Origin: Candidatus Uhrbacteria bacterium
Lineage (GTDB): Bacteria; Patescibacteriota; Patescibacteriia; UBA9934
DNA length: 64,000 nt
NCBI GenBank assembly: GCA_018664485.1
Contig: JABJOE010000002.1
Location: 11,896 to 75,895 of the forward strand
Direction of reading: 5' to 3'
Part shown: positions 1 through 64,000 of the stretch, piece after piece
Position numbering within the stretch: the first letter of the stretch is position 1
Layout: the number at the start of each line of letters is the position of its first letter
The notes under the pieces: generated by a model
What the model was told of the DNA's origin: nothing
Seen by the model: the letters and a program-made list of their open reading frames with translations, nothing else
Databases searched by the model: none
Made by a program: the position numbers and the translations under genes

Positions 1-1
1 A

Positions 2-229
2 CAAACCTGTCAGAGCAAACCTTGGAGTAGTATGCATCACTTTCTTGGTTTCATGATCCTTGCAGCGTGTTCTGCAGATCAGATGAACTCCACGAAAACC
101 CTAAACGAAGTGGAGATATTTGAAGCATCCCCAATCCAGATAATCACAATACTCCTTCTGACCTTCACCGCACTCACTTCGTTCGTTCGGGTTCTCTTGG
201 CACTGCACAGCTCCAACGACAGCCAATAA
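2..229 (+). CDS. possible 3' end of a gene that begins left of the window
   Basis: The reading frame of ORF 32..229 stays open back to the window edge. The product resembles a small hydrophobic C-terminus, with no recognisable domain. Confidence 0.2.
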   Translation, partial: QTCQSKPWSSMHHFLGFMILAACSADQMNSTKTLNEVEIFEASPIQIITILLLTFTALTSFVRVLLALHSSNDSQ

Positions 230-280
230 TCTTGTACACCTCAACGGCGGCCTTCTCAAGGTCGCCGTTTGTGCATCAAA

Positions 281-310
281 CAAAAAAACCGCCACTCGGC
301 GGTCTTCTTT
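281..310 (-). terminator. Rho-independent terminator downstream of ychF (bidirectional A/T tracts)
   Basis: The GC hairpin accgcc-actc-ggcggt is flanked by caaaaaaa on the + strand and ttttttt on the - strand, immediately 3' of the ychF stop. Confidence 0.6.
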
Positions 311-317
311 ACTCTCT

Positions 318-1394
318 CTAGACGCCTACTCGGAAGTGGCAGACGTCACCATCTTGAACGATGTACTCTTTACCTTCGACACGAAGTTTTCCGGCGTCTC
401 GAGCTTGTGATTCACCACCCAACTCTACAAAATCACTGTATGCAATCACCTCACCTCGTATATATGCTTTTTCAAAATCAGTGTGAATCTTTCCGGCCGC
501 TTGTGGTCCAGTTGATCCAGCTTCTACTGTCCACGCACGAGTCTCCTTCTCACCTGTTGTAAAGAAGCTAATCAAATTCAATGTTTTGTAGCACATGCTG
601 ATCACTCGATCCAAACCAGACTCTTTCCATCCAAGGTCATCTAAGAAAACGCGCATGTCATCTGTGTCTAAAACTGATAACTCTGCCTCAATTTGTGCAG
701 ACACCGGAATAACCATACGGTCCTCACCGAGCGGTGACACCCAATTTGGATCACCGACAGACTCCTCGTTAACATTTACAACGTACAGAATCGGTTTCGT
801 TGTGAGAAGTTGTATATCTTTTAAAACTTCAGTTTCATCTTTTGTGAGATCTGCCTCTCGCGCGAGCGTACCGGCTTCTAGAAGAGATTTATATTTCTTC
901 AAACCGGAAACCTGGTTCATTAAAGTAACATCTTTTGATGCCTGAGCTTTTTTCTCGATTGGATCCAAACGCTTAGTAACTGTTGCAAGGTCTGCGAGCA
1001 TCAATTCCGTCTCAATTACTTCAACATCACGCAATGGGTCCAGAGAGCCATCAACGTGGACAATATCGCTATTCTCAAACGAACGAACGACGTGGGCGAT
1101 CATATCAACCTCACGAATAGTCGCTAAGAACTTATTTCCGAGCCCCTCGCCTTCGCTTGCACCCTTAACTAGGCCTGCAATATCAACAAACTCGATGGCT
1201 GTTGGGATGATTTTTGCTGTTTTTGAGAGGTCAGCAAGAATCTGGAGACGTTCATCTGGAACCTCCACGACACCAACATTTGGCTCGATCGTACAAAACG
1301 GGAAATTGGCACAATCTACCTGCTTTTTGGTTAAAGCGGTAAAAAGGGTCGATTTTCCGACATTTGGCAGTCCTACAATTCCAACTTGAAGCAT
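318..1394 (-). CDS. ychF: ribosome-binding ATPase YchF (Obg-family GTPase)
   Basis: The N-terminal G1 motif is [17 protein letters not shown]. Full-length YchF architecture is present, including the C-terminal TGS-like domain ([15 protein letters not shown]). Confidence 0.9.
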
Positions 1395-1534
1395 ATGAGG
1401 GTTATAGATTTTATGGAAAACAGGTCAGTCTAGGGACTATAAAGAGAAATACCCCTAATTCTGTCGCATCATAGTAGCTCATGGGAGAAGTTACAAGGCT
1501 TTCACCTATATATAGCAAATATGAGATTCTCGGA

Positions 1535-1563
1535 TTGACAATCTAAGCTTAAAACGGTAAATT
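1535..1563 (+). promoter_or_regulatory. sigma70-like promoter for the 1608 gene (TTGACA-17 nt-TAAATT)
   Basis: TTGACA at 1535-1540 and TAAATT at 1558-1563, about 45 nt upstream of the start codon. Confidence 0.4.
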
Positions 1564-1607
1564 ACCGTCTTCCCTCAAGTCGAGGAGAAGATATCCGAGA
1601 GGAACAC

Positions 1608-2828
1608 ATGACCTACCTTCCAACGATGTTGGCCCTGCTCGGATTCTCTACCGCGCATGCTGCGCGAAACGAGATCCCGGCCGAGCCTACCCCCATCACC
1701 TACACAGTCTTCATTGGCCCGAGCTATGAGCTTCAGGGTCAGCCCACCTTCACCAAGGGCGCCGCAACCTGCGAAGCGCTCGCAAGCCGTTTCGAGTCGG
1801 AAACGAACCCGGCGTCTATCGCCCTGTGCGGTATCGACGCTACGAAAGATGGGATCACTTCTGCACTCTCCGTAACGGTTTCAGCCCTCACGCCACATGA
1901 CAACCTCCTGGTTGTTTATCTGGGTCAGGGTTGGGAGACACAGGGCGGACACTACAAGCTGCTGCCTGCTGACTTCTCCCTTGAAAGTGGGATCGCCGGT
2001 CTCGAAGAATCAAGCATTGATTTCGAGCGTGACTTCAAGTGGACGCTTCGCAATGCATCCAACCAAGGTGGTGAAGTCGTAATCCTGATGGACGCCGTTC
2101 ACTCCGTTCACATTGAGCTCACGCCCTCCGGTGTAGAAGAGGGGGAGCCTTCCGGAATCTTGACGATCGGACCGACTGCAGCCAACTTCAATGATGGCCA
2201 AGATGCAGGGCTGCTGATCGTTTCTGCCACAGGAGGCGAGTACACCATCGATGACGGACTCTTCGGAGGTATCGTTGAAGATTCACTCGCAGGCCAGGCG
2301 GACGAAGACGGAGACGGCAAGCTCACCTTCGGGGAGCTCAAGCTGTTCGTGTTGTCGGAAAGTGCCACAAGGACAAAAGGCCAACAGAAAGGGCTGAGCG
2401 AAGGGCCGTGGATGCTGATGCATGAAGTGCATTTCATGGACCTTCCAGTCCCGAGTGCACCGAAGCGCCAGCGGAGCGGCTTGAATGTCGCGAGTCTGCG
2501 CAAGCCTGCGCTCTACAGCGGCATCGGTCTGTCCGTTGCCGGATGTGGGGTCACGATTGTCGGGCGAGTGATGGCAAACGGTGCCTACGCAGACATGGAC
2601 GCAGGTAACTACAGCGACCGCGACCAATACAACGACCTCGTGGGCACCTACGAAACTGGTGCCGGGCTCTACCCGGTTGGAATCGCAACCTGCACCACGG
2701 GTCTCGTACTCACCGCAACGAGCTTCATTCTCGGAAAAGGGAATGGTGACAAGAAGGTCACCCTCACGCCCGCCGTGACCGGAACCACCGGAGCCAACGC
2801 AACCGTCGGATTCACCGCTCGCTGGTGA
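1608..2828 (+). CDS. secreted EF-hand calcium-binding protein with a possible degenerate caspase-like (C14) core; GC-rich, likely horizontally acquired
   Basis: Signal peptide MTYLPTMLALLGFSTAHA. A canonical EF-hand loop DEDGDGKLTFGE is present. The segments LLVVYLGQGWE and VVILMDAVHS resemble the caspase His and Cys motifs with both catalytic residues replaced. A spot count gives about 58% GC against about 42% in the neighbouring genes. Confidence 0.55.
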   Translation: MTYLPTMLALLGFSTAHAARNEIPAEPTPITYTVFIGPSYELQGQPTFTKGAATCEALASRFESETNPASIALCGIDATKDGITSALSVTVSALTPHDNLLVVYLGQGWETQGGHYKLLPADFSLESGIAGLEESSIDFERDFKWTLRNASNQGGEVVILMDAVHSVHIELTPSGVEEGEPSGILTIGPTAANFNDGQDAGLLIVSATGGEYTIDDGLFGGIVEDSLAGQADEDGDGKLTFGELKLFVLSESATRTKGQQKGLSEGPWMLMHEVHFMDLPVPSAPKRQRSGLNVASLRKPALYSGIGLSVAGCGVTIVGRVMANGAYADMDAGNYSDRDQYNDLVGTYETGAGLYPVGIATCTTGLVLTATSFILGKGNGDKKVTLTPAVTGTTGANATVGFTARW

Positions 2829-2845
2829 CTCCTCGTACAACTTCG

Positions 2846-2875
2846 ATGCCCCGGGTCGCTTGCGACTCGGGGCAT
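2846..2875. terminator. strong GC hairpin between convergent genes (bidirectional terminator)
   Basis: Perfect 8-bp stem atgccccg/cggggcat whose 14-nt loop is itself partly paired; it sits between the 1608..2828 (+) stop and the 2900 (-) stop. Confidence 0.55.
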
Positions 2876-2899
2876 TATTGCACCTATATTTAACTGTCT

Positions 2900-5290
2900 C
2901 TAGTCTTCCGCACCGGCATCATCCACAACCACTTCTTCAACTCCTTCAAGTGGCACAGGAACTTCCTCGGCTGCGGCAATTCCAGCTTCTAGCCTCGCAA
3001 TTTGAGCAAGTACAGTTTCATGACCCGGATTACTTTCCAAAATAGCCAAAAGTGCATCGATAGCTGATTCTTGGTCTCCTAACTCCTCATACACAGCAGC
3101 CAAATACCAATGCGCATTTGCATAGCTTGGTGATAATGCGACAGTACGTTCCAACTCAACTTGTGCAGCGTCGATCTTCCCCTGTCGTAGATAGAGCAGC
3201 CCAAGCTGGAAAGAAACCCCTACATCATAAGGGTTTGCATCGCGCAAAACCACCATCCTATTTATTGCCTCCGACACATTACCGGAACGTTCGTATGCAA
3301 GTGCCAAGTAGTAGTAGGCTATCGCGTAATCGTCTTTAAGAGTAAGTGCATACTCCAAATTTTCAATAGATTCTACCAAGGCCTCGCGACGGCTAGTCTC
3401 GGCCACAGCAGCATACTCCTCATCATCACTTGTTGTGAGTACTGAGAGCTGGTCTGCATGCACAACATATGCACGAGACAACGCAACATAATACTTTGGA
3501 TTATTTGGAGCGAGTTCAATACTCTTTTGATACGCACCAATAGCTAGAACATCTGACCCTGAAATAAGCGGTGCAATCTCTCTATATATATCACCCAACA
3601 ATGTCCAATTGAGTACATTGCTTTCCGAAATATCTACGGCCGTCTGGGCAGCGGTCAGCGATCGTTCAACAGCAGACTGAATTTCACTTGGATGAGCTTC
3701 GTTATCTGACACCACTTCAACGGTCTTTGCCAAATATGCCTGCGCTAAATTCCGTTGATAGACATCGCTCCAACGATTCAACCGCACAGCATTATCTAGC
3801 TGCACAATCACTTCATCAGTTGTAGCTCCTTGCTCACTTAATGACACCGCTTTACCGAAAGCAACCTCCGCCCCATAGCGTGCACCTGACACGAATAGCA
3901 TGGTCAACAGAAGAACGTTCGTTATCACAAAACCGAATGTTGTGAGCAGTGCTGTTCTCGATGATTTCGAGAACGTAAATGTTTTTTCCTTCAAAATAAC
4001 CTGGCTTACCAAAATTGCCGTAAGCAGCCAGAACACAAATGATAACGTCATATTGCTCACATAGAAAAACTGAGCAAAGACACTCAACGTCCAACCACCA
4101 AATGTAACAAATGTCATTTTCCACTCATCATCACTTTGGTTTTGAACCATCAATCGCATTAGCGCCATTGCAGCCAACCAAAGCACCATCAATAAGTATA
4201 GTGCAACCGGTATTACGCCGAGTGTTGAGGTCATTGTTAGAATGTGGCTTGAACTTCGATCAAATTGTTGATCCCAAACAAGTGTTTCGTTGATTTCCGG
4301 CGAATGATACTGAGCGTAATCCATTACGAATGTTCCAGGCCCAGATCCAAATGCCCATGATTCGTTTTGCAATGTTTGCTTTGTTATGTCCCAGCTATAT
4401 TGATGAGAAATGCTCAATTCCGATGCAAATCCATTTGGCACAACGCTCGGAAGGAATAGGAAGAGCAGTGCAATGACAAATAATGCCATTGGGATTACAA
4501 ACCTACCAACTTGTGGGAATTCTTTGATCCGCAAAAGCGCAAACGAGAACAACAGTCCGGTACCTATCAACAACATCGCCCAGAACAGCCAGTAATCAAG
4601 TGCTAGCAAAATAATCGTTGATCCGATAATCGTAATAAGCATTGATAGACGTACGGCCCCACCCACAAAACCATCAGGCAAAATTCGTCTTTTCGCTGTT
4701 CGGTCATCAACTAACCACACGCTCGCAGATAGAACCGTCATTATTGATAGATATGCGCCCATTGCATAGGGAGTCCCGACTACTTCAATTGCACTCCATG
4801 AAAAGAACTGTACGAAAGATAAAACTGTAACAATCGCTGAGCTTAAAAACAGCGCACTCCACACACGTCGCTGAGTTACGGTTTCAGGTAACGTATGCGC
4901 ACCAATTGCCATCAATGCACAAAACGAAATTAATGAAATAACGCTTGTATACTCTTGCCCCGCATGACCAACCCAGCTTGTAAACGGCGCAATAGAGAAA
5001 ACGGCAGACACAACAACACCCACAACGAATGCAATTAGAAGCCACCACCATATGTGGGACCTTACTTCTGCTTTTCGCTCAACTACCATCGCGCCTAACC
5101 ATGCGATCATCGCAAGTGAGCTTCCTAAAATAAGAAGTGTTTGCTTGTTGATCTCGAGTGCATCGAGCGTCCACGGAAGCGCAAGAAGAGGGATCGCAAA
5201 TGTGAGTAAATAAAACAATCCGCGTGCTGCAGATCTGTACCACTGCGCAAGGCGGACCGTTTGTTTTGTTTGAGAGTTCATAGAACTCAT
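2900..5290 (-). CDS. O-antigen ligase (WaaL/RfaL-like) polytopic membrane protein fused to C-terminal TPR repeats
   Basis: About 12 transmembrane helices with the large periplasmic loop typical of Wzy_C/O-antigen-ligase proteins. The C-terminal roughly 300 aa carry repeated TPR-like motifs (AYYYLALAYERSGNVSEAI, AHWYLAAVYEELGDQESAI). Confidence 0.65.
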   Translation of the reverse strand: MSSMNSQTKQTVRLAQWYRSAARGLFYLLTFAIPLLALPWTLDALEINKQTLLILGSSLAMIAWLGAMVVERKAEVRSHIWWWLLIAFVVGVVVSAVFSIAPFTSWVGHAGQEYTSVISLISFCALMAIGAHTLPETVTQRRVWSALFLSSAIVTVLSFVQFFSWSAIEVVGTPYAMGAYLSIMTVLSASVWLVDDRTAKRRILPDGFVGGAVRLSMLITIIGSTIILLALDYWLFWAMLLIGTGLLFSFALLRIKEFPQVGRFVIPMALFVIALLFLFLPSVVPNGFASELSISHQYSWDITKQTLQNESWAFGSGPGTFVMDYAQYHSPEINETLVWDQQFDRSSSHILTMTSTLGVIPVALYLLMVLWLAAMALMRLMVQNQSDDEWKMTFVTFGGWTLSVFAQFFYVSNMTLSFVFWLLTAILVSQVILKEKTFTFSKSSRTALLTTFGFVITNVLLLTMLFVSGARYGAEVAFGKAVSLSEQGATTDEVIVQLDNAVRLNRWSDVYQRNLAQAYLAKTVEVVSDNEAHPSEIQSAVERSLTAAQTAVDISESNVLNWTLLGDIYREIAPLISGSDVLAIGAYQKSIELAPNNPKYYVALSRAYVVHADQLSVLTTSDDEEYAAVAETSRREALVESIENLEYALTLKDDYAIAYYYLALAYERSGNVSEAINRMVVLRDANPYDVGVSFQLGLLYLRQGKIDAAQVELERTVALSPSYANAHWYLAAVYEELGDQESAIDALLAILESNPGHETVLAQIARLEAGIAAAEEVPVPLEGVEEVVVDDAGAED

Positions 5291-5301
5291 TCTATCACAA
5301 T

Positions 5302-8300
5302 CTATACTGTCTCGTCGTCGATATCACCCTCTAACTCGCTACTCGTATCTGCAATTTCTTGCTCATCGTCTACGGTGTCGGCGTCTACATCATCCTGCGC
5401 AACCTCCGTGACTTCATCTTGCACATCATCAACCTGAACGTCGGACTCCTCTTCTTCCTCAGAGACAACTTCTTCTTCGACTACATCTTCTTCGATTAAT
5501 TCCTCTTCAACAGCTTCCTCAACTATCTCTTCTTCCTGCTCGTCCTCAACTATTTCCTCAACCTCTTCCTCGTCCGTTGTCTCATCAATATCTTCTACAG
5601 AATCGACTATCTCTTCTTGCTCATCGTCGTTATCCTCATCCTCGGCCTCGTCTGTATCGACCGCCTCTGCCGCGTCATCACTGTCGTCAACTTCTGAGTC
5701 TGTGCCATCAAGTTGTTCGCTCTGACTGTCTTCCTCATCAATCTCCTCTTCCTCTTCAGGCTGTTCATCGTCAGTTTCCTCAGGCGCGTGATCTTTCAAA
5801 TATGCAATAACCATCCAATCAACAGTTGCAGTTGATCGAACTTCATCAATCGCCGACTCTCGAATGCTAAATCCTTCATTGTCACGATTAACAGCGTAAA
5901 GTGGACCGGTTGGCTGATCAGCCGTTAGGAAAACTCGATATGAAACGCCCTGAGCAATAATGTCGTTAAAGAGTGCGTCTTCAAATTCAAAGTTAACTGC
6001 AGCCGCACCATCTTTCAGATTTGCAGTTCCGGATAACTCAACTGTTTGCTGTCGAGAGAATGTCGCATATGTCTCCACATCTTCATTCTGATATGACCGA
6101 ACAACCTGCACCACGGCACCATTCGTTGTAATAGTTCCGTCTTGCGCGATGGACCATTGCTGACCAACTCCTGTGATTGCAGCGATGTTAATGATCTGAC
6201 CGGTGTTGAAATTAACCGTTCCAGACAGATCTAATGTTGATGCGTTGGCAAGATTTGAGATCAAACTGTCGGCAAGTGGCGCCTCGTCAACCGGACCGCC
6301 GTCATAATAGGAAGGTCGGACAAATACACTCACCGAACCTACCTCTCCTTGGAATGCTTCCATAGCGTAACCGAGAATTGGTCCCGCCTCCGTTGCTTTC
6401 ATTGCGTAACCGTCTTTACTTGAAGTTGTAAGTGGATCTCCGATTGAGATATCTCCATTTTCACCTGACACATAAGTTGGTACACGACCAGAAAGTGCTA
6501 CCGGTACATGGCCCTCAATATTCTCACCCGCCAAGAACCCAGGTTGTGTTGAAATGATACCTGCGATCCGTTGATCATATGTTATTCCGGTCGATCGCAT
6601 TACGTGCTCATCGTCATTTGCAAAGACAACTACTTCTCCCGGAGCAAGCGTCTGCGCTGACGGGAACATCTCTGCAAAGTCATATGATCCAGCACCCCAA
6701 CCAGAAGCATTGGTACGCATGAAGTCTCCACCAGCACCTGACGATCCGTCGTAGTAAATGTATGTATCAGTTTGAAGTGTTCCGCGGTCAGATGGGTACA
6801 GTCGACCAGCGATTGCCAGATCTCCATCGTTATTTACGAAAGCAACTTCATCCTCATCGTCATTTAATATAGAAAGTTTGTAGTCACTACTGTCAGTGAC
6901 ATCTGTAAACATACTCATTCCAATTGTACTATCGGTATCGCCCAACATTGTAAGCGCTGATGAGATAGCTACGTCCCCGTCATCGTCAGAAATGATTCCG
7001 ACACCATGCCATCCTGGCTGAATGAATACCTGGATCAATCCGGTACCTGAGCTATGAGCTTCAAGCGCACGACCAATCGTGTATCCGACTCCTGTAGCTT
7101 TCATTGCAACTCCGTTTACCGATGATAGCGCTACGTAATCACCTATCGAGATTGACCCACCGTCAGTATTTACGTTGACCGGAACCTGTCCTAGAAGAGC
7201 TACAGGTACATACCCGCCGTCATCTTGCCAATTGTCTGTCCAGTTACCAAGTGTATTTGGATTTACAGATAAAACACCAATCACCCCCGAAGGATCATTT
7301 GCAACAACAGCTTCTCCAGATGAGGTTAGAGAAATTACATCACCTCTGACGAAATCTGCGTATGTCCCATCAAATAACTCGGCGTAATCAGACCCTGCAG
7401 ACGCAGCGGTCACCCCTCCAGACCCATCACCCTCGATGGCTCCGATAGGTGTACCTGTAGCATCTCGAAATTCAATATAATCACAGGCAGTTGTCGGAGT
7501 GCTTCCCGATGCTGTAGAACAGGCTTGAATAGAAATTCCCTGCCTATTATCGTTATCGCCCCCATTTACAAATGACGCCATGAATGTACTTGTACTCGCG
7601 TCAACTACAAGTACCTGTGAAGAGCTCGTTCCGGCTCCATTAATTTCAAAGGCGTCCCACACAAATAGATCACCAGCTCCAGTCGCCACGTTTGCGGTAG
7701 TAGGAGTAGAGGTGGACTCGATGTGAGTTGCAGAGCCATAGAAATATCCGGCATAGTTATTCGTTCCTGCACTCGCCTGACCACGTACACCGTAACGAGT
7801 TGTCCCTTCAGTATTTGAACTAAAGTCTCCACCCATAGTTGTAGTCGCTGTTCCAGAACCTGCTGTAACATTTCCAAGCACACCTTTAGCCGTTGTAATC
7901 ACACCATTGAGTGGGATCACCTGACCGTGCACACCAATTACATTTCCAACCGTCGTAGCTGCAGCATCATTCGTTCCCTGCCCTAAAACACCAACAACCC
8001 TGTTGCCTACAGCAGTTCCGTTAGTGGACTGGTTTTCAGATACACCTTTGATCGCATACATCTCTTCGATCTGTCCGGATGATGACGTGTTAACCACCTC
8101 AGACAAAAAACCAATAGGCTCATGTAATTCTCCTCCACCACCTTCACTTACGTCTGACACAAGTCTGACATGTGACCCTACTGCCTGATACGTACCGGCA
8201 CCTCCACTTGCACCAGCAGATACGGTTCCTGAGGTATCAAATGCATACGTAACCCCTGGTGACGCTCCATAATCTGGCGCTGCAAAGTGCTCTATATTAC

Positions 8301-10182
8301 CTCCCTGGAAGCTCCATCTGTCTGCTGTCGTATATGAAATTGAACCCGTATCCCCTGCACTCGAGTACATATTAAAATCTGCGCTAGTACCCGCACCGTC
8401 ACCAAGACGCATCAAATTTGCAGACTCATCAATCGAAAATGCTGATGCCAAAACCGATGCACCTACAGAAAAATCATCAGTTGACGCGGTCGATACAAGT
8501 CCTGACCCTGAATTCAATGTTAAATTCCCACTTCCGCCAGATAGAACTTCCAGTGCTCCAGTAGACGCAAAAGTTGTATCATCGATAGTTAAAGTTCCGC
8601 TTGAATTTATTGTTAGAGCATCTCCTCCATCACCAATAATAGTTGCCTGATCAAAAGTTAGATCACCACCATCGATATCCAGAAGCATGTCGCCTGTAGT
8701 CTGGATCTCACCATCCATATAGTTTGTTGAGAAAGCTCCAGCCGTAAATCCAATATCTGAGAACACCTCTCCGTCAGCCTCAATGCGGAACACGTTATTA
8801 TCAGTAGATCCGAAGTTTGTTTGGATATTAAAAATGTCTGCCGTATCAGTTGTTTCAGTTACATCAATAGACAATGCCATTCCCGCATCATTAGTAAAGT
8901 TCCCACCAACCAGATCCAAAATATTACCGGCAGTTAGCACGTCTGCTGTAATAACGGCAGCACTAGCAGTAGTCGCCTCGGAATCAATATCAAAGGCAGG
9001 TGCCGTCGCTGTATTGCTATCGATCAATAGCACTGACCCTGTTGCCGCAGTATTATTCTGAGTAATAGCAAGCAATGACCCTGTTTCATTTAGAGTTCCA
9101 CCGTTCGCAGTAGTACTCGCTCCTAAAATCGATACAAACGGACCAGATACATTTACAGTGGTAGAACCACCGTCTGACGTTAGATCGCGTACAATATCCA
9201 ACCCCATTCCAGTATATGCAGTTGTACCGGATGTATATGTCGCTGAATGATCTGCGCGTATCAATTTTCCGGAAGTAAGAGCAGAAGACGTCGAACCAAC
9301 ATCGATACCAATACCCGTTGTGAGCGCATCGAGCGACCAGCTCATTGCAGTCGCAGTTGTCAGACTATCTGCCAACAAAGCGATAGCTGGAGCAGTAGTT
9401 CCATTGTATGTGTATTGAATCTGTCTTGAGTCGTTTATATTCAGGAACTCCGTACCTGCATCCTGCAAAATAAAATCTCCAGTACTTTGAAGGTCGACTA
9501 TAAGATCAAGCCCGGCTCCATCTAGTGAAAACTCTAAATCAGTCGCATCAACATTCAAAATGGTGTCGCTACCGTTACTATAAACTTGGTCTAAATTAAA
9601 GTCTGCAGAGCTTAGACCATCAAGAGATTCGGCATTCAGCGCGTATGGAACGGAGTCAACCGCCTTTCTTGGCGTAAGAGTCTCACCTCCAATATAAATC
9701 TGTAAAAACGTAGATGCGTTGTCAGCGAATATCGAATCACCAATCGCAGCCCACGGTGAAGCATCACCAGTGTCACCCATTCGTGCAGTAAACAATCCGT
9801 CAGTAAGCGTTACGGTTCGAGCAGTCGTAGATGCTGGTGTGTCCGAGTCACAAGTAGCTGAAGAGTTTGACCAAAGACAAGTTCCACCCGTAACTGCAGA
9901 GTAAATCTCGAACTTCATGCTAGCGGTTGCATCTGTAACTGGCACACCATTAGAATCAAGAACTCTTCCCTGATATGAAACTGTATTTGGAGGTGAAACA
10001 GCTTGAGCGTCCTGAGGGCCATTAAACGTTACCCCAAACCCCATTGAAATCCCAAGCAACATCACAAGCAATGCTGTGATGCGCGTAAACATCTGTCGTA
10101 ATGATTTCACTCTGTAACTACTCATAAGGTTGGGACTTGGTCCCGCGTGGGCTGATACCCACACGTCTGATTTCTCAGACAT
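5302..10182 (-). CDS. giant (1626 aa) secreted/surface protein, Thr/Ser/Gly-rich beta-rich body with internal repeats and a poly-acidic tail of roughly 190 aa (D/E-rich)
   Basis: N-terminal signal/anchor (alternative start M20 at 10125: MSSYRVKSLRQMFTRITALLVMLLGISMG). Two internal repeats of about 60 aa are present (GQVPVNVNTDGGSISIGDYVAL..AMKATGVGYTIGRALEAH and GRVPTYVSGENGDISIGDPLTT..AMKATEAGPILGYAMEAF). The C-terminus is almost pure D/E (EEEEEIDEEDSQ...DDETV). Confidence 0.7.
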   Translation of the reverse strand: MSEKSDVWVSAHAGPSPNLMSSYRVKSLRQMFTRITALLVMLLGISMGFGVTFNGPQDAQAVSPPNTVSYQGRVLDSNGVPVTDATASMKFEIYSAVTGGTCLWSNSSATCDSDTPASTTARTVTLTDGLFTARMGDTGDASPWAAIGDSIFADNASTFLQIYIGGETLTPRKAVDSVPYALNAESLDGLSSADFNLDQVYSNGSDTILNVDATDLEFSLDGAGLDLIVDLQSTGDFILQDAGTEFLNINDSRQIQYTYNGTTAPAIALLADSLTTATAMSWSLDALTTGIGIDVGSTSSALTSGKLIRADHSATYTSGTTAYTGMGLDIVRDLTSDGGSTTVNVSGPFVSILGASTTANGGTLNETGSLLAITQNNTAATGSVLLIDSNTATAPAFDIDSEATTASAAVITADVLTAGNILDLVGGNFTNDAGMALSIDVTETTDTADIFNIQTNFGSTDNNVFRIEADGEVFSDIGFTAGAFSTNYMDGEIQTTGDMLLDIDGGDLTFDQATIIGDGGDALTINSSGTLTIDDTTFASTGALEVLSGGSGNLTLNSGSGLVSTASTDDFSVGASVLASAFSIDESANLMRLGDGAGTSADFNMYSSAGDTGSISYTTADRWSFQGGNIEHFAAPDYGASPGVTYAFDTSGTVSAGASGGAGTYQAVGSHVRLVSDVSEGGGGELHEPIGFLSEVVNTSSSGQIEEMYAIKGVSENQSTNGTAVGNRVVGVLGQGTNDAAATTVGNVIGVHGQVIPLNGVITTAKGVLGNVTAGSGTATTTMGGDFSSNTEGTTRYGVRGQASAGTNNYAGYFYGSATHIESTSTPTTANVATGAGDLFVWDAFEINGAGTSSSQVLVVDASTSTFMASFVNGGDNDNRQGISIQACSTASGSTPTTACDYIEFRDATGTPIGAIEGDGSGGVTAASAGSDYAELFDGTYADFVRGDVISLTSSGEAVVANDPSGVIGVLSVNPNTLGNWTDNWQDDGGYVPVALLGQVPVNVNTDGGSISIGDYVALSSVNGVAMKATGVGYTIGRALEAHSSGTGLIQVFIQPGWHGVGIISDDDGDVAISSALTMLGDTDSTIGMSMFTDVTDSSDYKLSILNDDEDEVAFVNNDGDLAIAGRLYPSDRGTLQTDTYIYYDGSSGAGGDFMRTNASGWGAGSYDFAEMFPSAQTLAPGEVVVFANDDEHVMRSTGITYDQRIAGIISTQPGFLAGENIEGHVPVALSGRVPTYVSGENGDISIGDPLTTSSKDGYAMKATEAGPILGYAMEAFQGEVGSVSVFVRPSYYDGGPVDEAPLADSLISNLANASTLDLSGTVNFNTGQIINIAAITGVGQQWSIAQDGTITTNGAVVQVVRSYQNEDVETYATFSRQQTVELSGTANLKDGAAAVNFEFEDALFNDIIAQGVSYRVFLTADQPTGPLYAVNRDNEGFSIRESAIDEVRSTATVDWMVIAYLKDHAPEETDDEQPEEEEEIDEEDSQSEQLDGTDSEVDDSDDAAEAVDTDEAEDEDNDDEQEEIVDSVEDIDETTDEEEVEEIVEDEQEEEIVEEAVEEELIEEDVVEEEVVSEEEEESDVQVDDVQDEVTEVAQDDVDADTVDDEQEIADTSSELEGDIDDETV

Positions 10183-10193
10183 GTGCTCACCAA

Positions 10194-12851
10194 CTATTCC
10201 TCGTCTTTCTTTTCGTTCTCCATATGTACGTCAACAGAAATAAGTTCAGGTTCTTTTTTCTCCGAATAATCAATTGGTCGAACCTCTGTTTTTTCAAATC
10301 CAGGCTTCTCGAACGTTACATAATACGTATTTGGTCCCGCCATAAAGGCGTAATGACCCTTTCCGTCTGTAAGTGTTGATTCGATTAGCTTGTTATATTT
10401 TGGCTCAAATAGACGAACCACAGTATTTGGAAGTGCTGCCTTGTCTGTCATTGTTCGAACGATTCCCCAACCTTTCTGCTTTTTGATGCGATGAGTCAGA
10501 ATACCCGTTGCCGCATACATGAATGCGTGTATGAAAACGATTACAAAACTCAGAACAGTCAGCTGAATAAATGCCACAACGATCGCAACTACCAGCCCTG
10601 CTATTGCAAGAACATGCTGGAAGATTCGAAGGAAGCGCATCATCACCAATCGTTTTGGCGTATGTAGTTTTTCAGCTTGATCAGGGTCCACTGGAATATT
10701 GGGCGTAAGAAGTACCTGATTTGCATCTACCTCAATCACACCACCCGTATATACATCAAGATAATTTCCATCTTGACTCTTTCCAGCCATGTAATCACTT
10801 GGGAATACGAATCCGGCTTTCGCCACCTTCATCGAATACCGACCCTCTTTCACCTTAAAGAAGAACCTACCCTCTTTGTCAGTTACTCGTGTCTGAACGA
10901 TCTTCCCCTGCTCACTATACAAACGAACGATAGCAAGGTCGACGGGCAATTTTGTAATACCGTTGTAGACTAGTCCGAATTTTTGTCGTCTTCGTCGTGC
11001 GAAGAACAGAATCGGCGCTGTAAATAGATAGCGCAGATAGTTCAACAAGTTAAATGATGTGGCAAGAACTCCAACGCTTGTCGCTGCGACAACGACGGTT
11101 ACCGGTGACGCCACTTCTGCGGCCACCTGAACCTCTGGGATTTCTCTTACCTCATTTACAACATCACTTATATCCGACACAAATGCTTGTGCTACATCAA
11201 CTGCCGTACCAACCACAGCAACGACTGCTATGCTCGATTCGTCAGACTCCGTATCCACAACCGGAGCCTCTATAGGCTCGAGTTCAATACTCGGATTCAA
11301 AATTCCATTTGAAACGAAAATTTGTTTCTCTGCATCGATGTATCCGGATTTTCCAGCCGTCACAAGATAAGAACCGTTTGGCACATACCAAGCGAATGCT
11401 CCATCTTGCAAGACTGTAATGGGATTTGACTGATCGTAGTCAGTTGCATCCCACTGATGTAACGAGTCTCCGCCTTCATAAACTATGACAATTGCGCCGT
11501 CAACCGGCGTACGCTCGTCGTCCAAAAGCTGGTAAACAACCCCTAAACTCTGAACGTTCCAATCGTAATAGTCAGTTATCACTTCGTCGTCACCATATGT
11601 AACAACAACCGTCGCTACAGTATCTTCAGACGCAGTTTCAACGACGCCTGCGTAGACATCGTCATCCGTTTGTGACAATTCGTATTGATTATCTCCAATA
11701 ACTAGGATAACCGTCGTGACATCATCTGAGTCGGCAACCTCAACAGATACAACTACCTCTGTGTCTGGTAATACATCAATATCTTCATCCTCCCCGAGGA
11801 AAACACTACCGTCATTACTGCTTACGGTTGTGTCGAAAGATCTTGAGTTGTCTGATCCCGATCCTGAATCACCAGAGTCATCATCGTCTGTCGATGAATC
11901 ATCTTCTGTGCCAGGGTCTTCGTCATCAGTATCGTCATCTGGATCATCGGAGTCTCCTCCCGATCCGCCGCCGCCTCCTCCGCCATCACCTGAATCGCCT
12001 CCGGAGTCTCCTCCGGAATCTCCGTCTCCGTCTCCACCACCGCCGTCGTCACCAGAATCTCCTGGGTCATCTTCTGAATCATCACCTGGGTCATCATCGG
12101 TGTCATCTCCAGGTTCCTCTTCATCATCACCTGGATCTTCTTCGGTGTCGTCACCGGGATCATCTTCATCGTCACCCGGATCATCATCGTCACCATCTCC
12201 GTCATCACCGGAATCTCCGCCATCGTCCCCTCCGCCGCCGCCTCCTCCACCTCCGCCTCCACCTCCACCTCCTGATTCTGGAATGGTAGCTGAAACCGTT
12301 CCGTCATCATTTGATGCGATTGGCAAAACTATCGTTCCGCCCATTCCTGAGGTACCGGCAACTGTTAGAAAGTATGAAGCTGCGTTTGATGGGTTTGTGA
12401 TCTGAAACGCTCCCGTTCCAGAGGATGTTGCGTTCGTTCCTATTTCCACAATAACTTCACTCGCACTTGCAACCGCTCCGCCGTCACCGGCGCATATTGT
12501 AAAAGTTACAAGGCCTGAAGATATTGTCACAGATACTTCCTCTGATCCTGTGCAGTTTGCCGCAGTTGTCAGGTCAACCCCATCGTCTGATATGTCGATG
12601 GAGTCTTCTACTATAGAAGACGTTGTGAAACTCGATGGAAAATCGATTGTAAAGGTCTCCCCTTCGTCGATCGCGTCTGAGACGGTCATGACGATCTTGT
12701 GATTGGATGCTTGTGAAACCTCAATTGATGACGGCTGGTCATACGCTGACGTAAGCGTTGTTGCCGCCAATGTTAAAGACGCCCAAGGCCCTAGAAGGGC
12801 GCTCAAGGTTATAAGGACGATCCAGAAAATGGCACGAAATGTGCGAATCAT
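10194..12851 (-). CDS. large surface protein with poly-Gly and acidic D/G/P-rich low-complexity linkers, C-terminal TM helices and two carboxypeptidase-regulatory-like domains
   Basis: The ORF runs to 12926; the probable start is M26 (MIRTFRAIFWIVLITLSALLGPWASLTLA, signal-like). It carries a 15-residue Gly run and a DDPGDDxxxDPGDD repeat. Two C-terminal segments match the CarbopepD_reg pattern (TDKEGRFFFKVKEGRYSMKVAKAGF; TDGKGHYAFMAGPNTYYVTFEKPGF), following transmembrane helices. Confidence 0.65.
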   Translation of the reverse strand: MIRTFRAIFWIVLITLSALLGPWASLTLAATTLTSAYDQPSSIEVSQASNHKIVMTVSDAIDEGETFTIDFPSSFTTSSIVEDSIDISDDGVDLTTAANCTGSEEVSVTISSGLVTFTICAGDGGAVASASEVIVEIGTNATSSGTGAFQITNPSNAASYFLTVAGTSGMGGTIVLPIASNDDGTVSATIPESGGGGGGGGGGGGGGGDDGGDSGDDGDGDDDDPGDDEDDPGDDTEEDPGDDEEEPGDDTDDDPGDDSEDDPGDSGDDGGGGDGDGDSGGDSGGDSGDGGGGGGGSGGDSDDPDDDTDDEDPGTEDDSSTDDDDSGDSGSGSDNSRSFDTTVSSNDGSVFLGEDEDIDVLPDTEVVVSVEVADSDDVTTVILVIGDNQYELSQTDDDVYAGVVETASEDTVATVVVTYGDDEVITDYYDWNVQSLGVVYQLLDDERTPVDGAIVIVYEGGDSLHQWDATDYDQSNPITVLQDGAFAWYVPNGSYLVTAGKSGYIDAEKQIFVSNGILNPSIELEPIEAPVVDTESDESSIAVVAVVGTAVDVAQAFVSDISDVVNEVREIPEVQVAAEVASPVTVVVAATSVGVLATSFNLLNYLRYLFTAPILFFARRRRQKFGLVYNGITKLPVDLAIVRLYSEQGKIVQTRVTDKEGRFFFKVKEGRYSMKVAKAGFVFPSDYMAGKSQDGNYLDVYTGGVIEVDANQVLLTPNIPVDPDQAEKLHTPKRLVMMRFLRIFQHVLAIAGLVVAIVVAFIQLTVLSFVIVFIHAFMYAATGILTHRIKKQKGWGIVRTMTDKAALPNTVVRLFEPKYNKLIESTLTDGKGHYAFMAGPNTYYVTFEKPGFEKTEVRPIDYSEKKEPELISVDVHMENEKKDEE

Positions 12852-12891
12852 AGTTTGCGAACAACTCCAGATATTTATGAAGCTGCTCAGA

Positions 12892-13770
12892 TTACGGACC
12901 GCGGGAAAATCTATGCATCCAAGCAAGGAGACCTAGAATAACGAGCGCGAAGAGTGCGCCTTTCCACGGAAAGATGATGATGTGTTGACGAGCATGAAAC
13001 ACTTCTCCGTCTTCCCATGGCTGAACTTCAAGGTCGACAGTGAAAAGACCAATAGCAAACGGTTGCTTTGTGTCTTCTTCCTGTTCTCCCCAATATGTTG
13101 TGAAGGTGCGTGTCTGCCCGCTCACAGCTCGTGAGCCCTCCACATTGACGCTATTTAAAGCGACTTCCCGGCCAAATAGGCTGGTAATACGCATCGATCC
13201 TTGTGGGATCACGACGCGTTCCCCCTCATTGCGAACACTTAGATGACCTATCACCGGCAAAGACCAACCGCCAGACGATTCAATTGTGGCATCAAGCCAA
13301 TAAACTGATTCATAGACGGGTCCAACAGTAATAAATCCTAGCGAAACAATCGCTGTCTGTACGCCAATACCCTGCGATGCCTGGTTTTGACGAGTAACCT
13401 TTACTCCGAATGTGATGACTTGAGGCTCCAAATCATCAGGTGGAGTGAAAGCTAGGTCGATCGTTCCCTGTGTGTTTGCAGCAAGCGAGAGCACGCCATC
13501 ATCAATAGAAATCCATGATGCAATTTCCTCATCCAATTTGGAGAAAGAAATTTCCTCGTACGTCTCACCAATATGTACTTGTATAATCTCGAGTTCGTAT
13601 GTCGCCTCGTCATTTTGATCATTCACCAAAATAAGTTGAGCGTCACCGGTTTCTCCTGCTGTAATTGTGACGTCGAAACTTTCCGGCCACAGCTCTTCTG
13701 CTAAACCAATATTGGGGGGAAGTAAAAGCAGTAGAGCGAAGAGGCATATGTACTTAGTAATTCCCGACAT
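12892..13770 (-). CDS. secreted protein with N-terminal signal peptide and C-terminal TM anchor (hypothetical surface protein)
   Basis: ORF to 13803; the likely start is M12 (MSGITKYICLFALLLLLPPNIGLA). C-terminal hydrophobic anchor ALFALVILGLLAWMHRFSRGP. Co-oriented with the surface operon, overlapping it by a few nucleotides. Confidence 0.55.
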   Translation of the reverse strand: MSGITKYICLFALLLLLPPNIGLAEELWPESFDVTITAGETGDAQLILVNDQNDEATYELEIIQVHIGETYEEISFSKLDEEIASWISIDDGVLSLAANTQGTIDLAFTPPDDLEPQVITFGVKVTRQNQASQGIGVQTAIVSLGFITVGPVYESVYWLDATIESSGGWSLPVIGHLSVRNEGERVVIPQGSMRITSLFGREVALNSVNVEGSRAVSGQTRTFTTYWGEQEEDTKQPFAIGLFTVDLEVQPWEDGEVFHARQHIIIFPWKGALFALVILGLLAWMHRFSRGP

Positions 13771-14674
13771 ACAGCACGGTAAGTACGTGGGAATAACTTC
13801 CATCCGTTTGAGAGCTGGTCATTCCAGCTTTAAGCGTAATGAAGTTTCTACTTGCAAAGATACTCGCCGACTCTGTTGCGATTGCTGCAAGTGTGGTTGT
13901 GATCGCCGTGTCTTGCGTGTCAAAAGTTGATGACGTAATGGATGAATCCGATGCTCGCGCACCGTATTCAGTTGATCCTGCAGTCACAGCTCCGTCACTT
14001 ACGTCTGTAATTGTGTTTGATCCATCTATTAGATCTGTATCTTCGCTGATGTAGATATCAAACCCGGAATCAACATCGCCTGATGCCTCCCAAGCAACAA
14101 TTGATGTCGCTACTGAGGAACCTGTAAGGGTTCCGAGGGAAAGTGATGAGGCATTTAGCCGATAAACTACGTCATTGCTACCGTCTATAGTTAATGAGTC
14201 ACCTGAAAGCGAGTCAATAATCAAGTCGGAGCCTGACACTGATGTGATCTTTCCTATAGCTGTTGATTGGCTTGCGCCCTCATCTTGTACAATCGCTACC
14301 ATCTGATCAGCACTAAATCCACTTGTGCTTGCAATGGTTACAGTTGTGCCAGACAGAGCACTTGAACCTACTTGGCTACTTCGATCTTGCAGATAGAGAT
14401 TAAAATCTACGACCCGATCATAGATACCACCTCTATGGCCTGCATCAAAGGAATAACTCGTTGATGTCGAATTACCTTCTGCCACACCACCAATTGAATC
14501 GCGGAGTTGATATGACGCTGATGAGCTGGAATCGCTCCCGCCAGCATTAATCACATCCCAATCAATTCGATAATTGGTTGATGACATTTGGGCATTTGCC
14601 ACCTGAGTTATAAGGAGCAATACAAATGCACATAAAGTAAGGGGGAATGCAGTGCGCACATTCATACACAGCAA
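13754..14674 (-). CDS. secreted Ser/Thr-rich beta-strand protein (first gene of the surface-protein operon)
   Basis: Signal peptide MLCMNVRTAFPLTLCAFVLLLITQVANA. The mature N-terminus is SSTNYRIDWDVINAGGSDSSSSASYQLRDSIGG, followed by an S/T/D-rich body. No known domain was recognised. Confidence 0.55.
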   Translation of the reverse strand: MLCMNVRTAFPLTLCAFVLLLITQVANAQMSSTNYRIDWDVINAGGSDSSSSASYQLRDSIGGVAEGNSTSTSYSFDAGHRGGIYDRVVDFNLYLQDRSSQVGSSALSGTTVTIASTSGFSADQMVAIVQDEGASQSTAIGKITSVSGSDLIIDSLSGDSLTIDGSNDVVYRLNASSLSLGTLTGSSVATSIVAWEASGDVDSGFDIYISEDTDLIDGSNTITDVSDGAVTAGSTEYGARASDSSITSSTFDTQDTAITTTLAAIATESASIFASRNFITLKAGMTSSQTDGSYSHVLTVLYVGNY

Positions 14675-14763
14675 TTATAAGTTGAACACATATTTGCGTC
14701 AAAGAGTGAGGGGATTATAATTTGGCCAATATTAGAGGAATCACGCTTAAAAATATGGCTAAT

Positions 14764-14816
14764 TGTGGATAAATAATTAAGAGACCCAATAGAATAAGGG
14801 TATTAGCTGTGGATAA
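14764..14816. promoter_or_regulatory. two perfect DnaA boxes (TGTGGATAA) 44 bp apart in a 1.4-kb AT-rich intergenic region
   Basis: TGTGGATAA at 14764-14772 and 14808-14816, same orientation; the 9-mer matches the consensus TTATCCACA in reverse complement. Confidence 0.5.
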
Positions 14817-15302
14817 ACTGTGAATTGCTTGAATTATACTTGTCCAGTCTAGCGTAGACAGTGTTACACGTGAATCATTCTACCTGTTTTTTTCATACAT
14901 CACCCCACCCCTCTATTCAGCCACATCTAAAGACTGCTTCGAGGATCATTCTGCACATTGTCTGTGTGGTGGCTTGTTCAAATATCAGCCACCACCCTAT
15001 CAAGTAGCTCGCACGAGCCACTGAGTACAAAAAATGATAACTATCAGCTCGTACTTCTCGCGCCAGCGCCAATGTAGAACGGCAACCCACCCGTGATACA
15101 CAGCAACTCTAAGATCTATTGAATGCTGTCGTTCGTCAATAGATATACTTAGATGCACAAACAATCAAATGCGGTTATTTGGCAAATATCAAAGGCACAC
15201 ACGAATAAACAAGCATATCCAGCAAACCAGAAACTCCGTTTCACGTGAAAAAGCCGTACCACCCCTATATAGGTAGGACCCGCTGCAATCTAGACTGATA
15301 AA

Positions 15303-15330
15303 CAAAAAAGAACCGACTGTCGGTTCAAAT
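15303..15330 (-). terminator. Rho-independent terminator (minus strand) closing the tRNA-Arg trailer region
   Basis: Hairpin gaaccgac/gtcggttc followed on the minus strand by TTTTTTG. Confidence 0.45.
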
Positions 15331-15492
15331 ATATCTCCACAAGTTATTAACACCCATTATCGGGCAAAATATGGCTATTATAGCGATTTTTTAACTAAAT
15401 GACTGTAACAACCCCAGTATCAGGTACATAATGTTGATAACTCTTAGCGCTAAGACTCTCCCCCTTCATACAATTACTTTGTCTTGAAAATA

Positions 15493-15836
15493 CTGCAGTT
15501 ACATTTTCTGCTAGGCACAGCCAACCCTCTGTAAAACCGACCTCATTGGTCGACGTCGAGCACCGCAATAGCGAAAAGTAGGTTGCCCCTATAACTGACT
15601 CCAGAGACGCTACTATTTTCTTTCAATGCGGTGTTGTCTGATCTTGGGAACGCTGCAATTTTATTTTTCTACTAGGCGCAGCAAGGACAGCAGAAAACTG
15701 AGCCAATAGCCATCATCAACACAAAGGATCGACAACAAAACTGACCATTGAGACGCCGTGCTCTTGTTTTAATACAAGGCGCTGAGAGTAGTGAAGTAAG
15801 TCGACCTGATTGGTCGACGTCGAGCAACGCATCAGC
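15493..15836. repeat. bipartite direct repeats (A1/B1 at 15493-15572; A2/B2 at 15654-15683 and 15800-15836) containing a perfect 10-bp palindrome TCGACGTCGA
   Basis: A1 ctgcagttacattttctgctaggcacagc matches A2 ctgcaattttatttttctactaggcgcagc. B1 gacctcattggtcgacgtcgagcaccgca matches B2 gacctgattggtcgacgtcgagcaacgca. A perfect 14-bp inverted repeat (15741-15754 and 15863-15876) brackets B2 and abuts the tRNA CCA end. Confidence 0.6.
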
Positions 15837-15876
15837 AACGACGTAGTAAAGCGAGAGGACAAGTCTCAATGGTCAG

Positions 15877-15953
15877 TGGAGGCCTCGGCGGGAGTCGAAC
15901 CCACAACCCTCTCCTTAGGACGGAGTTGCTCTATCCAATTGAGCTACGAGGCC
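15877..15953 (-). tRNA. tRNA-Arg (anticodon CCU), CCA encoded
   Basis: Manual fold: acceptor GGCCTCG/CGAGGCC; anticodon loop gtCCTaa; T-arm gtggg-ttcgact-cccgc; the 3' end reads ...GCC-T-CCA. Confidence 0.8.
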
Positions 15954-16068
15954 ATTTTCTTACATGCCATTATGTGTCGTAAAATACTACACCAAATCTA
16001 GCACGCTATACCGAGTGTATATGAGGCACGAAACGATGTCCATCTAAATCTGATAGAATGTAATTCCT

Positions 16069-17172
16069 ATGAATGAATTACTATATATTTTTGCAGGTGT
16101 AGCAGCCGGTGCCGTCATCGTCTACCTTACAAAACGAGGCTCTTCCCAGAATGATGATGTGTCGCAAAACGTAAACCAGCAATTGCAAACACTTCGTGAA
16201 GAGCTTCAAAGAACCAACAGTGATCAAAGACGTGAAGTTCAAGAACAGCTGCAACGCGTTGAAGATCAGCTCGGGAAAGGGATGCGTCACTCACACGATT
16301 CGATGCAACAACAGTTCCAACACACGTCAAAGATCGTTCAAGACGTCACGCAACGCCTCACAGAGCTCGATAAAACCAATAAGCAGGTCCTAGACTTTTC
16401 TTCACAGCTACAGAACCTACAAAACATTTTAAAAAATCCAAAACAGCGCGGTGTGCTTGGCGAGTACTGGCTTGAAACACTTCTTGGAAATGTTCTACCA
16501 GCTTCAAGCTACAAGATGCAATACGAAGTAGGGAAAGATGAAAAAACTTCTCAAAAACTTATCGCCGACGCTGCAATTTTCATACGAGATCAGGTTATTC
16601 CAATCGATGCTAAGTTCACGCTTGAGAACTATAATCGAATGATGCAAGAACATGACTCAGAGAGAAGAGGAAAAATTGAAAAGGCTTTCAAATCAGACGT
16701 AAAGAAACGAATCGACGAAACAAGTAAGTATATAAGGCCAGAAATGGGTACAATGAACTTTGCTTTCATGTTCATTCCAGCAGAAGGGGTTTATTACAAT
16801 CTACTTAATGCCGAAGTCGGATCGGGAATCAACAGTACAAACCTCGTTCAATACGCTTTTGAAAAACACGTAATGCTCGTGTCGCCAACTTCTTTCTACG
16901 CATACCTACAAACAGTGTTAATGGGACTTCGAGAATTAAAACTGGAAGAATCAACGACAGAAATTATCAAAAGAGTAGGGGAGCTTGGAAAACACATTGG
17001 AGCCTATCAGGATTATCATGAACGACTTGGAAAGAATCTAGGGACTGTCGTAAATCAATACAATCAATCAAGTGGGGAACTCCGAAAAGTAAGTAAGGAT
17101 GTAAATAAGATCACATCTGGTGAAATGGTCTTGATAGAAACTGAAGACATATCAAAGCCAGAAATCGAGTAA
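16069..17172 (+). CDS. rmuC: DNA recombination protein RmuC
   Basis: N-terminal TM helix, a long coiled coil (QQLQTLREELQRTNSDQRREVQEQLQRVEDQL), then a conserved RmuC nuclease-like C-terminal domain. Confidence 0.75.
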   Translation: MNELLYIFAGVAAGAVIVYLTKRGSSQNDDVSQNVNQQLQTLREELQRTNSDQRREVQEQLQRVEDQLGKGMRHSHDSMQQQFQHTSKIVQDVTQRLTELDKTNKQVLDFSSQLQNLQNILKNPKQRGVLGEYWLETLLGNVLPASSYKMQYEVGKDEKTSQKLIADAAIFIRDQVIPIDAKFTLENYNRMMQEHDSERRGKIEKAFKSDVKKRIDETSKYIRPEMGTMNFAFMFIPAEGVYYNLLNAEVGSGINSTNLVQYAFEKHVMLVSPTSFYAYLQTVLMGLRELKLEESTTEIIKRVGELGKHIGAYQDYHERLGKNLGTVVNQYNQSSGELRKVSKDVNKITSGEMVLIETEDISKPEIE

Positions 17173-17173
17173 C

Positions 17174-17205
17174 ACAAAAACGCCCGTGAGGGCGCTTTTG
17201 CTTTG
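17174..17205. terminator. bidirectional Rho-independent terminator between rmuC and rpsT
   Basis: Hairpin cgccc-gtga-gggcg with flanking A- and T-tracts. Confidence 0.6.
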
Positions 17206-17209
17206 AAGT

Positions 17210-17476
17210 TTATTTTGCTGAACGAACGATCGCAGCTTGCAATCGAGATTTGATACGAGCCGCCTTATTCTTTTTGAAGATGTTGTTCTTCGTAGCTTTA
17301 TCGATCTTCTTATCCATAAGAGGGATCATTGCCTTTGCTTCATCCTGCTGTCCTGCTTCCAAAAACTTTCGGAAACGTCGGCGTAGTGAATCGATCTCGG
17401 CACGCATGATCTTGTTCTTCTCATAACGCTTCTTGCTCTGTCGTAGAGCTTTCTTTGCATTTTCTAGATTTGGCAC
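17210..17476 (-). CDS. rpsT: 30S ribosomal protein S20
   Basis: PNLENAKKALRQSKKRYEKNK... is typical of S20. The probable start is the GTG at 17476 (ORF-track Met at 17527). Confidence 0.85.
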   Translation of the reverse strand: MPNLENAKKALRQSKKRYEKNKIMRAEIDSLRRRFRKFLEAGQQDEAKAMIPLMDKKIDKATKNNIFKKNKAARIKSRLQAAIVRSAK

Positions 17477-17577
17477 AATATTCGAGTTTAGTTCTAAAAT
17501 AATCTGTTTGAGAACGCGGTAGATCAATCCGCTTGAGACGACGAAACTATAGAGAAATTCGCGATATTTGTCAATAC

Positions 17578-18570
17578 TCAGGAACCAGAACTCATTCCGA
17601 TAACGGCGCGATCCATAGCAAACTCCATATCGACTTTTCCGTTCTTAATAAGCTTATCCAGACGATAAAGTAGGGTCTGAATGTGTAAAAGTTGGTCTTT
17701 CGTGAATCCACGAGCTTGGGAAAGAGTCTTTTGCGCCACAAATGGGTGCAATGAAAGGGAGCTGGCTACATCCTGTTTTGTCATCCCAGGGCTTGAGTCC
17801 AATAGATCACGAACGCTCAGCAATAGTCTGATCTGACGTGATAGCATGGCAAAAAGCTGATGATCTGACGTCCCAAATTGTCGCTGCGAAGACAGAAGTC
17901 CCAATACTCGTTTATATTGCCCGCCACTCAAGGCGTCCATGAGTGCAAACATCTGATCATCGCTATTAGTTCTAACCAGTAGATCAATCGCGGTCTCATC
18001 GAGTGCCGTTCCTCCCGAATATGCTGCCAGTTTCTCAAGTTCCCCTGACAATTGCCAAAGATCTGAGCCAACTCGCGACACAACCGTGCCAAGCAGCCGT
18101 CTATCGATCGACAAACCGATCTGTTTTGCATATTGATCAGCCCAGCTTGATAGCGCCCCGCCCGCAAGCGCTTCAAAAGGATATGAGTGCACGCCTTCTT
18201 GATCGACGAACGCCTTAACCATCGCGTGGCGAACCATCTTCTTCACAGATACACCATCCCAAACAACAACGATCGTAGACTCCGGTATTCGAGCAAATGC
18301 CTCGATCCATTCCTTGGCATCTTTCTTGGTTGAGTAAGTTTCACAAAGTCCACGCACAATCACCATGCGCTTTGCACCCAAAAACGGAGGCGCCTGAATT
18401 CCAGACATCACTTCCCCGAACTTCACCTTACCTACAACAAATTCCGCCACGTTCATGCCAGATGGATCGTGTTTCGCGACAAAATGCTCACGAAGCTGAG
18501 CCAACTTGTGAAGACTTGAATATGTATTTTCTCCAAACACAAAGATGAGCATAGGAGCCCATCTTATCAC
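17578..18570 (-). CDS. holA: DNA polymerase III delta subunit
   Basis: HolA-like N-terminal fold (MLIFVFGENTYSSLHKLAQLREHF...) and length. The start may be the internal Met at 18552. Confidence 0.65.
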   Translation of the reverse strand: MIRWAPMLIFVFGENTYSSLHKLAQLREHFVAKHDPSGMNVAEFVVGKVKFGEVMSGIQAPPFLGAKRMVIVRGLCETYSTKKDAKEWIEAFARIPESTIVVVWDGVSVKKMVRHAMVKAFVDQEGVHSYPFEALAGGALSSWADQYAKQIGLSIDRRLLGTVVSRVGSDLWQLSGELEKLAAYSGGTALDETAIDLLVRTNSDDQMFALMDALSGGQYKRVLGLLSSQRQFGTSDHQLFAMLSRQIRLLLSVRDLLDSSPGMTKQDVASSLSLHPFVAQKTLSQARGFTKDQLLHIQTLLYRLDKLIKNGKVDMEFAMDRAVIGMSSGS

Positions 18571-18593
18571 AGGTTAATTTTACCCATCGTTGA

Positions 18594-19187
18594 TCAACAA
18601 AGGGTGTACGACTGTCTATGGATCGCACATGGTCCTATTCGCGAAATAGACTCCCGGTGACCTTTCGTTCCGTAGCCCTTATGCCCATCAAATCCATACA
18701 GTGGATACTGATCATGATAGGCTCGCATCATACGATCACGTGTAACCTTGGCGATAATTGATGCGGCGGCGATAGACGTAACCTCTCGGTCTCCCTTAAT
18801 AATCCCCAGTTGTTCCACAGTGAGTCCCGGTACTGTCCAAGCATCCACAAGTGCGAAGTCTACCTCCTCTACCTGTCCTACAGCACGACGCATAGCAAGG
18901 TATGTAGCCTGGCGAATGTTCATCGCATCTATCTCACGGGCGGAAGCCCCACCAACAGACCAAGCAACTGCAGTCTGCACGATTTTCTCATAAGCTCGCT
19001 CACGTTGACGCTCTGAAAGCATCTTTGAATCACGCACAAGCTCAATCTCTACACCTAACGGCAAAACAACAGCAGCGGCAACAACAGGACCCGCGAGTGC
19101 ACCAGCACCAGCCTCATCTACGCCAACAATTTGGCAGTAGCCTTGAGCCACTAATGCTCGCTCGTGTTGAAATGTTGGAGTATTCAT
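18594..19187 (-). CDS. rnhB: ribonuclease HII
   Basis: GVDEAGAGALAGPVVAAAVVLP catalytic motif. The start is taken as MNTPTFQ (ORF to 19232). Confidence 0.9.
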   Translation of the reverse strand: MNTPTFQHERALVAQGYCQIVGVDEAGAGALAGPVVAAAVVLPLGVEIELVRDSKMLSERQRERAYEKIVQTAVAWSVGGASAREIDAMNIRQATYLAMRRAVGQVEEVDFALVDAWTVPGLTVEQLGIIKGDREVTSIAAASIIAKVTRDRMMRAYHDQYPLYGFDGHKGYGTKGHRESISRIGPCAIHRQSYTLC

Positions 19188-19325
19188 AAATATAGTATAG
19201 CAAAGTCGTATCTCGGCATGCCCTTCGTCCATACACAGCCCAATAGTTATATTAAACTCGGCAGTTATATATGATAAAGTGTACGCATAATACTAAGCGG
19301 TAGAATATTTCAATAATCGATTCAT

Positions 19326-20423
19326 ATGGGAGAAGACTACGGACATCCAGACCCAGAACGTCGCAGAGCTCAGGAACCGAAGGTTGAATCCGAAGGTACT
19401 GTGGAGACTCCTCAAAACCTAGATGACATAGAAGATTTCGGATTGAGAAGACAAGCTTTTGACATCGGACTAACAAAAATGAAAGAAGTGTTGAGAGGAA
19501 TGAACGGTTATGCAGTTTTTGCAGGAGGAGCAATGCAAATTCAAGGAATACAAAATGAAATAAAAAACTTTCCAGAAAAACCACCAGGAGATTTAGATGT
19601 TGCGGTAGCAGACACACAAACCCTCTTCAGAATTGCAGAAAGACTTACAAAACACGGAGCTCATATAAAGGGTGACAAAATTACAACGTCCACTTTAGAT
19701 GGAGCGAAAATCCTTGCAGGTCATTTTGTTATCGATATTCCGGGGATAGATGTCCCGGTAGAATATCCGTTTGAATTCTTTGCAAACACCACCCTTGTTC
19801 CAAATGATCTTATTGAACGTGCAGAAAACGATTCCGGTATACGCACCCTCAGCCTTAAAGACATAAAAGCTCAATACTCTCGCAACCTATCTTTTGAAAC
19901 AGTTGTCAAAAATAGTACCGAGTCAAAATTGGAGTATATTAATAGACAAGAATTTATAGACCTAGAAACGTCCGCACTAGCAGGTGACGTAAGTAAGAAA
20001 AAAGAGCTCGGCCTGATATTAAAAGACATTGGATTGTCATACAAAGAACTTAAAGAAGTTCGTGGCATGGTAGAAGCACATAAGAAAGAGAATCCTGACA
20101 ACTATATCGATCACGCCTTAAAAAACGAAGAGGTTGTAGGCTTACTTTCACGTGGACTAAAGGAAAAGGTAGAAAAAAGAAAAGCCAATATCTTAGAGAT
20201 CAAAAAGCTATTTCATCCTGAGGAGTTAAACACTGGAGAAATCAATCCAGTTTCGCCATACTCAGCAGAAGAAGGGGATGCGGAAAGAATCGAACCGGTT
20301 CCACCATACCTAGAGGAGGAGGATGAAATCACTGAAGAAATTCCCGCTCCCGTTCAACTTGTTCCGAGGAAAGGTGGTGGCGCAAACGCTGACGAGTATA
20401 AAGAAGGGGAAGAGGCTGCGTAA
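19326..20423 (+). CDS. hypothetical protein with a pol-beta-superfamily nucleotidyltransferase-like motif and an acidic C-terminal tail
   Basis: FAGGAMQIQG...PPGDLDVAVAD resembles the hG[GS]...DhD nucleotidyltransferase signature. The C-terminus is E/D/P-rich. The gene is convergent with polA. Confidence 0.4.
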   Translation: MGEDYGHPDPERRRAQEPKVESEGTVETPQNLDDIEDFGLRRQAFDIGLTKMKEVLRGMNGYAVFAGGAMQIQGIQNEIKNFPEKPPGDLDVAVADTQTLFRIAERLTKHGAHIKGDKITTSTLDGAKILAGHFVIDIPGIDVPVEYPFEFFANTTLVPNDLIERAENDSGIRTLSLKDIKAQYSRNLSFETVVKNSTESKLEYINRQEFIDLETSALAGDVSKKKELGLILKDIGLSYKELKEVRGMVEAHKKENPDNYIDHALKNEEVVGLLSRGLKEKVEKRKANILEIKKLFHPEELNTGEINPVSPYSAEEGDAERIEPVPPYLEEEDEITEEIPAPVQLVPRKGGGANADEYKEGEEAA

Positions 20424-20426
20424 AAA

Positions 20427-23030
20427 TTACTTCATCTCGCCCCAGTTGTTACCGATCTCAACATCAACTAAAAGTGGAACTTCTGAATTCCAAATACCTT
20501 CCATCATTGATCGTAGTTCCGGTACGATCTCATCAACCTTCGAAGCATTAACTTCAAACACAAGTTCATCGTGGACTTGCAACAACAACTCAACATCAAC
20601 GTGATCGCGCGTCCATTTTTCAACAACTAACATCGCCATTTTAATCAGGTCGGCCTGAGTTCCCTGAATCGGCATGTTAACCGCCATGCGCTCTGCAGCC
20701 GCAACCAACATTCCGATACCTCCGTTGATCTCCGGCAAATGTCGACGGCGACCGAAAAGCGTCTCAACGAATTCAAACTCGTGAGCACGCTTTTTTGTTT
20801 CCTCAATGTAATTTGCAATACCTGGATGAAGGTCGAAGTAGCGTGCAATAAATATCTTTGCTTCTTCTTTGGAAAGTCCGCTCGACTTTGCAAGATTACG
20901 TGAACCCATTCCGTATAGAATTCCAAAGTTCACTCCCTTGGCAGCTGAACGTTCTTCTTTTGTAACTTCTTCTTCTGGCTTATCTAAAATTTGTGCAGAC
21001 ACGCGACGGTGAATGTCGGCACCCGCTTTAAACGCGTCTATGAAAGCTTTATCATCAGCAAGTACAGCGGCAATTCGTAATTCGAACTGCGAGTAGTCGA
21101 TTGCTATCAATGTCTTTCCTTTCGGTGCAACGAATGCCTTACGGATTTCACGCCCGAGCTCGGTTCGAGTTGGAATGTTTTGTAGATTTGGTTCCGATGA
21201 TGACAGACGACCCGTTGCTGCAACCGTTTGGTTAAACGATGTATGAATTCGTCCGTCTTCTTTGCGTAACACAGGAAGCGCGTCGACATACGTAGACTTC
21301 AACTTCGCAATCTCACGATACTTTGAAATGAATGGAATGATTTCGTGCGCCTCCCACAACTTTTCAAGTTCACTCGCGGCAGTTGAAAAACTTTTCTTCG
21401 TTTTTTTAATTTTCTTTGTCGGCAATCCTAAATCTTCAAACAAAATATCCGACAACTGGGCAGGGGAGTTGATATTAAATTCGCGACCAGCAAGTTTGTG
21501 AATTTTTTCTGTGAGTTCCGCGATCTCACCTGCAAATCTTACCGACATCTCAGATAATTTCTTCTCGTCCAACATAATTCCAACTCGTTCCATACGATAC
21601 AGAACTGGAATGAGCGGCATCTCTACCTCATATGCGATCTTCTCCAACTTTTCCTCATCAATAATATCTACAAAGTCTCTGTGAAGATCCCAGATCTTTT
21701 TCGTGCAATCAATTGCGTCTGTCAGATCAACGGTTTCTTTCAAATATTCCTGTACCAATGTTTCGAGCTCAAACTTGCGTGCTGCCGAATCCAATAAATA
21801 CGCAGCGACCATCGTGTCGAACAATGTAGTCGTGTCCGGTGACCAGGAAAGCTCATGCATAACAGCTTTCAGATCATGGCCTACGATAAGTTCCGCACTA
21901 TCAAGTACCTTGATAACCTTCTCACCGTCACTCACTGATACAACGCTTACTTTCTTACCGTCCGACACAGCGAGAGATGCACCTGCGCCTCCAAACAAGT
22001 CCTGCTGACCTGCCAAGAGGTGAACGCAAAGTTTTTTACCGTCTAATTCTGAAAGTTTAACGGTCGCAGCTTTTTTTGTTTTTTTCTTCTTGGGTTCAAC
22101 CACGGCTTCCGGCTCCTCTTCAACCTCTTTTTCTGCGACCAGCCCCCTTGCCGCGTACTTTTTAAGCAGGTTACGAAACTCCAAGTCGCGGAATCGGGCC
22201 ACAAGAGCTTCAGCGTCTGGCTTTTTAACTTTTGCGTCCGACAATTTAAATCCACCAAGATCAACATCCAAAACTATCGTCACAAGGAACTTCATTTGTT
22301 GAGCTAGCTCTTCTTGACCACGAAACTTCTTTGCAAACTTTTCAACCACGTCACCTTTTTCAATGGCTGCATAAATTCCTTCAAGCGTGTCGTACTCTTT
22401 CAAAAGAGTCGTTGCTGTTTTGGCGCCAACTCCAGTAATCCCAGGAAGGTTATCAGAACTGTCTCCCATCATCGCCTTTAAATCTATCAACTGATCAGTT
22501 CGCAACTCATAGCGTTCCATCACAGCAGCTTCGTCGTATGTTTTTGTTTGACTAACTCCTTTCACAAAAAAGATAACTTCTGCCTGACCGTCTTTTACAA
22601 GCTGTAGAGAATCCAAATCACCGGTTACAATTTGCACCATCAAGTCAGACTTGCATCCGAATTTCTTTGCGATGGTTCCGATCACGTCGTCAGCCTCCAT
22701 GCCGGCAACTGACAGTGAAGGAATATTGTAATGCTTCAGTAGGTCCTGAATGATTTCAATCTGAGCGTAGAGCTCATCGGGTCTTTTCTCACGGTTCGCT
22801 TTGTATTCTTTAAATGCTTCATGACGAAAAGTTCCACCCGGCAAGTCCCATGCGACAGCCATGTACTCAGGGTTGAACCTCTCGAGCATCTTCTCAACCG
22901 TCATCGTAAAGCCGTATGCAGCGTGCACCACAATGCCGTCTTTTGTAGTAAGTGGGGGTAGCGCATGCCATGCACGGTGCAAAAGCGCGTTACCGTCTAA
23001 TATAATAAAAGATTTTGGTTTGTCGGACAT
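20427..23030 (-). CDS. polA: DNA polymerase I (5'-3' exonuclease + 3'-5' exonuclease-like + polymerase domains)
   Basis: N-terminal FEN-like domain (ILDGNALLHRAWHALP), C-terminal PolA motifs (RRxAKxxNFGxxYG; VHDELVFE); 867 aa. Confidence 0.95.
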   Translation of the reverse strand: MSDKPKSFIILDGNALLHRAWHALPPLTTKDGIVVHAAYGFTMTVEKMLERFNPEYMAVAWDLPGGTFRHEAFKEYKANREKRPDELYAQIEIIQDLLKHYNIPSLSVAGMEADDVIGTIAKKFGCKSDLMVQIVTGDLDSLQLVKDGQAEVIFFVKGVSQTKTYDEAAVMERYELRTDQLIDLKAMMGDSSDNLPGITGVGAKTATTLLKEYDTLEGIYAAIEKGDVVEKFAKKFRGQEELAQQMKFLVTIVLDVDLGGFKLSDAKVKKPDAEALVARFRDLEFRNLLKKYAARGLVAEKEVEEEPEAVVEPKKKKTKKAATVKLSELDGKKLCVHLLAGQQDLFGGAGASLAVSDGKKVSVVSVSDGEKVIKVLDSAELIVGHDLKAVMHELSWSPDTTTLFDTMVAAYLLDSAARKFELETLVQEYLKETVDLTDAIDCTKKIWDLHRDFVDIIDEEKLEKIAYEVEMPLIPVLYRMERVGIMLDEKKLSEMSVRFAGEIAELTEKIHKLAGREFNINSPAQLSDILFEDLGLPTKKIKKTKKSFSTAASELEKLWEAHEIIPFISKYREIAKLKSTYVDALPVLRKEDGRIHTSFNQTVAATGRLSSSEPNLQNIPTRTELGREIRKAFVAPKGKTLIAIDYSQFELRIAAVLADDKAFIDAFKAGADIHRRVSAQILDKPEEEVTKEERSAAKGVNFGILYGMGSRNLAKSSGLSKEEAKIFIARYFDLHPGIANYIEETKKRAHEFEFVETLFGRRRHLPEINGGIGMLVAAAERMAVNMPIQGTQADLIKMAMLVVEKWTRDHVDVELLLQVHDELVFEVNASKVDEIVPELRSMMEGIWNSEVPLLVDVEIGNNWGEMK

Positions 23031-23225
23031 ATATATTCAAGTTCACCCTGGCGATAACAGCGAGCCAGATAGTGGTTTCTTTGAGTATATTATCACGAAA
23101 GGTCCGATGCACTATGTAAGCCATAGCCAGATGCAGAAAGCCCCCACCAGCCGAAGCCGATGGGGAACTTGAGAGTCACGACCCCGAGAGGGTCGGACTG
23201 TTGTCGGGACGAGGCGAGGCCTCGT

Positions 23226-24182
23226 CTATGCGGCGGCGCGCTGGTTGCTGAAGGCCGTACCGATCGGGGTCTCCAGAGCCAACTCGGTGGCCGGGACGTC
23301 GAAGCGGACGGACTCGTCCTTGTCCACGATGGTGCACAGGTCGAGCTTGACCAGGCCACGACGACCGAGGGTCTGCATGACGATGCCCTTGGTCGGACCA
23401 AGGAGGGTCAGCTCGATGCCGGTGTTGGTCACCTTGAAGGCCCAGCCGTAGTTGCCGATGGACACGGTGGCCATCACGTCGGTGTCGCTGTAGACGCGGG
23501 TTGCGATCGGGGTCTTGTTGTCGTCGTAGCCCTTGAGCTTGGAGATGTCGATCTTGCCGTACCGAGCGCCGTCGAGGAACTTCGAGATCTTGAAGTCGTC
23601 GGAGTGCTTGGCGATGGCGAGCTTCATGTCCTTGCTCGGGATCACGGTCATGACGGCGCTCTTGCCATCGACCACGTCGAGGTGACCGGACACGGACAGG
23701 GCCACGGTGGTCTTGCCGATGTTCACCTTCTCGAAGCTGAACTCGCCGGTCTGCGTACCGATGACGGTGGACCAGGAGGAGCCGGGGTCGACGATCTTGG
23801 TGATGCCGGTGTCGTCGTAGTCGAGGGCCTGGCTGAAGTCGAGACGCTGCGCGGTGAAGTGCAGGACGTCGTTCCAGCCGTCGTCGTTGAGCTCGGTGTC
23901 GATGTCGCCGTTGGCGCTCAGAGCCGTCGCGAAGATCATGCCGTTGGTGTTCACGCCGCGAACGATGCGGTTGGTGTTGTCGGGCAGATCACTCACGTTG
24001 GAGCTGACGTAGAAGGTGCGGTCGGCCTGGTCGTAGCTGACGTGGCTGTTGGAGCCGGCGTCGAACAGGACGTCGTCGCTCATGTCGTCGTCGCTGTCCA
24101 TGTTCACGACCTTGTAGGGCGCGGTGGGCATGGTGGCGAAGAGAGCGAGGAAGGTCAGGATCTGGATCTTGTTGGTATGCAA
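23226..24182 (-). CDS. secreted hypothetical protein encoded in a GC-rich (about 63%) island
   Basis: Probable TTG start giving the signal peptide MHTNKIQILTFLALFATMPTAPYK (ORF track extends to 24284). Composition is beta-rich; the long antisense ORF 23160..24389 is a GC artefact. A spot GC count gives about 63% against about 42% genome-typical. Confidence 0.5.
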   Translation of the reverse strand: MHTNKIQILTFLALFATMPTAPYKVVNMDSDDDMSDDVLFDAGSNSHVSYDQADRTFYVSSNVSDLPDNTNRIVRGVNTNGMIFATALSANGDIDTELNDDGWNDVLHFTAQRLDFSQALDYDDTGITKIVDPGSSWSTVIGTQTGEFSFEKVNIGKTTVALSVSGHLDVVDGKSAVMTVIPSKDMKLAIAKHSDDFKISKFLDGARYGKIDISKLKGYDDNKTPIATRVYSDTDVMATVSIGNYGWAFKVTNTGIELTLLGPTKGIVMQTLGRRGLVKLDLCTIVDKDESVRFDVPATELALETPIGTAFSNQRAAA

Positions 24183-24429
24183 GGTGCACTCTTTTTGAAG
24201 TGGACTCGTAAGTCCGGGTTGTTGCTCTATCCAAGGTTGGGGTCGAGACGGCGCAATTCTGCCACAGCTAGCGAATCCTGTCAAGGGATTTGTGCAGGTA
24301 TCGGAAAAGTGGCCATAAAAGTAAAAGAAATATTTATATCTAATCTAAGCCAATATATAAGTCCACAGGCACCGGGCGTTACACAATGATGTGTCGTATA
24401 ATGCTAATATAACGTTTCTATACCTATAT

Positions 24430-25347
24430 ATGGCAACAAAATCAGTCATACAAAAGCATATTCGTCGATATCTTGAGTACCTTGAAGTTGAGCGAGGTCG
24501 CTCAGCACGTACCGTCCGTAACTACGACTTCTACCTCACGCGCTTTGCGACATGGGCAGAATTCCCAAACCCATCAAAAATCGATAAAGAGCTCCTTCGC
24601 CGATATCGCCTTCACCTCAATCGAGACATAGAAGGGCGCGACGAACCGACTCTTAAAAAGAGCACTCAGAATTATCATCTAATTGCTCTTCGTAACTTTC
24701 TTAAATATCTTTCACGCAACGACATAAAAACAATGTCGCCTGATAAGATCGAGTTAGCTAAAACCGGAACACGAAAAGTTGAGTTCCTCGAAGAAGATGA
24801 ACTGCGACGAATGTTCGGAGTGCTCGAAGATGCTGACGGGCTCATCGGTAAGCGAGACCGCGCTATGGTATACATGCTTTTTTCAACCGGCCTTCGTGTT
24901 TCAGAGTTGGCGAATTTAAAAATCGACCAAGTAAATTTGAAGCGTGAAGAGTTCACAATAAAGGGGAAGGGGTCTAAACATCGTGTTGTGTTTGTGTCGG
25001 AGAAAGCACGCAAGGCAGTGAAAGAATATCTCGACGCACGTGGTGACACGAGCCCATATATGTTTGTCGGTCACGATCGCGCAAAGGCGTCGCGCGAAAA
25101 AATGCCTGTGTCGCCCCGCACAGTGCAACGAACTATCGAACGCTACGCCGCGGAAGCCGGAATCACAAAACGCATCACACCTCACACTCTGCGTCACACA
25201 TTCGCAACCGACCTTCTGCAAAATGGTGCAGACATAAGGTCAGTGCAAGCGATGCTCGGCCACGAGTCAATTACTACAACTCAAATCTACACCCACGTCA
25301 CCGACCGTAAACTAAAAGCTGTACACAAAAAGTTTCATAATAAATAA
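24430..25347 (+). CDS. site-specific tyrosine recombinase, XerC/XerD family
   Basis: C-terminal catalytic region LRHTFATDLLQNGADIRSVQAMLGHESITTTQIYTHV with the R..HxxR..Y signature. N-terminal core-binding domain present. ORF from 24391; the likely start is MATKSVIQKH. Confidence 0.85.
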   Translation: MATKSVIQKHIRRYLEYLEVERGRSARTVRNYDFYLTRFATWAEFPNPSKIDKELLRRYRLHLNRDIEGRDEPTLKKSTQNYHLIALRNFLKYLSRNDIKTMSPDKIELAKTGTRKVEFLEEDELRRMFGVLEDADGLIGKRDRAMVYMLFSTGLRVSELANLKIDQVNLKREEFTIKGKGSKHRVVFVSEKARKAVKEYLDARGDTSPYMFVGHDRAKASREKMPVSPRTVQRTIERYAAEAGITKRITPHTLRHTFATDLLQNGADIRSVQAMLGHESITTTQIYTHVTDRKLKAVHKKFHNK

Positions 25348-25377
25348 GAAGGTGATCAGGTAGAAAGGTATTCAGGT

Positions 25378-25749
25378 ATGCAAGGTAAAACAAAAACTTT
25401 TCAAAAAATTGTAGCCTGGCAACTTGCGCATGAATTCGTGCAAGAGGTTTACAAGGTGACAATTGAGTTTCCCCAAGAAGAAATTTACGGTATCACTAGC
25501 CAGATACGTCGTGCGTCAATTTCTATAGCAACCAATATAGTAGAAGGTCGAGCTCGCGGATCAACAAAAGACTTTATCAGATTTCTGCACATGTCTCGTG
25601 GATCTCTTGAAGAAGTAGAATACCTTCTCATAGCAAGCCGCGATCTTGGATATATCTCAGCAGATAATTACAACACGTTAGACTCAAAGCTATCACGAAC
25701 GGGAGCTGTTCTAAATGGCCTAATTCGCTCCCTACGTCTTAAATCCTGA
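25378..25749 (+). CDS. four-helix-bundle protein (23S rRNA intervening-sequence protein family)
   Basis: Matches the family motif IATNIVEGRARGSTKDFIRFLHMSRGSLEEVEYLLIASRDLGYI. Confidence 0.8.
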   Translation: MQGKTKTFQKIVAWQLAHEFVQEVYKVTIEFPQEEIYGITSQIRRASISIATNIVEGRARGSTKDFIRFLHMSRGSLEEVEYLLIASRDLGYISADNYNTLDSKLSRTGAVLNGLIRSLRLKS

Positions 25750-25780
25750 CCACCCAACTACCCGATCACCTGAAAACCCT

Positions 25781-26953
25781 ATGATTGACGATATAAAAAA
25801 ATACTACGCGTTTCGATCACTTATAAAGAGGTTCATCGTTCCAGTACTGGTTGTCTTCATGGTCCAAAGTGGGCTTACCATTGAGCAGATCGCAATAATT
25901 GGAGTAGTGACTGGGGTAATCGGATTCGTCTTGGAGATACCTAGTGGAGCCGTCGCCGACACTCTCGGGCATAAAAGAACACTCATTCTTTCAATGCTCG
26001 GTCAGGCTCTTGCAATGGGACTTTACCTTGGTGGATCGTTTTGGTGGATACTCGCAGCGTCAGTTATGTACTGGGGAGCCGGCACATTGATGACCGGAAC
26101 TATGCAGGCGCTTTTCTTCGAGCGATTGCAAGAACTTGGTCGAGAGAAAGAACATCAAAAGCTAAGCGGTAGGGCGCGATCAATATCCCAAGCATTCAGC
26201 ATTATTGCGATGATTCTCTCGGGCCTCGCATATGCGTGGCATTGGTGGCTACCATTTATAGTCGGTGTGGCCCAATTCTTGCTTGCCGGATTAATTATTT
26301 CTTTCTTTCATCAAGCAAAAAAACAAACCAGCGTCGCACGCTTCGAACCCAAGGCCATCTTGTCACATATTAAACTCGGATTTGCTGAAGTTAGAAAGTC
26401 GTCGAAACTTTTTTGGCTTACAATATTCAACTCACTAATTCTAGGGTTAGTATTCGGGTCAGCAGAATTTCACCAAGTACTACTAGAAAATTCCGGCCTT
26501 GCCGTAGCGATGTTTGGAGCCGTATATGCAGTAAAGCGAATAGTTGGAGTTGTGGTTCCGCCATTCGTTCATCGCATTACGAATAAACTTTCTGTACCGT
26601 TGTTTTGTGGAGCGTCTGGAATATTCGTGTCAGCAATACTCATACTGGTACTTGCTGTTGGCAGCCCATGGGCAATGGCCGCTCTGCTCGGTATCTCCTC
26701 AGCGCCCTACATAGCATTGACCGTTGCAGGAAATGACTTTAAAAATCAACTCATCAAAAGCTCGTCGCGCGCGACGATTCTGTCTATAAGTAATCTCGTT
26801 CAGCAGATATTCTCACTGACATTCATCGGCTCAATAGGGCTGGCAATAGCATTTGCAGAACTACCATTACTCTATGCTGCGTGGGGAATCGCACTAGCAC
26901 TTATCATCGGAATCCTCATGCCACCATTCATTCGAGCCTACCGCACGGCTTAA
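25781..26953 (+). CDS. MFS transporter
   Basis: Twelve predicted TM helices; conserved MFS loop GAVADTLGHKRTL between TM2 and TM3. Confidence 0.7.
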   Translation: MIDDIKKYYAFRSLIKRFIVPVLVVFMVQSGLTIEQIAIIGVVTGVIGFVLEIPSGAVADTLGHKRTLILSMLGQALAMGLYLGGSFWWILAASVMYWGAGTLMTGTMQALFFERLQELGREKEHQKLSGRARSISQAFSIIAMILSGLAYAWHWWLPFIVGVAQFLLAGLIISFFHQAKKQTSVARFEPKAILSHIKLGFAEVRKSSKLFWLTIFNSLILGLVFGSAEFHQVLLENSGLAVAMFGAVYAVKRIVGVVVPPFVHRITNKLSVPLFCGASGIFVSAILILVLAVGSPWAMAALLGISSAPYIALTVAGNDFKNQLIKSSSRATILSISNLVQQIFSLTFIGSIGLAIAFAELPLLYAAWGIALALIIGILMPPFIRAYRTA

Positions 26954-26977
26954 CTTTTCAAAAATAGTCTTACCTAA

Positions 26978-27007
26978 CAAAAAACCTCCCGAAAGGGAGA
27001 TTTTTTC
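26978..27007 (+). terminator. Rho-independent terminator after the MFS transporter gene
   Basis: ctccc-gaaa-gggag hairpin followed by TTTTTT. Confidence 0.6.
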
Positions 27008-27008
27008 A

Positions 27009-27027
27009 TGGGGCGGCTAACGGGAAT
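27009..27027. repeat. 19-bp direct duplicate of the tRNA-His 3' end (tggggcggctaacgggaat)
   Basis: Identical to 27171-27189 (the 3' end of tRNA-His on the minus strand). Each copy is preceded by a ctccc-NNNN-gggag hairpin, but with the loop inverted (gaaa versus tttc). Confidence 0.6.
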
Positions 27028-27170
27028 ATGGCTACGCCATGTATTCAGCTCCTCGCTCGGTCATATCAAAATACATTTTGTTGCGACGCTCACTCGTCGC
27101 TGCTATCGAACCCCGCATTACGGGCTCAATTCCCGCATACAAAAACAACTCCCTTTCGGGAGCTGCCTTA

Positions 27171-27246
27171 TGGGGCGGCTAACGGGAATCGAACCCGTAA
27201 TACTAGTACCACAAACTAGTGTGATAACCGTTTCACCATAGCCGCC
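27171..27246 (-). tRNA. tRNA-His (anticodon GUG) with G-1, CCA encoded
   Basis: Manual fold: G-1 pairs with C73; acceptor GCGGCTA/TAGCCGC; anticodon stem ctagt/actag with loop ttGTGgt; T-arm acggg-ttcgatt-cccgt. Confidence 0.8.
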
Positions 27247-27427
27247 ATGCTCTGCTCGCTAGCTATTTGGCGATCTATCGTTTCCAGCCTGTGCGCGTCG
27301 CTCTCCGTACGTTATCAGTACGCTTCGCTTTCGTGCTCGGCCGTCAAAGAGATCTCATCCAAACATCTACGCTCGCTTTTGTGTGTTGTGCGTACCGGCT
27401 TCAGAAGTAGCAAACCTATGAAGTCAG

Positions 27428-27504
27428 TGGTGCGCCCGGTAGGACTCGAACCTACAACCTTGAGGTTAGAACCCTCCTGCTCTATCCGGTTGAGCTACAG
27501 GCGC
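27428..27504 (-). tRNA. tRNA-Arg (anticodon UCU), CCA encoded
   Basis: Manual fold: acceptor GCGCCTG/CGGGCGC (one G-U pair); anticodon loop gtTCTaa; T-arm gtagg-ttcgagt-cctac. Confidence 0.8.
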
Positions 27505-27567
27505 ATTTTGCGCAGGGAATATAACCGATTTTGAGGAATAAATCAAGCCTAGGGCCAAGAATCTAGT

Positions 27568-28368
27568 TTACTCAATCACCAAGCAAACCGGCGCGTGATC
27601 AGAACCTATCGCATCCATCCTTATATAAGCCTCCTTAATACGCCCCTTAAGCTTCTCGCTTGCAAAGAAATAATCAATCCGCCAACCAACATTCCTTTCC
27701 CGAGCCTTTGCAAAATAACTCCACCAAGAATACTGACCCTCATCTTCTGGGTGCAAATGTCGAAAAGTATCTATATATCCAGCTCCAACAATATTATCAA
27801 CACCTTCACGCTCCTCATCCGTGAATCCTGCGTTCCTTCTATTATCTTTTGGCCGAGCTAGATCGATCTCATTGTGAGCAACATTCAAGTCGCCACACAT
27901 TATTACTGGCTTTTTCTTCTCTAAATCCTTTATATGCTGCAAAAACAGCGGGTCCCATCTCTTATGACGATATTCAAGCCGCTCCAGACTTCGTTTAGAA
28001 TTAGGTGTATATACGGTTACTAGATAGTAATCCTCAAATTCGGCAGTAATCACACGCCCTTCGCCCAAAGCATCCCCAAAAGAATCCGTAAGCTCACCGT
28101 CACTCACACCAGGCATGTCATAAATGACTGAGATTGGCTTAATTTTTGTGAAAATGGCAGTCCCAGAATAGCCTTTTCTCTCAGCCGAATTCCAAATCTC
28201 CTCATATTCGGGAAGATCTATCTCTGCCTGACCTTGCTGGGCCTTCGTTTCCTGAAGGCAAAGAATATCAGGCTTTTCGTCCTCTATAAAAGGCAAAAAA
28301 GCATCCTTACGGATAACTGCACGAATACCGTTTACATTCCAAGAAATTATTTTTGTGGTTTTACTCAT
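27568..28368 (-). CDS. xth: exodeoxyribonuclease III (AP endonuclease)
   Basis: [17 protein letters not shown]...DILCLQETK and C-terminal IDYFFAS..GSDHAP motifs; ORF to 28407. Confidence 0.9.
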
Positions 28369-28520
28369 ATAACAGGAACATCGTATCACAGCCGTATACC
28401 AAAACATGTTGACAGATTCCCAAGATTTCGCTAGTATTCCCCCGTAAATAACCCGCTGTCTGTCTTGGATCGATCGTTGAGCGACGACGTTCTAGGGCTG
28501 TCAGATGAAATCTCAAAGAT

Positions 28521-28796
28521 ATGCTCAAGAAGAACAAAAAGCAGAAGCTGATTGACAAGTTTAAGACTCACGACACGGACACTGGTTCGCCACAAGTCCA
28601 GATCGCTATCCTCACAGAGGAAGTGAAGGAGCTAACAAAGCACCTTCGCGAGCATAAGAAAGATTTTTCTTCCCGCCGTGGTCTTGTCAAAAAAGTTACT
28701 GAACGCCGACGTCTCATGCGATACTTGAAGCGTGAAGACAAGAAGGCTTACGAAAAGCTTGTTGTTGATTTGAAGATCCGACCCCTTTCAGAGTAA
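28521..28796 (+). CDS. rpsO: 30S ribosomal protein S15
   Basis: GSPQVQIAILTEEVKELTKHLREHKKDFSSRRGL is the canonical S15 sequence. Confidence 0.9.
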   Translation: MLKKNKKQKLIDKFKTHDTDTGSPQVQIAILTEEVKELTKHLREHKKDFSSRRGLVKKVTERRRLMRYLKREDKKAYEKLVVDLKIRPLSE

Positions 28797-29094
28797 TTTC
28801 CCCGTTAGCCCGCCTACCCGGTTGGGCTTTCGGCTTTTAAAAAGAAAGTTCCTTTAAAAATAACGCTGCAAAAAAGCACGTTCACATTTTATTAAATAAG
28901 CAACTCACGGCGCATGTTGCAGTATGATCTTCTTGAGGTCATTTGATGCATGTAGCTAACGAAAAAGATGAACGGTGCGGAGACATAGCAGAGCTATATC
29001 GACAAGCTGTGAATCATTTGCAGTTGCGACAGGCGCGAATGAAGCAAGGAGAATTATCTTGCAGCATGCGCCAAAATATAAACAGTTTTCCTTT

Positions 29095-29682
29095 ATGTTA
29101 AAAACACCATCAAGACGCGTAGGAGTATTTATCGACGTGCAGAACATGTACTACAGCGCGCGCAATCTTTTCAATCGAAAAGTAAACTTCCCTAAAATCG
29201 TTTCAGAAACCGTTGGAGATCAGGAGCTGATCCGAGCTATCGCATACACAGTTGCAACAGAGTCTGGTGACGAAAATGCATTCTTTGAAGCTTTGGAAAA
29301 AGCAGGTATCGATGTTATCGCAAAAGATCTTATCGAGTATGACTCCGGTGCCAAGAAGGGTGACTGGGATGTAGGTATTGCAATCGACATCGTACGATCA
29401 CTCGACATGCTAGACGTAGTTGTACTCGCATCGGGTGACGGAGACTTTTCCCCACTTGGCGACTATGTTCGTGGACGAGGCCGAATCTTCCACGTTGTAT
29501 CTTTCCGTGAATCAACTTCTTCAGAGCTACTAGACATTGCTGACGCATACACAAACATGTCAGACGAAAAGAATGTCTTCCTTATGCCTGAAGACAAACG
29601 TAAACGAGCAGCAACATCAACCACAAAAAGAACTCCTTCAAAGCGTCCGGCAGCAAAGCGCGCTCCGGCAAAAAAGAAGTAA
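29095..29682 (+). CDS. NYN-domain (LabA-like PIN-fold) protein with a basic K/R/A-rich tail
   Basis: VGVFIDVQNMYYSARNL... and VVLASGDGDFSPL are NYN signatures. The start is taken as the Met at 29095, inside the ORF that begins at 28975. Confidence 0.7.
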   Translation: MLKTPSRRVGVFIDVQNMYYSARNLFNRKVNFPKIVSETVGDQELIRAIAYTVATESGDENAFFEALEKAGIDVIAKDLIEYDSGAKKGDWDVGIAIDIVRSLDMLDVVVLASGDGDFSPLGDYVRGRGRIFHVVSFRESTSSELLDIADAYTNMSDEKNVFLMPEDKRKRAATSTTKRTPSKRPAAKRAPAKKK

Positions 29683-29908
29683 ACATTACAGCTCCGTGAT
29701 CCACGCGGTCACGGGCCGTGCTGTGTACTACAGCTCAAATTAATTTATCGTCCCGAGACCGTGAGGTGTTGAGTTATAAGACTCAGGATCTTGGGCTTCG
29801 GGGCGAATACCTGCCCTACGTTTAGTACCTATCAACATTACCGTCGCAAGCCACGACAACAAATTGATACTTTATAAAACGCAGCTAGCAGAAATAACAC
29901 AACTACAT

Positions 29909-32116
29909 ATGAACGAACAGAAAACGTTCACCACAATGGTCGGCGACAAAGAGCTGACTATCAAAACAGGTAAGTTTGCGCAGGCCGCAAACGGAACTTG
30001 TATGGTGCAACTCGGTGAGACAGTGGTCTTGGCTACTGCCGTCATGTCAGAGCGACCTCGACCAGGGATTCCTTTCTTCCCACTGATGGTTGACTTCGAA
30101 GAGAAGCTATACGCGGCCGGACGAATTAAAGGATCACGTTTCATTAAGCGTGAAGGTCGTCCAACAGATGAAGCTGTGCTCGTTGCACGATTCATCGATC
30201 GATCACTTCGCCCTCTCTTTAACCAGGAGATGCGAAACGACGTACAGGTTATCATCACAGTTCTCGCATTCGACGGAGAGAACGACGCAGACCTTCTAGG
30301 GCTCATCGGAGCATCTTGCGCATTACACATCAGTGATATCCCTTGGAATGGTCCGATCGGTATCGCTCGAGTGTCAAAGCTTGATGACGAGTGGCTTGTA
30401 AACCCAACATACGCACAGCGAGATAAGGCAGACTTCGACCTCGACGTTGCGGGAACATCAGAGAAGGCGATCATGATTGAGGCTCGTGCAAGCGAAACGC
30501 CAGAGGACGTTATGGCTGAAGCGTTTGAAAAAGCAATGGGATCAATCCAGCCAGTAATCGATCTGATCGAAAAGATCCGAAAGGACGTCGGAAAAGAGAA
30601 GCGCGACATGGTTGTTGTAGACGAGCGTGGAGATGAACTTCGACAGATGGCTAAAGATTATCTTTACCCAATCTTTGAAAAACGATGTATCGAACGACCT
30701 CTTTTCTCAAAGCCACAGATCAACGCGGCTAAAGCTGAACTTAAGGATCAGCTAACAGCTCATCTTACCGAACAGGGAATTGAAGAAGCGGAAATTAAGA
30801 TCGCAGCTGACGTGATTTACAACCTAACGCAGCGTGTTGCGTCTGACCTTATCTTGAAGCAAGGTAAGCGTGTCGACGGTCGTGCCCTTACGGAAATCCG
30901 AGAGCTTACAGGAGAGGTCGGCCTTCTTCCACGAGTTCATGGATCAGGACACTTCAACCGTGGAACAACTCAGGTAATGTCTATCTGTACTCTCGGAGCT
31001 CCGGGTGACGAACAGACTTTAGACGGAATGGAAACGGTCGGACAAAAGCGTTACATGCACCACTACAACTTCCCTCCATACAGTGTTGGTGAAGCGAAGC
31101 CGTTGCGTGGAGCTAGTCGCCGAGACATTGGTCACGGTGCGCTTGCAGAAAAAGCTTTGGACTTCATGATCCCAAGCAAGGAAGACTTCCCATACACAAT
31201 CCGAGTCGTATCAGAGGTACTGGATTCTAACGGATCAAGTTCAATGGCATCAACATGTGCTTCGACTCTCGCGCTGATGGACGCAGGTGTGCCAATCAAG
31301 GCTCCTGTTGCCGGAATCGCAATGGGACTTGCAAGTAGTGGGGACGATTGGAAAGTGATTACCGATCTTCAAGATATCGAAGACGGTGACGGAGGAATGG
31401 ACTTCAAGATCACTGGAACAAAGACAGGTCTTACCGCAATCCAAATGGATACAAAGACGGACGGTATTACCCTTGAGATCATCAAGCAGACTCTGACTCA
31501 GTGGAAGGACGCAAAAGCTACCGTACTTGCAGCTATCGCTGGCGGACTTGAGGAGCCACGCAAGGAGCTCTCAGAGCACGCTCCACGTATCTTGACCATG
31601 ATGATCAACCCAGACAAGATCCGAGACGTTATCGGACCTGGTGGAAAGATGATTAACGAGATCATTGCAGAAACCGGAGTTGATTCAATCGACATTGAGC
31701 AGGACGGGTACGTATTTATCACAGCTCCGAACCAAACAACTGGAGAGGCGGCATTCGCATGGGTAGGTGACCTTACTCGCGAAGTGCAGGCTAACGAAAC
31801 ATTCACAAAATGTTCAGTTGAACGAATCATGGACTTCGGAGCGTTCGTGAATATTCTTCCTGGACGAGACGGTCTCGTTCACATTAGTGAGCTTGCCCCT
31901 TGGCGTGTCGCAAAGGTTGAAGACATCGTCAAAGTTGGAGATGAGGTAAACGTAAAAGTTATCGAAATCGACAGCATGGGACGTGTAAACCTTTCAATGA
32001 AGCAAGCTGAAGGGAACACATACACAGATGAGATGAAAGAAAAGGCCTCAAAGGCACCAGCGCCTCGATCAGGAGGTGCGCCACGTGGAGGCAGTCGTCC
32101 ACCACGTAAGTCATAA
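29909..32116 (+). CDS. pnp: polynucleotide phosphorylase
   Basis: Two RNase PH domains plus KH (IRDVIGPGGKMINEI) and S1 domains; a basic C-terminal tail; 735 aa from the Met at 29909. Confidence 0.95.
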   Translation: MNEQKTFTTMVGDKELTIKTGKFAQAANGTCMVQLGETVVLATAVMSERPRPGIPFFPLMVDFEEKLYAAGRIKGSRFIKREGRPTDEAVLVARFIDRSLRPLFNQEMRNDVQVIITVLAFDGENDADLLGLIGASCALHISDIPWNGPIGIARVSKLDDEWLVNPTYAQRDKADFDLDVAGTSEKAIMIEARASETPEDVMAEAFEKAMGSIQPVIDLIEKIRKDVGKEKRDMVVVDERGDELRQMAKDYLYPIFEKRCIERPLFSKPQINAAKAELKDQLTAHLTEQGIEEAEIKIAADVIYNLTQRVASDLILKQGKRVDGRALTEIRELTGEVGLLPRVHGSGHFNRGTTQVMSICTLGAPGDEQTLDGMETVGQKRYMHHYNFPPYSVGEAKPLRGASRRDIGHGALAEKALDFMIPSKEDFPYTIRVVSEVLDSNGSSSMASTCASTLALMDAGVPIKAPVAGIAMGLASSGDDWKVITDLQDIEDGDGGMDFKITGTKTGLTAIQMDTKTDGITLEIIKQTLTQWKDAKATVLAAIAGGLEEPRKELSEHAPRILTMMINPDKIRDVIGPGGKMINEIIAETGVDSIDIEQDGYVFITAPNQTTGEAAFAWVGDLTREVQANETFTKCSVERIMDFGAFVNILPGRDGLVHISELAPWRVAKVEDIVKVGDEVNVKVIEIDSMGRVNLSMKQAEGNTYTDEMKEKASKAPAPRSGGAPRGGSRPPRKS

Positions 32117-32133
32117 GAGTACTTGAGAGTTAA

Positions 32134-32168
32134 AACAACCTTCGCATATTGCGGAGGTTGTTTTGTTG
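32134..32168 (+). terminator. Rho-independent terminator after pnp
   Basis: 11-bp stem caaccttcgca/tgcggaggttg followed by TTTTGTT. Confidence 0.6.
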
Positions 32169-32363
32169 CCGGATCCTCAGAACACCACCTCGTACAGCCT
32201 ACAAAACTCTATTTATCTTCCGAGTTGAAGATGTGTTTCAGAAATTGGCTGGCATCTTCGTGGGTAACGTTAGTACATCATCCAGAAGGCGCTTGGTAAC
32301 TTTTTGTAGACATATCATCCTGGAAGCTTGTTCGAGGGGGTGTTCTGGGGTTATCATTCTGCC

Positions 32364-33590
32364 ATGAAACGACTCAACATACCTCTATCAAGCACAAGCG
32401 GGCCTTCCAGGCGCGTCATCGGGCGCATAGCCATTTTATGCGCTCTACTCTTCGTCTCGTGGCTTTTTGTGCGTGCCTACATGGTATCCGACACCACAAC
32501 ATGGTTACGGCCCGAATCAACTACACACACACTCCACATTCCAATGCATCCACGCAGCATCGACCAGATTACTGAGAATATTGGAAGCATGTCTTTATTA
32601 GGCGGTGGGGCGTGGAGTTTTGATCAGCTACCCCTATGGTGTGATCGTGCCTGCAGCCTTCATTTAAATAGTGATGGGATAGTCTTCGGCCTCACTATAG
32701 ATAGGTCTTTACTCGACAATGAGCGCTCCGAAGTCCTTTCTACTGGCCTTTTTACGTACGAATCTGAAAACAAGACCCTTATTTATAAAGATGAGAATGA
32801 AGCGTTTCTAAATAGTAAGCCAGTCTCATACCCTTCGTTGCTCGCAATTCTGCCATGGAATGACGCTATCCTCACAGAACATTCCGTAAAAACAAGTTCT
32901 GGGGTACGAATAAACAGCAACGGCATCGTTCTTCACGGCAGGTATGGAATAAGCGAGCCACATCAAGCGATTTTCGCCCAAGACACCTCAACGCTTGCAC
33001 AACTTGCTTTCACTGCCAATGGTGAGCCCTATCCATTAGCTTCGATCATTCTTCAGGGAAAGATAGAAAACTTTTTGGAAGAGATCGTTGACGGAACGAT
33101 ATCTGTAGCACTTGGAGAACAAGACGGTGAGCTAGTCTTCTCTATTCAGTTGCCCGTAGTCATGGACCAACAAGAAGCGGCCGAGCTAAGTCGTGAATTG
33201 ATAAAGCCTCTCAGTCTGTCTACTCTAGAGTGGACAATTCCTGACGGGACAAATGTTGAAGAGATCCGATTTGATGACAGCGATGTCACGGTTGAAACTC
33301 ATTCAGACGGAAATACTTATTACATGGAGGTATTTCATGAGGGGGGTGTCGTGCTACGAATTACTCAAAGCCAAGAGAATTTAACTATCTCAAATAGAGA
33401 AATTTCGCTAAACCAAAGCAATAATTACGTCTCGTCGTGCGCTCGCAATACTCGCGCAATAGTAAGACCGCGTGAACTACTAGACCTCCTTGCGAGCTCA
33501 CAGAGTATTACTGAACAAAGCATGTATCCACTGATCACTTCTTTTACCGAAGTTGCATTCACCGGAAACAAAGCGATTCTTTGCTGGTAA
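32364..33590 (+). CDS. hypothetical membrane-anchored protein
   Basis: N-terminal TM helix IAILCALLFVSWLFVRAYM; no recognisable domain. The ORF starts at 32328. Confidence 0.45.
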   Translation: MKRLNIPLSSTSGPSRRVIGRIAILCALLFVSWLFVRAYMVSDTTTWLRPESTTHTLHIPMHPRSIDQITENIGSMSLLGGGAWSFDQLPLWCDRACSLHLNSDGIVFGLTIDRSLLDNERSEVLSTGLFTYESENKTLIYKDENEAFLNSKPVSYPSLLAILPWNDAILTEHSVKTSSGVRINSNGIVLHGRYGISEPHQAIFAQDTSTLAQLAFTANGEPYPLASIILQGKIENFLEEIVDGTISVALGEQDGELVFSIQLPVVMDQQEAAELSRELIKPLSLSTLEWTIPDGTNVEEIRFDDSDVTVETHSDGNTYYMEVFHEGGVVLRITQSQENLTISNREISLNQSNNYVSSCARNTRAIVRPRELLDLLASSQSITEQSMYPLITSFTEVAFTGNKAILCW

Positions 33591-33599
33591 TTAACAGTC

Positions 33600-33670
33600 T
33601 GTGGATAAAGTACCGATTATCCAAAAGTTATCCACAACAGAACACGCTAAACACACAAATTTTATCCACA
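33600..33670. promoter_or_regulatory. cluster of DnaA boxes (three perfect TTATCCACA/TGTGGATAA plus one 8/9 match) within 71 bp
   Basis: TGTGGATAA at 33600-33608, TTATCCAAA at 33616-33624, TTATCCACA at 33627-33635 and TTATCCACA at 33662-33670; located 40-110 bp upstream of the ncRNA promoter. Confidence 0.6.
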
Positions 33671-33707
33671 AAACGCAAAAAGTCATTAAACACGGGGTTA
33701 TTCGACG

Positions 33708-33736
33708 TTGACAATATGTGTTCAACTGAATACAAT
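33708..33736 (+). promoter_or_regulatory. consensus sigma70-type promoter TTGACA-17 nt-TACAAT
   Basis: TTGACA at 33708-33713 and TACAAT at 33731-33736, with exact 17-nt spacing. Confidence 0.55.
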
Positions 33737-33743
33737 AGTTGCA

Positions 33744-34102
33744 TAGTACCTTCTACAACACCCGTTATCTGAACTCCGTTCAGATAGACAAGGGGAAGTT
33801 TCCCGAAGCCCACTTCTTCGGGGGATAGCTCCACCGCTGTGCTGTGCTTGTTCACTTCTTTGGGGGAAGGTGAATATGAACACGGCAACTCTGATGCCCG
33901 AACATATCAGAAGAGCCACAGGATGGTAGAGCGGTTAGTCCTATCGACCAGCAACTGGTTGACGCCGACAGGTGTCGAGTCTTGTCCATATATACATATG
34001 GCCAGAACCCGACATCTGCAGCGGTGTCCTAGTCCTGGTACGCGTAGGGGCACGACAGTTCCGGGATATTTATAAGCCCGTTGAGCTACTGTGCCCCTTT
34101 TT
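33744..34102 (+). ncRNA. structured non-coding RNA of about 360 nt, candidate RNase P RNA (rnpB)
   Basis: No ORF. The element is bounded by a consensus promoter and a terminator hairpin (ggggcac...gtgcccc followed by TTTTT). It is GC-rich and contains CCAGAACCCGAC, which resembles the universally conserved ACAGAACCCGGC P4 strand, with a complementary TCGGGGG upstream. rnpA is present elsewhere in the window. Confidence 0.4.
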
Positions 34103-34170
34103 AGTTTGCAGATTTTATGTAAACGTTGTATAAAAACGCCACTTTCGTGTACAATTGATCTATTGTATTT

Positions 34171-34551
34171 TTGCTTATGAATGATGCTTTTACTAAAGAA
34201 ATGAAGGAGCGGCTTGAAGCCGACCAGGCACGCCTACAAAAGGACCTTGGTGGTTTTGCGTCTGTTGATGAACAGTCGAAACAAGCCAACTACACAACCA
34301 ACTATCAAGACTTTGGCGATGGTGAGGATGAAAACGCCAATGAGGTTGCCGCCTACAGCAACAACCTTCCGCTTGAAAATGAGTTGGAGAAGGAGCTTCG
34401 AGACATTAACAATGCCTTGAAGCGAATTGAGGACAAAACTTACGGAACATGTAAGTACTGTAAGGTTGAGGTTCATGAGAACCGTCTTCGTGCACGCCCA
34501 ACGGCTGGCTCATGTGTCGCGTGTAAAAAAACACTCACCCAGGAAGTGTAG
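34171..34551 (+). CDS. DksA/TraR-family C4 zinc-finger protein
   Basis: Coiled-coil N-terminus plus a CxxC-17 aa-CxxC motif (CKYCKVEVHENRLRARPTAGSCVACKK). Confidence 0.7.
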   Translation: MLMNDAFTKEMKERLEADQARLQKDLGGFASVDEQSKQANYTTNYQDFGDGEDENANEVAAYSNNLPLENELEKELRDINNALKRIEDKTYGTCKYCKVEVHENRLRARPTAGSCVACKKTLTQEV

Positions 34552-34562
34552 CTACAACAAGC

Positions 34563-35006
34563 GTGAAAAATAGAACCGCACAAGCCTTTACCATCTTGGC
34601 CGGTCTCATAGCACTGCTAGATGCGGCGCTAAAGGCCTATGCCATCAAACGACTCCCGTCCACCGGGAGTCGTGATCGTTTTATCGATTTTATACTTCAC
34701 AAAAATCCAGGAATCGCCTTTGATATCCCGGTACCCTTTTGGATCATCGGCCCACTCACCGTTGCTGTCTGCACATGGTTGGTATGGACCGCCTACAAGC
34801 ACTGGAATACGCAAAAAGAAGTAAGTACCGCAGCAAACATTGTAATCATTGGAGCTCTTGGCAACTTGATAGACCGATTCGTAAACGGATTTACAACAGA
34901 CTACATAATTATATTTTCAAGAAGCGTTATAAACCTCTCTGACGTACTAATAGTCGCCGGAATAATTGCGCTCCTGTGGTACACTAGAGACAGAAAGACG
35001 TCATAA
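34563..35006 (+). CDS. lspA: lipoprotein signal peptidase (signal peptidase II)
   Basis: Four TM helices; motifs NPGIAF, GALGNLIDR and FTTDY. Confidence 0.85.
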   Translation: MKNRTAQAFTILAGLIALLDAALKAYAIKRLPSTGSRDRFIDFILHKNPGIAFDIPVPFWIIGPLTVAVCTWLVWTAYKHWNTQKEVSTAANIVIIGALGNLIDRFVNGFTTDYIIIFSRSVINLSDVLIVAGIIALLWYTRDRKTS

Positions 35007-35045
35007 ATAATAAGACTCCCCGCAACGGCAGTACTAACACTGCAA

Positions 35046-36566
35046 ATGCATATGGGAGCTTCTTTTATTTTTTCCGCAGCGCACGAAGGCCTTTTTAGTA
35101 CCCGCGTATGCGTCGAAGTCGACATTTCAAACGGATTACCGCGGTTCACAATCGTCGGACTTCCAGACACAGCAATTAGTGAGGCTCGCGAACGCGTTCG
35201 TGCAGCTATGAAGAATAGTGGTTTCACTTTTCCGCGGACCCGCGTCACCGTAAACCTAGCGCCAGCATCAATAAAAAAACAGGGACCAATGTACGACCTG
35301 GCAATTGCGCTATCCATCTTGCGAGCAAACGGCCAACTTACAAACACAGACCCCCTAGATAATGTTTTTGTCATAGGAGAACTAGCTCTTAACGGAGCCC
35401 TTCGCCCAGTACGCGGCGCGCTGCTCGCCGCAACGCTTGCAAAAGAACTTGGGATTACAGGAATCATCTTGCCAGCTGAAAATGCCGATGAGGCTGCCCA
35501 GGTAGGGGGCTTAAAAGTCCATCCAGCAACATCGCTTCATGAGCTTGTTTTTAATATAAACCAAGACACACTACCAACACACAAAAAATCACCTCGCAAC
35601 AAAATACCGACAACGTACGATCGTGATTTTCATGAAGTCCGTGGACAAGAACAGGCCAAGCGAGCTTTAACGATAGCGGCAGCCGGGGGTCACAATATAT
35701 TTATGAGTGGGCCGCCAGGGTCTGGAAAAACAATGCTCGCTCGTGCACTGCCATCAATCCTTCCGCCAATGAGCGCGCAGGAATCATTGGAAGTAACTAA
35801 AATACATTCAATCGCTGGCACACTTAAAGCGCGAGAGGGGCTTGTTAGCGCAAGACCGTTCCGTAGCCCACACCACACAAGCTCTTACGTCGCAATTATC
35901 GGCGGAGGGATTTATCCAAGGCCCGGTGAAATCACACTCGCACATCACGGCGTGCTATTCCTAGATGAGTTCTCCGAGTTCGGTCGCAAGGCAATCGAAA
36001 ACCTCAGACAACCCCTTGAGGATGGCGAAGTTAACATATCAAGAGCTTCTGGATCTGCAACCTATCCGACGCAATTCATGCTAGTCGCCGCGTCTAACCC
36101 TTGCCCTTGTGGATTTGCAAACGACCCAACTCACACATGCGAGTGTCGACCAGCACAACTTCAACGTTATAAAGAACGGTGCTCGGGGCCCATTATGGAT
36201 CGGTTTGATCTATTCATCGAAGTCCCTCGAGTGAAGACGAACGACCTCGCACAAACACCCACAGGAACGTCTTCGGTGGAAATGCGTGAACAGGTTTGTG
36301 CAGCTCGATTACTACAACTTGAGCGAAATAAATGCAAAGGCGTGCTCTACAATCAACAGCTTCGAACAAAGCACCTACGCGACATATGTAAACTCGACAA
36401 AGAGGGTGCTGAGTTTTTAAAAAAAGCGACAGACGCATTGCATCTGTCGGCCCGGGCCTTCACTCGAGTATTGAAAGTGTCTCGTACAATTGCGGATCTA
36501 GCAGACGAAAAAAATATCAACGTTGCGCACTTGAGCGAGGCAATCCAATACCGCGCAAGCCTCTGA
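35046..36566 (+). CDS. comM: YifB/ComM-family Mg-chelatase-like AAA+ ATPase
   Basis: N-terminal Lon-like domain, Walker A GPPGSGKTMLARALPSILPP and C-terminal ChlI-like region. Confidence 0.9.
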   Translation: MHMGASFIFSAAHEGLFSTRVCVEVDISNGLPRFTIVGLPDTAISEARERVRAAMKNSGFTFPRTRVTVNLAPASIKKQGPMYDLAIALSILRANGQLTNTDPLDNVFVIGELALNGALRPVRGALLAATLAKELGITGIILPAENADEAAQVGGLKVHPATSLHELVFNINQDTLPTHKKSPRNKIPTTYDRDFHEVRGQEQAKRALTIAAAGGHNIFMSGPPGSGKTMLARALPSILPPMSAQESLEVTKIHSIAGTLKAREGLVSARPFRSPHHTSSYVAIIGGGIYPRPGEITLAHHGVLFLDEFSEFGRKAIENLRQPLEDGEVNISRASGSATYPTQFMLVAASNPCPCGFANDPTHTCECRPAQLQRYKERCSGPIMDRFDLFIEVPRVKTNDLAQTPTGTSSVEMREQVCAARLLQLERNKCKGVLYNQQLRTKHLRDICKLDKEGAEFLKKATDALHLSARAFTRVLKVSRTIADLADEKNINVAHLSEAIQYRASL

Positions 36567-36570
36567 GCTA

Positions 36571-37956
36571 CTAACGAATGTACTCCAAAGGATTCCTGAA
36601 ACTTCCGTTTGAGATCACCTCATAGTGAAGGTGGGTTCCGGTTGATCGCCCTGTCGTTCCACATCGCCCAATAGCCTGGCCCTGCGCCACATACTCTCCG
36701 GCCGACACATAAAGCGAGCTATGGTGACCGTAACGAGTTACGATTCCGTTTCCATGGTTAATCTCAATTGTGTAACCATAACCACCCTTCCAACCAGAAT
36801 ATTGAACATACCCCGCGTCAGACGCGTAGTTATCGTTCGTGTAGTGACAGTCAATATCAAGCCCAGTGTGCGACCAACCATAATACTGTGTGATAACGCG
36901 AAGGTCAGTAGGCCAGACCATTGAACCTGAACCTGTAACAGTAGGTGAGCTGATTGTTGCGCTAGACCCTGTGCTCACAGTTGGTGTAATAATGTTTGAG
37001 ATCGCACTACTCGTTGACCTTGAAACAGCACGAACCTCACCGCCCGGAATAAGCAGCTCGTCTCCGATTGAAAGCGCGTTTGCGTTTGCAAGACCGTTGT
37101 AACTTGTAATCGTTTCCTGATCTACGTCATACGACTGCGAGATACTTGCAATCGTGTCTCCGGATTCCACCTCGTGATACACACCGTCAACTGGTAGAAT
37201 CGTAAGACTGTCGCCGGGTTGCAGCACAGTACTCACGCTTAGGCTGTTAGCCCACAAAATTGTATTTAGAGATAAGTCGAATTTACTTGCGATCGTCGAG
37301 AGGGTGTCGCCGCCCGCAACAGCATAGGTTTCAATCCCGGTTCGATCAGCAGATGGTGCCGCCTCTGCGACCGCGGTTGCGGCATCTGACTCTTGTACAC
37401 CAACCAAAGACGTTTCAGACAAAGCCGTGCTCGAGGAATCATCAAGTGAACCAATAAAATCTACTCCTCGGGTGAAAGACGAAAGAGAACCTTGCTCGCG
37501 ATAGCTAGCATGACCAATTTGTACCGCAACTAACTGATCGGATGCGTACTCTTCAATCAACTCATCTTGCACTGCAACGAGTGAGAACAATAAGCTCTTC
37601 TGTCCAAAGGTTTCCGCTCGAACATCATCTGTCTGTATGTTTGAAAACACAGTTACCAAAACCAAAGCGGCCACAACAATATGAATAACGTAACGGTTTG
37701 CAACGAGTACCATCACCTTGTTCTTGGCAGGCCGATACATCCGAGACAGCTGTTTACGAACGATGTAAAGGAGGTGATAAACGGGTACGAGTAGCATCAA
37801 AAAAACACGTCCCAAGGCTCGCAGCGGTTTAGCGGCGAGATTAAGAACGCGCAAAGCGTGAGGTTTTAGCCAAACAAGGAGGCGAACCGCTCGCAGTGAT
37901 ACGTGTACGAAAAATTGTTTAAGTTTCTCTTGTATACGATTTGGATTATATCCCAA
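36571..37956 (-). CDS. membrane-anchored M23 peptidase with two LysM domains
   Basis: LysM repeats (YAVAGGDTLSTIASKF...; YHEVESGDTIASISQSY...) and a C-terminal M23 catalytic core (GLDIDC...HLHYEV). Confidence 0.9.
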   Translation of the reverse strand: MGYNPNRIQEKLKQFFVHVSLRAVRLLVWLKPHALRVLNLAAKPLRALGRVFLMLLVPVYHLLYIVRKQLSRMYRPAKNKVMVLVANRYVIHIVVAALVLVTVFSNIQTDDVRAETFGQKSLLFSLVAVQDELIEEYASDQLVAVQIGHASYREQGSLSSFTRGVDFIGSLDDSSSTALSETSLVGVQESDAATAVAEAAPSADRTGIETYAVAGGDTLSTIASKFDLSLNTILWANSLSVSTVLQPGDSLTILPVDGVYHEVESGDTIASISQSYDVDQETITSYNGLANANALSIGDELLIPGGEVRAVSRSTSSAISNIITPTVSTGSSATISSPTVTGSGSMVWPTDLRVITQYYGWSHTGLDIDCHYTNDNYASDAGYVQYSGWKGGYGYTIEINHGNGIVTRYGHHSSLYVSAGEYVAQGQAIGRCGTTGRSTGTHLHYEVISNGSFRNPLEYIR

Positions 37957-37988
37957 TTGCAGCTAAGAGAGTAGCGTTTTTTTGGCAT

Positions 37989-38026
37989 TTTGTCAATCGT
38001 GAGCTAAGGGCGATTATATTGACAAA
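37989..38026. promoter_or_regulatory. inverted repeat TTTGTCAAT-N20-ATTGACAAA in the divergent promoter region of the M23 peptidase and H+-PPase genes
   Basis: Perfect 9-bp arms at 37989-37997 and 38018-38026. Confidence 0.4.
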
Positions 38027-38100
38027 AAGGCCCTTGATCCGTATCATAACCGCGTCTTTAATAGAAATGCCAGCAAATAGCCGGCATCTCAAAAAATAAT

Positions 38101-40098
38101 GTGTCTATGGACGTTTTAACACTCTCACTTGTTGCCTCAGGAGCAGCTATCATCTATACACTCTTCCTGATTTCATCCATTCTCAAGATGCCAGCTGGCG
38201 AAGGGAAGATGAAAGGAATCGCGCTTGCGATTCAAGAGGGGGCAAATGCCTACCTCGCACGACAGTACCGCGTGATCGCCATTATTGGTGCCGTGGTTTT
38301 TGTACTTCTAGGCCTATTTCTAACTTGGACAACCGCCGCAGGATTCCTCGTTGGTGCCGTTTTATCTGGTTTGACTGGATACATCGGAATGATGGTGTCC
38401 GTACGTGCAAACGTACGTACTGCCGAAGCCGCTAAAGGTGGAATGGCAAAAGCGCTTAACGTTGCTGTTAAGGGTGGTGCTGTAACTGGAATGTTCGTTG
38501 TAGCCCTTGGGCTCCTCGGAGTTGCAGGCTTCTACCTAGTGACAAAGGACATCAATGCTCTTATCGGACTTGGGTTCGGTGGATCGCTTATTTCTGTGTT
38601 CGCTCGACTTGGTGGTGGAATTTTTACAAAGGCTGCTGACGTTGGTGCAGACCTTGTTGGAAAGGTTGAAGCTGGAATTCCAGAAGATGACCCACGCAAC
38701 CCAGCTGTAATCGCAGACAACGTTGGAGATAACGTTGGAGACTGTGCAGGAATGGCTGCCGACCTTTACGAGACATATGCTGTATCAATCGTTGCAGCGA
38801 TGCTTCTAGGACTCCTCACATTTGGAACAATCGAAGAAATTATTACATTCCCTCTGGCTGTCGGAGCTGTCGGAATCATTGCAAGTATTATCGGACTTTT
38901 CTTCATCAAGCTTGGACCAAGCAAGAAGATCATGCCCGCTCTATATAAAGGGCTGATCGTTGCCGGTGGACTCTCCGCTATCGCTTTTTACCCTTTGACC
39001 AACTGGATCTTGGGTGACATTCAAGGAATCGACTCAATGGCTATCTACTACTCATTGCTCGTCGGGCTCGCTGTCACAGCACTTATGGTTGTGATCACTG
39101 AGTACTACACTTCAACTGATTACAAGCCGGTTCAAAATCTTGCAGCAGCATCACAGACAGGACATGGAACAAACGTTATTGCAGGACTCGCACTTTCAAT
39201 GCGATCAACCGCTCTTCCGGTGATCGTGATCGTTGCAGGACTCCTCGTATCTTACGGTCTAGCTGACATCTACGGTGCGGCAATGGCGGTTACATCAATG
39301 CTTTCACTTGCTGGAATCATTGTGACTCTCGACGCATACGGACCAATTACCGACAACGCTGGAGGAATTGCAGAGATGTCTGAGCTCGATAGCGAGGTGC
39401 GCGAAGTAACTGATGCACTAGACGCAGTTGGAAACACAACAAAGGCTGTTACAAAGGGATACGCAATCGCATCTGCCGGACTCGCAGCTACTGTGCTCTT
39501 CGCTGGATACACAGAAGAGCTATCACGACTCGGACTTGAATACGCTTTCTCTCTTTCAAACCCATACGTTGTAGCAGGGCTTTTGATCGGTGGACTTCTA
39601 CCTTTCATCTTTGGAGCTATGGCAATGGAAGCGGTTGGAAAAGCTGCTGGTAAAGTCGTTGAGGAGGTACGACGTCAGTTCCGAGAGATCAAAGGAATTA
39701 TGGACGGATCTGGTAAGCCTGAATACGGAAAGTGTGTAGACATCGTTACACAGTCAGCACTAAACCAGATGATCGTTCCGGCTCTTATTCCAGTAGTTGT
39801 ACCGATTCTTGTCGGACTATTGCTTGGACCTGAGGCGCTTGGAGGACTTCTAATGGGAACTATTGTGACTGGACTCTTCCTTGCAATCTCAATGACCACA
39901 GGTGGTGGAGCTTGGGACAATGCAAAGAAGTACATTGAAATGGGGAACTACGGTGGAAAGAAATCGCTAGCGCACGAAGCTGCGATTACTGGAGACACCG
40001 TTGGTGATCCGTACAAAGACACAGCAGGACCCGCAATCAACCCAATGATCAAGATCATCAACATTGTTGCACTCCTAATCATTGCTCTAATCGTCTAG
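38101..40098 (+). CDS. hppA: membrane-bound proton/sodium-translocating pyrophosphatase
   Basis: [19 protein letters not shown] and [21 protein letters not shown] are canonical H+-PPase motifs; 16 TM helices; 665 aa. Confidence 0.95.
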
Positions 40099-40119
40099 AG
40101 CTACTTGGAAGTTTTTAAA

Positions 40120-40155
40120 ACAAAACGCCCGGTTCATCCGGGTGTTTTTGTTTTG
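40120..40155. terminator. bidirectional Rho-independent terminator between hppA and the 122-aa gene
   Basis: gcccgg-ttcat-ccgggt hairpin flanked by aaaacaaaa and tttttgtttt. Confidence 0.6.
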
Positions 40156-40157
40156 AT

Positions 40158-40526
40158 CTAGGCTAAGGAATCGAGCAACAACAGTCTATCAGCCTCCTGT
40201 GTTGTAATGACTTTCGTTCTCTGCAATGTCTTAATGAGCTCAATGGCTTTCGTGTCACCTTTTCGAAGAAGAGAAATCAAATCACCCTTTAACTCTGTTA
40301 GTTTTCGATCGATATAGTCACGCAGATCGTGATTAAGCTTGCCGAAACGACCATTAACGGATTCATCGAGCGCGCTCAACTTTAAGTCCAGCTCATCTTT
40401 CGTAACCATGTTCTCTTGAAGAAATTCAATAAGCTCGCCCAGCGTCTCATCTGTCTTTCGCTGCGAATTAGCGACCTTTTCAATCGCTGTAAGTAACTGT
40501 GCGTTTGTAATTTTTTTCTGTGTCAT
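40158..40526 (-). CDS. hypothetical coiled-coil protein (122 aa)
   Basis: Intact ORF with typical local GC content; no recognisable domain. Confidence 0.4.
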   Translation of the reverse strand: MTQKKITNAQLLTAIEKVANSQRKTDETLGELIEFLQENMVTKDELDLKLSALDESVNGRFGKLNHDLRDYIDRKLTELKGDLISLLRKGDTKAIELIKTLQRTKVITTQEADRLLLLDSLA

Positions 40527-40574
40527 ATAAATACGGTCATAAAAATAAACCGTCCTTCTCTTTCTATCTTACCA

Positions 40575-40621
40575 CGCTACAAAAGCAGAGCGCCCGCCGC
40601 GACACGATGGTCGGGCGGGCA
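40575..40621. repeat. R0: copy of the GC-rich imperfect-palindrome hairpin gcgcccgccgcgacacgatggtcgggcgggc (terminator of cassette gene A)
   Basis: Near-identical to 41058-41097; the stem gcccgccg/cgggcgggc carries a one-base bulge. Confidence 0.6.
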
Positions 40622-40650
40622 GACGGTGGCCTGAATCTTCGCGGCGGTGA

Positions 40651-40968
40651 TCAGCCTCGTGCCGGGGCAGGTGTCTTCTCCAAGAAGGTGGCGACACCGG
40701 GCCTCGTCTTGGCAGCTTCGGTAAGGACGTAAACGAGTCGCTTCAAGTGCGTCTCACGCCCCTGAATCTCTCCAAGGTTCGCACTCACCCGTGCGACAAC
40801 CAGGCTGTCCGAGCACCCGGGGTCCTTGAGCATCAGCTCGATGCGAGCAACTTCAACGGCGACTGGATCACGCCCCTTGGTCACACGCATGTAGGTGTCT
40901 TGGAGTTCGCCGATCACATAGTGTTGCAATATGGCGCCAATGTTGCGGAAAAAATCAAACCTCATCAC
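40651..40968 (-). CDS. hypothetical 105-aa protein, paralog A of a tandem GC-rich cassette
   Basis: About 60% GC. Homologous to the 41113..41430 product, with shared residues such as QH.V.G...DT, DP.C.D.L, LG and RPG.A.F....PA.AR; no known domain. Confidence 0.55.
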   Translation of the reverse strand: MMRFDFFRNIGAILQHYVIGELQDTYMRVTKGRDPVAVEVARIELMLKDPGCSDSLVVARVSANLGEIQGRETHLKRLVYVLTEAAKTRPGVATFLEKTPAPARG

Positions 40969-40998
40969 GAAAGCCTTTGTGGTAGGGCAGGACGTCGT

Positions 40999-41097
40999 TC
41001 ATCCCGGTCTATGTAGACACCTCAACATACTCCAAAAGTACGTTTACGTCAAGATGCAAAGCGCCCGCCGCGACACGATGGTCGGGCGGGCAGACTG
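40999..41097. repeat. R1: full cassette-junction repeat (promoter-like TTGACG-17 nt-TATGTT, 5' UTR, then the terminator hairpin of the upstream cassette)
   Basis: 40999-41068 matches 41470-41537 (cccgtctatgtagacacctcaac.tactccaaaag.acg...tcaa.atgcaa.gcgcccgc). 41058-41097 matches 40575-40621. Confidence 0.6.
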
Positions 41098-41112
41098 TAG
41101 GTCGAGCTTCGT

Positions 41113-41430
41113 TTAGTCTCGAGCGAGAGCCGGTTCTTCGGCCACGAATACTGCGAGGCCAGGTCGATCTTGGGCAGCGCTATGAAGCACGGCAACGAGC
41201 TGAAGAATATCCGGTTCAGAACGCAGAAAGTCTCCAAGGATGTTGTTGACCTTCATAATAATCAGCCAGTCCGGACACTCCGGGTCGCCGACCATCGCCC
41301 TGATGCGGTTCAGCGAAGCCGCCAACGGATGAACACCGTATATAAGCCGGTCCCACGTATCACTGACGGCACCTAGGACAGAGTGTTGAAACACAGCGCT
41401 CACACTTGTACGAATCAAAGCAGAGTTCAT
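41113..41430 (-). CDS. hypothetical 105-aa protein, paralog B of a tandem GC-rich cassette
   Basis: Same length and about 35% amino-acid identity to paralog A; its own promoter-like repeat lies upstream and the GC hairpin downstream. Confidence 0.55.
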   Translation of the reverse strand: MNSALIRTSVSAVFQHSVLGAVSDTWDRLIYGVHPLAASLNRIRAMVGDPECPDWLIIMKVNNILGDFLRSEPDILQLVAVLHSAAQDRPGLAVFVAEEPALARD

Positions 41431-41469
41431 TTCAGGTCCTTGTTGGGGTGCAGAGCTACTATAGCTCCC

Positions 41470-41537
41470 GTCTATGTAGACACCTCAACCTACTCCAAAA
41501 AGACGCCCTCGTCAATATGCAATGCGCCCGCGTGATT
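41470..41537. repeat. R2: promoter-like head of the cassette repeat upstream of paralog B
   Basis: The minus strand reads ATTGACG-17 nt-TAGGTT; it matches 40999-41068. Confidence 0.55.
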
Positions 41538-41709
41538 GACAAAAACCCCAGCAAACTCTACACTCCGCGCGAAGAAAGAACTAGAGCTGACTTATTTGAG
41601 GTCAGTTTTAGGCACAGGGAAAAATGCCGAGGAGGCGTACCATTAGTACGTTGACGAGTCATTTAACTCTGTAACAACAAAATGATCCAAATAAGTAAGT
41701 TACATTTTT

Positions 41710-42996
41710 ATGACATACAAGCTAGAAACTGAAGGAAAGAAAGCTACGTTTACAATCACCGTCCCACAGGCAGACGTTGAAGCTGCAATGAAGCGCGCTG
41801 CAGAACGCATTTCACAAACAACAAAGATCGATGGCTTTCGCCCAGGTAAGGCAAACTACGAAGCTATCAAGAAAAATGTAGGAGAGATGAAGCTCTTGGA
41901 AGAGTGCACCGAAGAGCTTATCCGAAACGCATTTGTAAAAGCGTCTTTGAAGGAAAATCTAGAGACTGTTGGTCAGCCATACTTCGACATGATCAAGATG
42001 GCCCCAGGAAACGACATGGTTTTTACAGCAGAAGTTGCTCTCATGCCAAAAATTACAAAGCTCGCTGACTACGAAAAGCTCTCAGTAAAAAAAGAAAGTA
42101 CTGAGCCCTCAAAAGAACTCATCGAGCAGGCTCGCGCGGACCTTGCGCGAATGCAAACAAAAGAAGTTCGCCGGCCATCTGGAGAAAAACTTCAAAAAGG
42201 AGACAAGGCTGTCATCAATCTTACAATGAAAAAGGAAGGTGTCGTGCTTGAAGGTGGCGAAGGTCGAGACCATGGTGTATATACCGGCGAAGGTCACTAC
42301 ATCAAGGGCTTGATTGAAAAAATTATCGACATGAAAGAAGGTGACAAGCAGTCTTTCACTCTCGACTTTCCAGATGACCACTACCAGAAGCACCTAGCAG
42401 GTCAGCCAATTGATTTCGAAGTTGAAGTGAAAGAAATCTTTGAACTACAGGCGCCAAAAATGGATGAAGCTTTCGCAAAGACGGTTGGATGCAAAGATCT
42501 TGCTGACTTGGAAGGTAAACTCAAAGAGAATCTAGAAAAAGAAAATATTGTTCAAGAATCTCGACGACAAGAGCAGGAAGTTCTAAAGCTCCTCGCATCA
42601 AAAACAAAGTTCGAAGAAATTTCCGACCTCCTCATCAACCAGGAAATTACAAAGATGATTGAGGAGCTGAAACAGAACATCAGCAACCGCGGACTGCAGT
42701 TTGAGGAATATCTAAAATCCATCAACAAAACGGTTGCCGACCTTAAGCTCGATTTAACACCTGACGCACTTACACGCGTTCAGATCGCTCTTATCCTCGC
42801 AGAGGTAACAAAGAAGGAAGAGATCGTTGTTGAAGGGAAGGAGCTAGATGAAGAAATTGACCGGATGGCAGAGCAATACAAAGACAACGAGGATGCAAAG
42901 AAGCAAATCTTCTCTCCTCGCTACCGAGAATACGTGCAACAACAACTATCAAACCAGAAAGTTGTTACGTTGCTCAAAGGAAAGATGGTTAAGTAG
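41710..42996 (+). CDS. tig: trigger factor
   Basis: N-terminal ribosome-binding domain (TFTITVPQADVEAAMKRA), central FKBP-like PPIase, C-terminal arms; 428 aa. Confidence 0.9.
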   Translation: MTYKLETEGKKATFTITVPQADVEAAMKRAAERISQTTKIDGFRPGKANYEAIKKNVGEMKLLEECTEELIRNAFVKASLKENLETVGQPYFDMIKMAPGNDMVFTAEVALMPKITKLADYEKLSVKKESTEPSKELIEQARADLARMQTKEVRRPSGEKLQKGDKAVINLTMKKEGVVLEGGEGRDHGVYTGEGHYIKGLIEKIIDMKEGDKQSFTLDFPDDHYQKHLAGQPIDFEVEVKEIFELQAPKMDEAFAKTVGCKDLADLEGKLKENLEKENIVQESRRQEQEVLKLLASKTKFEEISDLLINQEITKMIEELKQNISNRGLQFEEYLKSINKTVADLKLDLTPDALTRVQIALILAEVTKKEEIVVEGKELDEEIDRMAEQYKDNEDAKKQIFSPRYREYVQQQLSNQKVVTLLKGKMVK

Positions 42997-43011
42997 AAGA
43001 CTTAATCCGGG

Positions 43012-43040
43012 AAAACGGGCCGAAAGGCCTTTTTTCTTTT
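43012..43040 (+). terminator. Rho-independent terminator after tig
   Basis: gggcc-gaaa-ggcct hairpin followed by TTTTTCTTTT. Confidence 0.6.
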
Positions 43041-43117
43041 GGTATTGAAGTAATCGCTTAACAGTAGTAAAAAGGGATTAGAAATCTAACAAAGGGGGGA
43101 GGCCCTTCTTTTATTTT

Positions 43118-44131
43118 ATGGATGTCATTGCAACAATTCGAAAAATGCCATACTACACAGAGCGAAATGCGCGCATGATCGATGCGGGCGTGGATGCGTT
43201 TCGCGTAAAGTGCTCGCATGTAAGTATCCCCGAAATTTCATCAGCTCTTCAGGCGGCTCGTCAGCAGATAGATGCCAGTGGTCGACAGGTAAAACTCTTG
43301 GCAGACCTTCCGGAGGCAAAGCTTCGCCTTGGAGACTTTCCTCAAGAACAGATGGAGGTTGAAAAAGATGTTGATTTTAGATTTTTGCACGGCCCTGAGT
43401 CCTCCGACCCAAGCGCCTACATACCGTTCACTACGCCCGCGCTCGCACAGCATCTTAAAATTGGGGATCGTTTCTATATTGGAGACGGTCATCTCGAGCT
43501 TGAAGTGACCGACATTCACAGTCCAAATGAATTCATCGCCCGCAGCGTCTCAAACGGAACGCTCACCCGGCGAGCAAGCATCACTGTTCCGAGCCTGATG
43601 GATCAGCTCGATCACATCGTTCCTGAAATCGATGACATTATCGCAGAACTTCCAAAGAGTAAGCCGGACCTAGTGTCCTTTTCGTTCGTTCGCAACCAGG
43701 CAATGCTACACACGCTCATGGACAAGCTCCTTGCCGTCACAACACCGCAGTGGCGGCCGATGGTTATCGCTAAAATAGAATCTGCGGAAGGTGTAAAGAA
43801 TGTTGATGAGATTTTAGAGGTATGCCATGGCATAATGATTGCGCGCGGAGACCTGGCGCTCAACATTCCGTTCGAGCAACTCGGCCTTATTCAAAAAAAG
43901 CTCGTTGCAAAAGCTCGTCAGGCTGGAAAGTATGTCATTGTAGCAACCGGTGCACTTGAGTCAATGCTATATACCTCAATGCCATCACGAGCGGGAATCT
44001 TAGACGTAACGAATAGCTGCCTTGATGGTGCGTCTGCAATAATGCTTTGTCCTGAAACCGCTCACAATAAGAATCCTGAGCGTGTCGTGCAAGTTGCGCA
44101 CAAAATAATTGCTGCGGTTGAAAACCCCTAA
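43118..44131 (+). CDS. pyruvate kinase-like protein (barrel/A-domain only, lacking the C-terminal domain)
   Basis: KIESAEGVKNVDEILEVCHGIMIARGDLALNIPFEQ...VIVATGALESM...PSRAGILDVTNSCLDGASAIMLCPETA aligns with the PK active-site barrel. At 337 aa it is too short for a full PK. Confidence 0.65.
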   Translation: MDVIATIRKMPYYTERNARMIDAGVDAFRVKCSHVSIPEISSALQAARQQIDASGRQVKLLADLPEAKLRLGDFPQEQMEVEKDVDFRFLHGPESSDPSAYIPFTTPALAQHLKIGDRFYIGDGHLELEVTDIHSPNEFIARSVSNGTLTRRASITVPSLMDQLDHIVPEIDDIIAELPKSKPDLVSFSFVRNQAMLHTLMDKLLAVTTPQWRPMVIAKIESAEGVKNVDEILEVCHGIMIARGDLALNIPFEQLGLIQKKLVAKARQAGKYVIVATGALESMLYTSMPSRAGILDVTNSCLDGASAIMLCPETAHNKNPERVVQVAHKIIAAVENP

Positions 44132-44164
44132 GGTATACTGGTATCAAATACGTAAATTCAAACT

Positions 44165-44935
44165 ATGCTTACAACAAAAAAAATGGCCGAACACATAGCT
44201 CGTTTGGCTGGCGCAGAACTTACAAAGAAATCAACAAGCCTAACCCAAGGAGACGTTTCATTTAAAAAGCATGGCGAAACCGTTACTCGCATTGATCGCG
44301 AGATAAACACTTTTATTATCAACGAGCTTGAAGCTCATTTTCCAGACCACGACATTATTACCGAAGAGGCCGACGCTATCGACGGCAACGGAGAGCATAA
44401 GCGTTGGTTTGTAGACCCGATTGACGGAACAAATAACTTCGTACGCCAAATCCCACTTTACTGTGTATCAATTGGGTATGAGCAAGACCGTGTGCTGACG
44501 GTCGGGGCAATCTTTGACCCCGTCCACCAAGTTCTTTACAGCGGAGAACGTGGGAAGGGGGCCTTCGCGAACGACAAGGCGCTACACGTCACAAAACAAA
44601 CCGCTCTGGATAACGCAATGATCTTTGAGGGTCATGGGTACCCTCCAGAACACCAGGCACAGCACAGCAAGGTCGTTTCGCGTATCAATTCGTCGTCTTC
44701 AAACCGCAGAGAGATCGGAACTGCAGCACTTATGCTCGCATACCTCGCCCAGGGACGTGCAGACGGAATGATCCTCACAGGAACCAAGCCTTGGGACTGT
44801 GCTGCCGGAGCCGTTCTCGTACGTGAGGCAGGAGGAAGGGTTACAAACTTCAAAGGAGACGACTGGACACCCTCAGATAACATGATAGTTGCATCAAATG
44901 GCTTGATTCACGATCAGCTTCTTGAGCTTCTATGA
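44165..44935 (+). CDS. inositol monophosphatase family protein (SuhB-like)
   Basis: EEADAIDG...WFVDPIDGTNNFV and the WDCAAG motif. Confidence 0.85.
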   Translation: MLTTKKMAEHIARLAGAELTKKSTSLTQGDVSFKKHGETVTRIDREINTFIINELEAHFPDHDIITEEADAIDGNGEHKRWFVDPIDGTNNFVRQIPLYCVSIGYEQDRVLTVGAIFDPVHQVLYSGERGKGAFANDKALHVTKQTALDNAMIFEGHGYPPEHQAQHSKVVSRINSSSSNRREIGTAALMLAYLAQGRADGMILTGTKPWDCAAGAVLVREAGGRVTNFKGDDWTPSDNMIVASNGLIHDQLLELL

Positions 44936-45186
44936 TCCTCACGGTCCAAGTAAAGCCTGGGGCGAGCAAAACGAAGGTTGTAAGCTGGCGAGATGAAGGA
45001 ACTGTCGTAATCGCCCTTGCAGCACCCCCTGTAGACGGAAAAGCGAACCGTGCACTGATCGTATTCCTGTCAAAACAACTAAGAGTAGCAAAAAGCCTAA
45101 TAACAATAAAACGCGGCCAGTCAGGTCGCGTAAAACATATTGAACTTCCAGACGGCACAAGTCTTGATCACTTAACCGGATCGTGA
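44932..45186 (+). CDS. DUF167 (YggU) family protein
   Basis: VKPGASKTKV...PPVDGKANRALIVFLSK is the DUF167 signature. The start overlaps the preceding stop by 4 nt. Confidence 0.8.
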   Translation: MILTVQVKPGASKTKVVSWRDEGTVVIALAAPPVDGKANRALIVFLSKQLRVAKSLITIKRGQSGRVKHIELPDGTSLDHLTGS

Positions 45187-45404
45187 CCGCCCTTGCCCCA
45201 CGGATGACATCGCACGATTCTCTTTACCCCCTTTATCGATCCGATAACTATTCCGTATTTTAAAATCGACTGTCGGGTGTACTCAGAGCAAGTGGGGTGA
45301 AACTTACAAACTCCATATGGAAAAAGTGGCCGAAGCCACCCATGATCTCCCGAGAGAGTGCGTTGATATACAGATATTATAAATGCCGCCAGCCCTCGCA
45401 TCAT
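45168..45404 (-). CDS. yidD: membrane protein insertion efficiency factor YidD
   Basis: ISVYQRTLSGDHGWLRPLFPYGVCKFHPTCSEY...HPWGKGGHDPV is the canonical sequence. Confidence 0.9.
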   Translation of the reverse strand: MMRGLAAFIISVYQRTLSGDHGWLRPLFPYGVCKFHPTCSEYTRQSILKYGIVIGSIKGVKRIVRCHPWGKGGHDPVK

Positions 45405-45742
45405 ACAACGAGTTTTGCTTTTTTGAGCACGCCCATGAGGCGTTCTTTTTTTGCGTCGTAGTCTAGGTCAAGCGCGCCCTTAGACGTAAGTAGCATCACA
45501 TCCATACCTGGCTTGATACCAGTAAGATTAGTGCGAATAATCTCGCGATACTGACGACGCACGCGATTACGTTTCACAGCACTCTTGTGAACCTTGATTC
45601 CAACAACAACCGCAAACCTTGAGTCCGTACCGCCATTTGGACGAAACTTTACTCCGCAAACAGAATCGAAAACGCTCCGACCCTTCTTTAGGGTCAGCTT
45701 CACATCCTTCTCGTGTCGTAGTCTATTTTTTTGTTCAAACAT
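45401..45742 (-). CDS. rnpA: ribonuclease P protein component
   Basis: RLRHEKDVKLTLKKGRSV...RVRRQYREIIR RNR motif; overlaps yidD by 4 nt. Confidence 0.85.
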   Translation of the reverse strand: MFEQKNRLRHEKDVKLTLKKGRSVFDSVCGVKFRPNGGTDSRFAVVVGIKVHKSAVKRNRVRRQYREIIRTNLTGIKPGMDVMLLTSKGALDLDYDAKKERLMGVLKKAKLVV

Positions 45743-45750
45743 ACAAACAA

Positions 45751-45775
45751 AGTGGGCGGGTAAATCCCGTCCACT
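45751..45775 (-). terminator. intergenic hairpin (attenuator-like) between rpmH and rnpA
   Basis: agtgggcggg-taaat-cccgtccact, a 10-bp stem with one mismatch. Confidence 0.4.
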
Positions 45776-45780
45776 TTATC

Positions 45781-45933
45781 TTATCTCGCTCGAGCTGCAA
45801 CCGCCAGTCTCTTACGACCTTTGGCCATGCGGCGCTTGAGAAGCGCCCGTCCGGTTTTCGTTCTCATTCGTGCTCGGAAACCGTGTTTACGCGCTCGGCG
45901 ACGTTTCTTTGGTTGATACGTGCGCTTAGGCAT
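45781..45933 (-). CDS. rpmH: 50S ribosomal protein L34 (absent from the ORF track, under 60 aa)
   Basis: Manual translation [50 protein letters not shown]; the classic rpmH-rnpA-yidD arrangement. Confidence 0.9.
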
Positions 45934-46104
45934 AATATTTTCTAATCGATGCCGCCCCCAAGCGGTTATTCGAATGTATTCTTCACAGCGGTACAGTGCG
46001 CTGCGTGGGGAGGAAAGAAAAACCCCTTAATCTTAGGTTTAATCTCCTACAAAGTGACCTGAGGCTATCATGCCTACCTAAAAACGTCAAGGCTCTTGAC
46101 CTGC

Positions 46105-46188
46105 CGTGGATAACTTTCATTTCATCCCCTGTCTGTCCACAGAGTACTCACAAACCCTTAAAAACAAGGGCTTGTAGCCTGTGGATAT
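46105..46188. promoter_or_regulatory. imperfect DnaA boxes upstream of dnaA (possible autoregulatory sites/oriC part)
   Basis: cGTGGATAA at 46105-46113, TGTCCACAG at 46134-46142 and TGTGGATAt at 46180-46188, in the rpmH-dnaA intergenic region. Confidence 0.45.
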
Positions 46189-46232
46189 CTGGGATACTAT
46201 GCAAACCGTCGTTATACGTTGTGATTTTTTCT

Positions 46233-47633
46233 ATGAATACACATGAACTTTGGCAGGCTGCGCTCGGTGAGCTCGAATTGAAGCTGAGCAAAGCACACTT
46301 TACTACATGGTTCCGTAACACTTTTATTATTGAGTACGATAAACACCAAGTTACCGTTGGTGTTCCAAACACTTTTACAAAAGCATGGCTTGAGAAGAAA
46401 TATCACAAAGATATTCTAAATGCCATTCAAAATATTACTGAACACCCAATAAAAGGCCTTGGTTATCGTGTTGAAACACGTGCAAGCACACCCGTACCGG
46501 TTGTTTTGAAGGAAGTAGAGCCAGAACCAGCGCCGGCACCAACACATCCAATCAACGCATCTTACGAATCGCTTGGATTTACATCGCGAGAAGAGTCTCC
46601 ACGTTCATCTACTGCGATTAATAGCAGCTACACATTCGATTCATTCGTTGTTGGTAAGCAAAACGAGCTCGCACACGCAGCAGCACAGGCGGTTGCAGCA
46701 CATCCAGGTGGCACATATAACCCTGTGTTTGTTTACGGAGACGTCGGGCTTGGAAAAACACACCTTCTCCAGGCAATTGGGAACTCAATGCTCCAGCGCA
46801 ATCCAAATGCGCGTGTTCTATACGCAAGCTGTGAGCAGTTCACAAATGATTTCATCCACGCCGTCAGAACTGGGCGCGCAAAAGCATTTAAAGACCGATA
46901 CCGAACAGTAGACCTTCTATTAATAGACGATATTCAATTCATTACTGGAAAAGAAGGTACTCAAGAAGAGTTTTTCCACACATTTAACACACTTCACCAA
47001 GACAATAAGCAGATAGTTATCTGTTCAGACCGGCCACCAAAAGCAATTGCGGCTCTTGAAAAGCGACTTCTCTCAAGGCTTGAGTGGGGAATGCTCGTAG
47101 ACGTTGGAGCTCCGGACCTTGAAACACGAATTGCTATCTTGCAACTGAAGTGTCAAAACAAAACAATCAGCCTTGGGCGAGACACCCTTCAATATATTGC
47201 CTCAAATATTCAGTCTAATGTTCGAGAGCTAGAAGGTGCTCTCAACAAAATTGTCGCAGTTCACCAGTTTAAAAACATCCAGCCAAGCCTCGAGACAATC
47301 ATCCCAATAATTGATAGTTTCGACGTAAATACTATCAAAAAGACGGTTTCTCCAAAGCACATCATCCAGACAGTTACGGAATACTTCGACATTTCAATTG
47401 AAGACGTCCTTGGGAAAAGTCGAGAGAAGAGGCTGGCCTTTCCGCGCCAAATCATCATGTACCTCCTTCGTGAAGAGATGAGTATTTCATACCCTTCAAT
47501 CGGTACAGAGCTTGGTGGGCGAGACCACACAACGGCGATGCATGCCTACAGCAAAATTGCGAAGATCCTAAAGGATGACGACCAACTGAATCGTGATCTG
47601 GATCTGATCAAACAGAAAATGTACGCCGGATAA
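46233..47633 (+). CDS. dnaA: chromosomal replication initiator DnaA
   Basis: Walker A GDVGLGKTHLLQAIG, sensor and box motifs, and C-terminal DNA-binding domain (...TELGGRDHTTAMHAYSKI). ORF from 45996; the start is taken as MNTHELW. Confidence 0.95.
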   Translation: MNTHELWQAALGELELKLSKAHFTTWFRNTFIIEYDKHQVTVGVPNTFTKAWLEKKYHKDILNAIQNITEHPIKGLGYRVETRASTPVPVVLKEVEPEPAPAPTHPINASYESLGFTSREESPRSSTAINSSYTFDSFVVGKQNELAHAAAQAVAAHPGGTYNPVFVYGDVGLGKTHLLQAIGNSMLQRNPNARVLYASCEQFTNDFIHAVRTGRAKAFKDRYRTVDLLLIDDIQFITGKEGTQEEFFHTFNTLHQDNKQIVICSDRPPKAIAALEKRLLSRLEWGMLVDVGAPDLETRIAILQLKCQNKTISLGRDTLQYIASNIQSNVRELEGALNKIVAVHQFKNIQPSLETIIPIIDSFDVNTIKKTVSPKHIIQTVTEYFDISIEDVLGKSREKRLAFPRQIIMYLLREEMSISYPSIGTELGGRDHTTAMHAYSKIAKILKDDDQLNRDLDLIKQKMYAG

Positions 47634-47746
47634 ATCCCCAACTGTGGGTAGCCTGGGTACAACCCTGCCCAAAACCTGCTGACATCTCTGTTGAAAACCT
47701 TGGGGACAAGTGAGGATAAGTGTAGCGGCCAAAACCGGCATTAAAC

Positions 47747-47906
47747 CTATCCACACTTCTCACAGAGACTGTGAACAAAAAAGTCGTGAGTTATCAGCAG
47801 GAGGTCGCCGCGAAGCCTCGCCAAAATAACGACTTATCCCAACTGTCCACAGGCCTTATTACTACTACTGTGATTATTTCTTACTTATTTACCTAAAAAA
47901 GACAAC
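47747..47906. promoter_or_regulatory. candidate oriC segment in the dnaA-dnaN spacer: imperfect DnaA boxes followed by an AT-rich stretch
   Basis: cTATCCACA at 47747-47755, TTATCCcAA at 47835-47843 and TGTCCACAG at 47845-47853, then ttattactactactgtgattatttcttacttatttacctaaaaaa. Confidence 0.45.
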
Positions 47907-49049
47907 ATGAAGCTCTCGTGTACAAAAGAGAACCTCGCACAGGGTCTCTCTATAACAAGTCACGTCAGCACTAAGAACATGAATCTTCCGATTCTGAACA
48001 ATGTTCTAATACGTGCTGATGCTGGAGGGCTCAAACTAATCTCAACAAATCTTGAGATTGCAATTACATGTTCGATCCGTGCGAAGGTTGAACAGCAAGG
48101 AGAATACACAGTTCCATCAAAGTTGTTCTATGACTTTGTGAACCTACTGCCAAACGAACCAGTTGATATAGATCTTCACGACGACGGTTTGTTTATATCT
48201 TGCGCAAGCGCGAAGACAACCCTTAAGGGAATGGACGCTTCAGAGTTTCCACTTGTTCCACCGGTTCAAGCAAAAGAATCTTATGAGGTACCTGTTGCAA
48301 GCCTGGCTAAAGGATTATCTCGAACGTTATTTGCGACAGCTACAAACGAGTCCCGGCCGGAGCTCACAGGACTACTTCTTTCAATTCACCACCCAAGCGC
48401 TGGCGTAGGTACACTTACTCTTGCTGCAACGGACAGCTACCGACTTGCGGAGTATGTGCTCGCAATTAAAACGACGCACAACGAGCCACGAGAGGTCATA
48501 GTGCCGTCTCGTACCCTCTCTGAGCTATCTCGCATCCTTTCGGTATTCAAAGACGATGTAGAGGCACCTGAGAGCGTTTCGCTAGAGCTCTCTGACAACC
48601 AGGCAGTATTCCGATATGGATCAGTGGAATTGATTTCAAGAACTATCGACGGAAACTACCCTGATTATCGGCAAATTATCCCAACAGAATTCAAGACAGA
48701 TGTTTTTGTAGATCGGTCTGAAACCATTCAGGCGATTAAGAGCGCAAGTCTTTTTGCAAAAAACGGACTCTTTGATGTTCAGGTTAATATGGACCCGGCG
48801 CAGAAGATGGTTCAGCTGTCGGCTCAAGACGCGACGCGCGGAGAAAATTCAGTATCGGTAAAGTCTGACGAAGCTACCGGCGAGATCAACTCAATGGTTC
48901 TAAACTACCGATATCTTCTCGACGGACTTCAGGCTGCAGGAACTCAGGGAGTACAGGTTCAAATGATTGATGCGATGAACCCATGTGTTATTCGTCCAAC
49001 GGGAGAGGGGGATAAGTATCAGTACATCGTGATGCCTATCCGGCAGTAG
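47907..49049 (+). CDS. dnaN: DNA polymerase III beta sliding clamp
   Basis: Three-domain beta-clamp length (380 aa) and motifs; immediately downstream of dnaA. Confidence 0.9.
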   Translation: MKLSCTKENLAQGLSITSHVSTKNMNLPILNNVLIRADAGGLKLISTNLEIAITCSIRAKVEQQGEYTVPSKLFYDFVNLLPNEPVDIDLHDDGLFISCASAKTTLKGMDASEFPLVPPVQAKESYEVPVASLAKGLSRTLFATATNESRPELTGLLLSIHHPSAGVGTLTLAATDSYRLAEYVLAIKTTHNEPREVIVPSRTLSELSRILSVFKDDVEAPESVSLELSDNQAVFRYGSVELISRTIDGNYPDYRQIIPTEFKTDVFVDRSETIQAIKSASLFAKNGLFDVQVNMDPAQKMVQLSAQDATRGENSVSVKSDEATGEINSMVLNYRYLLDGLQAAGTQGVQVQMIDAMNPCVIRPTGEGDKYQYIVMPIRQ

Positions 49050-49196
49050 GAAATTATCCAGGCGGCGTATTTCTGGCTTGTCGGGTCCCAGCTGCTCGTC
49101 ACCGTACGGGGAGGTACAATTCCTCACAGCTTTCCCAACGCACCAAAACCACGTCCACCTGAAAAATTTCCCGTAACAACTTTAAAATATAACGAT

Positions 49197-49222
49197 GCCC
49201 CTACGAGATATTCGTTTGGGGT
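49197..49222. repeat. hairpin H1 with conserved inner palindrome (cccc-TACGAGATATTCGTT-tgggg)
   Basis: First of three nested stem-loops sharing the inner ACGAGA.A..TCGT element. Confidence 0.5.
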
Positions 49223-49273
49223 ATTTGTTGTCCAGGGAGCAAGACACCAGAAGAACTATTTTTAAATGCAGCG

Positions 49274-49304
49274 ACACCCACGGCGAGAGAATCGTCGTGG
49301 GTGT
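49274..49304. repeat. hairpin H2 (acacccacg-GCGAGAGAATCGT-cgtgggtgt)
   Basis: Perfect 9-bp outer stem; same inner element; downstream (minus strand) of the 103-aa gene. Confidence 0.5.
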
Positions 49305-49330
49305 TTAGGTTGGCGCGGCGCGACAACGGC

Positions 49331-49642
49331 TCAAGGGTCCGTCTCAGAAGTGTCGGGCGAGAGACTTGCCGCGACGACCAGCCCCACATAGAACCCAATC
49401 ACACAAAAGATGACAGACAAGAACACTACAGGGGGAGCGTCCCTACCAAGAATCAGGAGGGCGGCGATCCAGGACAGGAAGGAAATGCCAGCCGCTGCAA
49501 GAATGGGGAAGTCAACGAATGGTTTGCTCCGATCACTGGCATCCAAATAGACGGAAGTAGCAACCAGGAACATGGTGATCACGGGAGCGACACCAAGCGA
49601 CAGAAATTTAATAGCTAGAGAAAAAAGCTCTAAAGTTTCCAC
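49331..49642 (-). CDS. small integral membrane protein (3 TM), hypothetical
   Basis: Three hydrophobic helices; GC-rich local composition. Confidence 0.4.
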   Translation of the reverse strand: METLELFSLAIKFLSLGVAPVITMFLVATSVYLDASDRSKPFVDFPILAAAGISFLSWIAALLILGRDAPPVVFLSVIFCVIGFYVGLVVAASLSPDTSETDP

Positions 49643-49795
49643 GCAAATCCTACGGACAGATGTTTGTAAGGTCCTGAAAGCCAGGATTGCGACGTTAACA
49701 AAAAAAGAGGCGCGCCGTCAAAGACTCGCTCCTCAATTAATTCCGCCAAAACTACATCTAATCGGAAAAACTCCACGCACAAATTGTAAAAGCAA

Positions 49796-49829
49796 GCGCG
49801 CCCGCTACGAGAGAACTCGTTGCGGGCGC
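49796..49829. repeat. hairpin H3 (gcgcgcccgc-TACGAGAGAACTCGT-tgcgggcgc), probable terminator of the 128-aa gene
   Basis: Perfect 8-bp outer stem, the same inner palindrome, T-rich tail on the minus strand. Confidence 0.5.
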
Positions 49830-49842
49830 TTAGGTCGAGGGG

Positions 49843-50229
49843 CTAGTCTCCAGGCCCGTCAGGATCCTCCGGACCAAGAAAGATAATGTGTACACCGGTA
49901 GAATCATCAGCAGCAACAGCAACCATCATATCAGAGCCATGGATTACCGCCTTCATCCTGGCAGGGTCTGTGTAGGGGGTTCCGTTGATGATGACAGGGC
50001 GATCTCGTGAAAGCGCGCGAGCAACTCGTGCGTCTAGGTCGGCCACGGCCCAGTGAAGTATTTCGTCGGCGGTTGCGCCCCGCCAGTCAATTCCCCAGAC
50101 AACGCCCCTAGACACGAGGTCTGTAAGAAATGTGCTGGGATTTACGGGGACGCCTCCAGGCCCGCTGACCCCGAGAAATCTCTTCGGGTTAATGGCACCT
50201 TCGCCTGACTTAAACCAAATAGTTATCAT
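49843..50229 (-). CDS. hypothetical 128-aa protein in a GC-rich stretch
   Basis: Intact ORF at about 58% GC by spot count; no motif recognised with confidence. Confidence 0.4.
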   Translation of the reverse strand: MITIWFKSGEGAINPKRFLGVSGPGGVPVNPSTFLTDLVSRGVVWGIDWRGATADEILHWAVADLDARVARALSRDRPVIINGTPYTDPARMKAVIHGSDMMVAVAADDSTGVHIIFLGPEDPDGPGD

Positions 50230-50331
50230 GTGTCCTCCAGAGCCAAAGTGAACAGCAAAAAGCGTGAACCGTCAAGGGTTCACGCTTTGTTTATTGCCGC
50301 TCTTTCATTTCACTTATTCTGTTTCCACGGC

Positions 50332-53241
50332 CTATTCCGCCTCTTCTTCTGGTACCAGGTCAAGTAGATCCGGAGCAGTTAGTGTCTCTCGTACCGAGAC
50401 TAGAACCGGAGAGATGTCAGCAGTCTCTTCATCGTTACCTGTAGTGACCCCACTTAGACTGTAGTCTCCCTCAAGAGCCACACTCCACTCGACGATGATT
50501 ACAGATGAAGGACTCTCAACTGTTGTGATAAGAGTTTCCTCACCCGTCCAAAGATTTAGTGCAGTGAGCGTGATCTCTGACACATCACTTGCGCCGGCAA
50601 TCTCCACAGCGATTTGATAGGTGTCGTTAGACTGTTCGATTTCTTGTGACGCAAACGGATTTGTAATTCGCGCTTGAGAACTGTCACCGGCCTCGGTTAC
50701 TTCGATAAGAATTTTATCTTCGCTTGCGTTATCGATGTCGTCGTAGGCGACAACCTTAAGCGTGTGTTCTCCGACTTCAACCCAGCTTGGAAGAGAGAGG
50801 GTTGTGCCGCTCTTGCTGCTGCTTTGTTTTACGAAGACATCATCTATCCAGTAGGTTACCCGATCAATTCCACGCTTTGCATCGGCGTCGATGTCAACGC
50901 GAAACGATCGATCAACTTCGTCGTGATTTGAAGGCTCATCGATGTCGATATCAGGCTCGTTAGACTTCACGTGAAGGTCGTCTTTATCCTCTGGAATATC
51001 GCAAGACTCTTTTGCAACCTCGCCTTCTTCAAGCTCTTCGTTTGAGCGCACGAGATACTCCTGAACGTTCGCCTCCCACGCCACATAAGAGCTATCTGTA
51101 GGCTCGTCTACTAGAGTAAGCGGGTCGGACGGACTGATGTAGTGAAGTATCGTGTGATAGTCTCCACAGAATTTTTCTTCAATATAACTTTCGGGCGTTC
51201 GCTCGGTTGCAAGCTTTCCAGAAGCCTTGTCGAGCACGACGAGTTCGCTTGGAATTTCTCCATCCAACATTGCAATTCCGGTTATCGGAATCTCGGGGCT
51301 AACAAACCCTTCGGCAGCCTGGCCTGCGAGCGCCGCATTCATGTACTGGTTCCACACAGGTGCCGCAACAGACGACCCACCGGATCCGCGATTCATAGTT
51401 GTACCGTCCGTGTTTCCTGTCCACACACCAGCCACAAGTGAAGGCGTGTAACCCATTGTCCAGGCGTCGTTGTAGTCGTTAGTTGTTCCGGTCTTGGCGG
51501 CAGCAGGACGGCCCGAAAGCGCAAGGTAGCTTGATGCTCCAAAGTAAGGTGTGCGTGCATTGTTGTCGGACAGAACGTCACTTATCATCCGGGCGATGTT
51601 TGCCTCAAGAACCTTCTCGCCTTCATGTTCTTCAGCCCTCCACTCTTCTAAAATTTCACCGGCACTGTCTTTGACCATCAGGATGGAAACAGGCTCGTGG
51701 TAAACACCTTCAGACGCGAGCGTTGCATACGCTGCGGTGTGATCAAGAAGTGTTACCTCGGCTCCACCAAGAACCATTGAAAGTCCCACCGTTGAAGGGT
51801 CTGTAAGTGTGGAGTAGCCAAGCCGCTGAGCGAAATCCATACCCTCTTCGATTCCGACAAGGTAAAGCATTTTAACAGCTGGAATGTTAAGAGAACCCTG
51901 CAATGCTGAACGGACTGTGACAGGTCCGTGTTCTTCAAGATCGTAGTTGTTTGGTTGGTAGTTTCCAGTTGCAGTTACGAAGGTTGTGAGCACGTCCCAA
52001 AGGATTGTGTTTGGCGTGTACCCGCGTTCAAATGCCGCTGTGTAAATAATAGGCTTAAAGCTAGATCCCGGCTGCAGCGAGCTCATGGCGATGTTTACCT
52101 TTCCATCAATTTCATCATCGTTGTAGTCGACAGAACCTACCATCGCAAGGATGTGGCCGTTATCAGGGTCCATAGAAACGAGCCCGGAGTTATTGAATCC
52201 ATAGCTTTCAGATCGAGCCTCGGCGTTGGCTGTAACCGCTTCGTTTGCGAGGACCTGTTTGTCGTAATCAATGGTTGTGGTGACACGAAGCCCGCCTTGC
52301 TCAACTTGAAGCTGTCCGTAGGTTTCTTCCAATTGTTCTTTGACCCACAGAACGAAATGGGGTGCTTCGATGTCGTTATATTCAATGCTAATTGTTGTGT
52401 CTTCTGCCATGGCAATGTCAGCTTCATCTTGTGTGATGTGCTCGAGGTCCGCCATGCTTTGTAGGATCCAATTTCGACGCGTCTCAAGCTGATCTGGGTT
52501 GTTGAGATATGTCGTCGGAGCTTTTGGCAGTGACGCGAGGGTCGCTGCTTGCGCGAGGCTAAGTTCTTCAACGGCCAGACCATAGTATGAATCTGACGCA
52601 GACTGAATTCCATAGTTACGAGACCCGTATGGAATCTCGTTAAGATAGAGTTGCATGATTTCATCCTTGGTATACCGGCGTTCAAGCGCAAGAGAAAGAA
52701 TGACCTCTTTGAATTTTCTCGTAAATGTTTTTTCGTTTGTGAGAATGGCGTTTTTCACGAGCTGTTGCGTGATGGTTGATGCACCCTGTGCTCGAGAAAG
52801 CGTAACGACATCGATAAAGATGGCGCGCATGATACCTTTGATGTCGATCCCACCATGCTCATAGAATTTTCGATCCTCAGCTGTTATCGTTGCCCAAACA
52901 ACATATTCTGGAATTTGGTCCAGAGTTACCAGCGTACGCTTTTCAGCGCCAGCAATTTCATAAAGAAGATGTTCCCCGGTATTGTCATAGATTTTTGTAG
53001 ACTGTGGAATCTCTCGAATCGTTAGAGAGTTCGGATCTGGCAGATCTTTTGAAAGCCAGGCGAAGGCACCTAAAAACAGGATGCTTCCAAAAAGTGCAAG
53101 GGCGACACATCCAAGCAGGATGTTTTTTATAAGGGTTTTTTTGTTCATTCCCTTAAGAAAGCTGGATAATTTTTTACCGGGCTTTCTGCGTCGTTTATTT
53201 CCTGATTTCCAGGTTTGGTGGCGTGAAGATTTTGGGTTCAT
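50332..53241 (-). CDS. class A penicillin-binding protein (PBP1A; glycosyltransferase + transpeptidase) with a roughly 250-aa C-terminal extension
   Basis: GT51 motifs (EDRKFYEHGGID; GASTITQQLVKN), transpeptidase SxxK/SxN/KTG region, N-terminal TM anchor. ORF to 53307; the start is taken as the Met at 53241. Confidence 0.9.
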   Translation of the reverse strand: MNPKSSRHQTWKSGNKRRRKPGKKLSSFLKGMNKKTLIKNILLGCVALALFGSILFLGAFAWLSKDLPDPNSLTIREIPQSTKIYDNTGEHLLYEIAGAEKRTLVTLDQIPEYVVWATITAEDRKFYEHGGIDIKGIMRAIFIDVVTLSRAQGASTITQQLVKNAILTNEKTFTRKFKEVILSLALERRYTKDEIMQLYLNEIPYGSRNYGIQSASDSYYGLAVEELSLAQAATLASLPKAPTTYLNNPDQLETRRNWILQSMADLEHITQDEADIAMAEDTTISIEYNDIEAPHFVLWVKEQLEETYGQLQVEQGGLRVTTTIDYDKQVLANEAVTANAEARSESYGFNNSGLVSMDPDNGHILAMVGSVDYNDDEIDGKVNIAMSSLQPGSSFKPIIYTAAFERGYTPNTILWDVLTTFVTATGNYQPNNYDLEEHGPVTVRSALQGSLNIPAVKMLYLVGIEEGMDFAQRLGYSTLTDPSTVGLSMVLGGAEVTLLDHTAAYATLASEGVYHEPVSILMVKDSAGEILEEWRAEEHEGEKVLEANIARMISDVLSDNNARTPYFGASSYLALSGRPAAAKTGTTNDYNDAWTMGYTPSLVAGVWTGNTDGTTMNRGSGGSSVAAPVWNQYMNAALAGQAAEGFVSPEIPITGIAMLDGEIPSELVVLDKASGKLATERTPESYIEEKFCGDYHTILHYISPSDPLTLVDEPTDSSYVAWEANVQEYLVRSNEELEEGEVAKESCDIPEDKDDLHVKSNEPDIDIDEPSNHDEVDRSFRVDIDADAKRGIDRVTYWIDDVFVKQSSSKSGTTLSLPSWVEVGEHTLKVVAYDDIDNASEDKILIEVTEAGDSSQARITNPFASQEIEQSNDTYQIAVEIAGASDVSEITLTALNLWTGEETLITTVESPSSVIIVEWSVALEGDYSLSGVTTGNDEETADISPVLVSVRETLTAPDLLDLVPEEEAE

Positions 53242-53452
53242 AGATATGTAATTTCCATCGAAGTATAGCTCTGAAGGCTCTGTTTTGCAATGGCCAATAT
53301 TGGCCAAGATTAAGCTTTATTGGTTGACAAAAGGGCAAAAATGTGGTATCTTGTTGTTCCTCGCAAAGTCGAGGCTTTTTCTTTACGAGTAAAGAGAGCT
53401 TCGAAATTGTGTGTCGATTGATTGGAGATTTATTTAGATTTCTATATTTATT

Positions 53453-53959
53453 ATGCTTAAACGCATTATCAAGAAGTCCCCCATTGAAAGCGCGCTGATT
53501 GGACTTATGGTGTTTGTTCTTGGATACGGAGCCCTTCCTGCCTTTGCTCTTGCTGGTGAGGATATTGGGCCGGACATGACATATGTGGCCATTCAGATTG
53601 AAGCTATGCAAAACAGTCTTCGTGATTTCGGAACTCTTCCAAGCTCCGAGGGACGTGAGGCAAACTATACTATTAACGTTATGGCAACGGCGTATAACTC
53701 ACTGCCGGGTCAGACCGACAGCACGCCATTTACGACCGCATCTGGAACTACTACGCGTCACGGAGTGATCGCAGCAAACTTTCTTCCGTTTGGAACGCGA
53801 GTGAAGATTCCAGAGATTTACGGAGACCAGGTATTTATTGTGGAAGACCGTATGAACGCCCGATATTGGCACAAGGTTGATATTTGGATGGAGGGATACG
53901 ACGACGCAATTGAATTTGGAATTAAGAACATTACGATTGAGGTTTACCCAACTTCATAG
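53453..53959 (+). CDS. secreted 3D-domain (MltA-like double-psi beta-barrel) protein
   Basis: Signal/TM then VMATAYNSLPGQTDSTPFTTASGTTTRHGVIAANFLPFGTRVKIPE...VEDRMNARYWHKVDIWM matching the 3D-domain pattern. Confidence 0.7.
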   Translation: MLKRIIKKSPIESALIGLMVFVLGYGALPAFALAGEDIGPDMTYVAIQIEAMQNSLRDFGTLPSSEGREANYTINVMATAYNSLPGQTDSTPFTTASGTTTRHGVIAANFLPFGTRVKIPEIYGDQVFIVEDRMNARYWHKVDIWMEGYDDAIEFGIKNITIEVYPTS

Positions 53960-54036
53960 TTAAGCAAACGCAGCCCCTTGTGGGCTGTTTTTGTATAGGT
54001 TGAATAACTTATCAGCACATGCTACATTTTGCGCAT

Positions 54037-54558
54037 ATGAATAAACTATTTTTAGGGCTTTTAACCCTCGTCCTTATGGGCGCAGGCTGTTCCGCGGGCG
54101 TGGCCGACGACGCAAGTCAAGAAGACGCTCAAGCCGAATGGTGGTTGAGTTTTGACTTGCCAGAAGACTGGGTTGTTGTATCTCACTATGGCGGGGGTTC
54201 AGGTGAGCTTCCTACGGCAGATTTAATTGAAGCACGAACAACGGATGTCGTTATTCAAAGCACATCATTACCGATCTCTGTTGATGGCGGAGTTGGTGAA
54301 GGGTGGGAGGAGTATGTGGATTCGGACTACACATATGTACGGGCATTTCGCTACAGCAAGCTTCGGCCCCTTTCAGACGACGCGATCGATCTTGGAAACG
54401 GATTCTACGAAGCTGATTGGCTCGGAGAGACTGCCTATTGGTGGCCACAAGAATTCGGAAACTACCTATTCCTGATAGATGTTGACGGACAAGAGCGCGA
54501 GGCGGCGAAAGAAGTTATCTTCACCGCGCAGGAGCACGATTTGAGCGATCAGCTATAA
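54037..54558 (+). CDS. secreted/lipoprotein-like hypothetical protein, Trp-rich acidic
   Basis: Signal peptide MNKLFLGLLTLVLMGAGCSAG with a Cys at the end of the hydrophobic core (weak lipobox). ORF from 54019. Confidence 0.5.
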   Translation: MNKLFLGLLTLVLMGAGCSAGVADDASQEDAQAEWWLSFDLPEDWVVVSHYGGGSGELPTADLIEARTTDVVIQSTSLPISVDGGVGEGWEEYVDSDYTYVRAFRYSKLRPLSDDAIDLGNGFYEADWLGETAYWWPQEFGNYLFLIDVDGQEREAAKEVIFTAQEHDLSDQL

Positions 54559-54591
54559 TATAAACGTGAAATCTAAACGATAAGAATATTT

Positions 54592-55464
54592 ATGACAATG
54601 ATACGAAGATATATTGCGAGTGTTGCTATGGTGGCACTTATGGTCGGAGCTCTTTTTGCGGCAGCACCAGTGAGTGCGGCCCTCACCTTTCCAACAGTTG
54701 CGGATCTTGAGGCAGGAGACCTTTTCAAGACCGACGACTCTTCAACGGTTTACTACTTTGGAGCAGACGAGCTCCGATATGGTTTTCCAAACGAGAACAC
54801 GTACTTTACTTGGTACGACGATTTCGATGACGTTGTTACAATTACATCTACTGAAATGAATTTGATTCCTTTCTCTGGAATGGTTACGTACTTCCCACAC
54901 TTTGATGGGATGACGGACACTCGACTGCTTCAGATTACAGGGCAGGAAGAAATCTACGTGTCATTGGGGCTTACTATGCTCATTGAGGTAGAGGACGAAG
55001 ATGATGCAGCGGTGCTTTTTGGAGACGACTGGGCTGATCGAGTAGACGTACTTCCAGACGTTTTTGTAAGCCACTATATTATCACCGGCGGAAACATTGA
55101 TGATGACTCTGAGTTCGACGAGGTGCCAGACGATGGATATTCAATCTCAGACGACATGGAGCTTGTGGCGCCAGTCGGTGTGATGATCTATGAGGATCCG
55201 CTTCGATTCGCCGTTTCAGACGAAAGCGTTTGTGATGACGATTACTGCGCATACAACGAGCTTACGGTCGAGCAGGGAGATACAATCAAGTTTGTTAACT
55301 ATGCAGAAGAAGAGGTTCGAGTTCGTGAAGAGAACAACGAGTGGACAACTGGTCCAATGGGAACAGAGGATGTTGTTGTTTTGACGGTTGATAGTGAGCC
55401 TGGAGAATACTATTTCTACGGAAATAGCGACGACGACATCGTTGGAATCCTAACAGTTGAATAA
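54592..55464 (+). CDS. secreted highly acidic protein with a C-terminal cupredoxin-like beta-sandwich lacking copper ligands
   Basis: Signal peptide. The C-terminal LTVEQGDTIKFVNYAEEEV...GEYYFYGNSDDDIVGILTV resembles the plastocyanin fold pattern but carries no Cys/His/Met ligand set. Confidence 0.45.
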   Translation: MTMIRRYIASVAMVALMVGALFAAAPVSAALTFPTVADLEAGDLFKTDDSSTVYYFGADELRYGFPNENTYFTWYDDFDDVVTITSTEMNLIPFSGMVTYFPHFDGMTDTRLLQITGQEEIYVSLGLTMLIEVEDEDDAAVLFGDDWADRVDVLPDVFVSHYIITGGNIDDDSEFDEVPDDGYSISDDMELVAPVGVMIYEDPLRFAVSDESVCDDDYCAYNELTVEQGDTIKFVNYAEEEVRVREENNEWTTGPMGTEDVVVLTVDSEPGEYYFYGNSDDDIVGILTVE

Positions 55465-55587
55465 GCGACCCCACGAAGCGCTTGGCAGCCCAGAAGTTGT
55501 TTTAAGTGGAAAGAAAAAGGCACATCTTGACGATGTGCCTTTTGACTTGTACTCTGCGCGTGCAATCGAGTATACGTATACTCGCTT

Positions 55588-55663
55588 GGCCGCGTGGCGA
55601 AGTGGCTAACGCATGGGTCTGCAAAACCTTTATCCGCCGGTTCGAATCCGGCCGCGGCCTCCA
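55588..55663 (+). tRNA. tRNA-Cys (anticodon GCA), CCA encoded
   Basis: Manual fold: acceptor GGCCGCG/CGCGGCC; anticodon loop ctGCAaa; T-arm gccgg-ttcgaat-ccggc; 3' T-CCA. Confidence 0.75.
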
Positions 55664-55731
55664 TCGAGCTGGGCTCGACACATAAACTGTTCGAGAATAG
55701 CTCGATGGAACACTAAAAAAGATAGAGTTTG

Positions 55732-55765
55732 AAAAACCAACAGCGAATGCTGCTGGTTTTTTTGT
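55732..55765. terminator. bidirectional Rho-independent terminator (aaaaaccaacagc-gaat-gctgctggttttttt)
   Basis: Hairpin with flanking A- and T-tracts between tRNA-Cys and the TrmB-like gene; near-identical to 57749-57785. Confidence 0.65.
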
Positions 55766-56545
55766 TTATGAGGTGTACGGCTTTCCAATTTTCCAGAAGT
55801 AATCAAATTGACTTTTTAGTGTTTGGTGAAGCTCGGCACTTTCTACGATAAGTCCGTAGTGTTCTCTTCGCGCGCTTAAGAAAGCTACGCGGTTTCCGTA
55901 TATGCCATAACCAATATGTTGTTGAAGGTCCTTTGGCAGAGTTCTGGCGCGACGAAGGAAAGTTTTTTGTGTAGGTGTTCCTTTTAGAAAGGAGTAATCG
56001 CGGCCTTGTTCTGTTTGGCCGTGTGGCCAGAGTACATTTAGCCAAATTCCTCTAGCAATACGTTCTTTATGAAATGCTGCTAAAACACTCTCGGGGATAG
56101 CGCCAATCATTTCTTCAACGGGCCATAGCCAATAAGTTTCTTTTTCTCGTGACCTGAGAATGTCGCGAAAAATTCTTTCAGCCGACTCCGTTGATTCAAA
56201 TACAGAAAATCTTGGTTTGTAATATTCAATCTTAGGAATTTTCTTTGCTAGCGAAGCGAAACTATTTTTTGATTCAACTAGTTGCTGAATCCTTTCATCA
56301 AAGAGTTCTTGAATACGATCCGTAGACTCTGCTATAAAAAGCTTTCCGTGTCTGGTTACGATAGGTGATGCAAGTCCATGATCAATTAGGGCGCCTAGGT
56401 GGCCATATAGAGTTGGTCTCGCTACAGCCATTTTTTTGCTGAGATCAACTATTGACACACCTTCCGGGAATTGACGGAGAGCTAAAAAAGTTTCTCCTTG
56501 AGGGGTTGAGATACCCAGCTGAACTATTAGGTCGGTTATATTCAT
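55766..56545 (-). CDS. TrmB-family winged-helix transcriptional regulator
   Basis: N-terminal wHTH LGISTPQGETFLALRQFPEGVSIVDLSKKMAVARPTLYGHLGALIDHGLA and TrmB-like length. Confidence 0.55.
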   Translation of the reverse strand: MNITDLIVQLGISTPQGETFLALRQFPEGVSIVDLSKKMAVARPTLYGHLGALIDHGLASPIVTRHGKLFIAESTDRIQELFDERIQQLVESKNSFASLAKKIPKIEYYKPRFSVFESTESAERIFRDILRSREKETYWLWPVEEMIGAIPESVLAAFHKERIARGIWLNVLWPHGQTEQGRDYSFLKGTPTQKTFLRRARTLPKDLQQHIGYGIYGNRVAFLSARREHYGLIVESAELHQTLKSQFDYFWKIGKPYTS

Positions 56546-56605
56546 ATGGTGTCGGATGTTGACGACAGTTTTACATAAAATGAACGATATGTAAATGTTG
56601 CAAGT

Positions 56606-57736
56606 ATGAAAAACAAAAAAATATTTATCAGTTTCGCGTTTGTTGCAGGTTTAGCTGCATTGCTCGGCTCACACTTTGTTTATCAGCCCGTAACTGTCCA
56701 GACAGAGCCCATTGTTATTGGATATATGGGGGCGTTAACCGGGTCAGCAGCATTTATCGGAAAAAGTACTCAGGCTGGGATTATGCTGGCGGCTGATCAG
56801 GTAAATGAGGAGGGAGGGGTGTTGGGACGGCCTATCGAGATTATATATGAGGATAGCGCATGTGATGCCACTACGGCCGCTACGGCAGCAATGAAGTTAA
56901 TAAATATTGATAATGTAGTTGGAATTATAGGAGCTCTGTGCTCGCATGCCACGCTTGCGGCGGCACCAATAGCAGAGGCGGCGCAGATACCTCTAATATC
57001 TTACACTTCGAGCGCGCCAGCTATCACGGATGCGGGCGAATATATTTTTCGTGTTGTTCCGTCGGATGTTTTTCAAGCGCAACACGCCGCACGTTATTTA
57101 CACGAGGACCTACAGGTAGAGCGTGTGGCGATTCTTCATTGTAGAAATGATTATTGCGAAGGCAATAAGGAAGCTTTCCTGGAGGCATTTAAGGGGGAGG
57201 TGACATCGCAAGAAGGACATGAAGAGGGTGCAACAGACTTACGAACACAGATCATTAAAGTCATGGCAACAAACCCGGAGGCAGTGTACTTTTTGGGCTT
57301 TCCAACAGATACCGTAGTTGGCATCAAACAAATGGCAGAGCTCGGTTTTTTAGACCGGGTAAAGGTGCTTGGCCCAGATACTTGGTCTACACAAACTATT
57401 TGGGACAGCTTAGGCGCTCTTGCTGATGGGGTTATGTATATGCAGCCAGGAAATATTAAAGACGATACGTCATTCTCGAAGGACATTCTGGCTTATTTAG
57501 CACCCGAAGAAATTAGCGTTTACACTTCTCGTGCTTATGACGCCTTGCGTATTATGACGCAATCAATCAATATATCTGAAGGTGTTAATGGCGAAGATAT
57601 TGTAGAGACGCTATATGAACTTAGTAATTATCAGGGTGTTGCAGACTCGTATTCATTTGATCAAAACGGCGATGTTGTTGGTGCGACGTACGATATTCTC
57701 CAGATTCAGGACGGGTTACCTGTGTTAATTAAATAA
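56606..57736 (+). CDS. periplasmic substrate-binding protein, branched-chain amino-acid (LivJ/LivK, type 1 PBP) family; no cognate permease/ATPase genes adjacent
   Basis: Signal/anchor then IGYMGALTGSAAFIGKSTQAGIMLAADQVNEEGGVLGRPIEIIYEDSACD...VVGIIGALCS, typical of Leu/Ile/Val-binding proteins. Confidence 0.8.
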   Translation: MKNKKIFISFAFVAGLAALLGSHFVYQPVTVQTEPIVIGYMGALTGSAAFIGKSTQAGIMLAADQVNEEGGVLGRPIEIIYEDSACDATTAATAAMKLINIDNVVGIIGALCSHATLAAAPIAEAAQIPLISYTSSAPAITDAGEYIFRVVPSDVFQAQHAARYLHEDLQVERVAILHCRNDYCEGNKEAFLEAFKGEVTSQEGHEEGATDLRTQIIKVMATNPEAVYFLGFPTDTVVGIKQMAELGFLDRVKVLGPDTWSTQTIWDSLGALADGVMYMQPGNIKDDTSFSKDILAYLAPEEISVYTSRAYDALRIMTQSINISEGVNGEDIVETLYELSNYQGVADSYSFDQNGDVVGATYDILQIQDGLPVLIK

Positions 57737-57748
57737 ATGTTTCATGTT

Positions 57749-57785
57749 AAAAAAAACCAGCAGCGCAGGCTGCTGGTTTTTTTGT
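57749..57785. terminator. bidirectional Rho-independent terminator (aaaaaaaaccagcagc-gcag-gctgctggttttttt)
   Basis: Perfect 8-bp stem with flanking A- and T-tracts between the SBP gene and the minus-strand 134-aa gene. Confidence 0.65.
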
Positions 57786-57789
57786 TTGT

Positions 57790-58194
57790 CTACAGGCTTG
57801 TTTCTTGCAATATTCGCACAATAGCGTCGAGTGGAAGTGATGCGAGGTTCTTTGGAATTACCTCTACAATCATTTTCATTACATCCGGGTGCATTTCTTC
57901 TACTAGTGCATTTTTGTGAGCTTCTGGTGCGCACAGGAGAATCTCTTCATCTTCACCCTGAACGTACACCATTAGTTTCTTGTTTAGGTCCTTGTACAGG
58001 TCTTGCCGAACGCGGTGTCGGACTTCATCTGACGGGGAACTTCCTTCTCCAGGTGATTCAATCTCTTCCCCCTCAAGTACCTCAATCTCTTCTATTTCTT
58101 TTTCGAATGCTCGAAAGATTTTTGCCACCTCGTTGTTTGTAACTACGATAAGTGTGCGTTTTGGATAGCCGAGATAATGATTTGAAATCTGCAT
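57790..58194 (-). CDS. hypothetical acidic protein, possibly host-attachment/bacterial eRF1-like family
   Basis: N-terminal RTLIVVTNNEVAKIFRAF resembles the WILVADGSRARIF start of the PF10116-like proteins; weak evidence. Confidence 0.35.
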   Translation of the reverse strand: MQISNHYLGYPKRTLIVVTNNEVAKIFRAFEKEIEEIEVLEGEEIESPGEGSSPSDEVRHRVRQDLYKDLNKKLMVYVQGEDEEILLCAPEAHKNALVEEMHPDVMKMIVEVIPKNLASLPLDAIVRILQETSL

Positions 58195-58368
58195 AGTAGG
58201 GGTTACGTGTTTGAACTAATTCGACATTGCAGGTTATTCCAGAGTGTAGTCACAGACGTTTCTATGACGGAAACTAATTTTAAAACTGCAAATGCTTCGA
58301 ACGACTATATACATTATAGCTTTTTGTGCGCGTGAGGTCGAGTTGAAACGTGATATACTCGGAGCGAT

Positions 58369-59070
58369 ATGGAAGGAGGATTACGTGTGCGCGCAGGCGC
58401 CTTCATGCGGGAAATTGTTTTTGGACTCGAGGATAGTCTCGTGTCGACGTTAGGTGCTGTGACCGGAATTGCGGTTGGTACCGGAAATCGATACGTGGTG
58501 ATTCTTTCGGGCTTAGTTTTAATTGCTGTTGAAGCGTTGTCGATGTCGGCAGGTAGTTATCTCTCTTCAAAATCGGCACGAGAAGTTTTTGACCGAAGGC
58601 TTAAGCAAGATCAATCGCGTTTACTTCAAGAGCGGGTGGATGACGATACTACGTTTGCGAATGTTCTTAAAAAAGCAAAACTTTCAGCGAAAGATCAGAG
58701 CAAGGTTCTCTCAGCGCTTGGAAAAGAACGAAAGCTTTGGATGAAAGAAGTACAGCGCTGTGAACATAGGTTCGCGCCAGCTGTTTCATCGTCACCAGTA
58801 ACGTCAGGAATTGTGATGGGATTATTTTATCTTTTGGGTGGAGGTATTCCGCTGATTGCATATTTGGTTTTGCCAGTTGAGGATGCGATGATTCCGTCAA
58901 TTGTTATTACCGGAATAGTATTGTTTGCTGTTGGAGTTTTGAAGGCTCGTTATGTGCAGGGCCACTGGCTAAAGAGTGGGATGGAGATGATGCTAGTATC
59001 ACTTACGGCTGCACTCTTAGGGTTCTTGATTGGTAATTTGGCCGCAGGTTTTTTAGGGGTTTCGATATAA
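58369..59070 (+). CDS. VIT1/CCC1-family (iron/manganese transporter-like) membrane protein
   Basis: FGLEDSLVSTLGAVTGIAVG signature and C-terminal TM helices; the start may be the internal Met at 58405. Confidence 0.75.
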   Translation: MEGGLRVRAGAFMREIVFGLEDSLVSTLGAVTGIAVGTGNRYVVILSGLVLIAVEALSMSAGSYLSSKSAREVFDRRLKQDQSRLLQERVDDDTTFANVLKKAKLSAKDQSKVLSALGKERKLWMKEVQRCEHRFAPAVSSSPVTSGIVMGLFYLLGGGIPLIAYLVLPVEDAMIPSIVITGIVLFAVGVLKARYVQGHWLKSGMEMMLVSLTAALLGFLIGNLAAGFLGVSI

Positions 59071-59073
59071 AGT

Positions 59074-60069
59074 ATGTTTTTGCATAGATTGGGAAAATCA
59101 CATGCGCCGGAGTTTCCAGGGAAGCTTACTTGGCTTAACAGCGATCCGCTTACGTTAAAGTCGTTGCGCGGAGAAGTTGTTTTGATCGATTTTTGGACGT
59201 ATTCATGTGTGAATTGTGTTCGAACATTCCCACATATTAGTGATTGGCATAAGCGCTACGGTGACAAAGGGCTGACAATAATTGGAGTTCATACACCAGA
59301 GTTTGATTTTGAGCATGACGAAAAAAATGTTCAAAGAGCCCTGAAGCAATTCAAGCTTAAGTACCCAGTTGTTTTAGATCCTGACTATGCTATTTGGAAT
59401 TTGTATTCGAATCGTTGGTGGCCACGGCATTTTCTTATAAATAAGGACGGATCAATCGTGTACGACCATGTTGGAGAAGGCGGATATGCGGAAACGGAGA
59501 TGGCGATTCAGCGCGCACTCGGCGAGATCGGTGTAACGGACCTTCCACCCGTGGCGCCAGACATGGGGTCTGCCGGTGGAATTTGTTACCGCACAACGCC
59601 TGAGACCTATCTTGGTTATGTGCGTGGGAAATTTGCGAACGCTCAAGGTATCGCACCAAACACAGAAGAGTCGTTTACTGTAGACGGAGATTTCGCACCG
59701 GACAAGGTGTATCTTCACGGTCATTTCAAAATCGAAAAGGAGGGGGTGGTTCACGGGCGTGCGCTTCCTGCGGCGAATGAATACCTAGCACTTCGCTACA
59801 GTGCTTTTTCTGTGAATCTTGTTACGGGGTCCACAAATAATCGAAAAGCAAAGATAGAAATTCTTTTAGATGAGCAGCCTCTTCCAGAAGATATGGCCGG
59901 GGACGATGTTGTTATGGAGGGAGGTAAGGCGATTGCATATGTTAACGCACATCGCATGTATAAGCTTATTGATTCGGACGCATACCACCAAGGAGTATTA
60001 AAGTTAAAAACAGCATCAGACAATCTTGAGATGTTTGCCTTCACTTTTGGGGGTTGCAAAGGGCAATAA
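59074..60069 (+). CDS. thioredoxin-fold redoxin (CxxC) with a C-terminal beta-sandwich domain (DipZ C-terminal-like)
   Basis: VVLIDFWTYSCVNCVRTFPHI...GVHTPEF is the TlpA/redoxin pattern; about 150 aa of extra C-terminal domain. Confidence 0.7.
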   Translation: MFLHRLGKSHAPEFPGKLTWLNSDPLTLKSLRGEVVLIDFWTYSCVNCVRTFPHISDWHKRYGDKGLTIIGVHTPEFDFEHDEKNVQRALKQFKLKYPVVLDPDYAIWNLYSNRWWPRHFLINKDGSIVYDHVGEGGYAETEMAIQRALGEIGVTDLPPVAPDMGSAGGICYRTTPETYLGYVRGKFANAQGIAPNTEESFTVDGDFAPDKVYLHGHFKIEKEGVVHGRALPAANEYLALRYSAFSVNLVTGSTNNRKAKIEILLDEQPLPEDMAGDDVVMEGGKAIAYVNAHRMYKLIDSDAYHQGVLKLKTASDNLEMFAFTFGGCKGQ

Positions 60070-60090
60070 ATTGCTATAAAGTCCAGCCCT

Positions 60091-61296
60091 ATGGCTAACC
60101 GCGAGGTGTACCTCGATCATGCAGCTACAACACCAATTGACGAGCGGGTGCTTGGAAGCATGCGGCCGTTTCTTTTAGAGAACTTTGGAAACCCCTCAAG
60201 TTTCCACATGATGGGAAAGGTTGTGCGAGATGCGATCGATGATGCGCGCGAAAAAGTCGCTGTTGCGCTCGGTGCTCGACCAGATGAAATTCTTTTCACG
60301 TCTGGCGGTTCTGAATCTGACAATCTTGCGGTGTTGGGTGTAGCGCGAGCGCACATTGAGCACGGAAAACATATCGTGAGTTTGCGCACGGAACACCAGG
60401 CAGTCGCCGAGCCGCTTTACCATCTTGAAAAGAAAGAAGGCTTTGAAGTTACTTATGTCGATGTTGATAGAGAAGGCCTAGTCGACGCGCAAGCAGTTAT
60501 TGATGCTATCCGACCCGACACTACACTGGTCACTATTTTATATGCGAACAATGAGATTGGAGTCATCCAGCCAATTTCAGAGATCGGAAACAAAATTCAA
60601 AAGATGCGCGAGGAGACCAAAACTCGCTATCCACTTTTTCACACGGATGCATGTCAGGCTGTCGGTACACTAGAGGTCGACGTAAACAAACTGCATGTCG
60701 ATTTAATGACAATAAACAGCTCAAAGATTTACGGACCAAAAGGTGTTGGCGCACTGTACGTTCATCGTGGAATCAAGCTTCGGTCTTTGCAATTCGGTGG
60801 AGCACAGGAGCGCGGAATTCGTCCAGGTACGGAAAACGTTATTGGAATTGTTGGTTTTGGAACGGCTATCGAGATTGCCGCGGAGGAGCGTGAGCAGTAT
60901 AACGAAAAAGTTACGCCTCTTCGTGACTATTGTATTGAGCAGCTTCTGTCAGTCATACCTAAAACTCGCCTGAACGGTCACCCCACAAAACGGTTAGCAA
61001 ACAATGTAAACATTTCCTTCATGGACGTTGAAGGGGAGGCGCTTTTACTGTATTTAGATGCGTCTGGAATTTACGCCTCAACCGGCTCAGCGTGTACGAG
61101 CGCGTCGTTGGACCCAAGTCATGTTATATTGGCGCTTGGATTGCCATACGAGGTAGCACACGGGAGCCTACGCTTCTCGCTAGGACGTTCAACAACGAAA
61201 GAAGACATTGATTATCTTGTGGCGACGCTGCCAGCACTCGTTGAAAGGCTACGAAAGATCAGCCCTGTGAGTGTGGACGAAAAATATTTCCGGTAA
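60091..61296 (+). CDS. cysteine desulfurase (NifS/IscS type, class V aminotransferase)
   Basis: VYLDHAATTPID...; the PLP lysine region SSKIYGPKGVGALYV; the active-site loop STGSACTS. Confidence 0.9.
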   Translation: MANREVYLDHAATTPIDERVLGSMRPFLLENFGNPSSFHMMGKVVRDAIDDAREKVAVALGARPDEILFTSGGSESDNLAVLGVARAHIEHGKHIVSLRTEHQAVAEPLYHLEKKEGFEVTYVDVDREGLVDAQAVIDAIRPDTTLVTILYANNEIGVIQPISEIGNKIQKMREETKTRYPLFHTDACQAVGTLEVDVNKLHVDLMTINSSKIYGPKGVGALYVHRGIKLRSLQFGGAQERGIRPGTENVIGIVGFGTAIEIAAEEREQYNEKVTPLRDYCIEQLLSVIPKTRLNGHPTKRLANNVNISFMDVEGEALLLYLDASGIYASTGSACTSASLDPSHVILALGLPYEVAHGSLRFSLGRSTTKEDIDYLVATLPALVERLRKISPVSVDEKYFR

Positions 61297-61306
61297 AGAT
61301 ACACTT

Positions 61307-61924
61307 ATGGCAATGGAAGGAACACATGTTAGATTCGCTCGCGAGTTGTTGGAGGTTGCTGACGTCACAGACATACAAGCATACTATTCAGGAGCCGTTT
61401 ACCCCGATTCTCGTTATATTACCGGAGTTGCTCGAGAGGTTGTGCACCCGAGAGGCGTTTCCTTACCTGAGGACTTTGAGGGAAAGAGCGATTTTGAGAA
61501 AGGTTGGCTTACGCACGCTTACTATGATGAACATGCCGGTGGAAGGTTGAAAGAAATGTTCGGAATTGAAAAAATAGGGCAAGGAGATGATGCCTGGGTT
61601 AAGGTGACGGCAGCAAAAATGATAGAGGAGCTGGCATCTTTGAAAGTTTTGGGTGACAACGTGAAAGTATTTTCTGCACTTTCTTTTGCGGAGAGTCCAA
61701 ACGGTGAAAAGAGAGAACTTCTTAAAAAATATTACAAAATTCAGAACGGTTATTGTGCTAACGGTTCTGGAAGGGTAGAAAATTTCACGGACATCTATCG
61801 TGCGTTTGTTTCAGAGGGGATGTGGGGAGATCTTATTAAAACAACGGAGTCGCTTAGCGCAGATAACGAGATAGTGAAAAAGATCGAGGCAATTTATCCA
61901 GCAGTTGTTTCCAAAATTATATGA
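61307..61924 (+). CDS. hypothetical protein embedded in the Fe-S assembly gene block
   Basis: Intact 206-aa ORF between the cysteine desulfurase and the NifU-like gene, overlapping the latter by 4 nt; no recognisable domain. Confidence 0.45.
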   Translation: MAMEGTHVRFARELLEVADVTDIQAYYSGAVYPDSRYITGVAREVVHPRGVSLPEDFEGKSDFEKGWLTHAYYDEHAGGRLKEMFGIEKIGQGDDAWVKVTAAKMIEELASLKVLGDNVKVFSALSFAESPNGEKRELLKKYYKIQNGYCANGSGRVENFTDIYRAFVSEGMWGDLIKTTESLSADNEIVKKIEAIYPAVVSKII

Positions 61925-62592
61925 ACGATCACGTATTGCCGCCAATCAAAGGCTCAGGAGGAGACGTTGCCTCACAAGATAAGAAGCAGTCTTGGTTTTA
62001 TTCGGATATTGTAAAAGAACATTTCTTTAATCCGAAAAACTTTTTGGATCGTGACATAAAGGAGGGCGAGTTTAACGCAATGGGAAAGGTTGGGTCTCCC
62101 GCATGTGGAGACGAACTTAAGGTGTGGCTCAACGTCGGAGAAGACGAGAAAATTCTGGACTTTAAATGGAAGACATTCGGTTGTGGGTCTGCAATCGCCA
62201 GCACGTCGATCGCTTCTGTGATGGTTATTGAAAACGGTGGAATGACATTGTCGGAAGCTCGCAAGATTAAGCCTCAGGACATTATGAAAAGGCTTGGTGG
62301 ACTTCCTCAGCGTAAATTTCATTGCAGTGTTTTGTGCGACAAGGCTTTGCGTGATGCTATAAACGACTATTATCGTCGTACCGATCAGATTGATAAGATA
62401 CAGGTTGAGGCAGCGCGAATTATTGACCCTGTGTCGAAGGTGACTGACCGTGATATTGAGGAGGCGGTGCTCGAGGGTGCTATAACGCTCGAGGCTGTGC
62501 AGAAGAAAACTAAAGCAGGAGTTGGTAACCCAGGGGTTTTACCAGCGATTGAAGAGTTGATACGCTTTTACAAAGATAAGTATTTCGGCTAA
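61921..62592 (+). CDS. NifU/IscU-like Fe-S cluster scaffold (N-terminal domain) with a C-terminal extension
   Basis: Three conserved Cys: GSPACGDELKVWL, FKTFGCGSAIASTS and HCSVLCDKALRDAI. Confidence 0.85.
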   Translation: MNDHVLPPIKGSGGDVASQDKKQSWFYSDIVKEHFFNPKNFLDRDIKEGEFNAMGKVGSPACGDELKVWLNVGEDEKILDFKWKTFGCGSAIASTSIASVMVIENGGMTLSEARKIKPQDIMKRLGGLPQRKFHCSVLCDKALRDAINDYYRRTDQIDKIQVEAARIIDPVSKVTDRDIEEAVLEGAITLEAVQKKTKAGVGNPGVLPAIEELIRFYKDKYFG

Positions 62593-62680
62593 ACTGGACT
62601 CGCAACGTAGCGATCTGTCCTATTTTAAAGGGGGACACGATATGTGCGGCAAAAGAATTTTCTTCCAATAAAATAAGACT

Positions 62681-62947
62681 ATGAAATTGACTATCAAAGT
62701 AGATCCAGACCTGTGTATTGGTGCAGCTAGTTGTGTAACTATTGATCCGGCGACTTTTCTATTAAACGAAGAGAATAAGGTTTACGTACTTGACCACGGC
62801 GAGGCTCCTGGAGGACAGGTTTATGAGCGCGTAATCGAGATGACAGAAGATGAAAAAGAAACATTGATTTTGTCAGCTCAGTCATGCCCAACTCTCGCAA
62901 TTTTCATATACGATGAAGCTGGCGAGCAGATTTATCCAGACATGTAG
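62681..62947 (+). CDS. small ferredoxin (single Fe-S cluster, CxxxxxC...CP type)
   Basis: DPDLCIGAASCVTIDP ... SAQSCPTLAI cysteine pattern; 88 aa. Confidence 0.7.
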   Translation: MKLTIKVDPDLCIGAASCVTIDPATFLLNEENKVYVLDHGEAPGGQVYERVIEMTEDEKETLILSAQSCPTLAIFIYDEAGEQIYPDM

Positions 62948-62953
62948 ACCGTT

Positions 62954-64000
62954 ATGGCTAAACAGTTTGTTATTATTGGTGGCGGAATTGCGGGGACGAC
63001 AGCCGCTGACCAAATTCGTAAAATCGATGCAGACGCATCCATTACAATAATCGACGAGGAGTTTCACCCTCTGTATTCGCGCATCTTGCTCGTGCATTAC
63101 CTTGAAGAAAAGGTTCCACGCGAGCGAGTTTTTATGAAGAAGTTAGAGTGGTATACCAAAAATAACATTGAGCTGATGAGCGGTGTGATTGCAAAGGCAA
63201 TAGACACCAAAAACAAATTTGTTACAACAAGTGACGATCGAGAGCTTCCTTACGACGAACTACTTATTACAACGGGTGGGGAGCTGCGAATGATAGAAGA
63301 CGATAGGCGCGGCATTGCTTATTTTAGAAGCATGGATGACGCTGATTATATTTTGAAACTTGTTAACGAGTTGCGTGCGCAGCCAAAGAAGGACTGGCAT
63401 GGACTGATTTACGGAGGAGGCTTCATTGCCATTGAATTTATAAAAATATTCGATCACTATAATATTCCGATGACCATCATGATGCGTGGTGACGGTTTCT
63501 GGTCACGTGTATTGAGCGACCACTCCAAGAAAGTGCTCGCAGATCACGCAAAGGCTGGCGGGGTTACGATTATAAACGGAGTGAAGGAGTTTGATTTTAT
63601 CGGAGAAGGTGACTTTGAGGGTGTTGTCGTTGACGGAAAAGAAATTAAAGGGCAGATGCTTGGAGTCGGAATCGGCATGCAGAGCAAGGCTGCGTTCGTG
63701 CGCGAGGCGGGTATTGAGATGGACCAAGGTATTGTTGCAAACTCATTTCTCGAAACTAGCACGGACAACGTGTATACTGCAGGAGACATTGCACAGTATG
63801 AAGATGTGTCTGCGGGCCGATCAATGGTTGCCGGTAACTGGATGAAGGCCGTGATGCAAGGGCGCGTGGTCGCACAGACAATGACGGGGACGCGGACAGA
63901 GTTCGAGCTCGTTTCATCCTATTCAACACATTTGATGGGGAAGGAGATCGTATTTATTGGTGACACGGACCGTAGTGCTGCTGATAAAGTTGTTCAGCAC
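62954..64000 (+). CDS. FAD-dependent pyridine nucleotide-disulfide oxidoreductase (ferredoxin/rubredoxin reductase or NADH oxidase-like), 3' end beyond the window
   Basis: Starts MAKQFVIIGGGIAGTTAAD (GxGxxG) with a second Rossmann motif LIYGGGFIAIEF; the frame is open to the window edge. Confidence 0.8.
   Translation, partial: MAKQFVIIGGGIAGTTAADQIRKIDADASITIIDEEFHPLYSRILLVHYLEEKVPRERVFMKKLEWYTKNNIELMSGVIAKAIDTKNKFVTTSDDRELPYDELLITTGGELRMIEDDRRGIAYFRSMDDADYILKLVNELRAQPKKDWHGLIYGGGFIAIEFIKIFDHYNIPMTIMMRGDGFWSRVLSDHSKKVLADHAKAGGVTIINGVKEFDFIGEGDFEGVVVDGKEIKGQMLGVGIGMQSKAAFVREAGIEMDQGIVANSFLETSTDNVYTAGDIAQYEDVSAGRSMVAGNWMKAVMQGRVVAQTMTGTRTEFELVSSYSTHLMGKEIVFIGDTDRSAADKVVQH

Follow-up and report, generated by a model that had tools for sequence, protein, structure and literature searches.

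Structured RNAs that are co-transcribed with tRNAs are known from several systems, among them the 3′ETS-leuZ trailer of E. coli, the stable RNAs of the phage T4 tRNA cluster and the tRNA-pre-miRNA hairpins of MHV68. In the CPR/Patescibacteria, whose genomes are tiny, almost no non-coding RNAs have been described beyond the universal ones. Elsewhere, palindromic repeats of the ERIC and Correia type act as RNA hairpins on neighbouring transcripts; Correia hairpins are cleaved by RNase III, and ERIC copies are found at the 3′ ends of Yersinia genes (PMC10969869). The element described here, which we call hp1, can be compared with both kinds of system. As in the tRNA-linked RNAs, a structured sequence lies immediately 3′ of a tRNA, from which it could be released by tRNA 3′ processing; unlike those RNAs, the hp element is also found away from tRNAs. 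With ERIC, Correia (CREE) and SPRITE elements it shares the form of an imperfect palindrome of 100–200 bp that is present in several copies in transcribed intergenic DNA and is predicted to give long RNA hairpins, some of them at gene 3′ ends or in leaders, where they would alter transcript fate; in these systems, too, copies cluster and decay. However, those repeats have conserved terminal inverted repeats and similar copies within a genome, whereas the termini of the hp family differ wholly between copies, the apical module alone is conserved and the copies are old. Moreover, one hp copy has been retained at an orthologous site through compensatory changes, and no target-site duplication or transposase was found.

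The locus is part of a 64-kb stretch of a Candidatus Uhrbacteria (CPR/Patescibacteria) genome, referred to below as the window. The gene for tRNA-Arg(CCU), with CCA encoded, occupies positions 15877–15953 of the minus strand (ARAGORN; 57.7 bits with the Rfam tRNA model). It is divergent from rmuC (16069–17172), with a gap of 115 nt, and is separated from the next minus-strand gene (13754–14674) by 1.2 kb in which no credible ORF was found. A consensus scan located a promoter-like site, TGGACA-17-TACACT, at 16014–16042 (minus strand), from which transcription would proceed across the tRNA into hp1. On the same strand, the consensus terminator scan found a small terminator-like hairpin with a T-run at 15310–15326. 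The initial annotation had let the whole unit end at this Rho-independent terminator; it is present as a putative distal terminator but is not needed, since a U-rich run, UUUUGUUGU (15731–15740, minus strand), directly follows hp1 on the tRNA strand.

As judged from folding, orthologues and covariation, hp1 is an imperfect long hairpin of 138 nt and about 50 pairs (15740–15877, minus strand), whose first paired base is the final A of the tRNA (15877). Its basal helix is made of the 5′ arm ACUGACCAUUGAGAC on the tRNA strand (15863–15877) and the 3′ arm GUCUCAAUGGUCAGU (15740–15754). A repeat search gave 100% complementarity over 15 nt and a spacing of 108 nt, which confirms both the perfect inverted repeat previously noticed at the tRNA 3′ end and the distance between its arms; the stem has 15 rather than 14 bp, since the A of CCA pairs too. 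The basal 15-mer has two sites only in the 64 kb. The predicted energy is −55.4 kcal/mol (z −7.6) for the minus strand and −68.1 kcal/mol (z −9.5) for the plus strand, with none of 200 shuffled sequences folding as well in either case, and in a sliding 140-nt fold scan of the window hp1 ties for the most extreme fold.

The apical module of hp1 (15794–15824, minus strand), delimited by sequence, an apex alignment and an nhmmer profile, is the core of a repeat called B2 and contains the stem-loop GUCGACC-AAUCA-GGUCGAC and, on either side of it, the internal loop CUCGAC / CUUACU. No other part of the hairpin family is as conserved. The palindrome TCGACGTCGA, which occurs twice and had been taken for a possible protein-binding array, turns out to be the apical stem with the adjoining internal loop; in relatives it is not kept as such, GTCGTAC, ACGTAC and CCAAC variants being found instead. 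An SRP, 6S or K-turn reading was rejected on inspection of the apex by eye: the apex lacks a GNRA/GGAA loop, a central bubble and a 3-nt bulge, and its loop is symmetric.

Contigs with identical RmuC are identical across the region, and the comparison was therefore made with species of 55–78% RmuC identity (72–78% among those that retain the hairpin at this site, and 55% for L023; related loci are designated by L numbers). Relatives keep the synteny of the surface-protein operon, tRNA-Arg(CCU), rmuC and rpsT. A hairpin of 115–138 nt, located 0–9 nt after CCA, is present in L106, L011, L013, L104, L016, L100, L108 and L110, and its stem sequence differs in each of these species. In L023, the hairpin sits after the second tRNA of an Arg-Ala pair, and in L104 the basal pairing is lost. 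Every orthologue tested folds with a z of −6 or lower. The U-run after the hairpin is clear in the window, L108, L100 and L023, weak in L106 and L011, and absent in L013, L016 and L110. At exactly this position, a hairpin of 43 nt is found in L099 and an ordinary short terminator in L101 and L109; many further lineages with tRNA-Arg/rmuC synteny have no hairpin.

The RNAalifold structure of the five closest species contains 49 pairs, 35 of which have changed on both sides, against 14.3 expected. In this alignment 87.7% of cells are paired, compared with 69% in shuffles and 34–44% in slid-structure controls, and none of 500 shuffles reached any of five covariation measures. In helix 1, the basal stem of the initial annotation, 12 of the 14 pairs are compensatory, both sides having changed among the five species. 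The proposed check of stem conservation and covariation in relatives thus strongly favours a structure, and it is borne out that the tRNA 3′ end is joined to a structured element that is conserved. A covariance model built from five sequences (R1) detected L016 (E 2e-8), L108 (E 4e-5) and L023 (E 2e-3), all three of which had been left out of its construction. Unlike the hairpin, the rest of the trailer (14875–15740) has no detectable similarity to relatives. These comparisons date the position of hp1 against the CCA end of tRNA-Arg(CCU) to before the divergence of at least nine related species. Because pairing is kept by compensatory substitutions, hp1 would be selected as a folded single strand; the combination of a conserved non-palindromic centre, freely varying yet paired arms and long residence likewise points to such selection, and away from a TIR-type transposon or simple palindrome correction.

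Downstream of hp1, parts of the element recur. Repeat B (35 nt, 89% identity) is found at 15538–15572 (B1) and 15802–15836 (B2), the 17-mer TTGGTCGACGTCGAGCA being confined to these two copies, and repeat A at 15494–15523 (A1) and 15654–15683 (A2). The B copies are 264 bp apart, and not 150 bp as given in the initial annotation, where A1/B1 was regarded as a second copy in a working unit. Instead, B1 and A1 (15494–15572, minus strand; repeat search) make up a decayed paralogue whose apex is still recognisable (nhmmer apex profile, E 0.004) and which has no significant fold: the region 15440–15745 folds no better than shuffles on the two strands (z −0.01 and +0.75), and a second working hairpin is ruled out by these z values of about 0. 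A2 (minus strand) appears from its sequence to be a remnant of the 3′-arm segment of a decayed tandem copy, and shares with the hp2 element described below the A-like motif CUGUGCCUA..AAA..ACUG. The sequence GCGUCUCUGGAGUCAG (15595–15610, minus strand), a paralogue of the hp1 3′ basal arm and the end of a decayed copy, is also present in L011, L013 and L104. The B and A motifs adjoin each other within a single hairpin in L106 and L104, and decayed second units are likewise seen in L100, L104, L011 and L013. We read the downstream A/B repeats as decayed tandem copies of the hp1 element, with no second working unit among them. Same-strain contigs from other samples (L003–L009) terminate inside the trailer, at about 15085, 15169, 15651 and 15814; disruption of short-read assembly by hp1 and its repeat fragments is probably the reason.

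Two further full members of the family are present in the window. The first, hp2 (41585–41701, minus strand), was identified by the apex profile and folding. Its apex, CUCGUCAACGUAC-N5-GUACGCCUCCUCG, agrees with that of the tRNA-linked hairpin of another species, L100, at 25 of 25 fixed positions. It is located between a promoter-like site, TTGACA-17-TACACT (41536–41564, plus strand), and the tig start codon (41710), and is followed by U5. Owing to this location, hp2 would be transcribed as the plus strand, as a 5′ leader and in the family orientation opposite to that of hp1. The second, hp3 (49048–49172, plus strand, 125 nt), was first flagged by the fold scan at 49041–49180 and was also matched by the apex profile; it begins at the dnaN stop codon (dnaN, 47907–49049) and is convergent with a small minus-strand gene (49331–49642).

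Since MAFFT and RNAalifold could not align the divergent arms across the whole family and R1 misses hp3, an nhmmer profile of the apex, built from nine members outside the window, was used instead. Its matches in the window were B2 (E 2e-4), B1 (E 4e-3), the hp3 apex in the predicted orientation (E 0.05) and 41626–41658 (E 0.13), the last being the apex of hp2. Both hp2 and hp3 are recovered by the fold scan, by this window-free profile and by apex identity. In their termini, hp1, hp2 and hp3 are unrelated (ACTGACCATTGAG, AACTTACTTATTTGG and GGAAATTATCCAGG, respectively), and the copies are strongly diverged rather than near-identical. Altogether, full copies in the 64 kb number three and decayed fragments at least two; they occur in both orientations, and their intergenic settings are unrelated. 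Inverted repeats at 32175–32350 and 25997–26144 were considered as well and belong to a different kind of element. In view of the opposite orientation and leader position of hp2, the family has no single positional role, and the earlier notion of a tRNA-specific trailer has to give way, as homologous hairpins stand upstream of tig and after dnaN.

Searches for the element elsewhere were negative. No further copies were found in the relatives' loci (ca. 90 kb) or in all comparison loci (ca. 716 kb), and blastn against 50,697 phage records gave no match. Three viral contigs contain the 17-mer GCTCGACGTCGACCAAT, which is roughly the chance expectation for a collection of that size; none of them carries the hairpin by the model, and the conserved apex pattern is absent. 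On these searches of phage records and viral contigs, we reject a phage origin of the element. At gathering scores, Rfam 15 matched only tRNAs, and nothing credible was obtained at 14600–16100 with E up to 10 or in the hp2/hp3 region (41300–49400) with E up to 5. AsdA, the antisense RNA of dnaA, was matched below threshold at 46734–46814 (minus strand), with 31 bits where the gathering score is 52; the site falls within the coding sequence of dnaA, and conservation of that gene is the most likely source of the match, rather than an antisense RNA. The best reading of the sequence comparisons is that hp1 is one copy of an undescribed small family of long-hairpin intergenic elements, absent from Rfam, whose predicted architecture is a conserved apical module atop a 45–60-bp stem of freely variable sequence.

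As to function, we tentatively prefer, with a probability of about 0.45, the view that hp1 is a member of this family that serves as the 3′ terminator or processing hairpin of the tRNA-Arg(CCU) transcript. With the final base of the tRNA as the start of the hairpin, every primary transcript of the tRNA would have to enter it, and hp1 would set the 3′ boundary of this transcript as an unusually long intrinsic-terminator or processing hairpin, here combined with a U-run, and possibly as an RNase III-type substrate. It would in this way separate a strongly expressed tRNA from the downstream parS site and surface-protein operon. The role is favoured by the position at the CCA end, by the U-run and by the ordinary terminators that replace the hairpin in sister species; such a terminator (L101 and L109), or a 43-nt hairpin (L099), at the same position suggests an equivalent role. 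Two further tRNAs of the window (Cys and Arg-UCU) also have hairpins that begin at CCA. It is from position, fold, orthology, covariation and family membership, which are observed, that we infer termination or processing and the relevant strand.

Compared with the intrinsic terminators that follow tRNAs, hp1 is alike in starting at CCA, in being followed by a U-run in this genome and in occupying the position at which sister species bear ordinary terminators. It differs in that its stem is about five times longer than usual, that it has conserved internal loops and a conserved apex, and that most orthologues lack a U-run, a clear one being present in just four of ten. In place of a short stem (about 5–14 bp) with a small loop and no conserved internal motif, hp1 has about 50 pairs over 138 nt, and the consensus terminator scan did not call it. 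Stems of 50–60 bp with a conserved non-palindromic apical module far exceed the needs of termination. Two further points count against termination or processing: the better folding of the strand antisense to the tRNA is opposite to what selection on a tRNA-sense RNA predicts, and compensatory change could in principle also come from quasi-palindrome correction at the DNA level.

The strand asymmetry has to be weighed against the promoters. The G-rich strand, which is the plus strand at hp1 and hp2 and the minus strand at hp3, folds as well as or better than the other in almost every family member (z −9.5 vs. −7.6 for the window hairpin, −8.7 vs. −6.0 for L100, −14.1 vs. −11.5 for L016, −6.85 vs. 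−3.0 for hp3 and −4.85 vs. −1.95 for hp2), also having the lower free energy. L100 would form nine G·U pairs on the G-rich strand and none on the other; isolated arm mismatches, read in the tRNA sense, comprise 20 A·C against 8 G·T, again in favour of the G-rich strand; and the conserved apex of L100, hp2 and hp3 in G orientation, 5′-GAGGA / 3′-AGCAG, amounts to two tandem G·A pairs. Standard deamination biases predict a sign opposite to that of the observed asymmetry. Together with the good promoter that hp2 has for its G-rich strand, and with a conserved centre and covarying arms as are typical of protein-binding RNAs, these features would fit a functional RNA made from the G-rich strand (plus at hp1, antisense and convergent to the tRNA), which would be a multi-copy structured small RNA or UTR element with a protein-binding apex. 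At hp1 such an RNA could also pair with the tRNA trailer. We nevertheless consider it rather unlikely. No σ70-like promoter was found on the opposite strand within 130 nt in any of ten hp1 orthologues (about one expected), which rejects a dedicated antisense promoter for hp1; the only plus-strand candidate near hp1 in the window, at 15405–15432, is weak and 300 nt away by the consensus scan; and the transcript would meet the tRNA gene head-on, without a terminator. Because of the promoter-like site of the tRNA, transcription of hp1 in the non-G orientation would be unavoidable. In the five closest hp1 orthologues, G·U and A·C counts are about equal on both strands, and in neither orientation do the three copies have consistent contexts. 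With the same rather low odds, the family would be a new class of multi-copy structured RNA of CPR bacteria, in which a long covarying stem of the G-rich strand presents to a dedicated protein an apical module made of the tandem G·A pairs beside an ACGUAC-loop-GUACGU stem-loop, and the hp1 RNA, as an antisense transcript of the tRNA-Arg(CCU) trailer, could govern read-through or the maturation of the tRNA 3′ end.

Other readings place the function in DNA or dispense with it. A selfish palindromic DNA repeat (MITE-, ERIC- or REPIN-like) without host function, the pairing of which is kept by template switching in quasi-palindromes or by gene conversion between the arms, would agree with the number of copies in the window, their unrelated contexts and both orientations, and with the decaying tandem copies seen beside the tRNA here and in L100, L104 and L013. 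ERIC and Correia elements are also of matching size (PMC10969869). In the relative L105, a gene for a Y1 transposase is found close to the locus; none was seen among the window genes with Pfam annotation or those scanned. As in MITEs, dispersed non-coding intergenic copies of 100–400 bp are present, but hp1, hp2 and hp3 do not have conserved terminal inverted repeats: between copies the centre is conserved and the ends are not, which is the reverse of what is expected for such elements. No target-site duplication or other flanking direct repeat is visible beside the three hairpins, although old copies could have lost theirs; the GTAG and CGTC tags of REP/REPIN elements are absent, and copies within the genome are highly diverged. 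The ca. 90 kb of relatives' loci have no extra copies, the same site is held across species at the RmuC identities given above, and the internal loop, asymmetric and non-palindromic, is conserved where palindrome correction would have removed it. On balance, a selfish repeat is unlikely.

It is improbable that the hairpin acts as a cruciform or single-stranded DNA hairpin recognised in replication, segregation or recombination of this origin-proximal region, even though the three copies are within ca. 35 kb of dnaA/dnaN, a parS-like site lies 500 bp from hp1, both strands fold and polarity might follow replication direction if oriC were left of hp3. The next gene is rmuC, the product of which is thought to limit rearrangements at inverted repeats. 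Yet the better-folding strand at hp1 and hp2 is the lagging nascent sequence and not the normally exposed lagging-strand template, three copies are too few for an orientation rule to be judged, tRNA-Arg/rmuC synteny occurs in many lineages without the hairpin, and we know of no system that uses such DNA-level hairpin sites. The arm-type sites of an old att site, or the binding-site array for a dimeric regulator at TCGACGTCGA, that the initial annotation considered are very improbable. Integration classically targets tRNA 3′ ends, and the palindrome does occur twice; however, the 3′ end of tRNA-Arg (26 nt, up to three mismatches) is found once only in the 64 kb and so has no direct repeat, the nearest integrase gene adjoins another tRNA cluster at a distance of 8.5 kb, the element is orthologous and its locus syntenic in many species, and the palindrome is explained by the apical stem and loop and not conserved as such. 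Integron attC sites are likewise imperfect palindromes (60–140 bp) with conserved structure, variable sequence and strand-specific folding, but the basal arms of hp1 lack the R″/R′ core (RYYYAAC / GTTRRRY), there are no cassettes and no integron integrase, and attC conserves its base where the hp family conserves its centre; the neighbours of hp1 are housekeeping genes and not an attC cassette array.

Several observations concern the surroundings of the locus. A parS-like palindrome, CGTTTCACGTGAAAAA, lies outside the hairpin at 15237–15252 and agrees in 14 of 16 positions with TGTTNCACGTGAAACA, which we take to be the parS consensus; TTTCACGTGAAA is present once only in the 64 kb. The same intergenic region has a parS-like palindrome in L099, L100, L019, L022, L102, L104, L106, L108 and L109, perfect in several of them, and a centromere-like site beside the tRNA-Arg(CCU)/rmuC locus seems to be conserved across many Patescibacteria. 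In relatives, a NUDIX hydrolase gene is located between the trailer and the surface-protein operon (L011, 4915–5328; L013, 5015–5491; L106, 2127–2606; L104, 2009–2245, where only a C-terminal remnant is left). Comparison of window positions 14675–15300 with the relatives gave no trace of a NUDIX pseudogene in the 1.4-kb gap; the gene is missing here. The window includes dnaA (45996–47633) and dnaN, and cumulative GC skew is lowest near 50 kb, so the region of the replication origin falls within it. DnaA boxes, three perfect and one near-perfect, cluster at 33600–33670, and two more are found at 14764 and 14808 (14764–14816), upstream of the surface-protein operon.

Other tRNA trailers of the window were also inspected. 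An exact copy of the final 18 nt of tRNA-His (TTCCCGTTAGCCGCCCCA) stands 162 bp downstream (27009–27026 and 27171–27188, minus strand), and each of the two is followed by a similar terminator hairpin (CTCCCGAAAGGGAG); the arrangement resembles a scar left at tRNA-His by a small integration or excision event. An integrase gene (24391–25347) is 1.7 kb from this repeat; in the segment 24391–25749 the tyrosine integrase is followed by a small protein of the bAvd / 23S-rRNA-intervening-sequence type. The latter gene may be an accessory gene of a diversity-generating retroelement, of which the very large surface proteins encoded at 5302–12926 would be candidate targets. The trailer of tRNA-Arg(UCU) (27385–27431, minus strand) forms a 35-nt hairpin, CUGACUUCAUAGG...CUUCUGAAGCCGG, that closely matches the basal arms of the L011 tRNA-Arg(CCU) hairpin (UUGACUUCACAAGG...CUUCUGAAGUCAAGCCG), including a 1x1 internal loop. 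This suggests an L011-type element without its interior, the long form having arisen by expansion or the short one by deletion; a search for orthologues of this trailer via the neighbouring xth gene reached a genome with different synteny. In tRNA-Cys (55660–55709), the stem of a 48-nt hairpin includes the discriminator base and CCA (UCCAUCGAGCU...AGCUCGAUGGA), and a canonical terminator comes only ca. 80 nt after it.

Comparable structures were seen in relatives. In L019, a more distant Uhrbacteria locus (1950–2750, minus strand), a structured unit of ca. 120 nt is repeated in tandem about 2.5 times after tRNA-Arg(CCU), and a ca. 120-nt unit again about 2.5–3 times after tRNA-Ala(CGC). Both arrays begin precisely at CCA (ccaTGAACC...), and a perfect parS lies between them; they belong to a different sequence family with the same tRNA-end association. 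Other hairpins of 105–150 nt with z from −7.5 to −10.7 are located at 4308–4420 in L109 and 5279–5428 in L019. One such hairpin lies between convergent rmuC and rpsT with A- and U-tracts on both sides, which is the shape of a bidirectional terminator, and another follows a plus-strand gene. Very long terminator-like hairpins may be common in the clade of hp1.

Since hp1 is held by compensatory evolution across a genus-level clade and the apex matches at 25 of 25 positions between paralogous loci of different species, the hp family is a concrete candidate for an element, of RNA or single-strand DNA, that is specific to this lineage and has a particular binding partner. If hp1 is only an over-long, repeat-derived terminator, this is a useful annotation and nothing more; if the RNA of the G-rich strand is the functional molecule, the finding would be of higher interest. 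The element also illustrates a way in which reduced genomes can recruit palindromic intergenic repeats as tRNA or gene boundaries.

Follow-up and report, generated by a model that had tools for sequence, protein, structure and literature searches.

Is a sharply bounded GC-rich block beside a recombinase gene a recent acquisition, or does it belong to the genome in which it lies? The question is raised by a 64,000-nucleotide stretch of DNA from Candidatus Uhrbacteria bacterium, referred to below as the window, in which such a block is found between polA and the gene of a Xer-type tyrosine recombinase. A preliminary description of the window interpreted the block as a single-gene island. The block was analyzed here for composition, coding strand, expression signals and distribution among related genomes.

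The GC-rich block and its gene

The jump in composition, noted from the first inspection, is borne out by the new counts. The GC content of 200-nt segments between about 23100 and 24200 is 0.59 - 0.67, as against 0.36 - 0.51 on both sides, and positions 23133 - 24182 (0.62 compared to 0.467) form the richest stretch in the 64 kb. The 1100-nt segments starting at 23101 and 23151 rank first in the whole stretch, with a GC content of 0.619 (mean 0.467, standard deviation 0.032). Almost all of this jump resides in the third codon positions of a gene on the minus strand. The GC1, GC2 and GC3 values of this gene are 0.54, 0.39 and 0.94, compared to 0.56, 0.34 and 0.44 in polA. The anomaly is thus real but restricted to GC3. 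C occupies 68% of the third positions and A only 0.6%; nearly all silent sites of NNY and four-fold boxes carry C, and those of NNR boxes carry G. As a control, 80 unrelated polA loci amounting to 1.0 Mb contained not one ORF with such a GC3 excess, and 13 were found in 209 kb of Uhrbacteria loci. Other GC3-extreme, accessory-looking genes are present in the related loci L092 and L101.

A mechanical listing of open reading frames extends the minus-strand frame to 23226 - 24284 (352 aa). The TTG at 24284 is, however, a part of the promoter -35 box, and the true start is the TTG at 24182. The strand and the TTG start given in the preliminary description therefore stand, but the length of 319 residues does not: the product has 318. 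It is a small (about 33 kDa), acidic (pI 4.7), Cys-poor orphan protein, which looks beta-rich, as had been proposed. A hydrophobic N-terminus of 8 - 15 residues is present in all ten copies described below. The signal peptide that had been assigned to the protein is nevertheless uncertain, because these N-termini are short and the positive n-region is often missing (it is absent from several copies). The product is probably a secreted or cell-surface protein.

AlphaFold2 reached a pLDDT of 36 with two sequences, and a pLDDT of 51 and a pTM of 0.54 with three. The latter, low-confidence model (pLDDT 51) contains a helix at residues 4 - 16. A Foldseek comparison of this weak model with the PDB and BFVD, suggested at the outset, gave no significant fold match; the best PDB matches, beta-propellers with TM values of 0.2 - 0.28, are treated as uninformative. 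Sequence searches of Pfam, NCBIfam, PHROGs and the PDB with the 318-residue protein returned nothing, and neither a cell-wall anchoring domain nor any other domain was found in it with Pfam and NCBIfam. Searches of 5.8 billion and 1.84 billion proteins, of GTDB genomes and of JGI contigs detected no homolog from outside the clade. A scan of GTDB genomes with the protein profile gave no matches, and the scan with polA is uninformative, having returned distant phyla alone. Only three true family members could be retrieved from the 5.8 billion proteins.

The gene is flanked by its own expression signals (Table 1). A promoter of the form TTGAC(A/G)-17 nt-CAnnnT occupies the same relative place in 10/10 loci, and is TG-extended in the window. 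Its style is shared by other promoters in the window. The idea that it is exceptional was dropped, as a perfect TTGACA-17-nAnnnT is common in the intergenic regions of the window, S20 and trigger factor being two of the genes concerned. A hairpin lies a short distance 5' of the Shine-Dalgarno sequence in every locus, the stem sequence being different in most. In 8/9 loci the fold of the 3' flank has a z between -4 and -8.8. The U-tract that follows the terminator-like hairpin of the window is weak, falling below the scan criterion, but clear U-tracts are present in the relatives. An Rfam search of the UTRs identified no family.

Table 1. Features at the locus between polA and the recombinase gene, by position in the window
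Feature	Position	Strand	Remarks
polA, downstream core gene	20427..23030	-	own short upstream region TTCGTGATAATAT at about 23075-23087
Structured 3' UTR	23133..23225	-	fold MFE -74.2, z = -4.5
Terminator-like hairpin	23142-23165	-	followed by GCUUUCU (23133-23141)
3' UTR hairpins	23209-23225 and 23175-23198	-	
CDS	23226..24182	-	TTG start, 318 codons, TAG stop; identical to NCBI MBT4856598.1
5' UTR	24183..24249	-	putative, about 66 nt; from the predicted transcription start
Shine-Dalgarno-like sequence	24187-24194	-	AAAGAGTG
5' UTR hairpin	24202-24215	-	GGACU-UACG-AGUCC
5' UTR hairpin	24231-24240	-	CCAACCTTGG
Extended -10	24256..24264	-	TGG-CAGAAT, then GC-rich discriminator TGCGCCGT; A2 and T6 of the hexamer conserved in all loci
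-35 box	24279..24284	-	TTGACA, perfect hexamer; 17-nt spacer
409-aa shadow ORF, artefact	23160..24389	+	codon phase shared with the reverse complement of the sense codons
Xer-type tyrosine recombinase	24391..25347	+	Phage_integrase and SAM-like domains; XerC/XerD/XerA-like

The slot upstream of polA in related genomes

Related Candidatus Uhrbacteria loci were checked for the presence of the gene. Of the 12 for which the DNA was read, 10 have it upstream of polA. The ten loci are those of the window, L001/L002, L090/L091, L092/L093, L094, L095, L097, L098, L099 and L100. Their polA proteins are 57 - 100% identical and the GC content of the genomes ranges from 0.42 to 0.57. The gene encodes 295 - 319 residues and is always co-oriented with polA. 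It lies directly upstream of polA in eight of the ten; two small genes intervene in L090/L091 and an IVP-like gene in L095. L096 and L101 lack the gene (the polA identity of L101 is 55%); L096 is thus the sole exception among the loci read with a polA identity of 57% or more.

The composition of the slot gene follows the same rule throughout. Its GC3 is 0.83 - 0.99, whereas that of polA is 0.36 - 0.65, and its GC1 (0.54 - 0.61) and GC2 (0.31 - 0.40) match those of polA from the same genome. Lys outnumbers Arg in nine of the ten slot proteins, as it does in the host genome. The low-GC genomes L099, L091 and L100 combine a UTR GC content of 0.39 - 0.49 with a coding-sequence GC3 of 0.83 - 0.92. 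In some genomes the 3' flank has a GC content of 0.55 - 0.71, a richness that a regional process could also produce.

The protein itself varies greatly. The polA proteins of L001, L092 and L094 are 76 - 79% identical, but their slot proteins have no detectable similarity, whereas the window and L001, with a polA identity of 68.5%, have slot proteins that are 51% identical. At the nucleotide level, identity is 0.66 - 0.79 in the flanks and 0.43 - 0.48 in the mismatched coding sequences, compared to 0.69 in the coding sequences of the window and L001. The occurrence of unrelated alleles in sister genomes, and of 51% identity in a more distant pair, thus points to recombinational allele replacement, which may be driven by diversifying selection as in S-layer or antigen cassettes.

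A bAvd-like gene lies at 25378 - 25749. Its best match is the 23S rRNA IVP family, the bAvd match being below the cutoff. A diversity-generating retroelement was considered because of this nearby gene and was rejected for want of a template repeat: a blastn comparison of 23100 - 24300 with the rest of the 64 kb gave no further copy of more than 29 nt. A tblastn search likewise detected no paralog, fragment or silent cassette copy of the gene.

Proposed selection on silent sites and its alternatives

On balance, and with modest confidence, we regard the gene as a native, vertically kept monocistronic unit, the silent sites of which would be held at G or C by selection on the mRNA or on translation. 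The unit comprises a promoter of the sigma-70 type, a 5' UTR with hairpins, a TTG start, an ORF of 318 codons and three GC-rich 3' hairpins, the last of which is terminator-like, and it fills the slot upstream of polA in one Candidatus Uhrbacteria clade. Its product belongs to an orphan family of beta-rich proteins of about 300 residues, which are acidic and poor in Cys, begin with a short hydrophobic segment and are probably secreted or located on the cell surface. Selection might act, for example, on mRNA stability and on efficient, accurate decoding of NNC codons, resulting in a high or robust output, and the protein might have diversified through recombinational allele swaps under diversifying selection. 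The G/C state appears to be actively maintained, because the silent sites presumably had ample time to equilibrate. High expression, the surface location and the selective agent are all what we infer.

C is far more frequent than G in the third positions of the gene although the co-oriented neighbour genes have more G than C; the bias is thus opposite to the local strand skew. In the ribosomal protein genes S15 and S20, GC3 is close to the background and A-ending codons are favoured in four-fold boxes. The bias of the slot gene is hence more than a stronger form of ordinary translational selection, and that candidate explanation is weakened by the comparison. Furthermore, TTG or GTG starts, found in five of the ten copies, would not be expected if expression were maximal. 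There is a published report of selection for G+C-rich synonymous sites that depends on expression (PMC4478552).

A more specific form of selection can be suggested tentatively. In this clade of Patescibacteria, a single hypervariable envelope-protein gene may be subject to gene-specific selection for G/C at every silent site, so that the mRNA, together with its 5' and 3' hairpins, is 'armoured'. The benefit would be extreme mRNA longevity or resistance to A/U-directed RNases in ribosome-poor, ultra-small cells, and the selection would be independent of tRNA-type translational selection, strand mutational bias, gene conversion and foreign origin. If true, the gene would be a natural, saturated example of a disputed selective force on synonymous G+C content.

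The unrelated alleles of sister genomes could also mean that the locus is a recombination hotspot, into which genes enter again and again from a GC-rich mobile pool, such as that of a phage, a plasmid or a high-GC relative. GC3 would then reflect the pool rather than selection in place. The GC3-extreme, accessory-looking L092 hyp167, DIOX_N (GC1 of 0.71) and L101 2645-3301 are in line with such a pool. This origin is unlikely, however, considering that GC1 and GC2 of all ten alleles fit low- to mid-GC genomes and that no member of the family was found in viral-like structures, PHROGs or other lineages. Furthermore, the window and L001 alleles have diverged at the nucleotide rate of their flanks, and the promoter, the 5' UTR layout and the N-terminus remain native.

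GC-biased gene conversion, in which frequent recombination at a hypervariable locus pushes the silent sites to G or C with no selection on codons, would agree with the signs of allele replacement and with the GC-rich 3' flanks of several loci. It is nevertheless quite improbable. The strong strand asymmetry, with C greatly exceeding G in four-fold boxes, is opposite to the local skew, and the UTRs of L099, L091 and L100 are ordinary in GC content despite the high GC3 of the coding sequences. The process would have to raise GC3 by 0.4 - 0.5, which to our knowledge is far beyond any gene conversion effect reported in bacteria.

The possibility raised in the preliminary description, that the tyrosine recombinase next to the block inserted it as a single-gene island acquired recently from a donor of high GC content, for instance an actinobacterial host, has become very improbable. 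In its favour, a sharp GC jump adjoins a Phage_integrase-family gene, and the codon usage does superficially resemble that of high-GC bacteria. However, ten genomes, down to a polA identity of 57%, keep the gene in the slot upstream of polA at a GC3 that is equal or higher, so that both the position and the extreme GC3 are conserved in the lineage, an outcome that the preliminary description had itself named as refuting the idea. A high-GC donor is not supported: the gene has the GC1, the GC2 and the ratio of Lys to Arg of its host genome, and no homolog was found in other lineages among the 5.8 billion and 1.84 billion proteins. The promoter is conserved and of a native type. A repeat search of 22800 - 24700 for attachment sites detected no flanking direct repeats; the sole flanking feature is a 13-nt AT-rich inverted pair (23025 - 23037 and 24352 - 24364), which overlaps the polA start.

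The recombinase gene, the true start of which is likely the ATG at 24430, is not linked to the block in its distribution. It is 74 - 82% identical in relatives, 74 - 89% identical among the close relatives and 67 - 70% identical to that of L096. It is found beside polA in L096 and L101, both of which are without the GC-rich gene, whereas L091 and L095 have the GC-rich gene but no Xer gene in the immediate neighbourhood. Synteny marks the recombinase as a core neighbour that is outside the GC-rich unit. The block is not a recently imported island, because it is a native unit in which the push towards G/C is limited to silent positions and which is kept across relatives.

The plus-strand ORF of 409 residues, previously dismissed as an antisense artefact, is indeed one, and only the minus-strand frame behaves as coding. 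The ORF stays open because the sense gene has no TTA, CTA or TCA codons, of which there are none in all nine sense copies counted. Its residues are 70% V, G, A, D, L and E, without any F, Y or W, and its GC1 is 0.83 in the window and 0.83 - 0.95 over the loci. It has no matches in Pfam or NCBIfam. The Nei-Gojobori dN/dS for the window and L001 (1.08 for the sense and 0.73 for the antisense frame) is uninformative, since the codon bias suppresses dS (0.37), and it was replaced as a test of the coding strand by composition-corrected BLASTP at larger divergence. At such distances the sense frame keeps 59 bits and the antisense frame 22 bits. Gene callers nevertheless picked the antisense strand at six of the ten loci read, and probably did so at one further locus for which there was no DNA, and the family is thus hidden from protein databases. 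That the plus-strand ORF, or both strands, encode real proteins is hardly credible despite the length of the ORF, its open equivalents in every relative and the choice of the callers, given that its openness is explained by the missing sense codons, its composition is extreme, its similarity collapses with distance, and the promoter, Shine-Dalgarno sequence and terminator all face in the sense direction.

Comparison with known systems

The locus resembles horizontally acquired islands in having a sharp local GC anomaly next to a tyrosine recombinase gene. It differs from them in that the anomaly is confined to GC3, the position is clade-wide, the recombinase is a core gene, and attachment repeats and donor homologs are absent. 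A false call of horizontal transfer is thereby removed, and a GC anomaly beside a recombinase turns out to be a native, lineage-conserved feature. The 409-residue ORF is comparable to the shadow ORFs of high-GC genes, being an in-phase reverse complement rich in G, V, D and A, but it occurs in a genome of 47% GC, where gene callers do not expect one. Behind it is an orphan, hypervariable and probably envelope protein family of Candidatus Uhrbacteria that has been largely invisible in protein databases.

Expression-linked selection on synonymous G+C content (Raghavan, Kelkar and Ochman 2012; Kelkar et al. 2015) offers a second parallel. Here too the GC content of silent sites is far above that of adjacent non-coding DNA and above what mutational or strand bias would predict, and the effect is tied to a single gene. 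The published effect, however, is a genome-wide tendency measured with reporter genes (PMC4478552), whereas the putative effect described here would be saturated in a single gene, which reaches a GC3 of up to 0.99 in genomes of mid to low GC content. The GC3 of this gene follows neither GC1 and GC2 nor the non-coding DNA around it, and it is equally independent of strand skew and of the ribosomal protein genes. The decoupling provides a clean within-genome contrast for testing whether and how selection acts on synonymous G+C content.

In overall design the locus resembles S-layer genes, such as Lactobacillus slpA and the slpA cassette of Clostridioides difficile. S-layer genes are driven by efficient promoters, have 5' UTRs that stabilise the mRNA and a biased codon usage, and encode proteins with signal peptides and little sequence similarity to one another (PMC3666127); S-layer cassette types switch through recombination (PMC5270738). 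Unlike S-layer proteins, the Uhrbacteria protein is small and has no SLH, CWB2 or other anchoring domain in Pfam and NCBIfam searches; its gene frequently has a non-ATG start and obeys a near-total G/C rule at third positions not common to ribosomal protein genes of the same genomes. Nevertheless, both are monocistronic, with a consensus promoter, a structured 5' UTR, biased codons and an N-terminal hydrophobic leader, and the Uhrbacteria product is acidic and Cys-poor. The S-layer combination of a strong promoter, a stabilising 5' UTR and biased codons appears to have its counterpart in the consensus -35 box, 17-nt spacer, -10 element (TG-extended in the window), 5' UTR hairpins and GC3 of 0.83 - 0.99 of the slot gene. 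The low similarity between related strains and the cassette switching of S-layer genes likewise seem to be matched by the low similarity between relatives and the apparent allele swaps between conserved flanks. If the product is the major surface protein, it would be a candidate determinant of phage or host specificity in an uncultured episymbiont lineage.

Coding strand and anatomy of the GC-rich gene

The composition jump reported in the preliminary description is real. The block at about 23100-24200 has a GC content of 0.59-0.67, with 0.36-0.51 on both sides (200-nt windows), and the 1100-nt windows from 23101 and 23151 are the GC maximum of the 64 kb (0.619 compared to a mean of 0.467, sd 0.032). 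Two overlapping ORFs cover the block, and position-specific GC allows a choice between them. The GC1/2/3 values are 0.54/0.42/0.89 in the minus frame (0.54/0.39/0.94 counted from the real start), and the plus frame is their mirror image, 0.83/0.43/0.52. Polymerase gene polA and the Xer-type recombinase gene xer, which flank the block, have a GC3 of about 0.44 in the window. The plus ORF is in the same codon phase as the minus-strand gene, called here the slot gene, and is thus its codon-by-codon reverse complement. It is open because the slot gene lacks TTA, CTA and TCA codons, which are absent from all nine copies counted. V, G, A, D, L and E make up 70% of the residues of its product, F, Y and W are absent, and neither Pfam nor NCBIfam contains a matching family.

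In composition-corrected BLASTP between the window and the distant locus L091, the sense frame scores 59 bits (E 1e-13), whereas the antisense frame scores 22 bits (E 0.18), which is not significant. The dN/dS ratio is uninformative as a strand test because the codon bias suppresses dS. The promoter, Shine-Dalgarno sequence, start and terminator all share the orientation of the slot gene. GC by position, sense-frame similarity and these oriented signals confirm the minus strand as the coding one, and the 409-aa plus ORF is, as had been proposed, an artefact: an in-phase shadow of skewed composition, the similarity of which is lost at distance. The slot protein has the same sequence as NCBI MBT4856598.1 ('hypothetical protein HON52_00205, Candidatus Uhrbacteria bacterium').

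Features of the slot gene unit in the window
Feature	Position	Strand	Remarks
Plus ORF	23160-24389	+	409 aa; overlaps minus-strand ORF
Minus-strand ORF, as mechanically listed	23226-24284	-	352 aa; its 'start' TTG is the -35 box
-35 box TTGACA	24284-24279	-	
Spacer		-	17 nt between -35 and extended -10
Extended -10, TGG-CAGAAT	24264-24256	-	GC-rich discriminator next
Inferred 5' UTR		-	~66 nt; hairpins at 24240-24231 and 24215-24202 (GGACU-UACG-AGUCC)
Shine-Dalgarno-like AAAGAGTG	24194-24187	-	
Start codon TTG	24182	-	
Stop codon TAG	23228-23226	-	
Three GC-rich hairpins	23225-23209, 23198-23175, 23165-23142	-	GCUUUCU after the last
polA start	23030	-	own short conserved upstream motif in front

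The 3' flank of the gene (195 nt) folds with -74 kcal/mol (z = -4.5). Intergenic regions of the window contain ten TTGACA-17-nAnnnT promoters, including those upstream of S20 and trigger factor, and this promoter type is kept upstream of all ten slot gene copies; judged by its sequence, the slot gene promoter is of a kind common in this genome, which also counts against import from a foreign donor. An AT-rich inverted pair of 13 nt (92% complementary; GGACATATATATT at 23025-23037 and AATATATAAGTCC at 24352-24364) encloses the unit. One arm shares bases with the start codon of polA, and the pair is probably due to chance.

In L092 (the NCBI record), L094, L097, L098, L099 and L100, gene callers chose the antisense ORF, as they apparently did on the P0013 contig; in L101 another GC3-extreme gene was likewise called on its antisense strand. 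As a result, protein searches of exhaustive scope recovered only three true family members. Homologs of the plus ORF would not have been safe evidence against the minus-strand reading, because callers annotate antisense ORFs in relatives.

Conservation of the gene upstream of polA

A search of 5.8 billion proteins and 1.84 billion cluster representatives found only two other slot proteins, P0002 (51% identity) and P0003 (~22%). The P0002 gene lies between xer and polA in contigs with the gene order of the window, and the P0003 gene is upstream of polA with two small genes in between. Their GC3 values are 0.975 and 0.83, compared to 0.54 and 0.44 for the respective polA genes. Further loci were reached by walking outward through polA homologs. 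Among those with readable DNA, a co-oriented ORF of 295-319 aa is positioned just upstream of polA in L092/L093, L094, L095, L097, L098, L099 and L100 (polA identity to the window 72%, 68%, 59%, 61%, 59%, 60% and 57%, respectively), with a gene resembling those of 23S rRNA intervening sequence proteins (IVP-like gene) between the two in L095. The GC3 of these ORFs is 0.88-0.99 and that of polA is 0.36-0.65. In two other Uhrbacteria loci, L096 and L101, xer directly adjoins polA and the slot gene is absent. ORFs with a comparable GC3 excess number 13 in 209 kb of Uhrbacteria loci, whereas 80 unrelated polA loci (1.0 Mb in total) contain none.

The GC jump and the adjacent xer had been read as possible signs of an island acquired through an integrase, perhaps from a high-GC donor such as an actinobacterial host. 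However, the gene is conserved at its locus with the same GC content, a finding that the preliminary description had itself named as refuting its proposal. Only its third codon positions are anomalous; GC1 (0.54-0.61), GC2 (0.31-0.40) and the excess of Lys over Arg are those of polA in the same genome. Codon-position GC reportedly correlates with genomic GC (Muto and Osawa, 1987), and a gene from a donor of 65-70% GC would show higher GC1 and GC2 and more Arg than Lys. No donor-lineage homolog was found among the 5.8 billion and 1.84 billion proteins, GTDB genomes and JGI contigs. The slot proteins have diverged to 51%, ~22% or undetectable similarity, so that silent sites had ample time to drift toward host composition; even so, 83-99% of codons still end in G or C, and the genomes have a GC content of 42-57%. 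The recombinase gene belongs to the core: its identity among close relatives is 74-89%, and it exists where the slot gene is absent and is not adjacent to it in L091 and L095. The attachment-site repeats expected of such an island were searched for as direct repeats in 22800-24700, and none was found. Horizontal transfer, integrase and actinobacterial donor are thus refuted.

Silent sites and allelic variation

Third positions of the slot genes contain 0-4% A, 0-13% T and 52-70% C, with G mainly in NNR boxes (AAG, GAG, CAG) and in CTG and GTG. In four-fold boxes C is far above G, whereas the co-oriented polA and holA show G>C at third positions; the bias is thus specific to one strand and opposite to the local skew. 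UTR GC is ordinary (0.39-0.49) in the three genomes of lowest GC, where the CDS GC3 is 0.83-0.92. Together these findings argue against foreign origin and against any process, such as gene conversion, that acts regionally and on both strands alike, and favour codon- or mRNA-level selection. The cumulative GC skew has its minimum at ~49-51 kb (region about 45400-51000), near rnpA (Pfam Ribonuclease_P, 45401-45742) and a putative dnaN (ORF 47907-49049). This is likely the replication origin, which would place polA and the slot gene on the leading strand.

The bias is not ordinary translational selection enlarged. The S15 and S20 genes have GC3 close to background; their two-fold boxes shift in the direction of the slot gene (NNC, AAG, CAG) and 33 of the 44 strongly shifted codons agree, but in four-fold boxes they prefer A-ending codons, unlike the slot gene. 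Two components may be at work: an NNC preference for decoding, and a general preference for G/C at the silent sites of this mRNA, consistent with its hairpin-rich UTRs. The 3' flanks have fold z values of -4 to -8.8 in eight of nine loci, and each locus has a hairpin shortly upstream of the Shine-Dalgarno sequence, with stems mostly unrelated between loci. Both components together would give a long-lived, robustly translated message. Work on E. coli and Caulobacter has reported an expression-dependent fitness benefit of G+C-rich synonymous variants (PMC4478552). TTG or GTG starts in five of the ten copies count against a simple 'maximal expression' view.

Other, non-syntenic GC3-extreme genes (0.79-0.95) occur in L092 (2247-2750, +; 10534-11586, -), L101 (2645-3301, -) and L095 (2459-3157, +). 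One encodes a DIOX_N-domain oxygenase and has a raised GC1 (0.71); in another, L092 hyp167, the promoter and the first transcribed nucleotides resemble those of the slot gene (TTGACA-17-TACAGT-GGCGCGTTG). They may be an expression class or true acquisitions.

All ten slot products have 295-319 aa and a short hydrophobic N-terminus, which supports the earlier proposal of a secreted protein, although the signal peptide is uncertain. The nine analysed have a pI of 4.6-5.5 and 0-3 Cys. An AlphaFold2 model built with three sequences is mostly beta and of low confidence (pLDDT 51, pTM 0.54), with no significant structural match in the PDB or BFVD. Protein divergence is out of step with the relatedness of the genomes. 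Among L001, L092 and L094, which are close to one another (polA 76-79% identical), the slot proteins have no detectable mutual similarity; the window is more distant (polA 68.5%), yet its slot protein is 51% identical to that of L001, and those of the still more distant L091 and L095 are detectable family members. Nucleotide identity is 0.66-0.79 in the flanks and 0.43-0.48 in mismatched coding sequences, but 0.69, the same as in the flanks, for the window and L001. Such a pattern points to the exchange of coding segments for divergent alleles and not to evolution that is fast throughout. Weak co-linear similarities, such as that of the L092 and L097 proteins (24% over 293-300 aa, E ~0.005), suggest that the alleles may all descend from one old family. 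The window and the available DNA of relative loci contain no paralog, silent copy or template repeat.

Neighbouring features and comparison with known systems

Beside xer, the window has a small gene (25378-25749, +) for a four-helix bundle of the '23S rRNA intervening sequence protein' family, with a bAvd-like match below cutoff. A diversity-generating retroelement, suggested by this neighbour, was rejected since its template repeat was not found. IVP-like genes recur near the slot in L095 (~5640-5990) and L099 (3303-3656); the former has inverted GTAGAA-type repeats on both sides (GGGTAGAAAATGTAGAAGGTAGAA ... TTCTACATCTTCTACACTTTCTACAT), which suggests a small unit that can move or invert. 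In L001 (11225-11290) and L095 (~5600-5660), short tandem motifs rich in purines (TAGGAGG / GTAGAA-type) lie between the slot terminator and the next gene, which is polA or the IVP-like gene. Between xer and the slot promoter, L001 has a moderately GC-rich insert of ~290 nt (9560-9850), missing from the window, with a terminator-like GCTTTGCTGGTTTTTTT at its end; it has no Rfam match and could be a small RNA that annotation missed.

Second to the slot gene block in GC content is the stretch at 1608-2828 (+; 0.58), which encodes a protein of 406 aa with many G, A, T and S residues, a signal-like N-terminus, a hydrophobic C-terminal segment and no Pfam match. The GC of this gene is raised at all three positions (0.61/0.48/0.66), and a TTGACA-17-TAAATT promoter is at 1535. 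Neighbouring 105-aa ORFs at 40651-40968 (-) and 41113-41430 (-), in a GC-rich patch (0.52-0.56), are of uncertain coding status and have no Pfam match; by eye only, they look like paralogs (...FQHYVIGELQDTY... and ...FQHSVLGAVSDTW...).

The slot gene is native, clade-conserved and hypervariable, has its own promoter and terminator-like hairpin, and its silent sites are held at G/C. That it is both native and selectively maintained is very probable. That its product is an abundant protein, secreted or on the cell surface, and its mRNA armoured is somewhat less likely than not, and the combined explanation is slightly favoured.

Compared to known systems, the gene fails as an integrase-borne island in every feature tested. 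S-layer genes and those of major surface antigens are closer, although the slot proteins match no anchoring domain of Pfam or NCBIfam and their signal peptide is uncertain, so that S-layer membership cannot be claimed. S-layer genes have efficient promoters, stabilising 5' UTRs, biased codon usage, signal peptides and low similarity (PMC3666127), and their cassette types are switched by recombination (PMC5270738). The slot gene resembles them and the surface-antigen genes in its seemingly efficient promoter and stabilising UTR, its biased codons and its putative leader peptide, as well as in its acidic, Cys-poor product, very low conservation and apparent cassette switching.

Follow-up and report, generated by a model that had tools for sequence, protein, structure and literature searches.

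An array of four DnaA boxes was found upstream of a strong promoter in the window, by which we mean the whole 64-kb stretch of Candidatus Uhrbacteria DNA that was analyzed. The promoter precedes a structured non-coding RNA. We favor, with moderate confidence, the explanation that the boxes form a conserved array through which the state of the replication initiator is coupled to this promoter. The promoter would then be controlled by DnaA, and titration of DnaA would be a by-product. DnaA-dependent control of the RNA was one of several possibilities raised in the original prediction, and it was the best supported by our results. Boxes 1, 3, and 4 and their spacing relative to the promoter were kept in eight lineages, boxes were present at the equivalent promoters of distant bacteria of the Candidate Phyla Radiation (CPR), and a second box promoter with a common spacer motif was found in the window. 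We infer DnaA binding, the regulation and its direction, and the role of the spacer motif at the RNA promoter from sequence.

The positions and orientations of the boxes were determined. Box 1 (33600-33608, minus strand) was a perfect TTATCCACA, which reads TGTGGATAA on the plus strand, and it was opposite in orientation to boxes 2-4. Box 2 (33617-33625, plus strand) was TTATCCAAA, with one mismatch, and lay 2 bp ahead of box 3 (33628-33636, plus strand), a perfect TTATCCACA. Box 4 (33662-33670, plus strand) was also a perfect TTATCCACA, and was centered at about -77 relative to the predicted transcription start. The four boxes spanned 71 bp. The original count of three perfect boxes and one near-perfect box was thus borne out, with the coordinates of boxes 2 and 3 each one base off. 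The boxes had been placed about 40-110 bp upstream of the promoter, and we measured 37 bp from the end of box 4 and 108 bp from the start of box 1 to the -35 element. The distance to dnaA, given earlier as about 13 kb, was 12.6 kb with the likely dnaA start at 46233. Several consensus boxes in an intergenic position outside oriC are the mark of an extra-origin DnaA-box cluster, and this arrangement was found at 33.6 kb.

The density of boxes was compared with expectation. Five perfect boxes were present in the whole window, compared with about 0.5 expected, and the two outside the array were at 14764 and 14808. When one mismatch was allowed, four boxes were observed per 75 bp, compared with a maximum of two in 300 Markov-simulated windows. 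The array at 33.6 kb is not due to chance. It had been described as the densest array in the window, which held for boxes with at most one mismatch. At up to two mismatches, the description failed, and the dnaA-dnaN spacer (47643-47851) was denser, with nine boxes. We regard the boxes as putative DnaA-binding sites. Domain IV of the DnaA protein carried the canonical PRQ...GGRDHTT motif and was nearest to B. subtilis DnaA. Since domain IV was canonical, canonical box recognition would be expected.

The textbook promoter described earlier was found at 33708-33736 on the plus strand. It was of the sigma-70 type, TTGACA-17-TACAAT, and matched the consensus at 11 of 12 positions. Its spacer contained the core GTGTTCAA (33718-33725, plus strand), a candidate operator that was kept in relatives. 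This 8-mer occurred twice in 64 kb, both times in the spacer of a DnaA-box promoter. The core may represent a weak DnaA box in reverse orientation, or another factor may bind there. Only 5-6 of the nine positions matched a reverse DnaA box, and the conserved T4 was missing, which leaves room for a different binding protein. Three further identities were considered for GTGTTCAA, namely a LexA (Cheo) box, a palindrome, and an alternative -35 element, and none of them fitted.

The other occurrence of the motif was in a second DnaA-box promoter on the minus strand (14674-14816). This promoter was TTGACG-17-TATAAT (14702-14674), with GTGTTCAA at 14689-14682 and perfect minus-strand boxes at 14808-14816 and 14764-14772, which were 114 and 70 bp before the -35 element. 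The spacers of the two promoters had an exact 15-mer, AATATGTGTTCAACT, in common, and its position relative to the hexamers was offset by 3 nt between them. This shifted register suggested an operator rather than a contact of RNA polymerase. An ATG located 8 nt past the -10 element opened the ORF 13754-14665, and because of this short distance its mRNA is probably leaderless. The encoded protein was widely conserved in Patescibacteria and matched no Pfam family. The orthologous promoters of L104, L105, and L106 had one or two perfect boxes each. The GTGTTCAA spacer was kept in two of these three, L104 and L105, and was present in two copies in L104. Between the box promoter and a tRNA-Arg gene, about 1 kb (14830-15876) had no ORF of 80 aa or more. 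It contained a 35-nt direct repeat, with copies at 15538 and 15802 that were 89% identical, and a 15-nt inverted repeat without mismatches at 15740 and 15863. A NUDIX gene occupied the equivalent position in L104 and L105.

The gene order around the array was established. From the left, rpsO, a NYN-domain gene, pnp, and a hypothetical gene were followed by the boxes, the promoter, and the 360-nt RNA, and then by a dksA/traR-type gene, lspA, comM, an M23 peptidase gene, and an H+-pyrophosphatase gene. Farther right were tig, pyk, suhB, rnpA (minus strand), dnaA, and dnaN. The upstream hypothetical gene (32481-33590, plus strand) was lineage-specific, and its stop codon was 10 nt before box 1. 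The dksA/traR-type zinc-finger gene (34177-34551, plus strand) served as the syntenic anchor of the module, and the RNA was always beside this DksA-type factor gene. The dksA-like gene had its own promoter, TTGTAT-18-TACAAT (34126-34155, plus strand), which followed the RNA terminator and was conserved in relatives. The hexamer regions of this promoter formed an imperfect inverted repeat, TTGTATA...TGTACAA. Identical copies of the dksA-like protein were encoded on a JGI contig of 986 kb and on several contigs from ENA, Logan, and JGI, all with 100% identical intergenic DNA. The chromosome of this Candidatus Uhrbacteria (CPR) organism was about 1 Mb in size.

Relatives were reached via the upstream hypothetical protein and via dksA-like homologues (82-55% identity), and all relatives so reached had a gap of 600-720 nt at the same place. 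In seven species-level relatives, the dksA-like protein was 59-82% identical. The neighboring hypothetical protein was only 45-51% identical at the amino acid level, compared with 85% nucleotide identity of the intergenic region. The box cluster was present at the orthologous position, with its register kept, in eight lineages. This comparison had been set as a refuting check in the original prediction, and its outcome spoke strongly for a function. Mean pairwise identity over seven lineages was 0.97 for box 1, 1.00 for box 3, and 0.97 for box 4, and box 2 was the least conserved at 0.74. For the promoter, the values were 1.00 (-35 element), 0.95 (-10 element), and 0.82 (spacer), compared with 0.47 for the 76 columns between the boxes and the -35 element. 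This pattern indicated that the array is under strong purifying selection.

The spacing of the boxes was similarly maintained. The start-to-start distance from box 1 to box 3 was 28 bp in seven of seven relatives and also in L107, the eighth lineage. The distance from box 3 to box 4 was 33-36 bp. Box 4 was 46 bp from the -35 element in six of the seven relatives and 48 bp from it in L103 and L107. Box 1, which was present in L107 too, lay 108-111 bp before the -35 element. Box 2 was degenerate in three lineages. In two of these, L014 and L103, a reverse box located 2 bp after box 1 took its place, and this replacement retained a symmetric 9+2+9+8+9 layout. In L010, L013, and L102, the terminator of the upstream gene lay between box 4 and the -35 element, so that part of the constant spacing could reflect the terminator. 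The boxes stood in a conserved register with the core promoter downstream, the arrangement of a DnaA-regulated promoter, and not with the stop codon upstream.

The product of the promoter was investigated by structure prediction and covariation. The RNA (33743-34103, plus strand, about 360 nt) had a predicted 5' end, and an intrinsic terminator at its 3' end. The long stem of the terminator (34047-34097, plus strand) was formed by GGGGCACGACAG...CUGUGCCCC and followed by the U-tract UUUUU (34098-34102). The fold of 33744-34106 had an energy of -148 kcal/mol and z = -5.4 compared with shuffles. Seven species-level lineages were alignable throughout the RNA, and the RNAalifold consensus of this alignment had 12 helices with 107 pairs, in which 94% of the cells were paired. 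Changes on both sides were observed in 42 of the 107 pairs, compared with 13.6 ± 2.9 in column shuffles. When the partners of the same pairs were slid as a control, only 7-12 compensatory pairs were obtained. Covariance-model matches were found in eight lineages, and L107 was detected by a 5'-domain model with 47 bits. The invariant loops CCCAC and UGGGGGA (33809-33816 and 33860-33868) were complementary, and these hairpin loops could form a kissing-loop pseudoknot.

Known RNA families were searched. Rfam 15, applied to the whole window at the gathering threshold, gave four tRNAs only and left the RNA unmatched. On 33400-34400 at E ≤ 10, only chance-level microRNA and lncRNA matches were obtained, and nine related loci gave tRNAs only. 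No tmRNA was found by ARAGORN. The thresholds of Rfam families including RNase P, tmRNA, SRP, 6S, OLE, ROOL, GOLLD, HEARO, raiA, and T-box were not reached. An RNase P RNA is needed by the genome since rnpA is present in the window, and the RNA at 33743-34103 gave no RNase P score. A likeness to RNase P RNA (GGGGAAGUUUCCCG, CUCCACC, CCAGAACCCGAC) was dropped since the segments were covarying local hairpins with no covariance-model score. The likenesses to SRP helix 8 and to a T-box were dropped for the same reason. No conserved ORF was found within the RNA region of the relatives. The small ORF MNTATLMPEHIRRATGW (33877-33930), which follows a Shine-Dalgarno-like sequence, was rejected; its start was not conserved, it was missing in L098, L102, and L103, and its substitutions fitted the RNA helices instead. 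When metagenomes were scanned with the RNA pattern, the only matches were from the same species, apart from two chance matches in GC-rich coding DNA. From the fold, the covariation, the absence of a conserved ORF, and the absence of an Rfam match, we concluded that the product is a structured RNA, about 330-400 nt in length and not described before, whose gene includes both a promoter and a terminator. The earlier proposal that the promoter drives a non-coding RNA was therefore supported.

Distant loci were collected by a PNPase-anchored scan of GTDB genomes, with PNPase identity of at most 55% among the matches listed. At least seven distant loci with a dksA-like gene nearby were present among these matches. 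Seven were analyzed, labeled as Buchananbacteria, Magasanikbacteria, Falkowbacteria, Komeilibacteria, 'Patescibacteria group' (two), and one mislabeled Gammaproteobacteria. All seven had a TTGAC(A/C)-17-TATA(C/A)T promoter upstream of the same dksA-like gene. In addition, all seven had a non-coding, well-folding stretch of 310-430 nt with a terminator between the promoter and this gene. The promoter regions (7 × 340 = 2,380 bp) contained 17 boxes with at most one mismatch, compared with about 1.3 expected, as computed from the loci themselves. A reverse box was located 100-125 bp before the -35 element in all seven. A 28-bp reverse/forward box pair was repeated in Falkowbacteria L020. In L038, L039, and L044, a one-mismatch reverse box TGTTGATAA was on the predicted start, 34 nt past the start of the -35 element, and L039 had a further perfect box at +62.

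The RNA itself was searched for in the distant lineages using nhmmer and two covariance models, and it was not detected except for a marginal match in L017 (12-13 bits), at the expected place and strand. Beyond the Uhrbacteria group, homology of the RNA is thus at most putative, and the deep conservation is one of position and synteny. The dnaA gene was near the module in L017 only, and none was found within the flanks examined in the other six of the seven loci. This indicated that the association with the promoter, rather than closeness to the origin, is the conserved property.

Several other features were observed at the distant loci. A 22-nt palindrome, TTGTATACAnnnGTnTATACAA, flanked the DnaA boxes in L015, L017, and L020, at 100-250 nt upstream of the RNA-type promoter, with two copies each in L017 and L020. 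A dimeric regulator probably uses this palindrome as its operator. A Fur-like gene was inserted between the RNA region and dksA in L020. Four genomes, L015 (OZ246400.1), L018, L019, and L075, were labeled 'uncultured Gammaproteobacteria', and their PNPases were the closest to that of the window among the matches listed. L015 had a 931-kb chromosome, on which a dksA-like gene was located downstream of pnp at a distance of about 4 kb. The labels of these four are probably taxonomic errors for CPR genomes.

Based on the conserved arrangement, we propose a mechanism in which DnaA would bind boxes 1, 3, and 4, predicted to be of high affinity, at fixed positions of about -139, -111, and -77 from the predicted start. 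DnaA bound upstream would control initiation at TTGACA-17-TACAAT, and the controlled promoter would yield an independent, terminator-ended, structured RNA of about 360 nt. The upstream-anchored DnaA or a partner protein might occupy GTGTTCAA in the spacer. The array would also sequester some DnaA, since its boxes would be of high affinity and it is 14 kb from oriC. Repression by accumulated DnaA-ATP seemed somewhat likelier than activation, on the grounds of the near-consensus promoter, the operator-like element, and the start-site box in some lineages. Activation of the RNA promoter, by analogy with sda, would be the less likely direction. The high-affinity boxes were 73-143 bp upstream of the start, outside the RNA polymerase footprint, and a direct mechanism was thus not obvious from position alone.

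A rival explanation is that the array mainly regulates DnaA itself, as an oriC-proximal titration or nucleotide-state site of the type of DBC[yydA-yycS], datA, or DARS, which would retain or remodel DnaA and thereby set the timing of initiation, and that the RNA promoter is incidental. We considered this unlikely. It would account for three perfect boxes and one near-perfect box within 71 bp, about 14 kb from the origin of a genome of about 986 kb, an arrangement that is common in Firmicutes and Actinobacteria (PMC3245932). Box 1 was opposed to boxes 2-4, like DARS boxes I and II (PMC6868365), and the 2-bp distance between boxes 2 and 3 would favor an oligomer. However, the promoter register was fixed in eight lineages, and such a register goes beyond pure titration, for which it is unneeded. 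The module was also not near dnaA in most of the distant relatives. In addition, the opposed boxes were 8 bp apart, compared with 5 bp in DARS, and conservation was lowest at the middle box, whereas DARS boxes I and II are both essential. The earlier suggestion of a datA/DARS-like locus was therefore retained in part, as a possible secondary role, with the non-matching DARS spacing and the low conservation of the middle box as points against it.

It is very unlikely that a factor different from DnaA recognizes the TTATCCACA repeats, or that their role lies at the 3' end of the upstream gene, where they might form a roadblock ahead of the terminator. The boxes started only 10 nt after the upstream stop codon, and they preceded the terminator hairpin of the upstream gene in L010, L013, and L102. 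Moreover, GTGTTCAA, and the 22-nt palindrome elsewhere, suggested that other factors act at these promoters. However, the repeats had the exact DnaA-box consensus, the same family was present in the dnaA promoter region and in the dnaA-dnaN origin, and domain IV of DnaA was canonical. The register of the boxes with the downstream promoter instead of the upstream stop codon argued against a role at the 3' end.

The remaining reading, in which the cluster is part of the origin as a split or bipartite oriC or a second origin, drew on the flat raw GC skew and on the fact that perfect boxes were nowhere denser in the window, and it was scarcely credible given an unwinding module in the dnaA-dnaN spacer, a skew switch elsewhere, and flanking DNA made up of a promoter and a covarying RNA gene. 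The basal unwinding pattern consists of a box followed within 16 bp by at least three DnaA-trios (NAN, consensus 3'-GAT-5') and an AT-rich region (PMC8287927). This pattern was found at 47834-47876 (plus strand), where the tandem boxes TTATCCCAA and CTGTCCACA were followed by GGCC and TTA TTA CTA CTA CTG. On the other strand, these gave at least five NAN trinucleotides, two of them exactly 3'-GAT-5', next to a GC cluster of 4 bp, and AT-rich DNA followed the trios (47834-47900). The same spacer held the nine boxes with up to two mismatches, and three further boxes were upstream of dnaA (46105, 46133, and 46180). At 33.6 kb, DnaA-trios were not found after any of the four boxes in either orientation, nor was an AT-rich unwinding element. 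The raw GC skew was flat from 22 to 52 kb because of about 20 kb of plus-strand genes left of dnaA, by which a simple skew-based origin call would be misled. Nearly all genes in 28500-47600 were on the plus strand, head-on to the leftward replication fork. When the skew was fitted with coding strand and replichore as factors, the best position of the switch was 48-51 kb. The residual sum of squares was 0.23 there and 0.45 for a switch at 34 kb. From the unwinding module, the skew fit, and the absence of trios at 33.6 kb, the idea of a split origin was rejected. The box/trio unwinding module allowed us to place the origin with confidence in the dnaA-dnaN spacer and not at the 33.6-kb array.

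DnaA is established in Bacillus and E. coli as a transcription factor that acts from extra-origin clusters. To our knowledge, nothing is known about replication control in the CPR, whose members are not culturable alone, and no reports on DnaA boxes in Patescibacteria turned up in our literature search. The kind of element that we propose, a DnaA-controlled promoter, is therefore already known, and its RNA target, the depth of its conservation in the CPR, and the spacer motif are new. The two promoters in 64 kb with common boxes and a common spacer operator constitute a predicted DnaA regulon in these bacteria. The RNA of about 360 nt was more conserved than the neighboring proteins and is apparently the most conserved output of this regulon. 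We also considered that the RNA represents a new large structured class that is wired to the initiator and acts back on replication or the cell cycle, which we regard as decidedly doubtful. If this were true, feedback could be exerted, for example, by binding of the RNA to DnaA, RNA polymerase, or another component of replication or growth. It would amount to an RNA-based, replication-coupled control circuit in bacteria with minimal genomes, maybe ancestral to a whole CPR class. A large structured RNA linked to the initiator would lend itself well to biochemical study.

The array was compared with known systems. B. subtilis has six extra-origin DnaA-box clusters (DBCs), namely yqeG-sda, ywlC-ywlB, yydA-yycS, ywcI-vpr, gcp-ydiF, and thdF-jag, which are mostly near oriC, and several of them control the adjacent gene (PMC3245932). 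DnaA activates sda and represses dnaA, ywlC, and yydA, and the clusters together restrain initiation (PMC3245932). Like the present array, the DBCs consist of intergenic consensus boxes outside oriC that are adjacent to promoters and mostly proximal to oriC. The DnaA type and the box/trio unwinding module at the origin were also similar to those of B. subtilis. In contrast, the product here was a large structured non-coding RNA instead of protein genes. Different Bacillus species have different genes downstream of their clusters (PMC3245932), whereas the architecture here, one reverse and two forward boxes at 28 bp and 33-36 bp with 46-48 bp to the -35 element, was conserved across many species.

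The core of DARS contains three boxes, of which I and II are opposed, 5 bp apart, and both essential (PMC6868365). Like E. coli DARS1 and DARS2, the array was a compact cluster with three boxes, the first of which was opposed to the next two. It had the opposite orientation alone in common with the DARS arrangement of boxes I and II. The corresponding gap was 8 bp when measured from box 1 to box 2 and 19 bp when measured to box 3, the middle box was dispensable in relatives, and a fourth box and a tightly linked promoter were present. The datA locus of E. coli is about 1 kb in size, contains an IHF site that is essential, and functions by promoting hydrolysis of DnaA-ATP. Similar to datA, the array was a non-origin cluster of putative high-affinity boxes proximal to oriC that could lower the level of free or active DnaA. 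However, it was only 71 bp long and was locked to a promoter. The identity of 0.47 between the boxes argues against a conserved site for an architectural protein there.

In the promoters of E. coli dnaA and nrdAB and of B. subtilis dnaA, which are controlled by DnaA, high-affinity boxes are near a sigma-70 promoter, as they appear to be here. In these promoters and at the RNA promoter, strong boxes may cooperate with weaker sites inside the promoter to give control that depends on the nucleotide state. In contrast to those promoters, all strong boxes here were more than 35 bp upstream of the -35 element. The RNA resembled OLE, ROOL, GOLLD, HEARO, and raiA in being large, multi-helix, covarying, and lineage-restricted, with its own promoter and terminator. 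However, it matched none of them in sequence or structure, and among the RNAs compared, it alone had a conserved array of DnaA boxes at its promoter.

What the first reader, a model, noticed from the sequence alone, without database searches (positions are those of the whole stretch)
40527..41700. Tandem GC-rich cassette: two divergent 105-aa paralogs, each with its own near-identical promoter/5'UTR and bulged GC-hairpin terminator
About 1.1 kb of roughly 60% GC DNA sits between ordinary-composition genes (a 122-aa hypothetical and tig). It contains two minus-strand genes of identical length whose products are clearly homologous but only about 35% identical, with shared blocks QH.V.G...DT, DP(G/E)C.D.L and LV.VL..AA..RPG.A.F....PA.AR. 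The non-coding flanks are far better conserved: the promoter-like TTGACG-17-TA(T/G)GTT plus leader, 40999-41068 versus 41470-41537, and the imperfect-palindrome terminators, 40575-40621 versus 41058-41097. Coding sequence diverging faster than its regulatory flanks is the signature of diversifying selection on the proteins. It fits cassette-like exchange of gene bodies, reminiscent of immunity/effector or polymorphic toxin-immunity arrays, phage-defence paralog sets, or antigenic variation. The protein family is not one I can name.
Basis: seen in the sequence. Interest (0 to 1): 0.7.

Follow-up and report, generated by a model that had tools for sequence, protein, structure and literature searches.

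The report
Self-expressed ORFan cassettes in Uhrbacteria hotspot
Two very divergent copies of a rare small gene, each with its own nearly identical promoter and terminator hairpin, sit in a gene-swapping hotspot between two housekeeping genes of a candidate-phylum bacterium, where related genomes carry the same control elements around unrelated genes.

Summary
Two minus-strand 105-aa ORFs (A 41113-41430, B 40651-40968) are 37-40% identical. Their synonymous sites are saturated (4-fold sites 10/27 identical; dS about 1.3, dN/dS about 0.5). Their promoter/leader blocks are 85% identical and their hairpins 95% identical, with 35 nt exact.

The genome is a Candidatus Uhrbacteria (CPR), and the locus lies about 5 kb from dnaA. 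The protein family is nearly unique: five members among about 15 billion proteins, no Pfam, PDB or phage match, and a generic five-helix model.

The H+-PPase-tig gap is a hotspot. Across eight related lineages it is empty (2), holds other ORFans, or holds HicAB. Lineage L026 has two unrelated ORFs followed by the same hairpin, and its terminator-promoter junction matches the window's at 26/28 nt although neutral sites are saturated. Lineage L030 repeats the pattern of near-identical flanks around very divergent ORFs, using different flank sequences.

Best reading: an array of insulated, moron-like transcription units at a "minimal mobile element"-type site. The cis elements are conserved by selection and homogenised within each genome, while the gene bodies evolve fast or are replaced. 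Diversifying selection, toxin-immunity, integron and antigenic-variation readings are not supported. Protein function is unknown.

The parts
41536..41564 (+). tig promoter (TTGACA-17-TACACT), divergent from the cassette promoters. It marks the conserved edge of the hotspot.
   Evidence: 10/12 consensus match. This stretch is 84% identical to L010, where neutral sites are near saturation. The GTTTTTGTCAA motif is present in L010, L026 and L031.
41517..41532 (-). Remnant of a hairpin 3' arm plus tail (CGCGGGCGCATTGCAT) upstream of the promoter of A. It matches the tail of the A-B junction and is absent from the single-copy relative L010.
   Evidence: Alignment; sequence. It implies that A's promoter block derives from a terminator-promoter junction, through array contraction or gene conversion (inference).
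41487..41515 (-). Promoter of A: TTGACG (41515-41510), 17-nt spacer, TAGGTT (41492-41487).
   Evidence: The same TTGACG-17-TAGGTTGA is found in L026. The -10 is a weak consensus match, so the scanner did not list it.
41470..41486 (-). 17-nt initial transcribed block GAGGTGTCTACATAGAC, identical to the block in B. It contains the palindrome GTCTA-CA-TAGAC (41470-41481).
   Evidence: L010 has GTCTT-TTTT-AAGAC at the same position, with a symmetric A/T flip. Its role as an operator or a 5' stem-loop is inferred.
41113..41430 (-). Gene A: 105 aa, soluble, all-alpha, pI 5.2. RBS-like AAGGA at 41437-41441.
41063..41091 (-). Terminator hairpin of A: GCCCGCCCGAC / loop CATCGT / GTCG-C(bulge)-GGCGGGC, followed by GCTTTGCAT.
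   Evidence: Covariation across 4 homologous hairpins: 97.7% of cells paired and 3 pairs with compensatory double changes.
41024..41052 (-). Promoter of B: TTGACG (41052-41047), 17-nt spacer, TATGTT (41029-41024). It directly abuts the hairpin of A, forming the T-P junction.
   Evidence: 9/12. The junction 41047-41074 matches L026 5204-5231 at 26/28.
41007..41023 (-). 17-nt block GAGGTGTCTACATAGAC of B, identical to the block of A.
40651..40968 (-). Gene B: 105 aa from the GTG (104 aa from the ATG at 40965), pI 9.3, paralog of A. RBS-like AAAGG at 40974-40978.
40592..40620 (-). Terminator hairpin of B, with a 35-nt core identical to that of A, followed by GCTCTGCTTTTG.
40158..40526 (-). Third gene of the variable segment: a 122-aa coiled-coil-like ORFan with low GC (0.42), absent from L010.
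40154..41534 (.). Whole variable segment relative to the closest relative L010, where 487 bp carrying a single family member (P0003) takes its place.
   Evidence: homology resumes at 40153 and at 41535.
40122..40148 (.). Bidirectional terminator shared by H+-PPase and the 122-aa gene. It marks the other conserved edge of the hotspot.

Best explanation
The 1.1-kb GC-rich stretch is two slots of a small array of self-contained accessory genes. The array occupies the H+-pyrophosphatase-tig intergenic hotspot, about 5 kb from dnaA, in a Candidatus Uhrbacteria genome.

Shown: each slot has a sigma-70-type promoter (TTGACG-17-TAKGTT), an identical 17-nt start-of-transcript block with a short palindrome, an RBS, a roughly 105-aa soluble all-alpha ORFan, and a bulged 11-bp GC hairpin. 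A and B are old paralogs of a very rare family, with saturated synonymous sites and amino-acid change about 20 times faster than in the neighbouring PPase. The hotspot is empty, or filled with other ORFans or a HicAB module, in related genomes. Homologous hairpin/promoter junctions bracket unrelated ORFs in one of them (L026).

Inferred: the promoter drives each gene independently. The palindrome is a shared operator or a 5' stem-loop that gives co-regulation. The hairpin terminates and insulates each unit from tig and PPase. The cis elements stay alike for two reasons: they are under purifying selection for these functions, and they are homogenised within a genome by short-tract gene conversion or re-duplication. 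The gene bodies between them drift rapidly or are replaced by incoming DNA, probably through homologous recombination in the conserved surroundings, as at a 'minimal mobile element'.

The proteins most likely act by binding another protein. They have a small helical-repeat-like fold, the family is mostly acidic, and A and B carry opposite charge. A conflict or addiction-type accessory role is possible but is a low-confidence guess.
For: - **Architecture and repeats:**
- **Flank versus synonymous identity:**
- **Conservation follows functional elements:** -35 is 6/6, -10 is 5/6 and the 17-nt block is 17/17, but the 5' part of the spacer is about as diverged as neutral sites.
- **The hairpin is a selected structure:** 3 compensatory pair changes among 4 homologs, and it folds with z -2 to -3.3.
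- **Cross-genome conservation:** the T-P junction is 26/28 identical and TAGGTTGA is shared between the window and L026. Their 4-fold sites are only 25-36% identical and the promoter spacer has diverged.
- **Within-genome homogenisation:** both window hairpins share one 5'-arm/loop version and both L026 hairpins share another. A hairpin-tail remnant lies upstream of A's promoter.
- **Hotspot:** L010 has one family gene; L026 has four ORFans, two of them with the shared hairpin; L030 has two 26%-identical TM paralogs with 89-96% identical flanks; L031 has HicA plus a partner; L034 has one ORFan; L029 has a GC-rich ORF; L033 and L035 are empty.
- **Unrelated gene bodies:**
- **Rarity of the family:**
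- **Fast protein evolution:** A-B dN is 0.66 against PPase dN 0.032 at comparable dS.
- **Atypical composition:**
- **Fold and charge:**
Against: - No expression, termination or binding data exist; promoter and terminator calls are consensus matches only.
- The U-tract after the hairpins is weak (GCTTTGCAT, GCTCTGCTTTTG).
- Replacement of gene bodies is inferred from non-homology in L026, not observed. No cassette was found in two different genomes' slots.
- Nine assemblies of this population show no structural variation.
- In L026 only the hairpins are repeated, not the promoters. L030's elements share architecture with the window's but little sequence.
- With only 4-5 family members and saturated dS, selection on the proteins cannot be classified.
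Confidence: 0.6

Rival explanations
1. Plain tandem duplication and divergence. One promoter-gene-terminator unit duplicated once by microhomology. The proteins are weakly constrained and drifted, while the regulatory elements stayed similar only because they are functional. There is no cassette turnover and no homogenisation.
For: A and B are homologous, and the 463-471-bp unit has the [P]-A-[T P]-B-[T] structure expected of a tandem duplication. dN/dS is about 0.5. Conservation is patterned on promoter elements. The tig promoter is similarly conserved (84%) between genomes with dS about 1.
Against: The loop and non-stem flanks of the hairpin are also identical (35/35). Yet both hairpin copies in the window share one 5'-arm/loop version and both copies in L026 share another, which points to concerted evolution. 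L026 has near-identical hairpins after two unrelated ORFs. A hairpin-tail remnant lies upstream of A's promoter. P0003, at the same locus in L010, is more diverged at synonymous sites from A and B (pS 0.85) than PPase is between the same genomes (0.545).
Confidence: 0.2
2. Site-specific cassette platform. The bulged hairpin (11-nt arm, 6-nt centre, 12-nt arm) is a recombination site for a recombinase supplied in trans, Xer-type or other. The array would then work like an integron or like Acinetobacter dif modules, but with self-expressed cassettes.
For: Unrelated ORFs are separated by imperfect palindromes that are uniform within a genome and differ between genomes, with roughly 470-500-bp units. 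A TA module sits at the same site in L031. The 11-6-11 geometry resembles dif sites as described in PMC6449649. One arm is more conserved than the other across genomes. Several contig ends fall inside the repeats.
Against: There is no integrase next to the array. The only tyrosine recombinase in the window is Xer-like, lies 16 kb away, and scores far below the integron-integrase cut-off. No GTTRRRY/RYYYAAC cores are present. All sites are direct repeats, unlike dif modules. The same hairpin type acts as an ordinary terminator in high-GC phage contigs. Compensatory changes fit an RNA hairpin. No structural variants appear in nine assemblies.
Confidence: 0.1
3. One reading: the proteins are under diversifying selection as immunity/effector, phage-defence or antigenic-variation paralogs, and this is what makes the coding sequence outrun the flanks.
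For: Very fast amino-acid divergence (dN 0.66-0.9) within a tiny, patchily distributed family. Tandem paralogs also occur in the distant high-GC contig L011. A TA module uses the same hotspot.
Against: dN/dS is below 1 and dS is saturated. There are no PADLOC, Pfam, NCBIfam or PHROG hits. No neighbouring toxin or secretion gene exists. Neither protein has a signal peptide or TM segment (read from the sequence; no predictor was run). There are no allelic variants across nine samples.
Confidence: 0.1

Closest known systems
Phage 'morons' (Hendrix/Juhala concept; summarised in PMC3594210)
   Same: Each unit is an obvious addition between conserved genes. Its GC content differs from its surroundings, and it has its own promoter and its own terminator. 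These are the features listed in PMC3594210 and seen here.
   Different: The setting is not a prophage. The neighbours are tig, H+-PPase, pyruvate kinase and dnaA, and there is no PHROG or phage match. Here the units form a tandem array with homogenised flanks.
Minimal mobile elements (MMEs) of Neisseria (Saunders and Snyder 2002; Snyder 2007; definition quoted in PMC3082526)
   Same: [quoted passage not shown] Here the PPase-tig gap is variously filled or empty in nine lineages, counting the window.
   Different: MMEs are defined between strains of one naturally transformable species. Here the comparison is between species- or genus-level lineages of uncultured CPR bacteria. Uptake and recombination are untested. 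MMEs are not described as carrying conserved internal terminator-promoter junctions.
Chromosomal integron cassette arrays (attC/VCR repeats)
   Same: Short cassettes of about 0.5 kb hold mostly ORFan genes, sometimes TA modules. They are separated by imperfect palindromes that are nearly identical within a genome and differ between genomes.
   Different: There is no intI, no attI/Pc, and no R'/R'' core sites. The hairpin is 29 nt rather than at least 55 nt, and every cassette has its own promoter.
Paralog families with conserved upstream regions and divergent coding parts, such as Borrelia erp/UHB loci (recalled from memory, not checked here)
   Same: Near-identical promoter/5' regions sit in front of strongly divergent paralogous coding sequences, attributed to recombination.
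   Different: Those are plasmid-borne surface lipoprotein families with many copies. Here there are two chromosomal copies of a soluble protein, and the 3' hairpins are conserved as well.

Membership tests
Phage moron | Own promoter and own terminator flanking a single gene | tested here: met
   TTGACG-17-TAKGTT lies upstream of each gene and a bulged GC hairpin with compensatory changes lies downstream. This is sequence-level evidence only; activity is untested.
Phage moron | Base composition differs from the surrounding genes | tested here: met
   GC is 0.56 (GC3 0.55 and 0.68) against 0.47 for the window and GC3 of 0.41-0.45 for PPase and tig.
Phage moron | Resides in a phage or prophage genome | tested here: not met
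   The neighbours are housekeeping genes near dnaA. There are no PHROG, phage tblastn or viral-contig hits.
Minimal mobile element | A pair of conserved flanking genes with different whole-gene cassettes between them in different genomes | tested here: met
   PPase and tig flank 0-4 unrelated genes in L010, L026, L029, L030, L031, L033, L034 and L035.
Minimal mobile element | Exchange by transformation and homologous recombination in the flanks | not testable with these tools
   This needs population read data or experiments. Nine assemblies of this population are invariant.
Integron cassette array | Adjacent integron integrase (intI) with attI and Pc | tested here: not met
   The genes within about 6 kb on either side are listed and none is a recombinase. 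The only tyrosine recombinase in the window (24391-25344) scores 139 bits against a cut-off of 265 for TIGR02249 and is Xer-like.
Integron cassette array | attC sites with R''/R' cores (RYYYAAC ... GTTRRRY), 55-140 nt | tested here: not met
   The hairpin is 29 nt and lacks these cores in every copy.
Integron cassette array | Mostly promoterless cassettes expressed from Pc | tested here: not met
   Each unit has its own near-consensus -35 and a 17-nt spacing.
Polymorphic toxin / immunity array | Adjacent toxin gene or orphan toxin-domain fragment, with the immunity gene immediately downstream | tested here: not met
   No toxin, Rhs, CDI or T6SS/T7SS domain is present in or beside the unit.
Type II toxin-antitoxin pair | Two different small proteins co-transcribed from one autoregulated promoter | tested here: not met
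   A and B are paralogs in separate promoter-terminator units. There are no TA family hits. A real HicA module occupies the same gap in L031.
Xer-dependent dif modules | Modules bounded by 28-bp XerC/XerD sites (11-6-11) in alternating orientation that resemble the host dif site | tested here: inconclusive
   The hairpin has an 11-6-12 geometry, but any terminator of this size would. All copies are direct repeats. The host dif site is not in the window.
Antigenic / phase-variation cassette system | Silent promoterless donor copies plus one expression site or an invertase, with variants in the population | tested here: not met
   Both copies have promoters. There is no invertase nearby. No coding variants appear in nine assemblies.
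Any named protein family (Pfam, NCBIfam, PHROG, PADLOC, PDB) | Significant profile or structure match | tested here: not met

The most novel reading that the evidence does not exclude
The hairpin-promoter junctions may be the boundary or recombination sites of a CPR-specific cassette platform. It would have no dedicated integrase and would use Xer or homologous recombination after DNA uptake. It would capture GC-rich foreign ORFans and express each from its own insulated slot next to the replication origin, as a functional analogue of integrons or dif modules with self-expressed cassettes.
Probability: 0.12. Interest if true: 0.8.

Novelty: new variant of a known kind. Interest (0 to 1): 0.5.

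Why it matters
CPR/Patescibacteria have tiny genomes, and how they gain and express new genes is poorly understood. This locus shows a defined place, next to the origin and between two essential genes, where foreign-looking ORFans are held as individually promoted and terminated units. The control elements outlast the genes between them.

If the conserved junctions prove to be exchange boundaries, this would be a simple integrase-less way of cassette turnover in a major uncultured lineage. Even on the conservative reading it offers three things: a clean natural example of regulatory DNA conserved far beyond synonymous saturation, candidate promoter, operator and terminator parts for organisms that lack genetic tools, and a new and very rare small-protein family.

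Tried and rejected
- **Homology of A and B to known families.** Pfam, NCBIfam, PHROGs, PADLOC, PDB sequence and profile searches, and tblastn against phages and plasmids, gave nothing.
- **Family extension.** A word-index search with 2- and 5-sequence profiles and an exhaustive HMMER search found only P0003 and P0004. P0005 and P0006 are low-complexity repeat proteins and were rejected. Degenerate-pattern scans of genome, metagenome and viral contigs gave one marginal hit, L032. It scores 10.9 bits, matches only around the DPECPDW motif that the search itself required, and was rejected.
- **The hairpin as a family-specific or mobile element.** The pattern scan of viral contigs gave 12 hits. 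All were ordinary terminators in high-GC contigs with no family gene nearby. The T-P junction is absent from viral contigs.
- **Rfam.** Nothing was found in the region.
- **tig-based scans** of genome contigs and metagenome contigs found nothing, so those collections appear to lack this lineage.
- **DGR-type targeted mutagenesis.** Considered and set aside because divergence is spread over all codon positions and the whole gene. No search for a reverse transcriptase was made.
- **WXG100/Esx-like pair.** Considered because the proteins are about 100 aa, helical, and occur as tandem paralogs in a high-GC contig. Rejected: no Pfam hit and no WXG motif in the sequence.
- **Assembly chimera.** Rejected.
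- **A and B as DNA-binding autoregulators of their own palindrome.** Thought unlikely because four of five members are acidic and no HTH-like structural match was found. Not excluded for B (pI 9.3).
Full report
**1. What is there**

Two ORFs of 105 codons lie head-to-tail on the minus strand between tig (41710-42996, +) and a 122-aa ORF (40158-40526, -). They are A (41113-41430) and B (40651-40968; 104 aa if the ATG at 40965 is used). The segment has 55-59% GC in a 47% GC window. A and B are clearly homologous: BLASTP gives 40% identity over 96 aa at E 1e-25, and identity is 37% over the full length with no gaps.

A promoter/leader block, 41004-41068 vs 41467-41531, is 85% identical. A hairpin block, 40585-40627 vs 41056-41098, is 95% identical with 35 nt exact. 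Neither occurs anywhere else in the 64 kb, and shuffles expect zero copies.

**2. Is the contrast between flanks and coding sequence real?**

Yes.

| Measure (A vs B) | Value |
|---|---|
| Coding DNA identity | 52% |
| Identity by codon position 1/2/3 | 51/63/41% |
| 4-fold sites identical | 10/27 |
| Nei-Gojobori pS, dS | 0.62, about 1.3 |
| dN | 0.66 |
| dN/dS | about 0.5 |

The flanks are far more alike than 4-fold sites. The hairpin is 41/43 identical (p=1e-7) and the promoter block 55/65 (p=2e-5).

The codon-position pattern, dN/dS below 1 and intact homologs elsewhere show that both ORFs are real protein-coding genes. They do not show diversifying selection.

**3. Anatomy of one unit (read on the minus strand)**

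- The unit opens with TTGACG, a 17-nt spacer, then TAGGTT in A or TATGTT in B.
- An identical 17-mer follows, GAGGTGTCTACATAGAC, containing the palindrome GTCTA-CA-TAGAC.
- A diverged leader comes next, then an RBS-like AAGGA or AAAGG, then the ORF.
- The 3' UTR is unalignable between the two units.
- The hairpin is GCCCGCCCGAC-CATCGT-GTCG-C-GGCGGGC, an 11-bp stem with one bulged C, followed by GCTTTGCAT in A or GCTCTGCTTTTG in B.

A's hairpin abuts B's promoter, so the array reads [P]-A-[T P]-B-[T].

Within the promoter block, identity follows function. The -35 is 6/6, the -10 is 5/6 and the 17-mer is 17/17. The 5' half of the spacer is about as diverged as neutral sites.

Upstream of A's promoter lies a remnant of the hairpin's 3' arm and tail (CGCGGGCGCATTGCAT, 41517-41532). 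The single-copy relative L010 lacks it. A's promoter block therefore derives from a T-P junction, either by loss of a former upstream unit or by gene conversion.

The scanner lists B's promoter, the tig promoter (TTGACA-17-TACACT, 41536-41564, +) and B's hairpin. The hairpins fold better than shuffles, with z of -2 to -3.3.

**4. Organism and population**

Protein A is NCBI MBT4856614.1 from a Candidatus Uhrbacteria MAG, and the longest contig carrying it is 986 kb. The locus lies about 5 kb from dnaA. The surrounding order is dnaA, rnpA, a PF1765-like gene, an inositol-phosphatase-family gene (Pfam Inositol_P), pyruvate kinase, tig, A, B, the 122-aa ORF, H+-PPase, a LysM/M23 peptidase and a ComM-like gene.

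Nine contigs from independent assemblies are 99.9-100% identical across the locus. Only three SNPs were found: 41029 and 40994 in B's promoter and leader, and 41991 in tig. There are no structural variants. The "variants" in B's protein cluster are only alternative start calls.

**5. The protein family**

There are no hits in Pfam, NCBIfam, PHROGs, PADLOC or PDB sequences, and none in phage or plasmid records.

An exhaustive HMMER search of 1.84 billion cluster representatives found only two further members.
- P0003 (113 aa) is on L010.
- P0004 (112 aa) is on L011, a 656-nt contig with GC3 of about 0.9. There it is preceded, 20 nt upstream, by a third and more divergent partial paralog.

Pairwise identities within the family fall between 19% and 40%. 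Extra scans of genome, metagenome and viral contigs added nothing credible.

**6. The hairpin travels with the family and is a selected structure**

The hairpins after A, B, P0003 and P0004 align. On the 11-pair stem, 97.7% of cells pair. Three pairs carry compensatory double changes: G:C to C:G in L011, and C:G to U:A and G:C to A:U in L010. A fourth pair changes to a wobble.

The same hairpin type also occurs as an ordinary terminator, followed by a T-run, in high-GC phage-like contigs that have no family gene nearby. The sequence as such is not a family-specific or mobile signature.

**7. The decisive context: a hotspot with recurring architecture**

The closest relative is L010, where PPase is 95% identical in protein, dS is 0.97 and dN is 0.032. 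It is collinear with the window up to positions 40153 and 41535. In between it has only 487 bp carrying a single family member, P0003, with a homologous promoter (TTGACA-17-TATAAA), a palindrome at the same place (GTCTT-TTTT-AAGAC) and a homologous hairpin. P0003 is no closer to A than to B (32% and 37%). It is more diverged from both at synonymous sites (pS 0.85) than PPase is between the two genomes (pS 0.545).

Using tig homologs to fetch more distant Uhrbacteria, the PPase-tig gap looks like this:

| Lineage (tig aa identity) | Content of the PPase-tig gap |
|---|---|
| L033 (60%) | Empty, 98 nt |
| L035 (60%) | Empty, 229 nt |
| L034 (61%) | One 155-aa ORFan with its own GC hairpin |
| L029 (75%) | A GC-rich ORF plus hairpin |
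| L031 (61%) | HicA plus a partner |
| L030 (63%) | Two tandem TM-anchored paralogs |
| L026 (69%) | Four ORFans at 61% GC |

None of these ORFs has a Pfam domain or any similarity to A or B.

- **L030.** The two paralogs are only 26% identical over 54 aa. Each is preceded by an 89%-identical 65-nt block (TTGACG-17-TATCTT plus a leader with two small palindromes) and followed by a 96%-identical hairpin/tail block.
- **L026.** Two mutually unrelated ORFs (147 and 123 aa) are each followed by a 51-nt hairpin block that is 90% identical between them, and a third hairpin-tail remnant lies near PPase. This hairpin is homologous to the window's: AAAGCGCCCGCCGCGAC is shared. The T-P junction GTCG(C/T)GGCGGGCGCTT(T/C)GCATCTTGACG matches at 26/28, and it is followed after a diverged 17-nt spacer by the same TAGGTTGA.

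Between the window and L026, 4-fold sites in PPase and tig are only 25-36% identical. The junction is therefore conserved far beyond neutrality (p about 2e-9). The diverged spacer argues against recent transfer of the junction.

Within each genome the hairpin copies share their own version of the 5' arm and loop. That is concerted evolution or lineage-specific re-duplication. In all the DNA held, these elements occur only inside the hotspot.

**8. Interpretation**

*Shown.* This is a hotspot between two conserved genes, with variable, compositionally atypical, mostly ORFan content. The content is organised as autonomous promoter-gene-hairpin units. Their cis elements are conserved across genomes and homogenised within genomes, while the ORFs are either extremely diverged paralogs or unrelated.

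*Inferred.* Three steps are inferred.
- The elements work as promoter, operator or 5' stem-loop, and terminator/insulator.
- They are kept by purifying selection plus short-tract conversion.
- Gene bodies are replaced by recombination with incoming DNA.

*Comparison with known systems.* The architecture matches the definition of a phage moron: own promoter, own terminator and deviant GC (PMC3594210). The site matches the definition of a Neisseria minimal mobile element: two conserved genes with different whole-gene cassettes between them (PMC3082526). However, the setting is not a prophage, and the conserved internal T-P junctions are not part of either concept.

Integron membership fails. There is no intI, the only tyrosine recombinase in the window is Xer-like and 16 kb away, there are no attC cores, and the cassettes have promoters. 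Toxin-immunity, TA, antigenic-variation and defence readings have no positive evidence. A dif-module-like, Xer-dependent reading remains a low-probability possibility. Its support is the hairpin's 11-6-12 geometry (compare PMC6449649), but the direct orientation of all copies and the ordinary-terminator behaviour of the hairpin weigh against it.

**9. Verdict**

I rate the finding a new variant of a known kind, namely a moron-like, MME-type hotspot array in a CPR bacterium carrying a new and very rare protein family. Interest is 0.5. The most novel reading not excluded is an integrase-less cassette platform using the hairpin-promoter junctions as exchange boundaries (probability about 0.12).

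Noticed in passing
window 41029 and 40994 (vs L007/L008 and L006): Apart from one SNP in tig, the only SNPs in the locus across nine assemblies fall in B's promoter and leader. 41029 T>C changes the first T of the -10 box (TATGTT to CATGTT) in two assemblies. 40994 C>T lies in the leader.
   Followed up: partly
window 41525, 41066, 41011, 40589: Five contig ends from independent assemblies fall inside the repeated promoter and hairpin blocks; two of them share position 41525. This is most likely de Bruijn graph breaks at the 35-nt repeat in low-coverage assemblies, but it would also fit structural heterogeneity at the repeats.
   Followed up: no
window 1608-2828 (+) and 23226-24284 (-): Two other GC-rich islets (0.55-0.64 GC) each encode a single large ORF of 406 or 352 aa (not searched against any family library) followed by a GC hairpin. 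The first has a near-consensus promoter (TTGACA-17-TAAATT). The hairpins are followed by TTGCA-type tails (TATTGCAC, CTTTCTGCATCT) like the GCTTTGCAT after hairpin A. The second islet lies next to the Xer-like recombinase gene (24391-25347).
   Followed up: partly
window 40536-40546 and 41704-41714: A perfect 11-nt inverted repeat (GTCATAAAAAT / ATTTTTATGAC) brackets the A-B segment. One copy overlaps the tig start codon. About 0.2 such repeats are expected by chance in this span, so it is probably coincidence.
   Followed up: no
L030 4963-5952: An unrelated pair of tandem, TM-anchored paralogs (about 110 aa each, 26% identical) sits at the same hotspot in another Uhrbacteria lineage, on the opposite strand. 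Their promoter/leader blocks are 89% identical and their hairpin blocks 96% identical. The gene caller's 130-aa start for the second gene probably lies inside the conserved leader, and the true start is likely the ATG at 5565.
   Followed up: partly
L031 5293-5848: A HicA toxin gene and a 107-aa partner with no Pfam hit occupy the same PPase-tig gap, driven from a TTGACG-17-TAAAAA promoter at the position of A's promoter.
   Followed up: partly
L026 3965-4075: A roughly 95-nt imperfect palindrome lies between PPase and a plus-strand 154-aa ORFan. It ends in the same GCGGGCGCTTTGTTTTG tail as the cassette hairpins.
   Followed up: no
L011 1-656: A high-GC contig (GC3 about 0.9) from an unknown organism carries two family members as a tight operon with a 20-nt spacer, followed by the conserved bulged hairpin. 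It is a possible donor-type context. P0003 and P0004 share a C-terminal tail, IEDVG..V..DD, that A and B lack.
   Followed up: partly
L024/L025: In the lineage with 73% tig identity, two independent 20-kb contigs both end 13 nt upstream of tig. The assemblies break exactly at the hotspot.
   Followed up: no
L032 79-723: A 214-aa protein on a high-GC metagenome contig shares the motif QDPECPDW and the preceding helix with protein A (10.9 bits). The match is too weak, and the scan that found it required the motif, so it cannot be called homology.
   Followed up: yes
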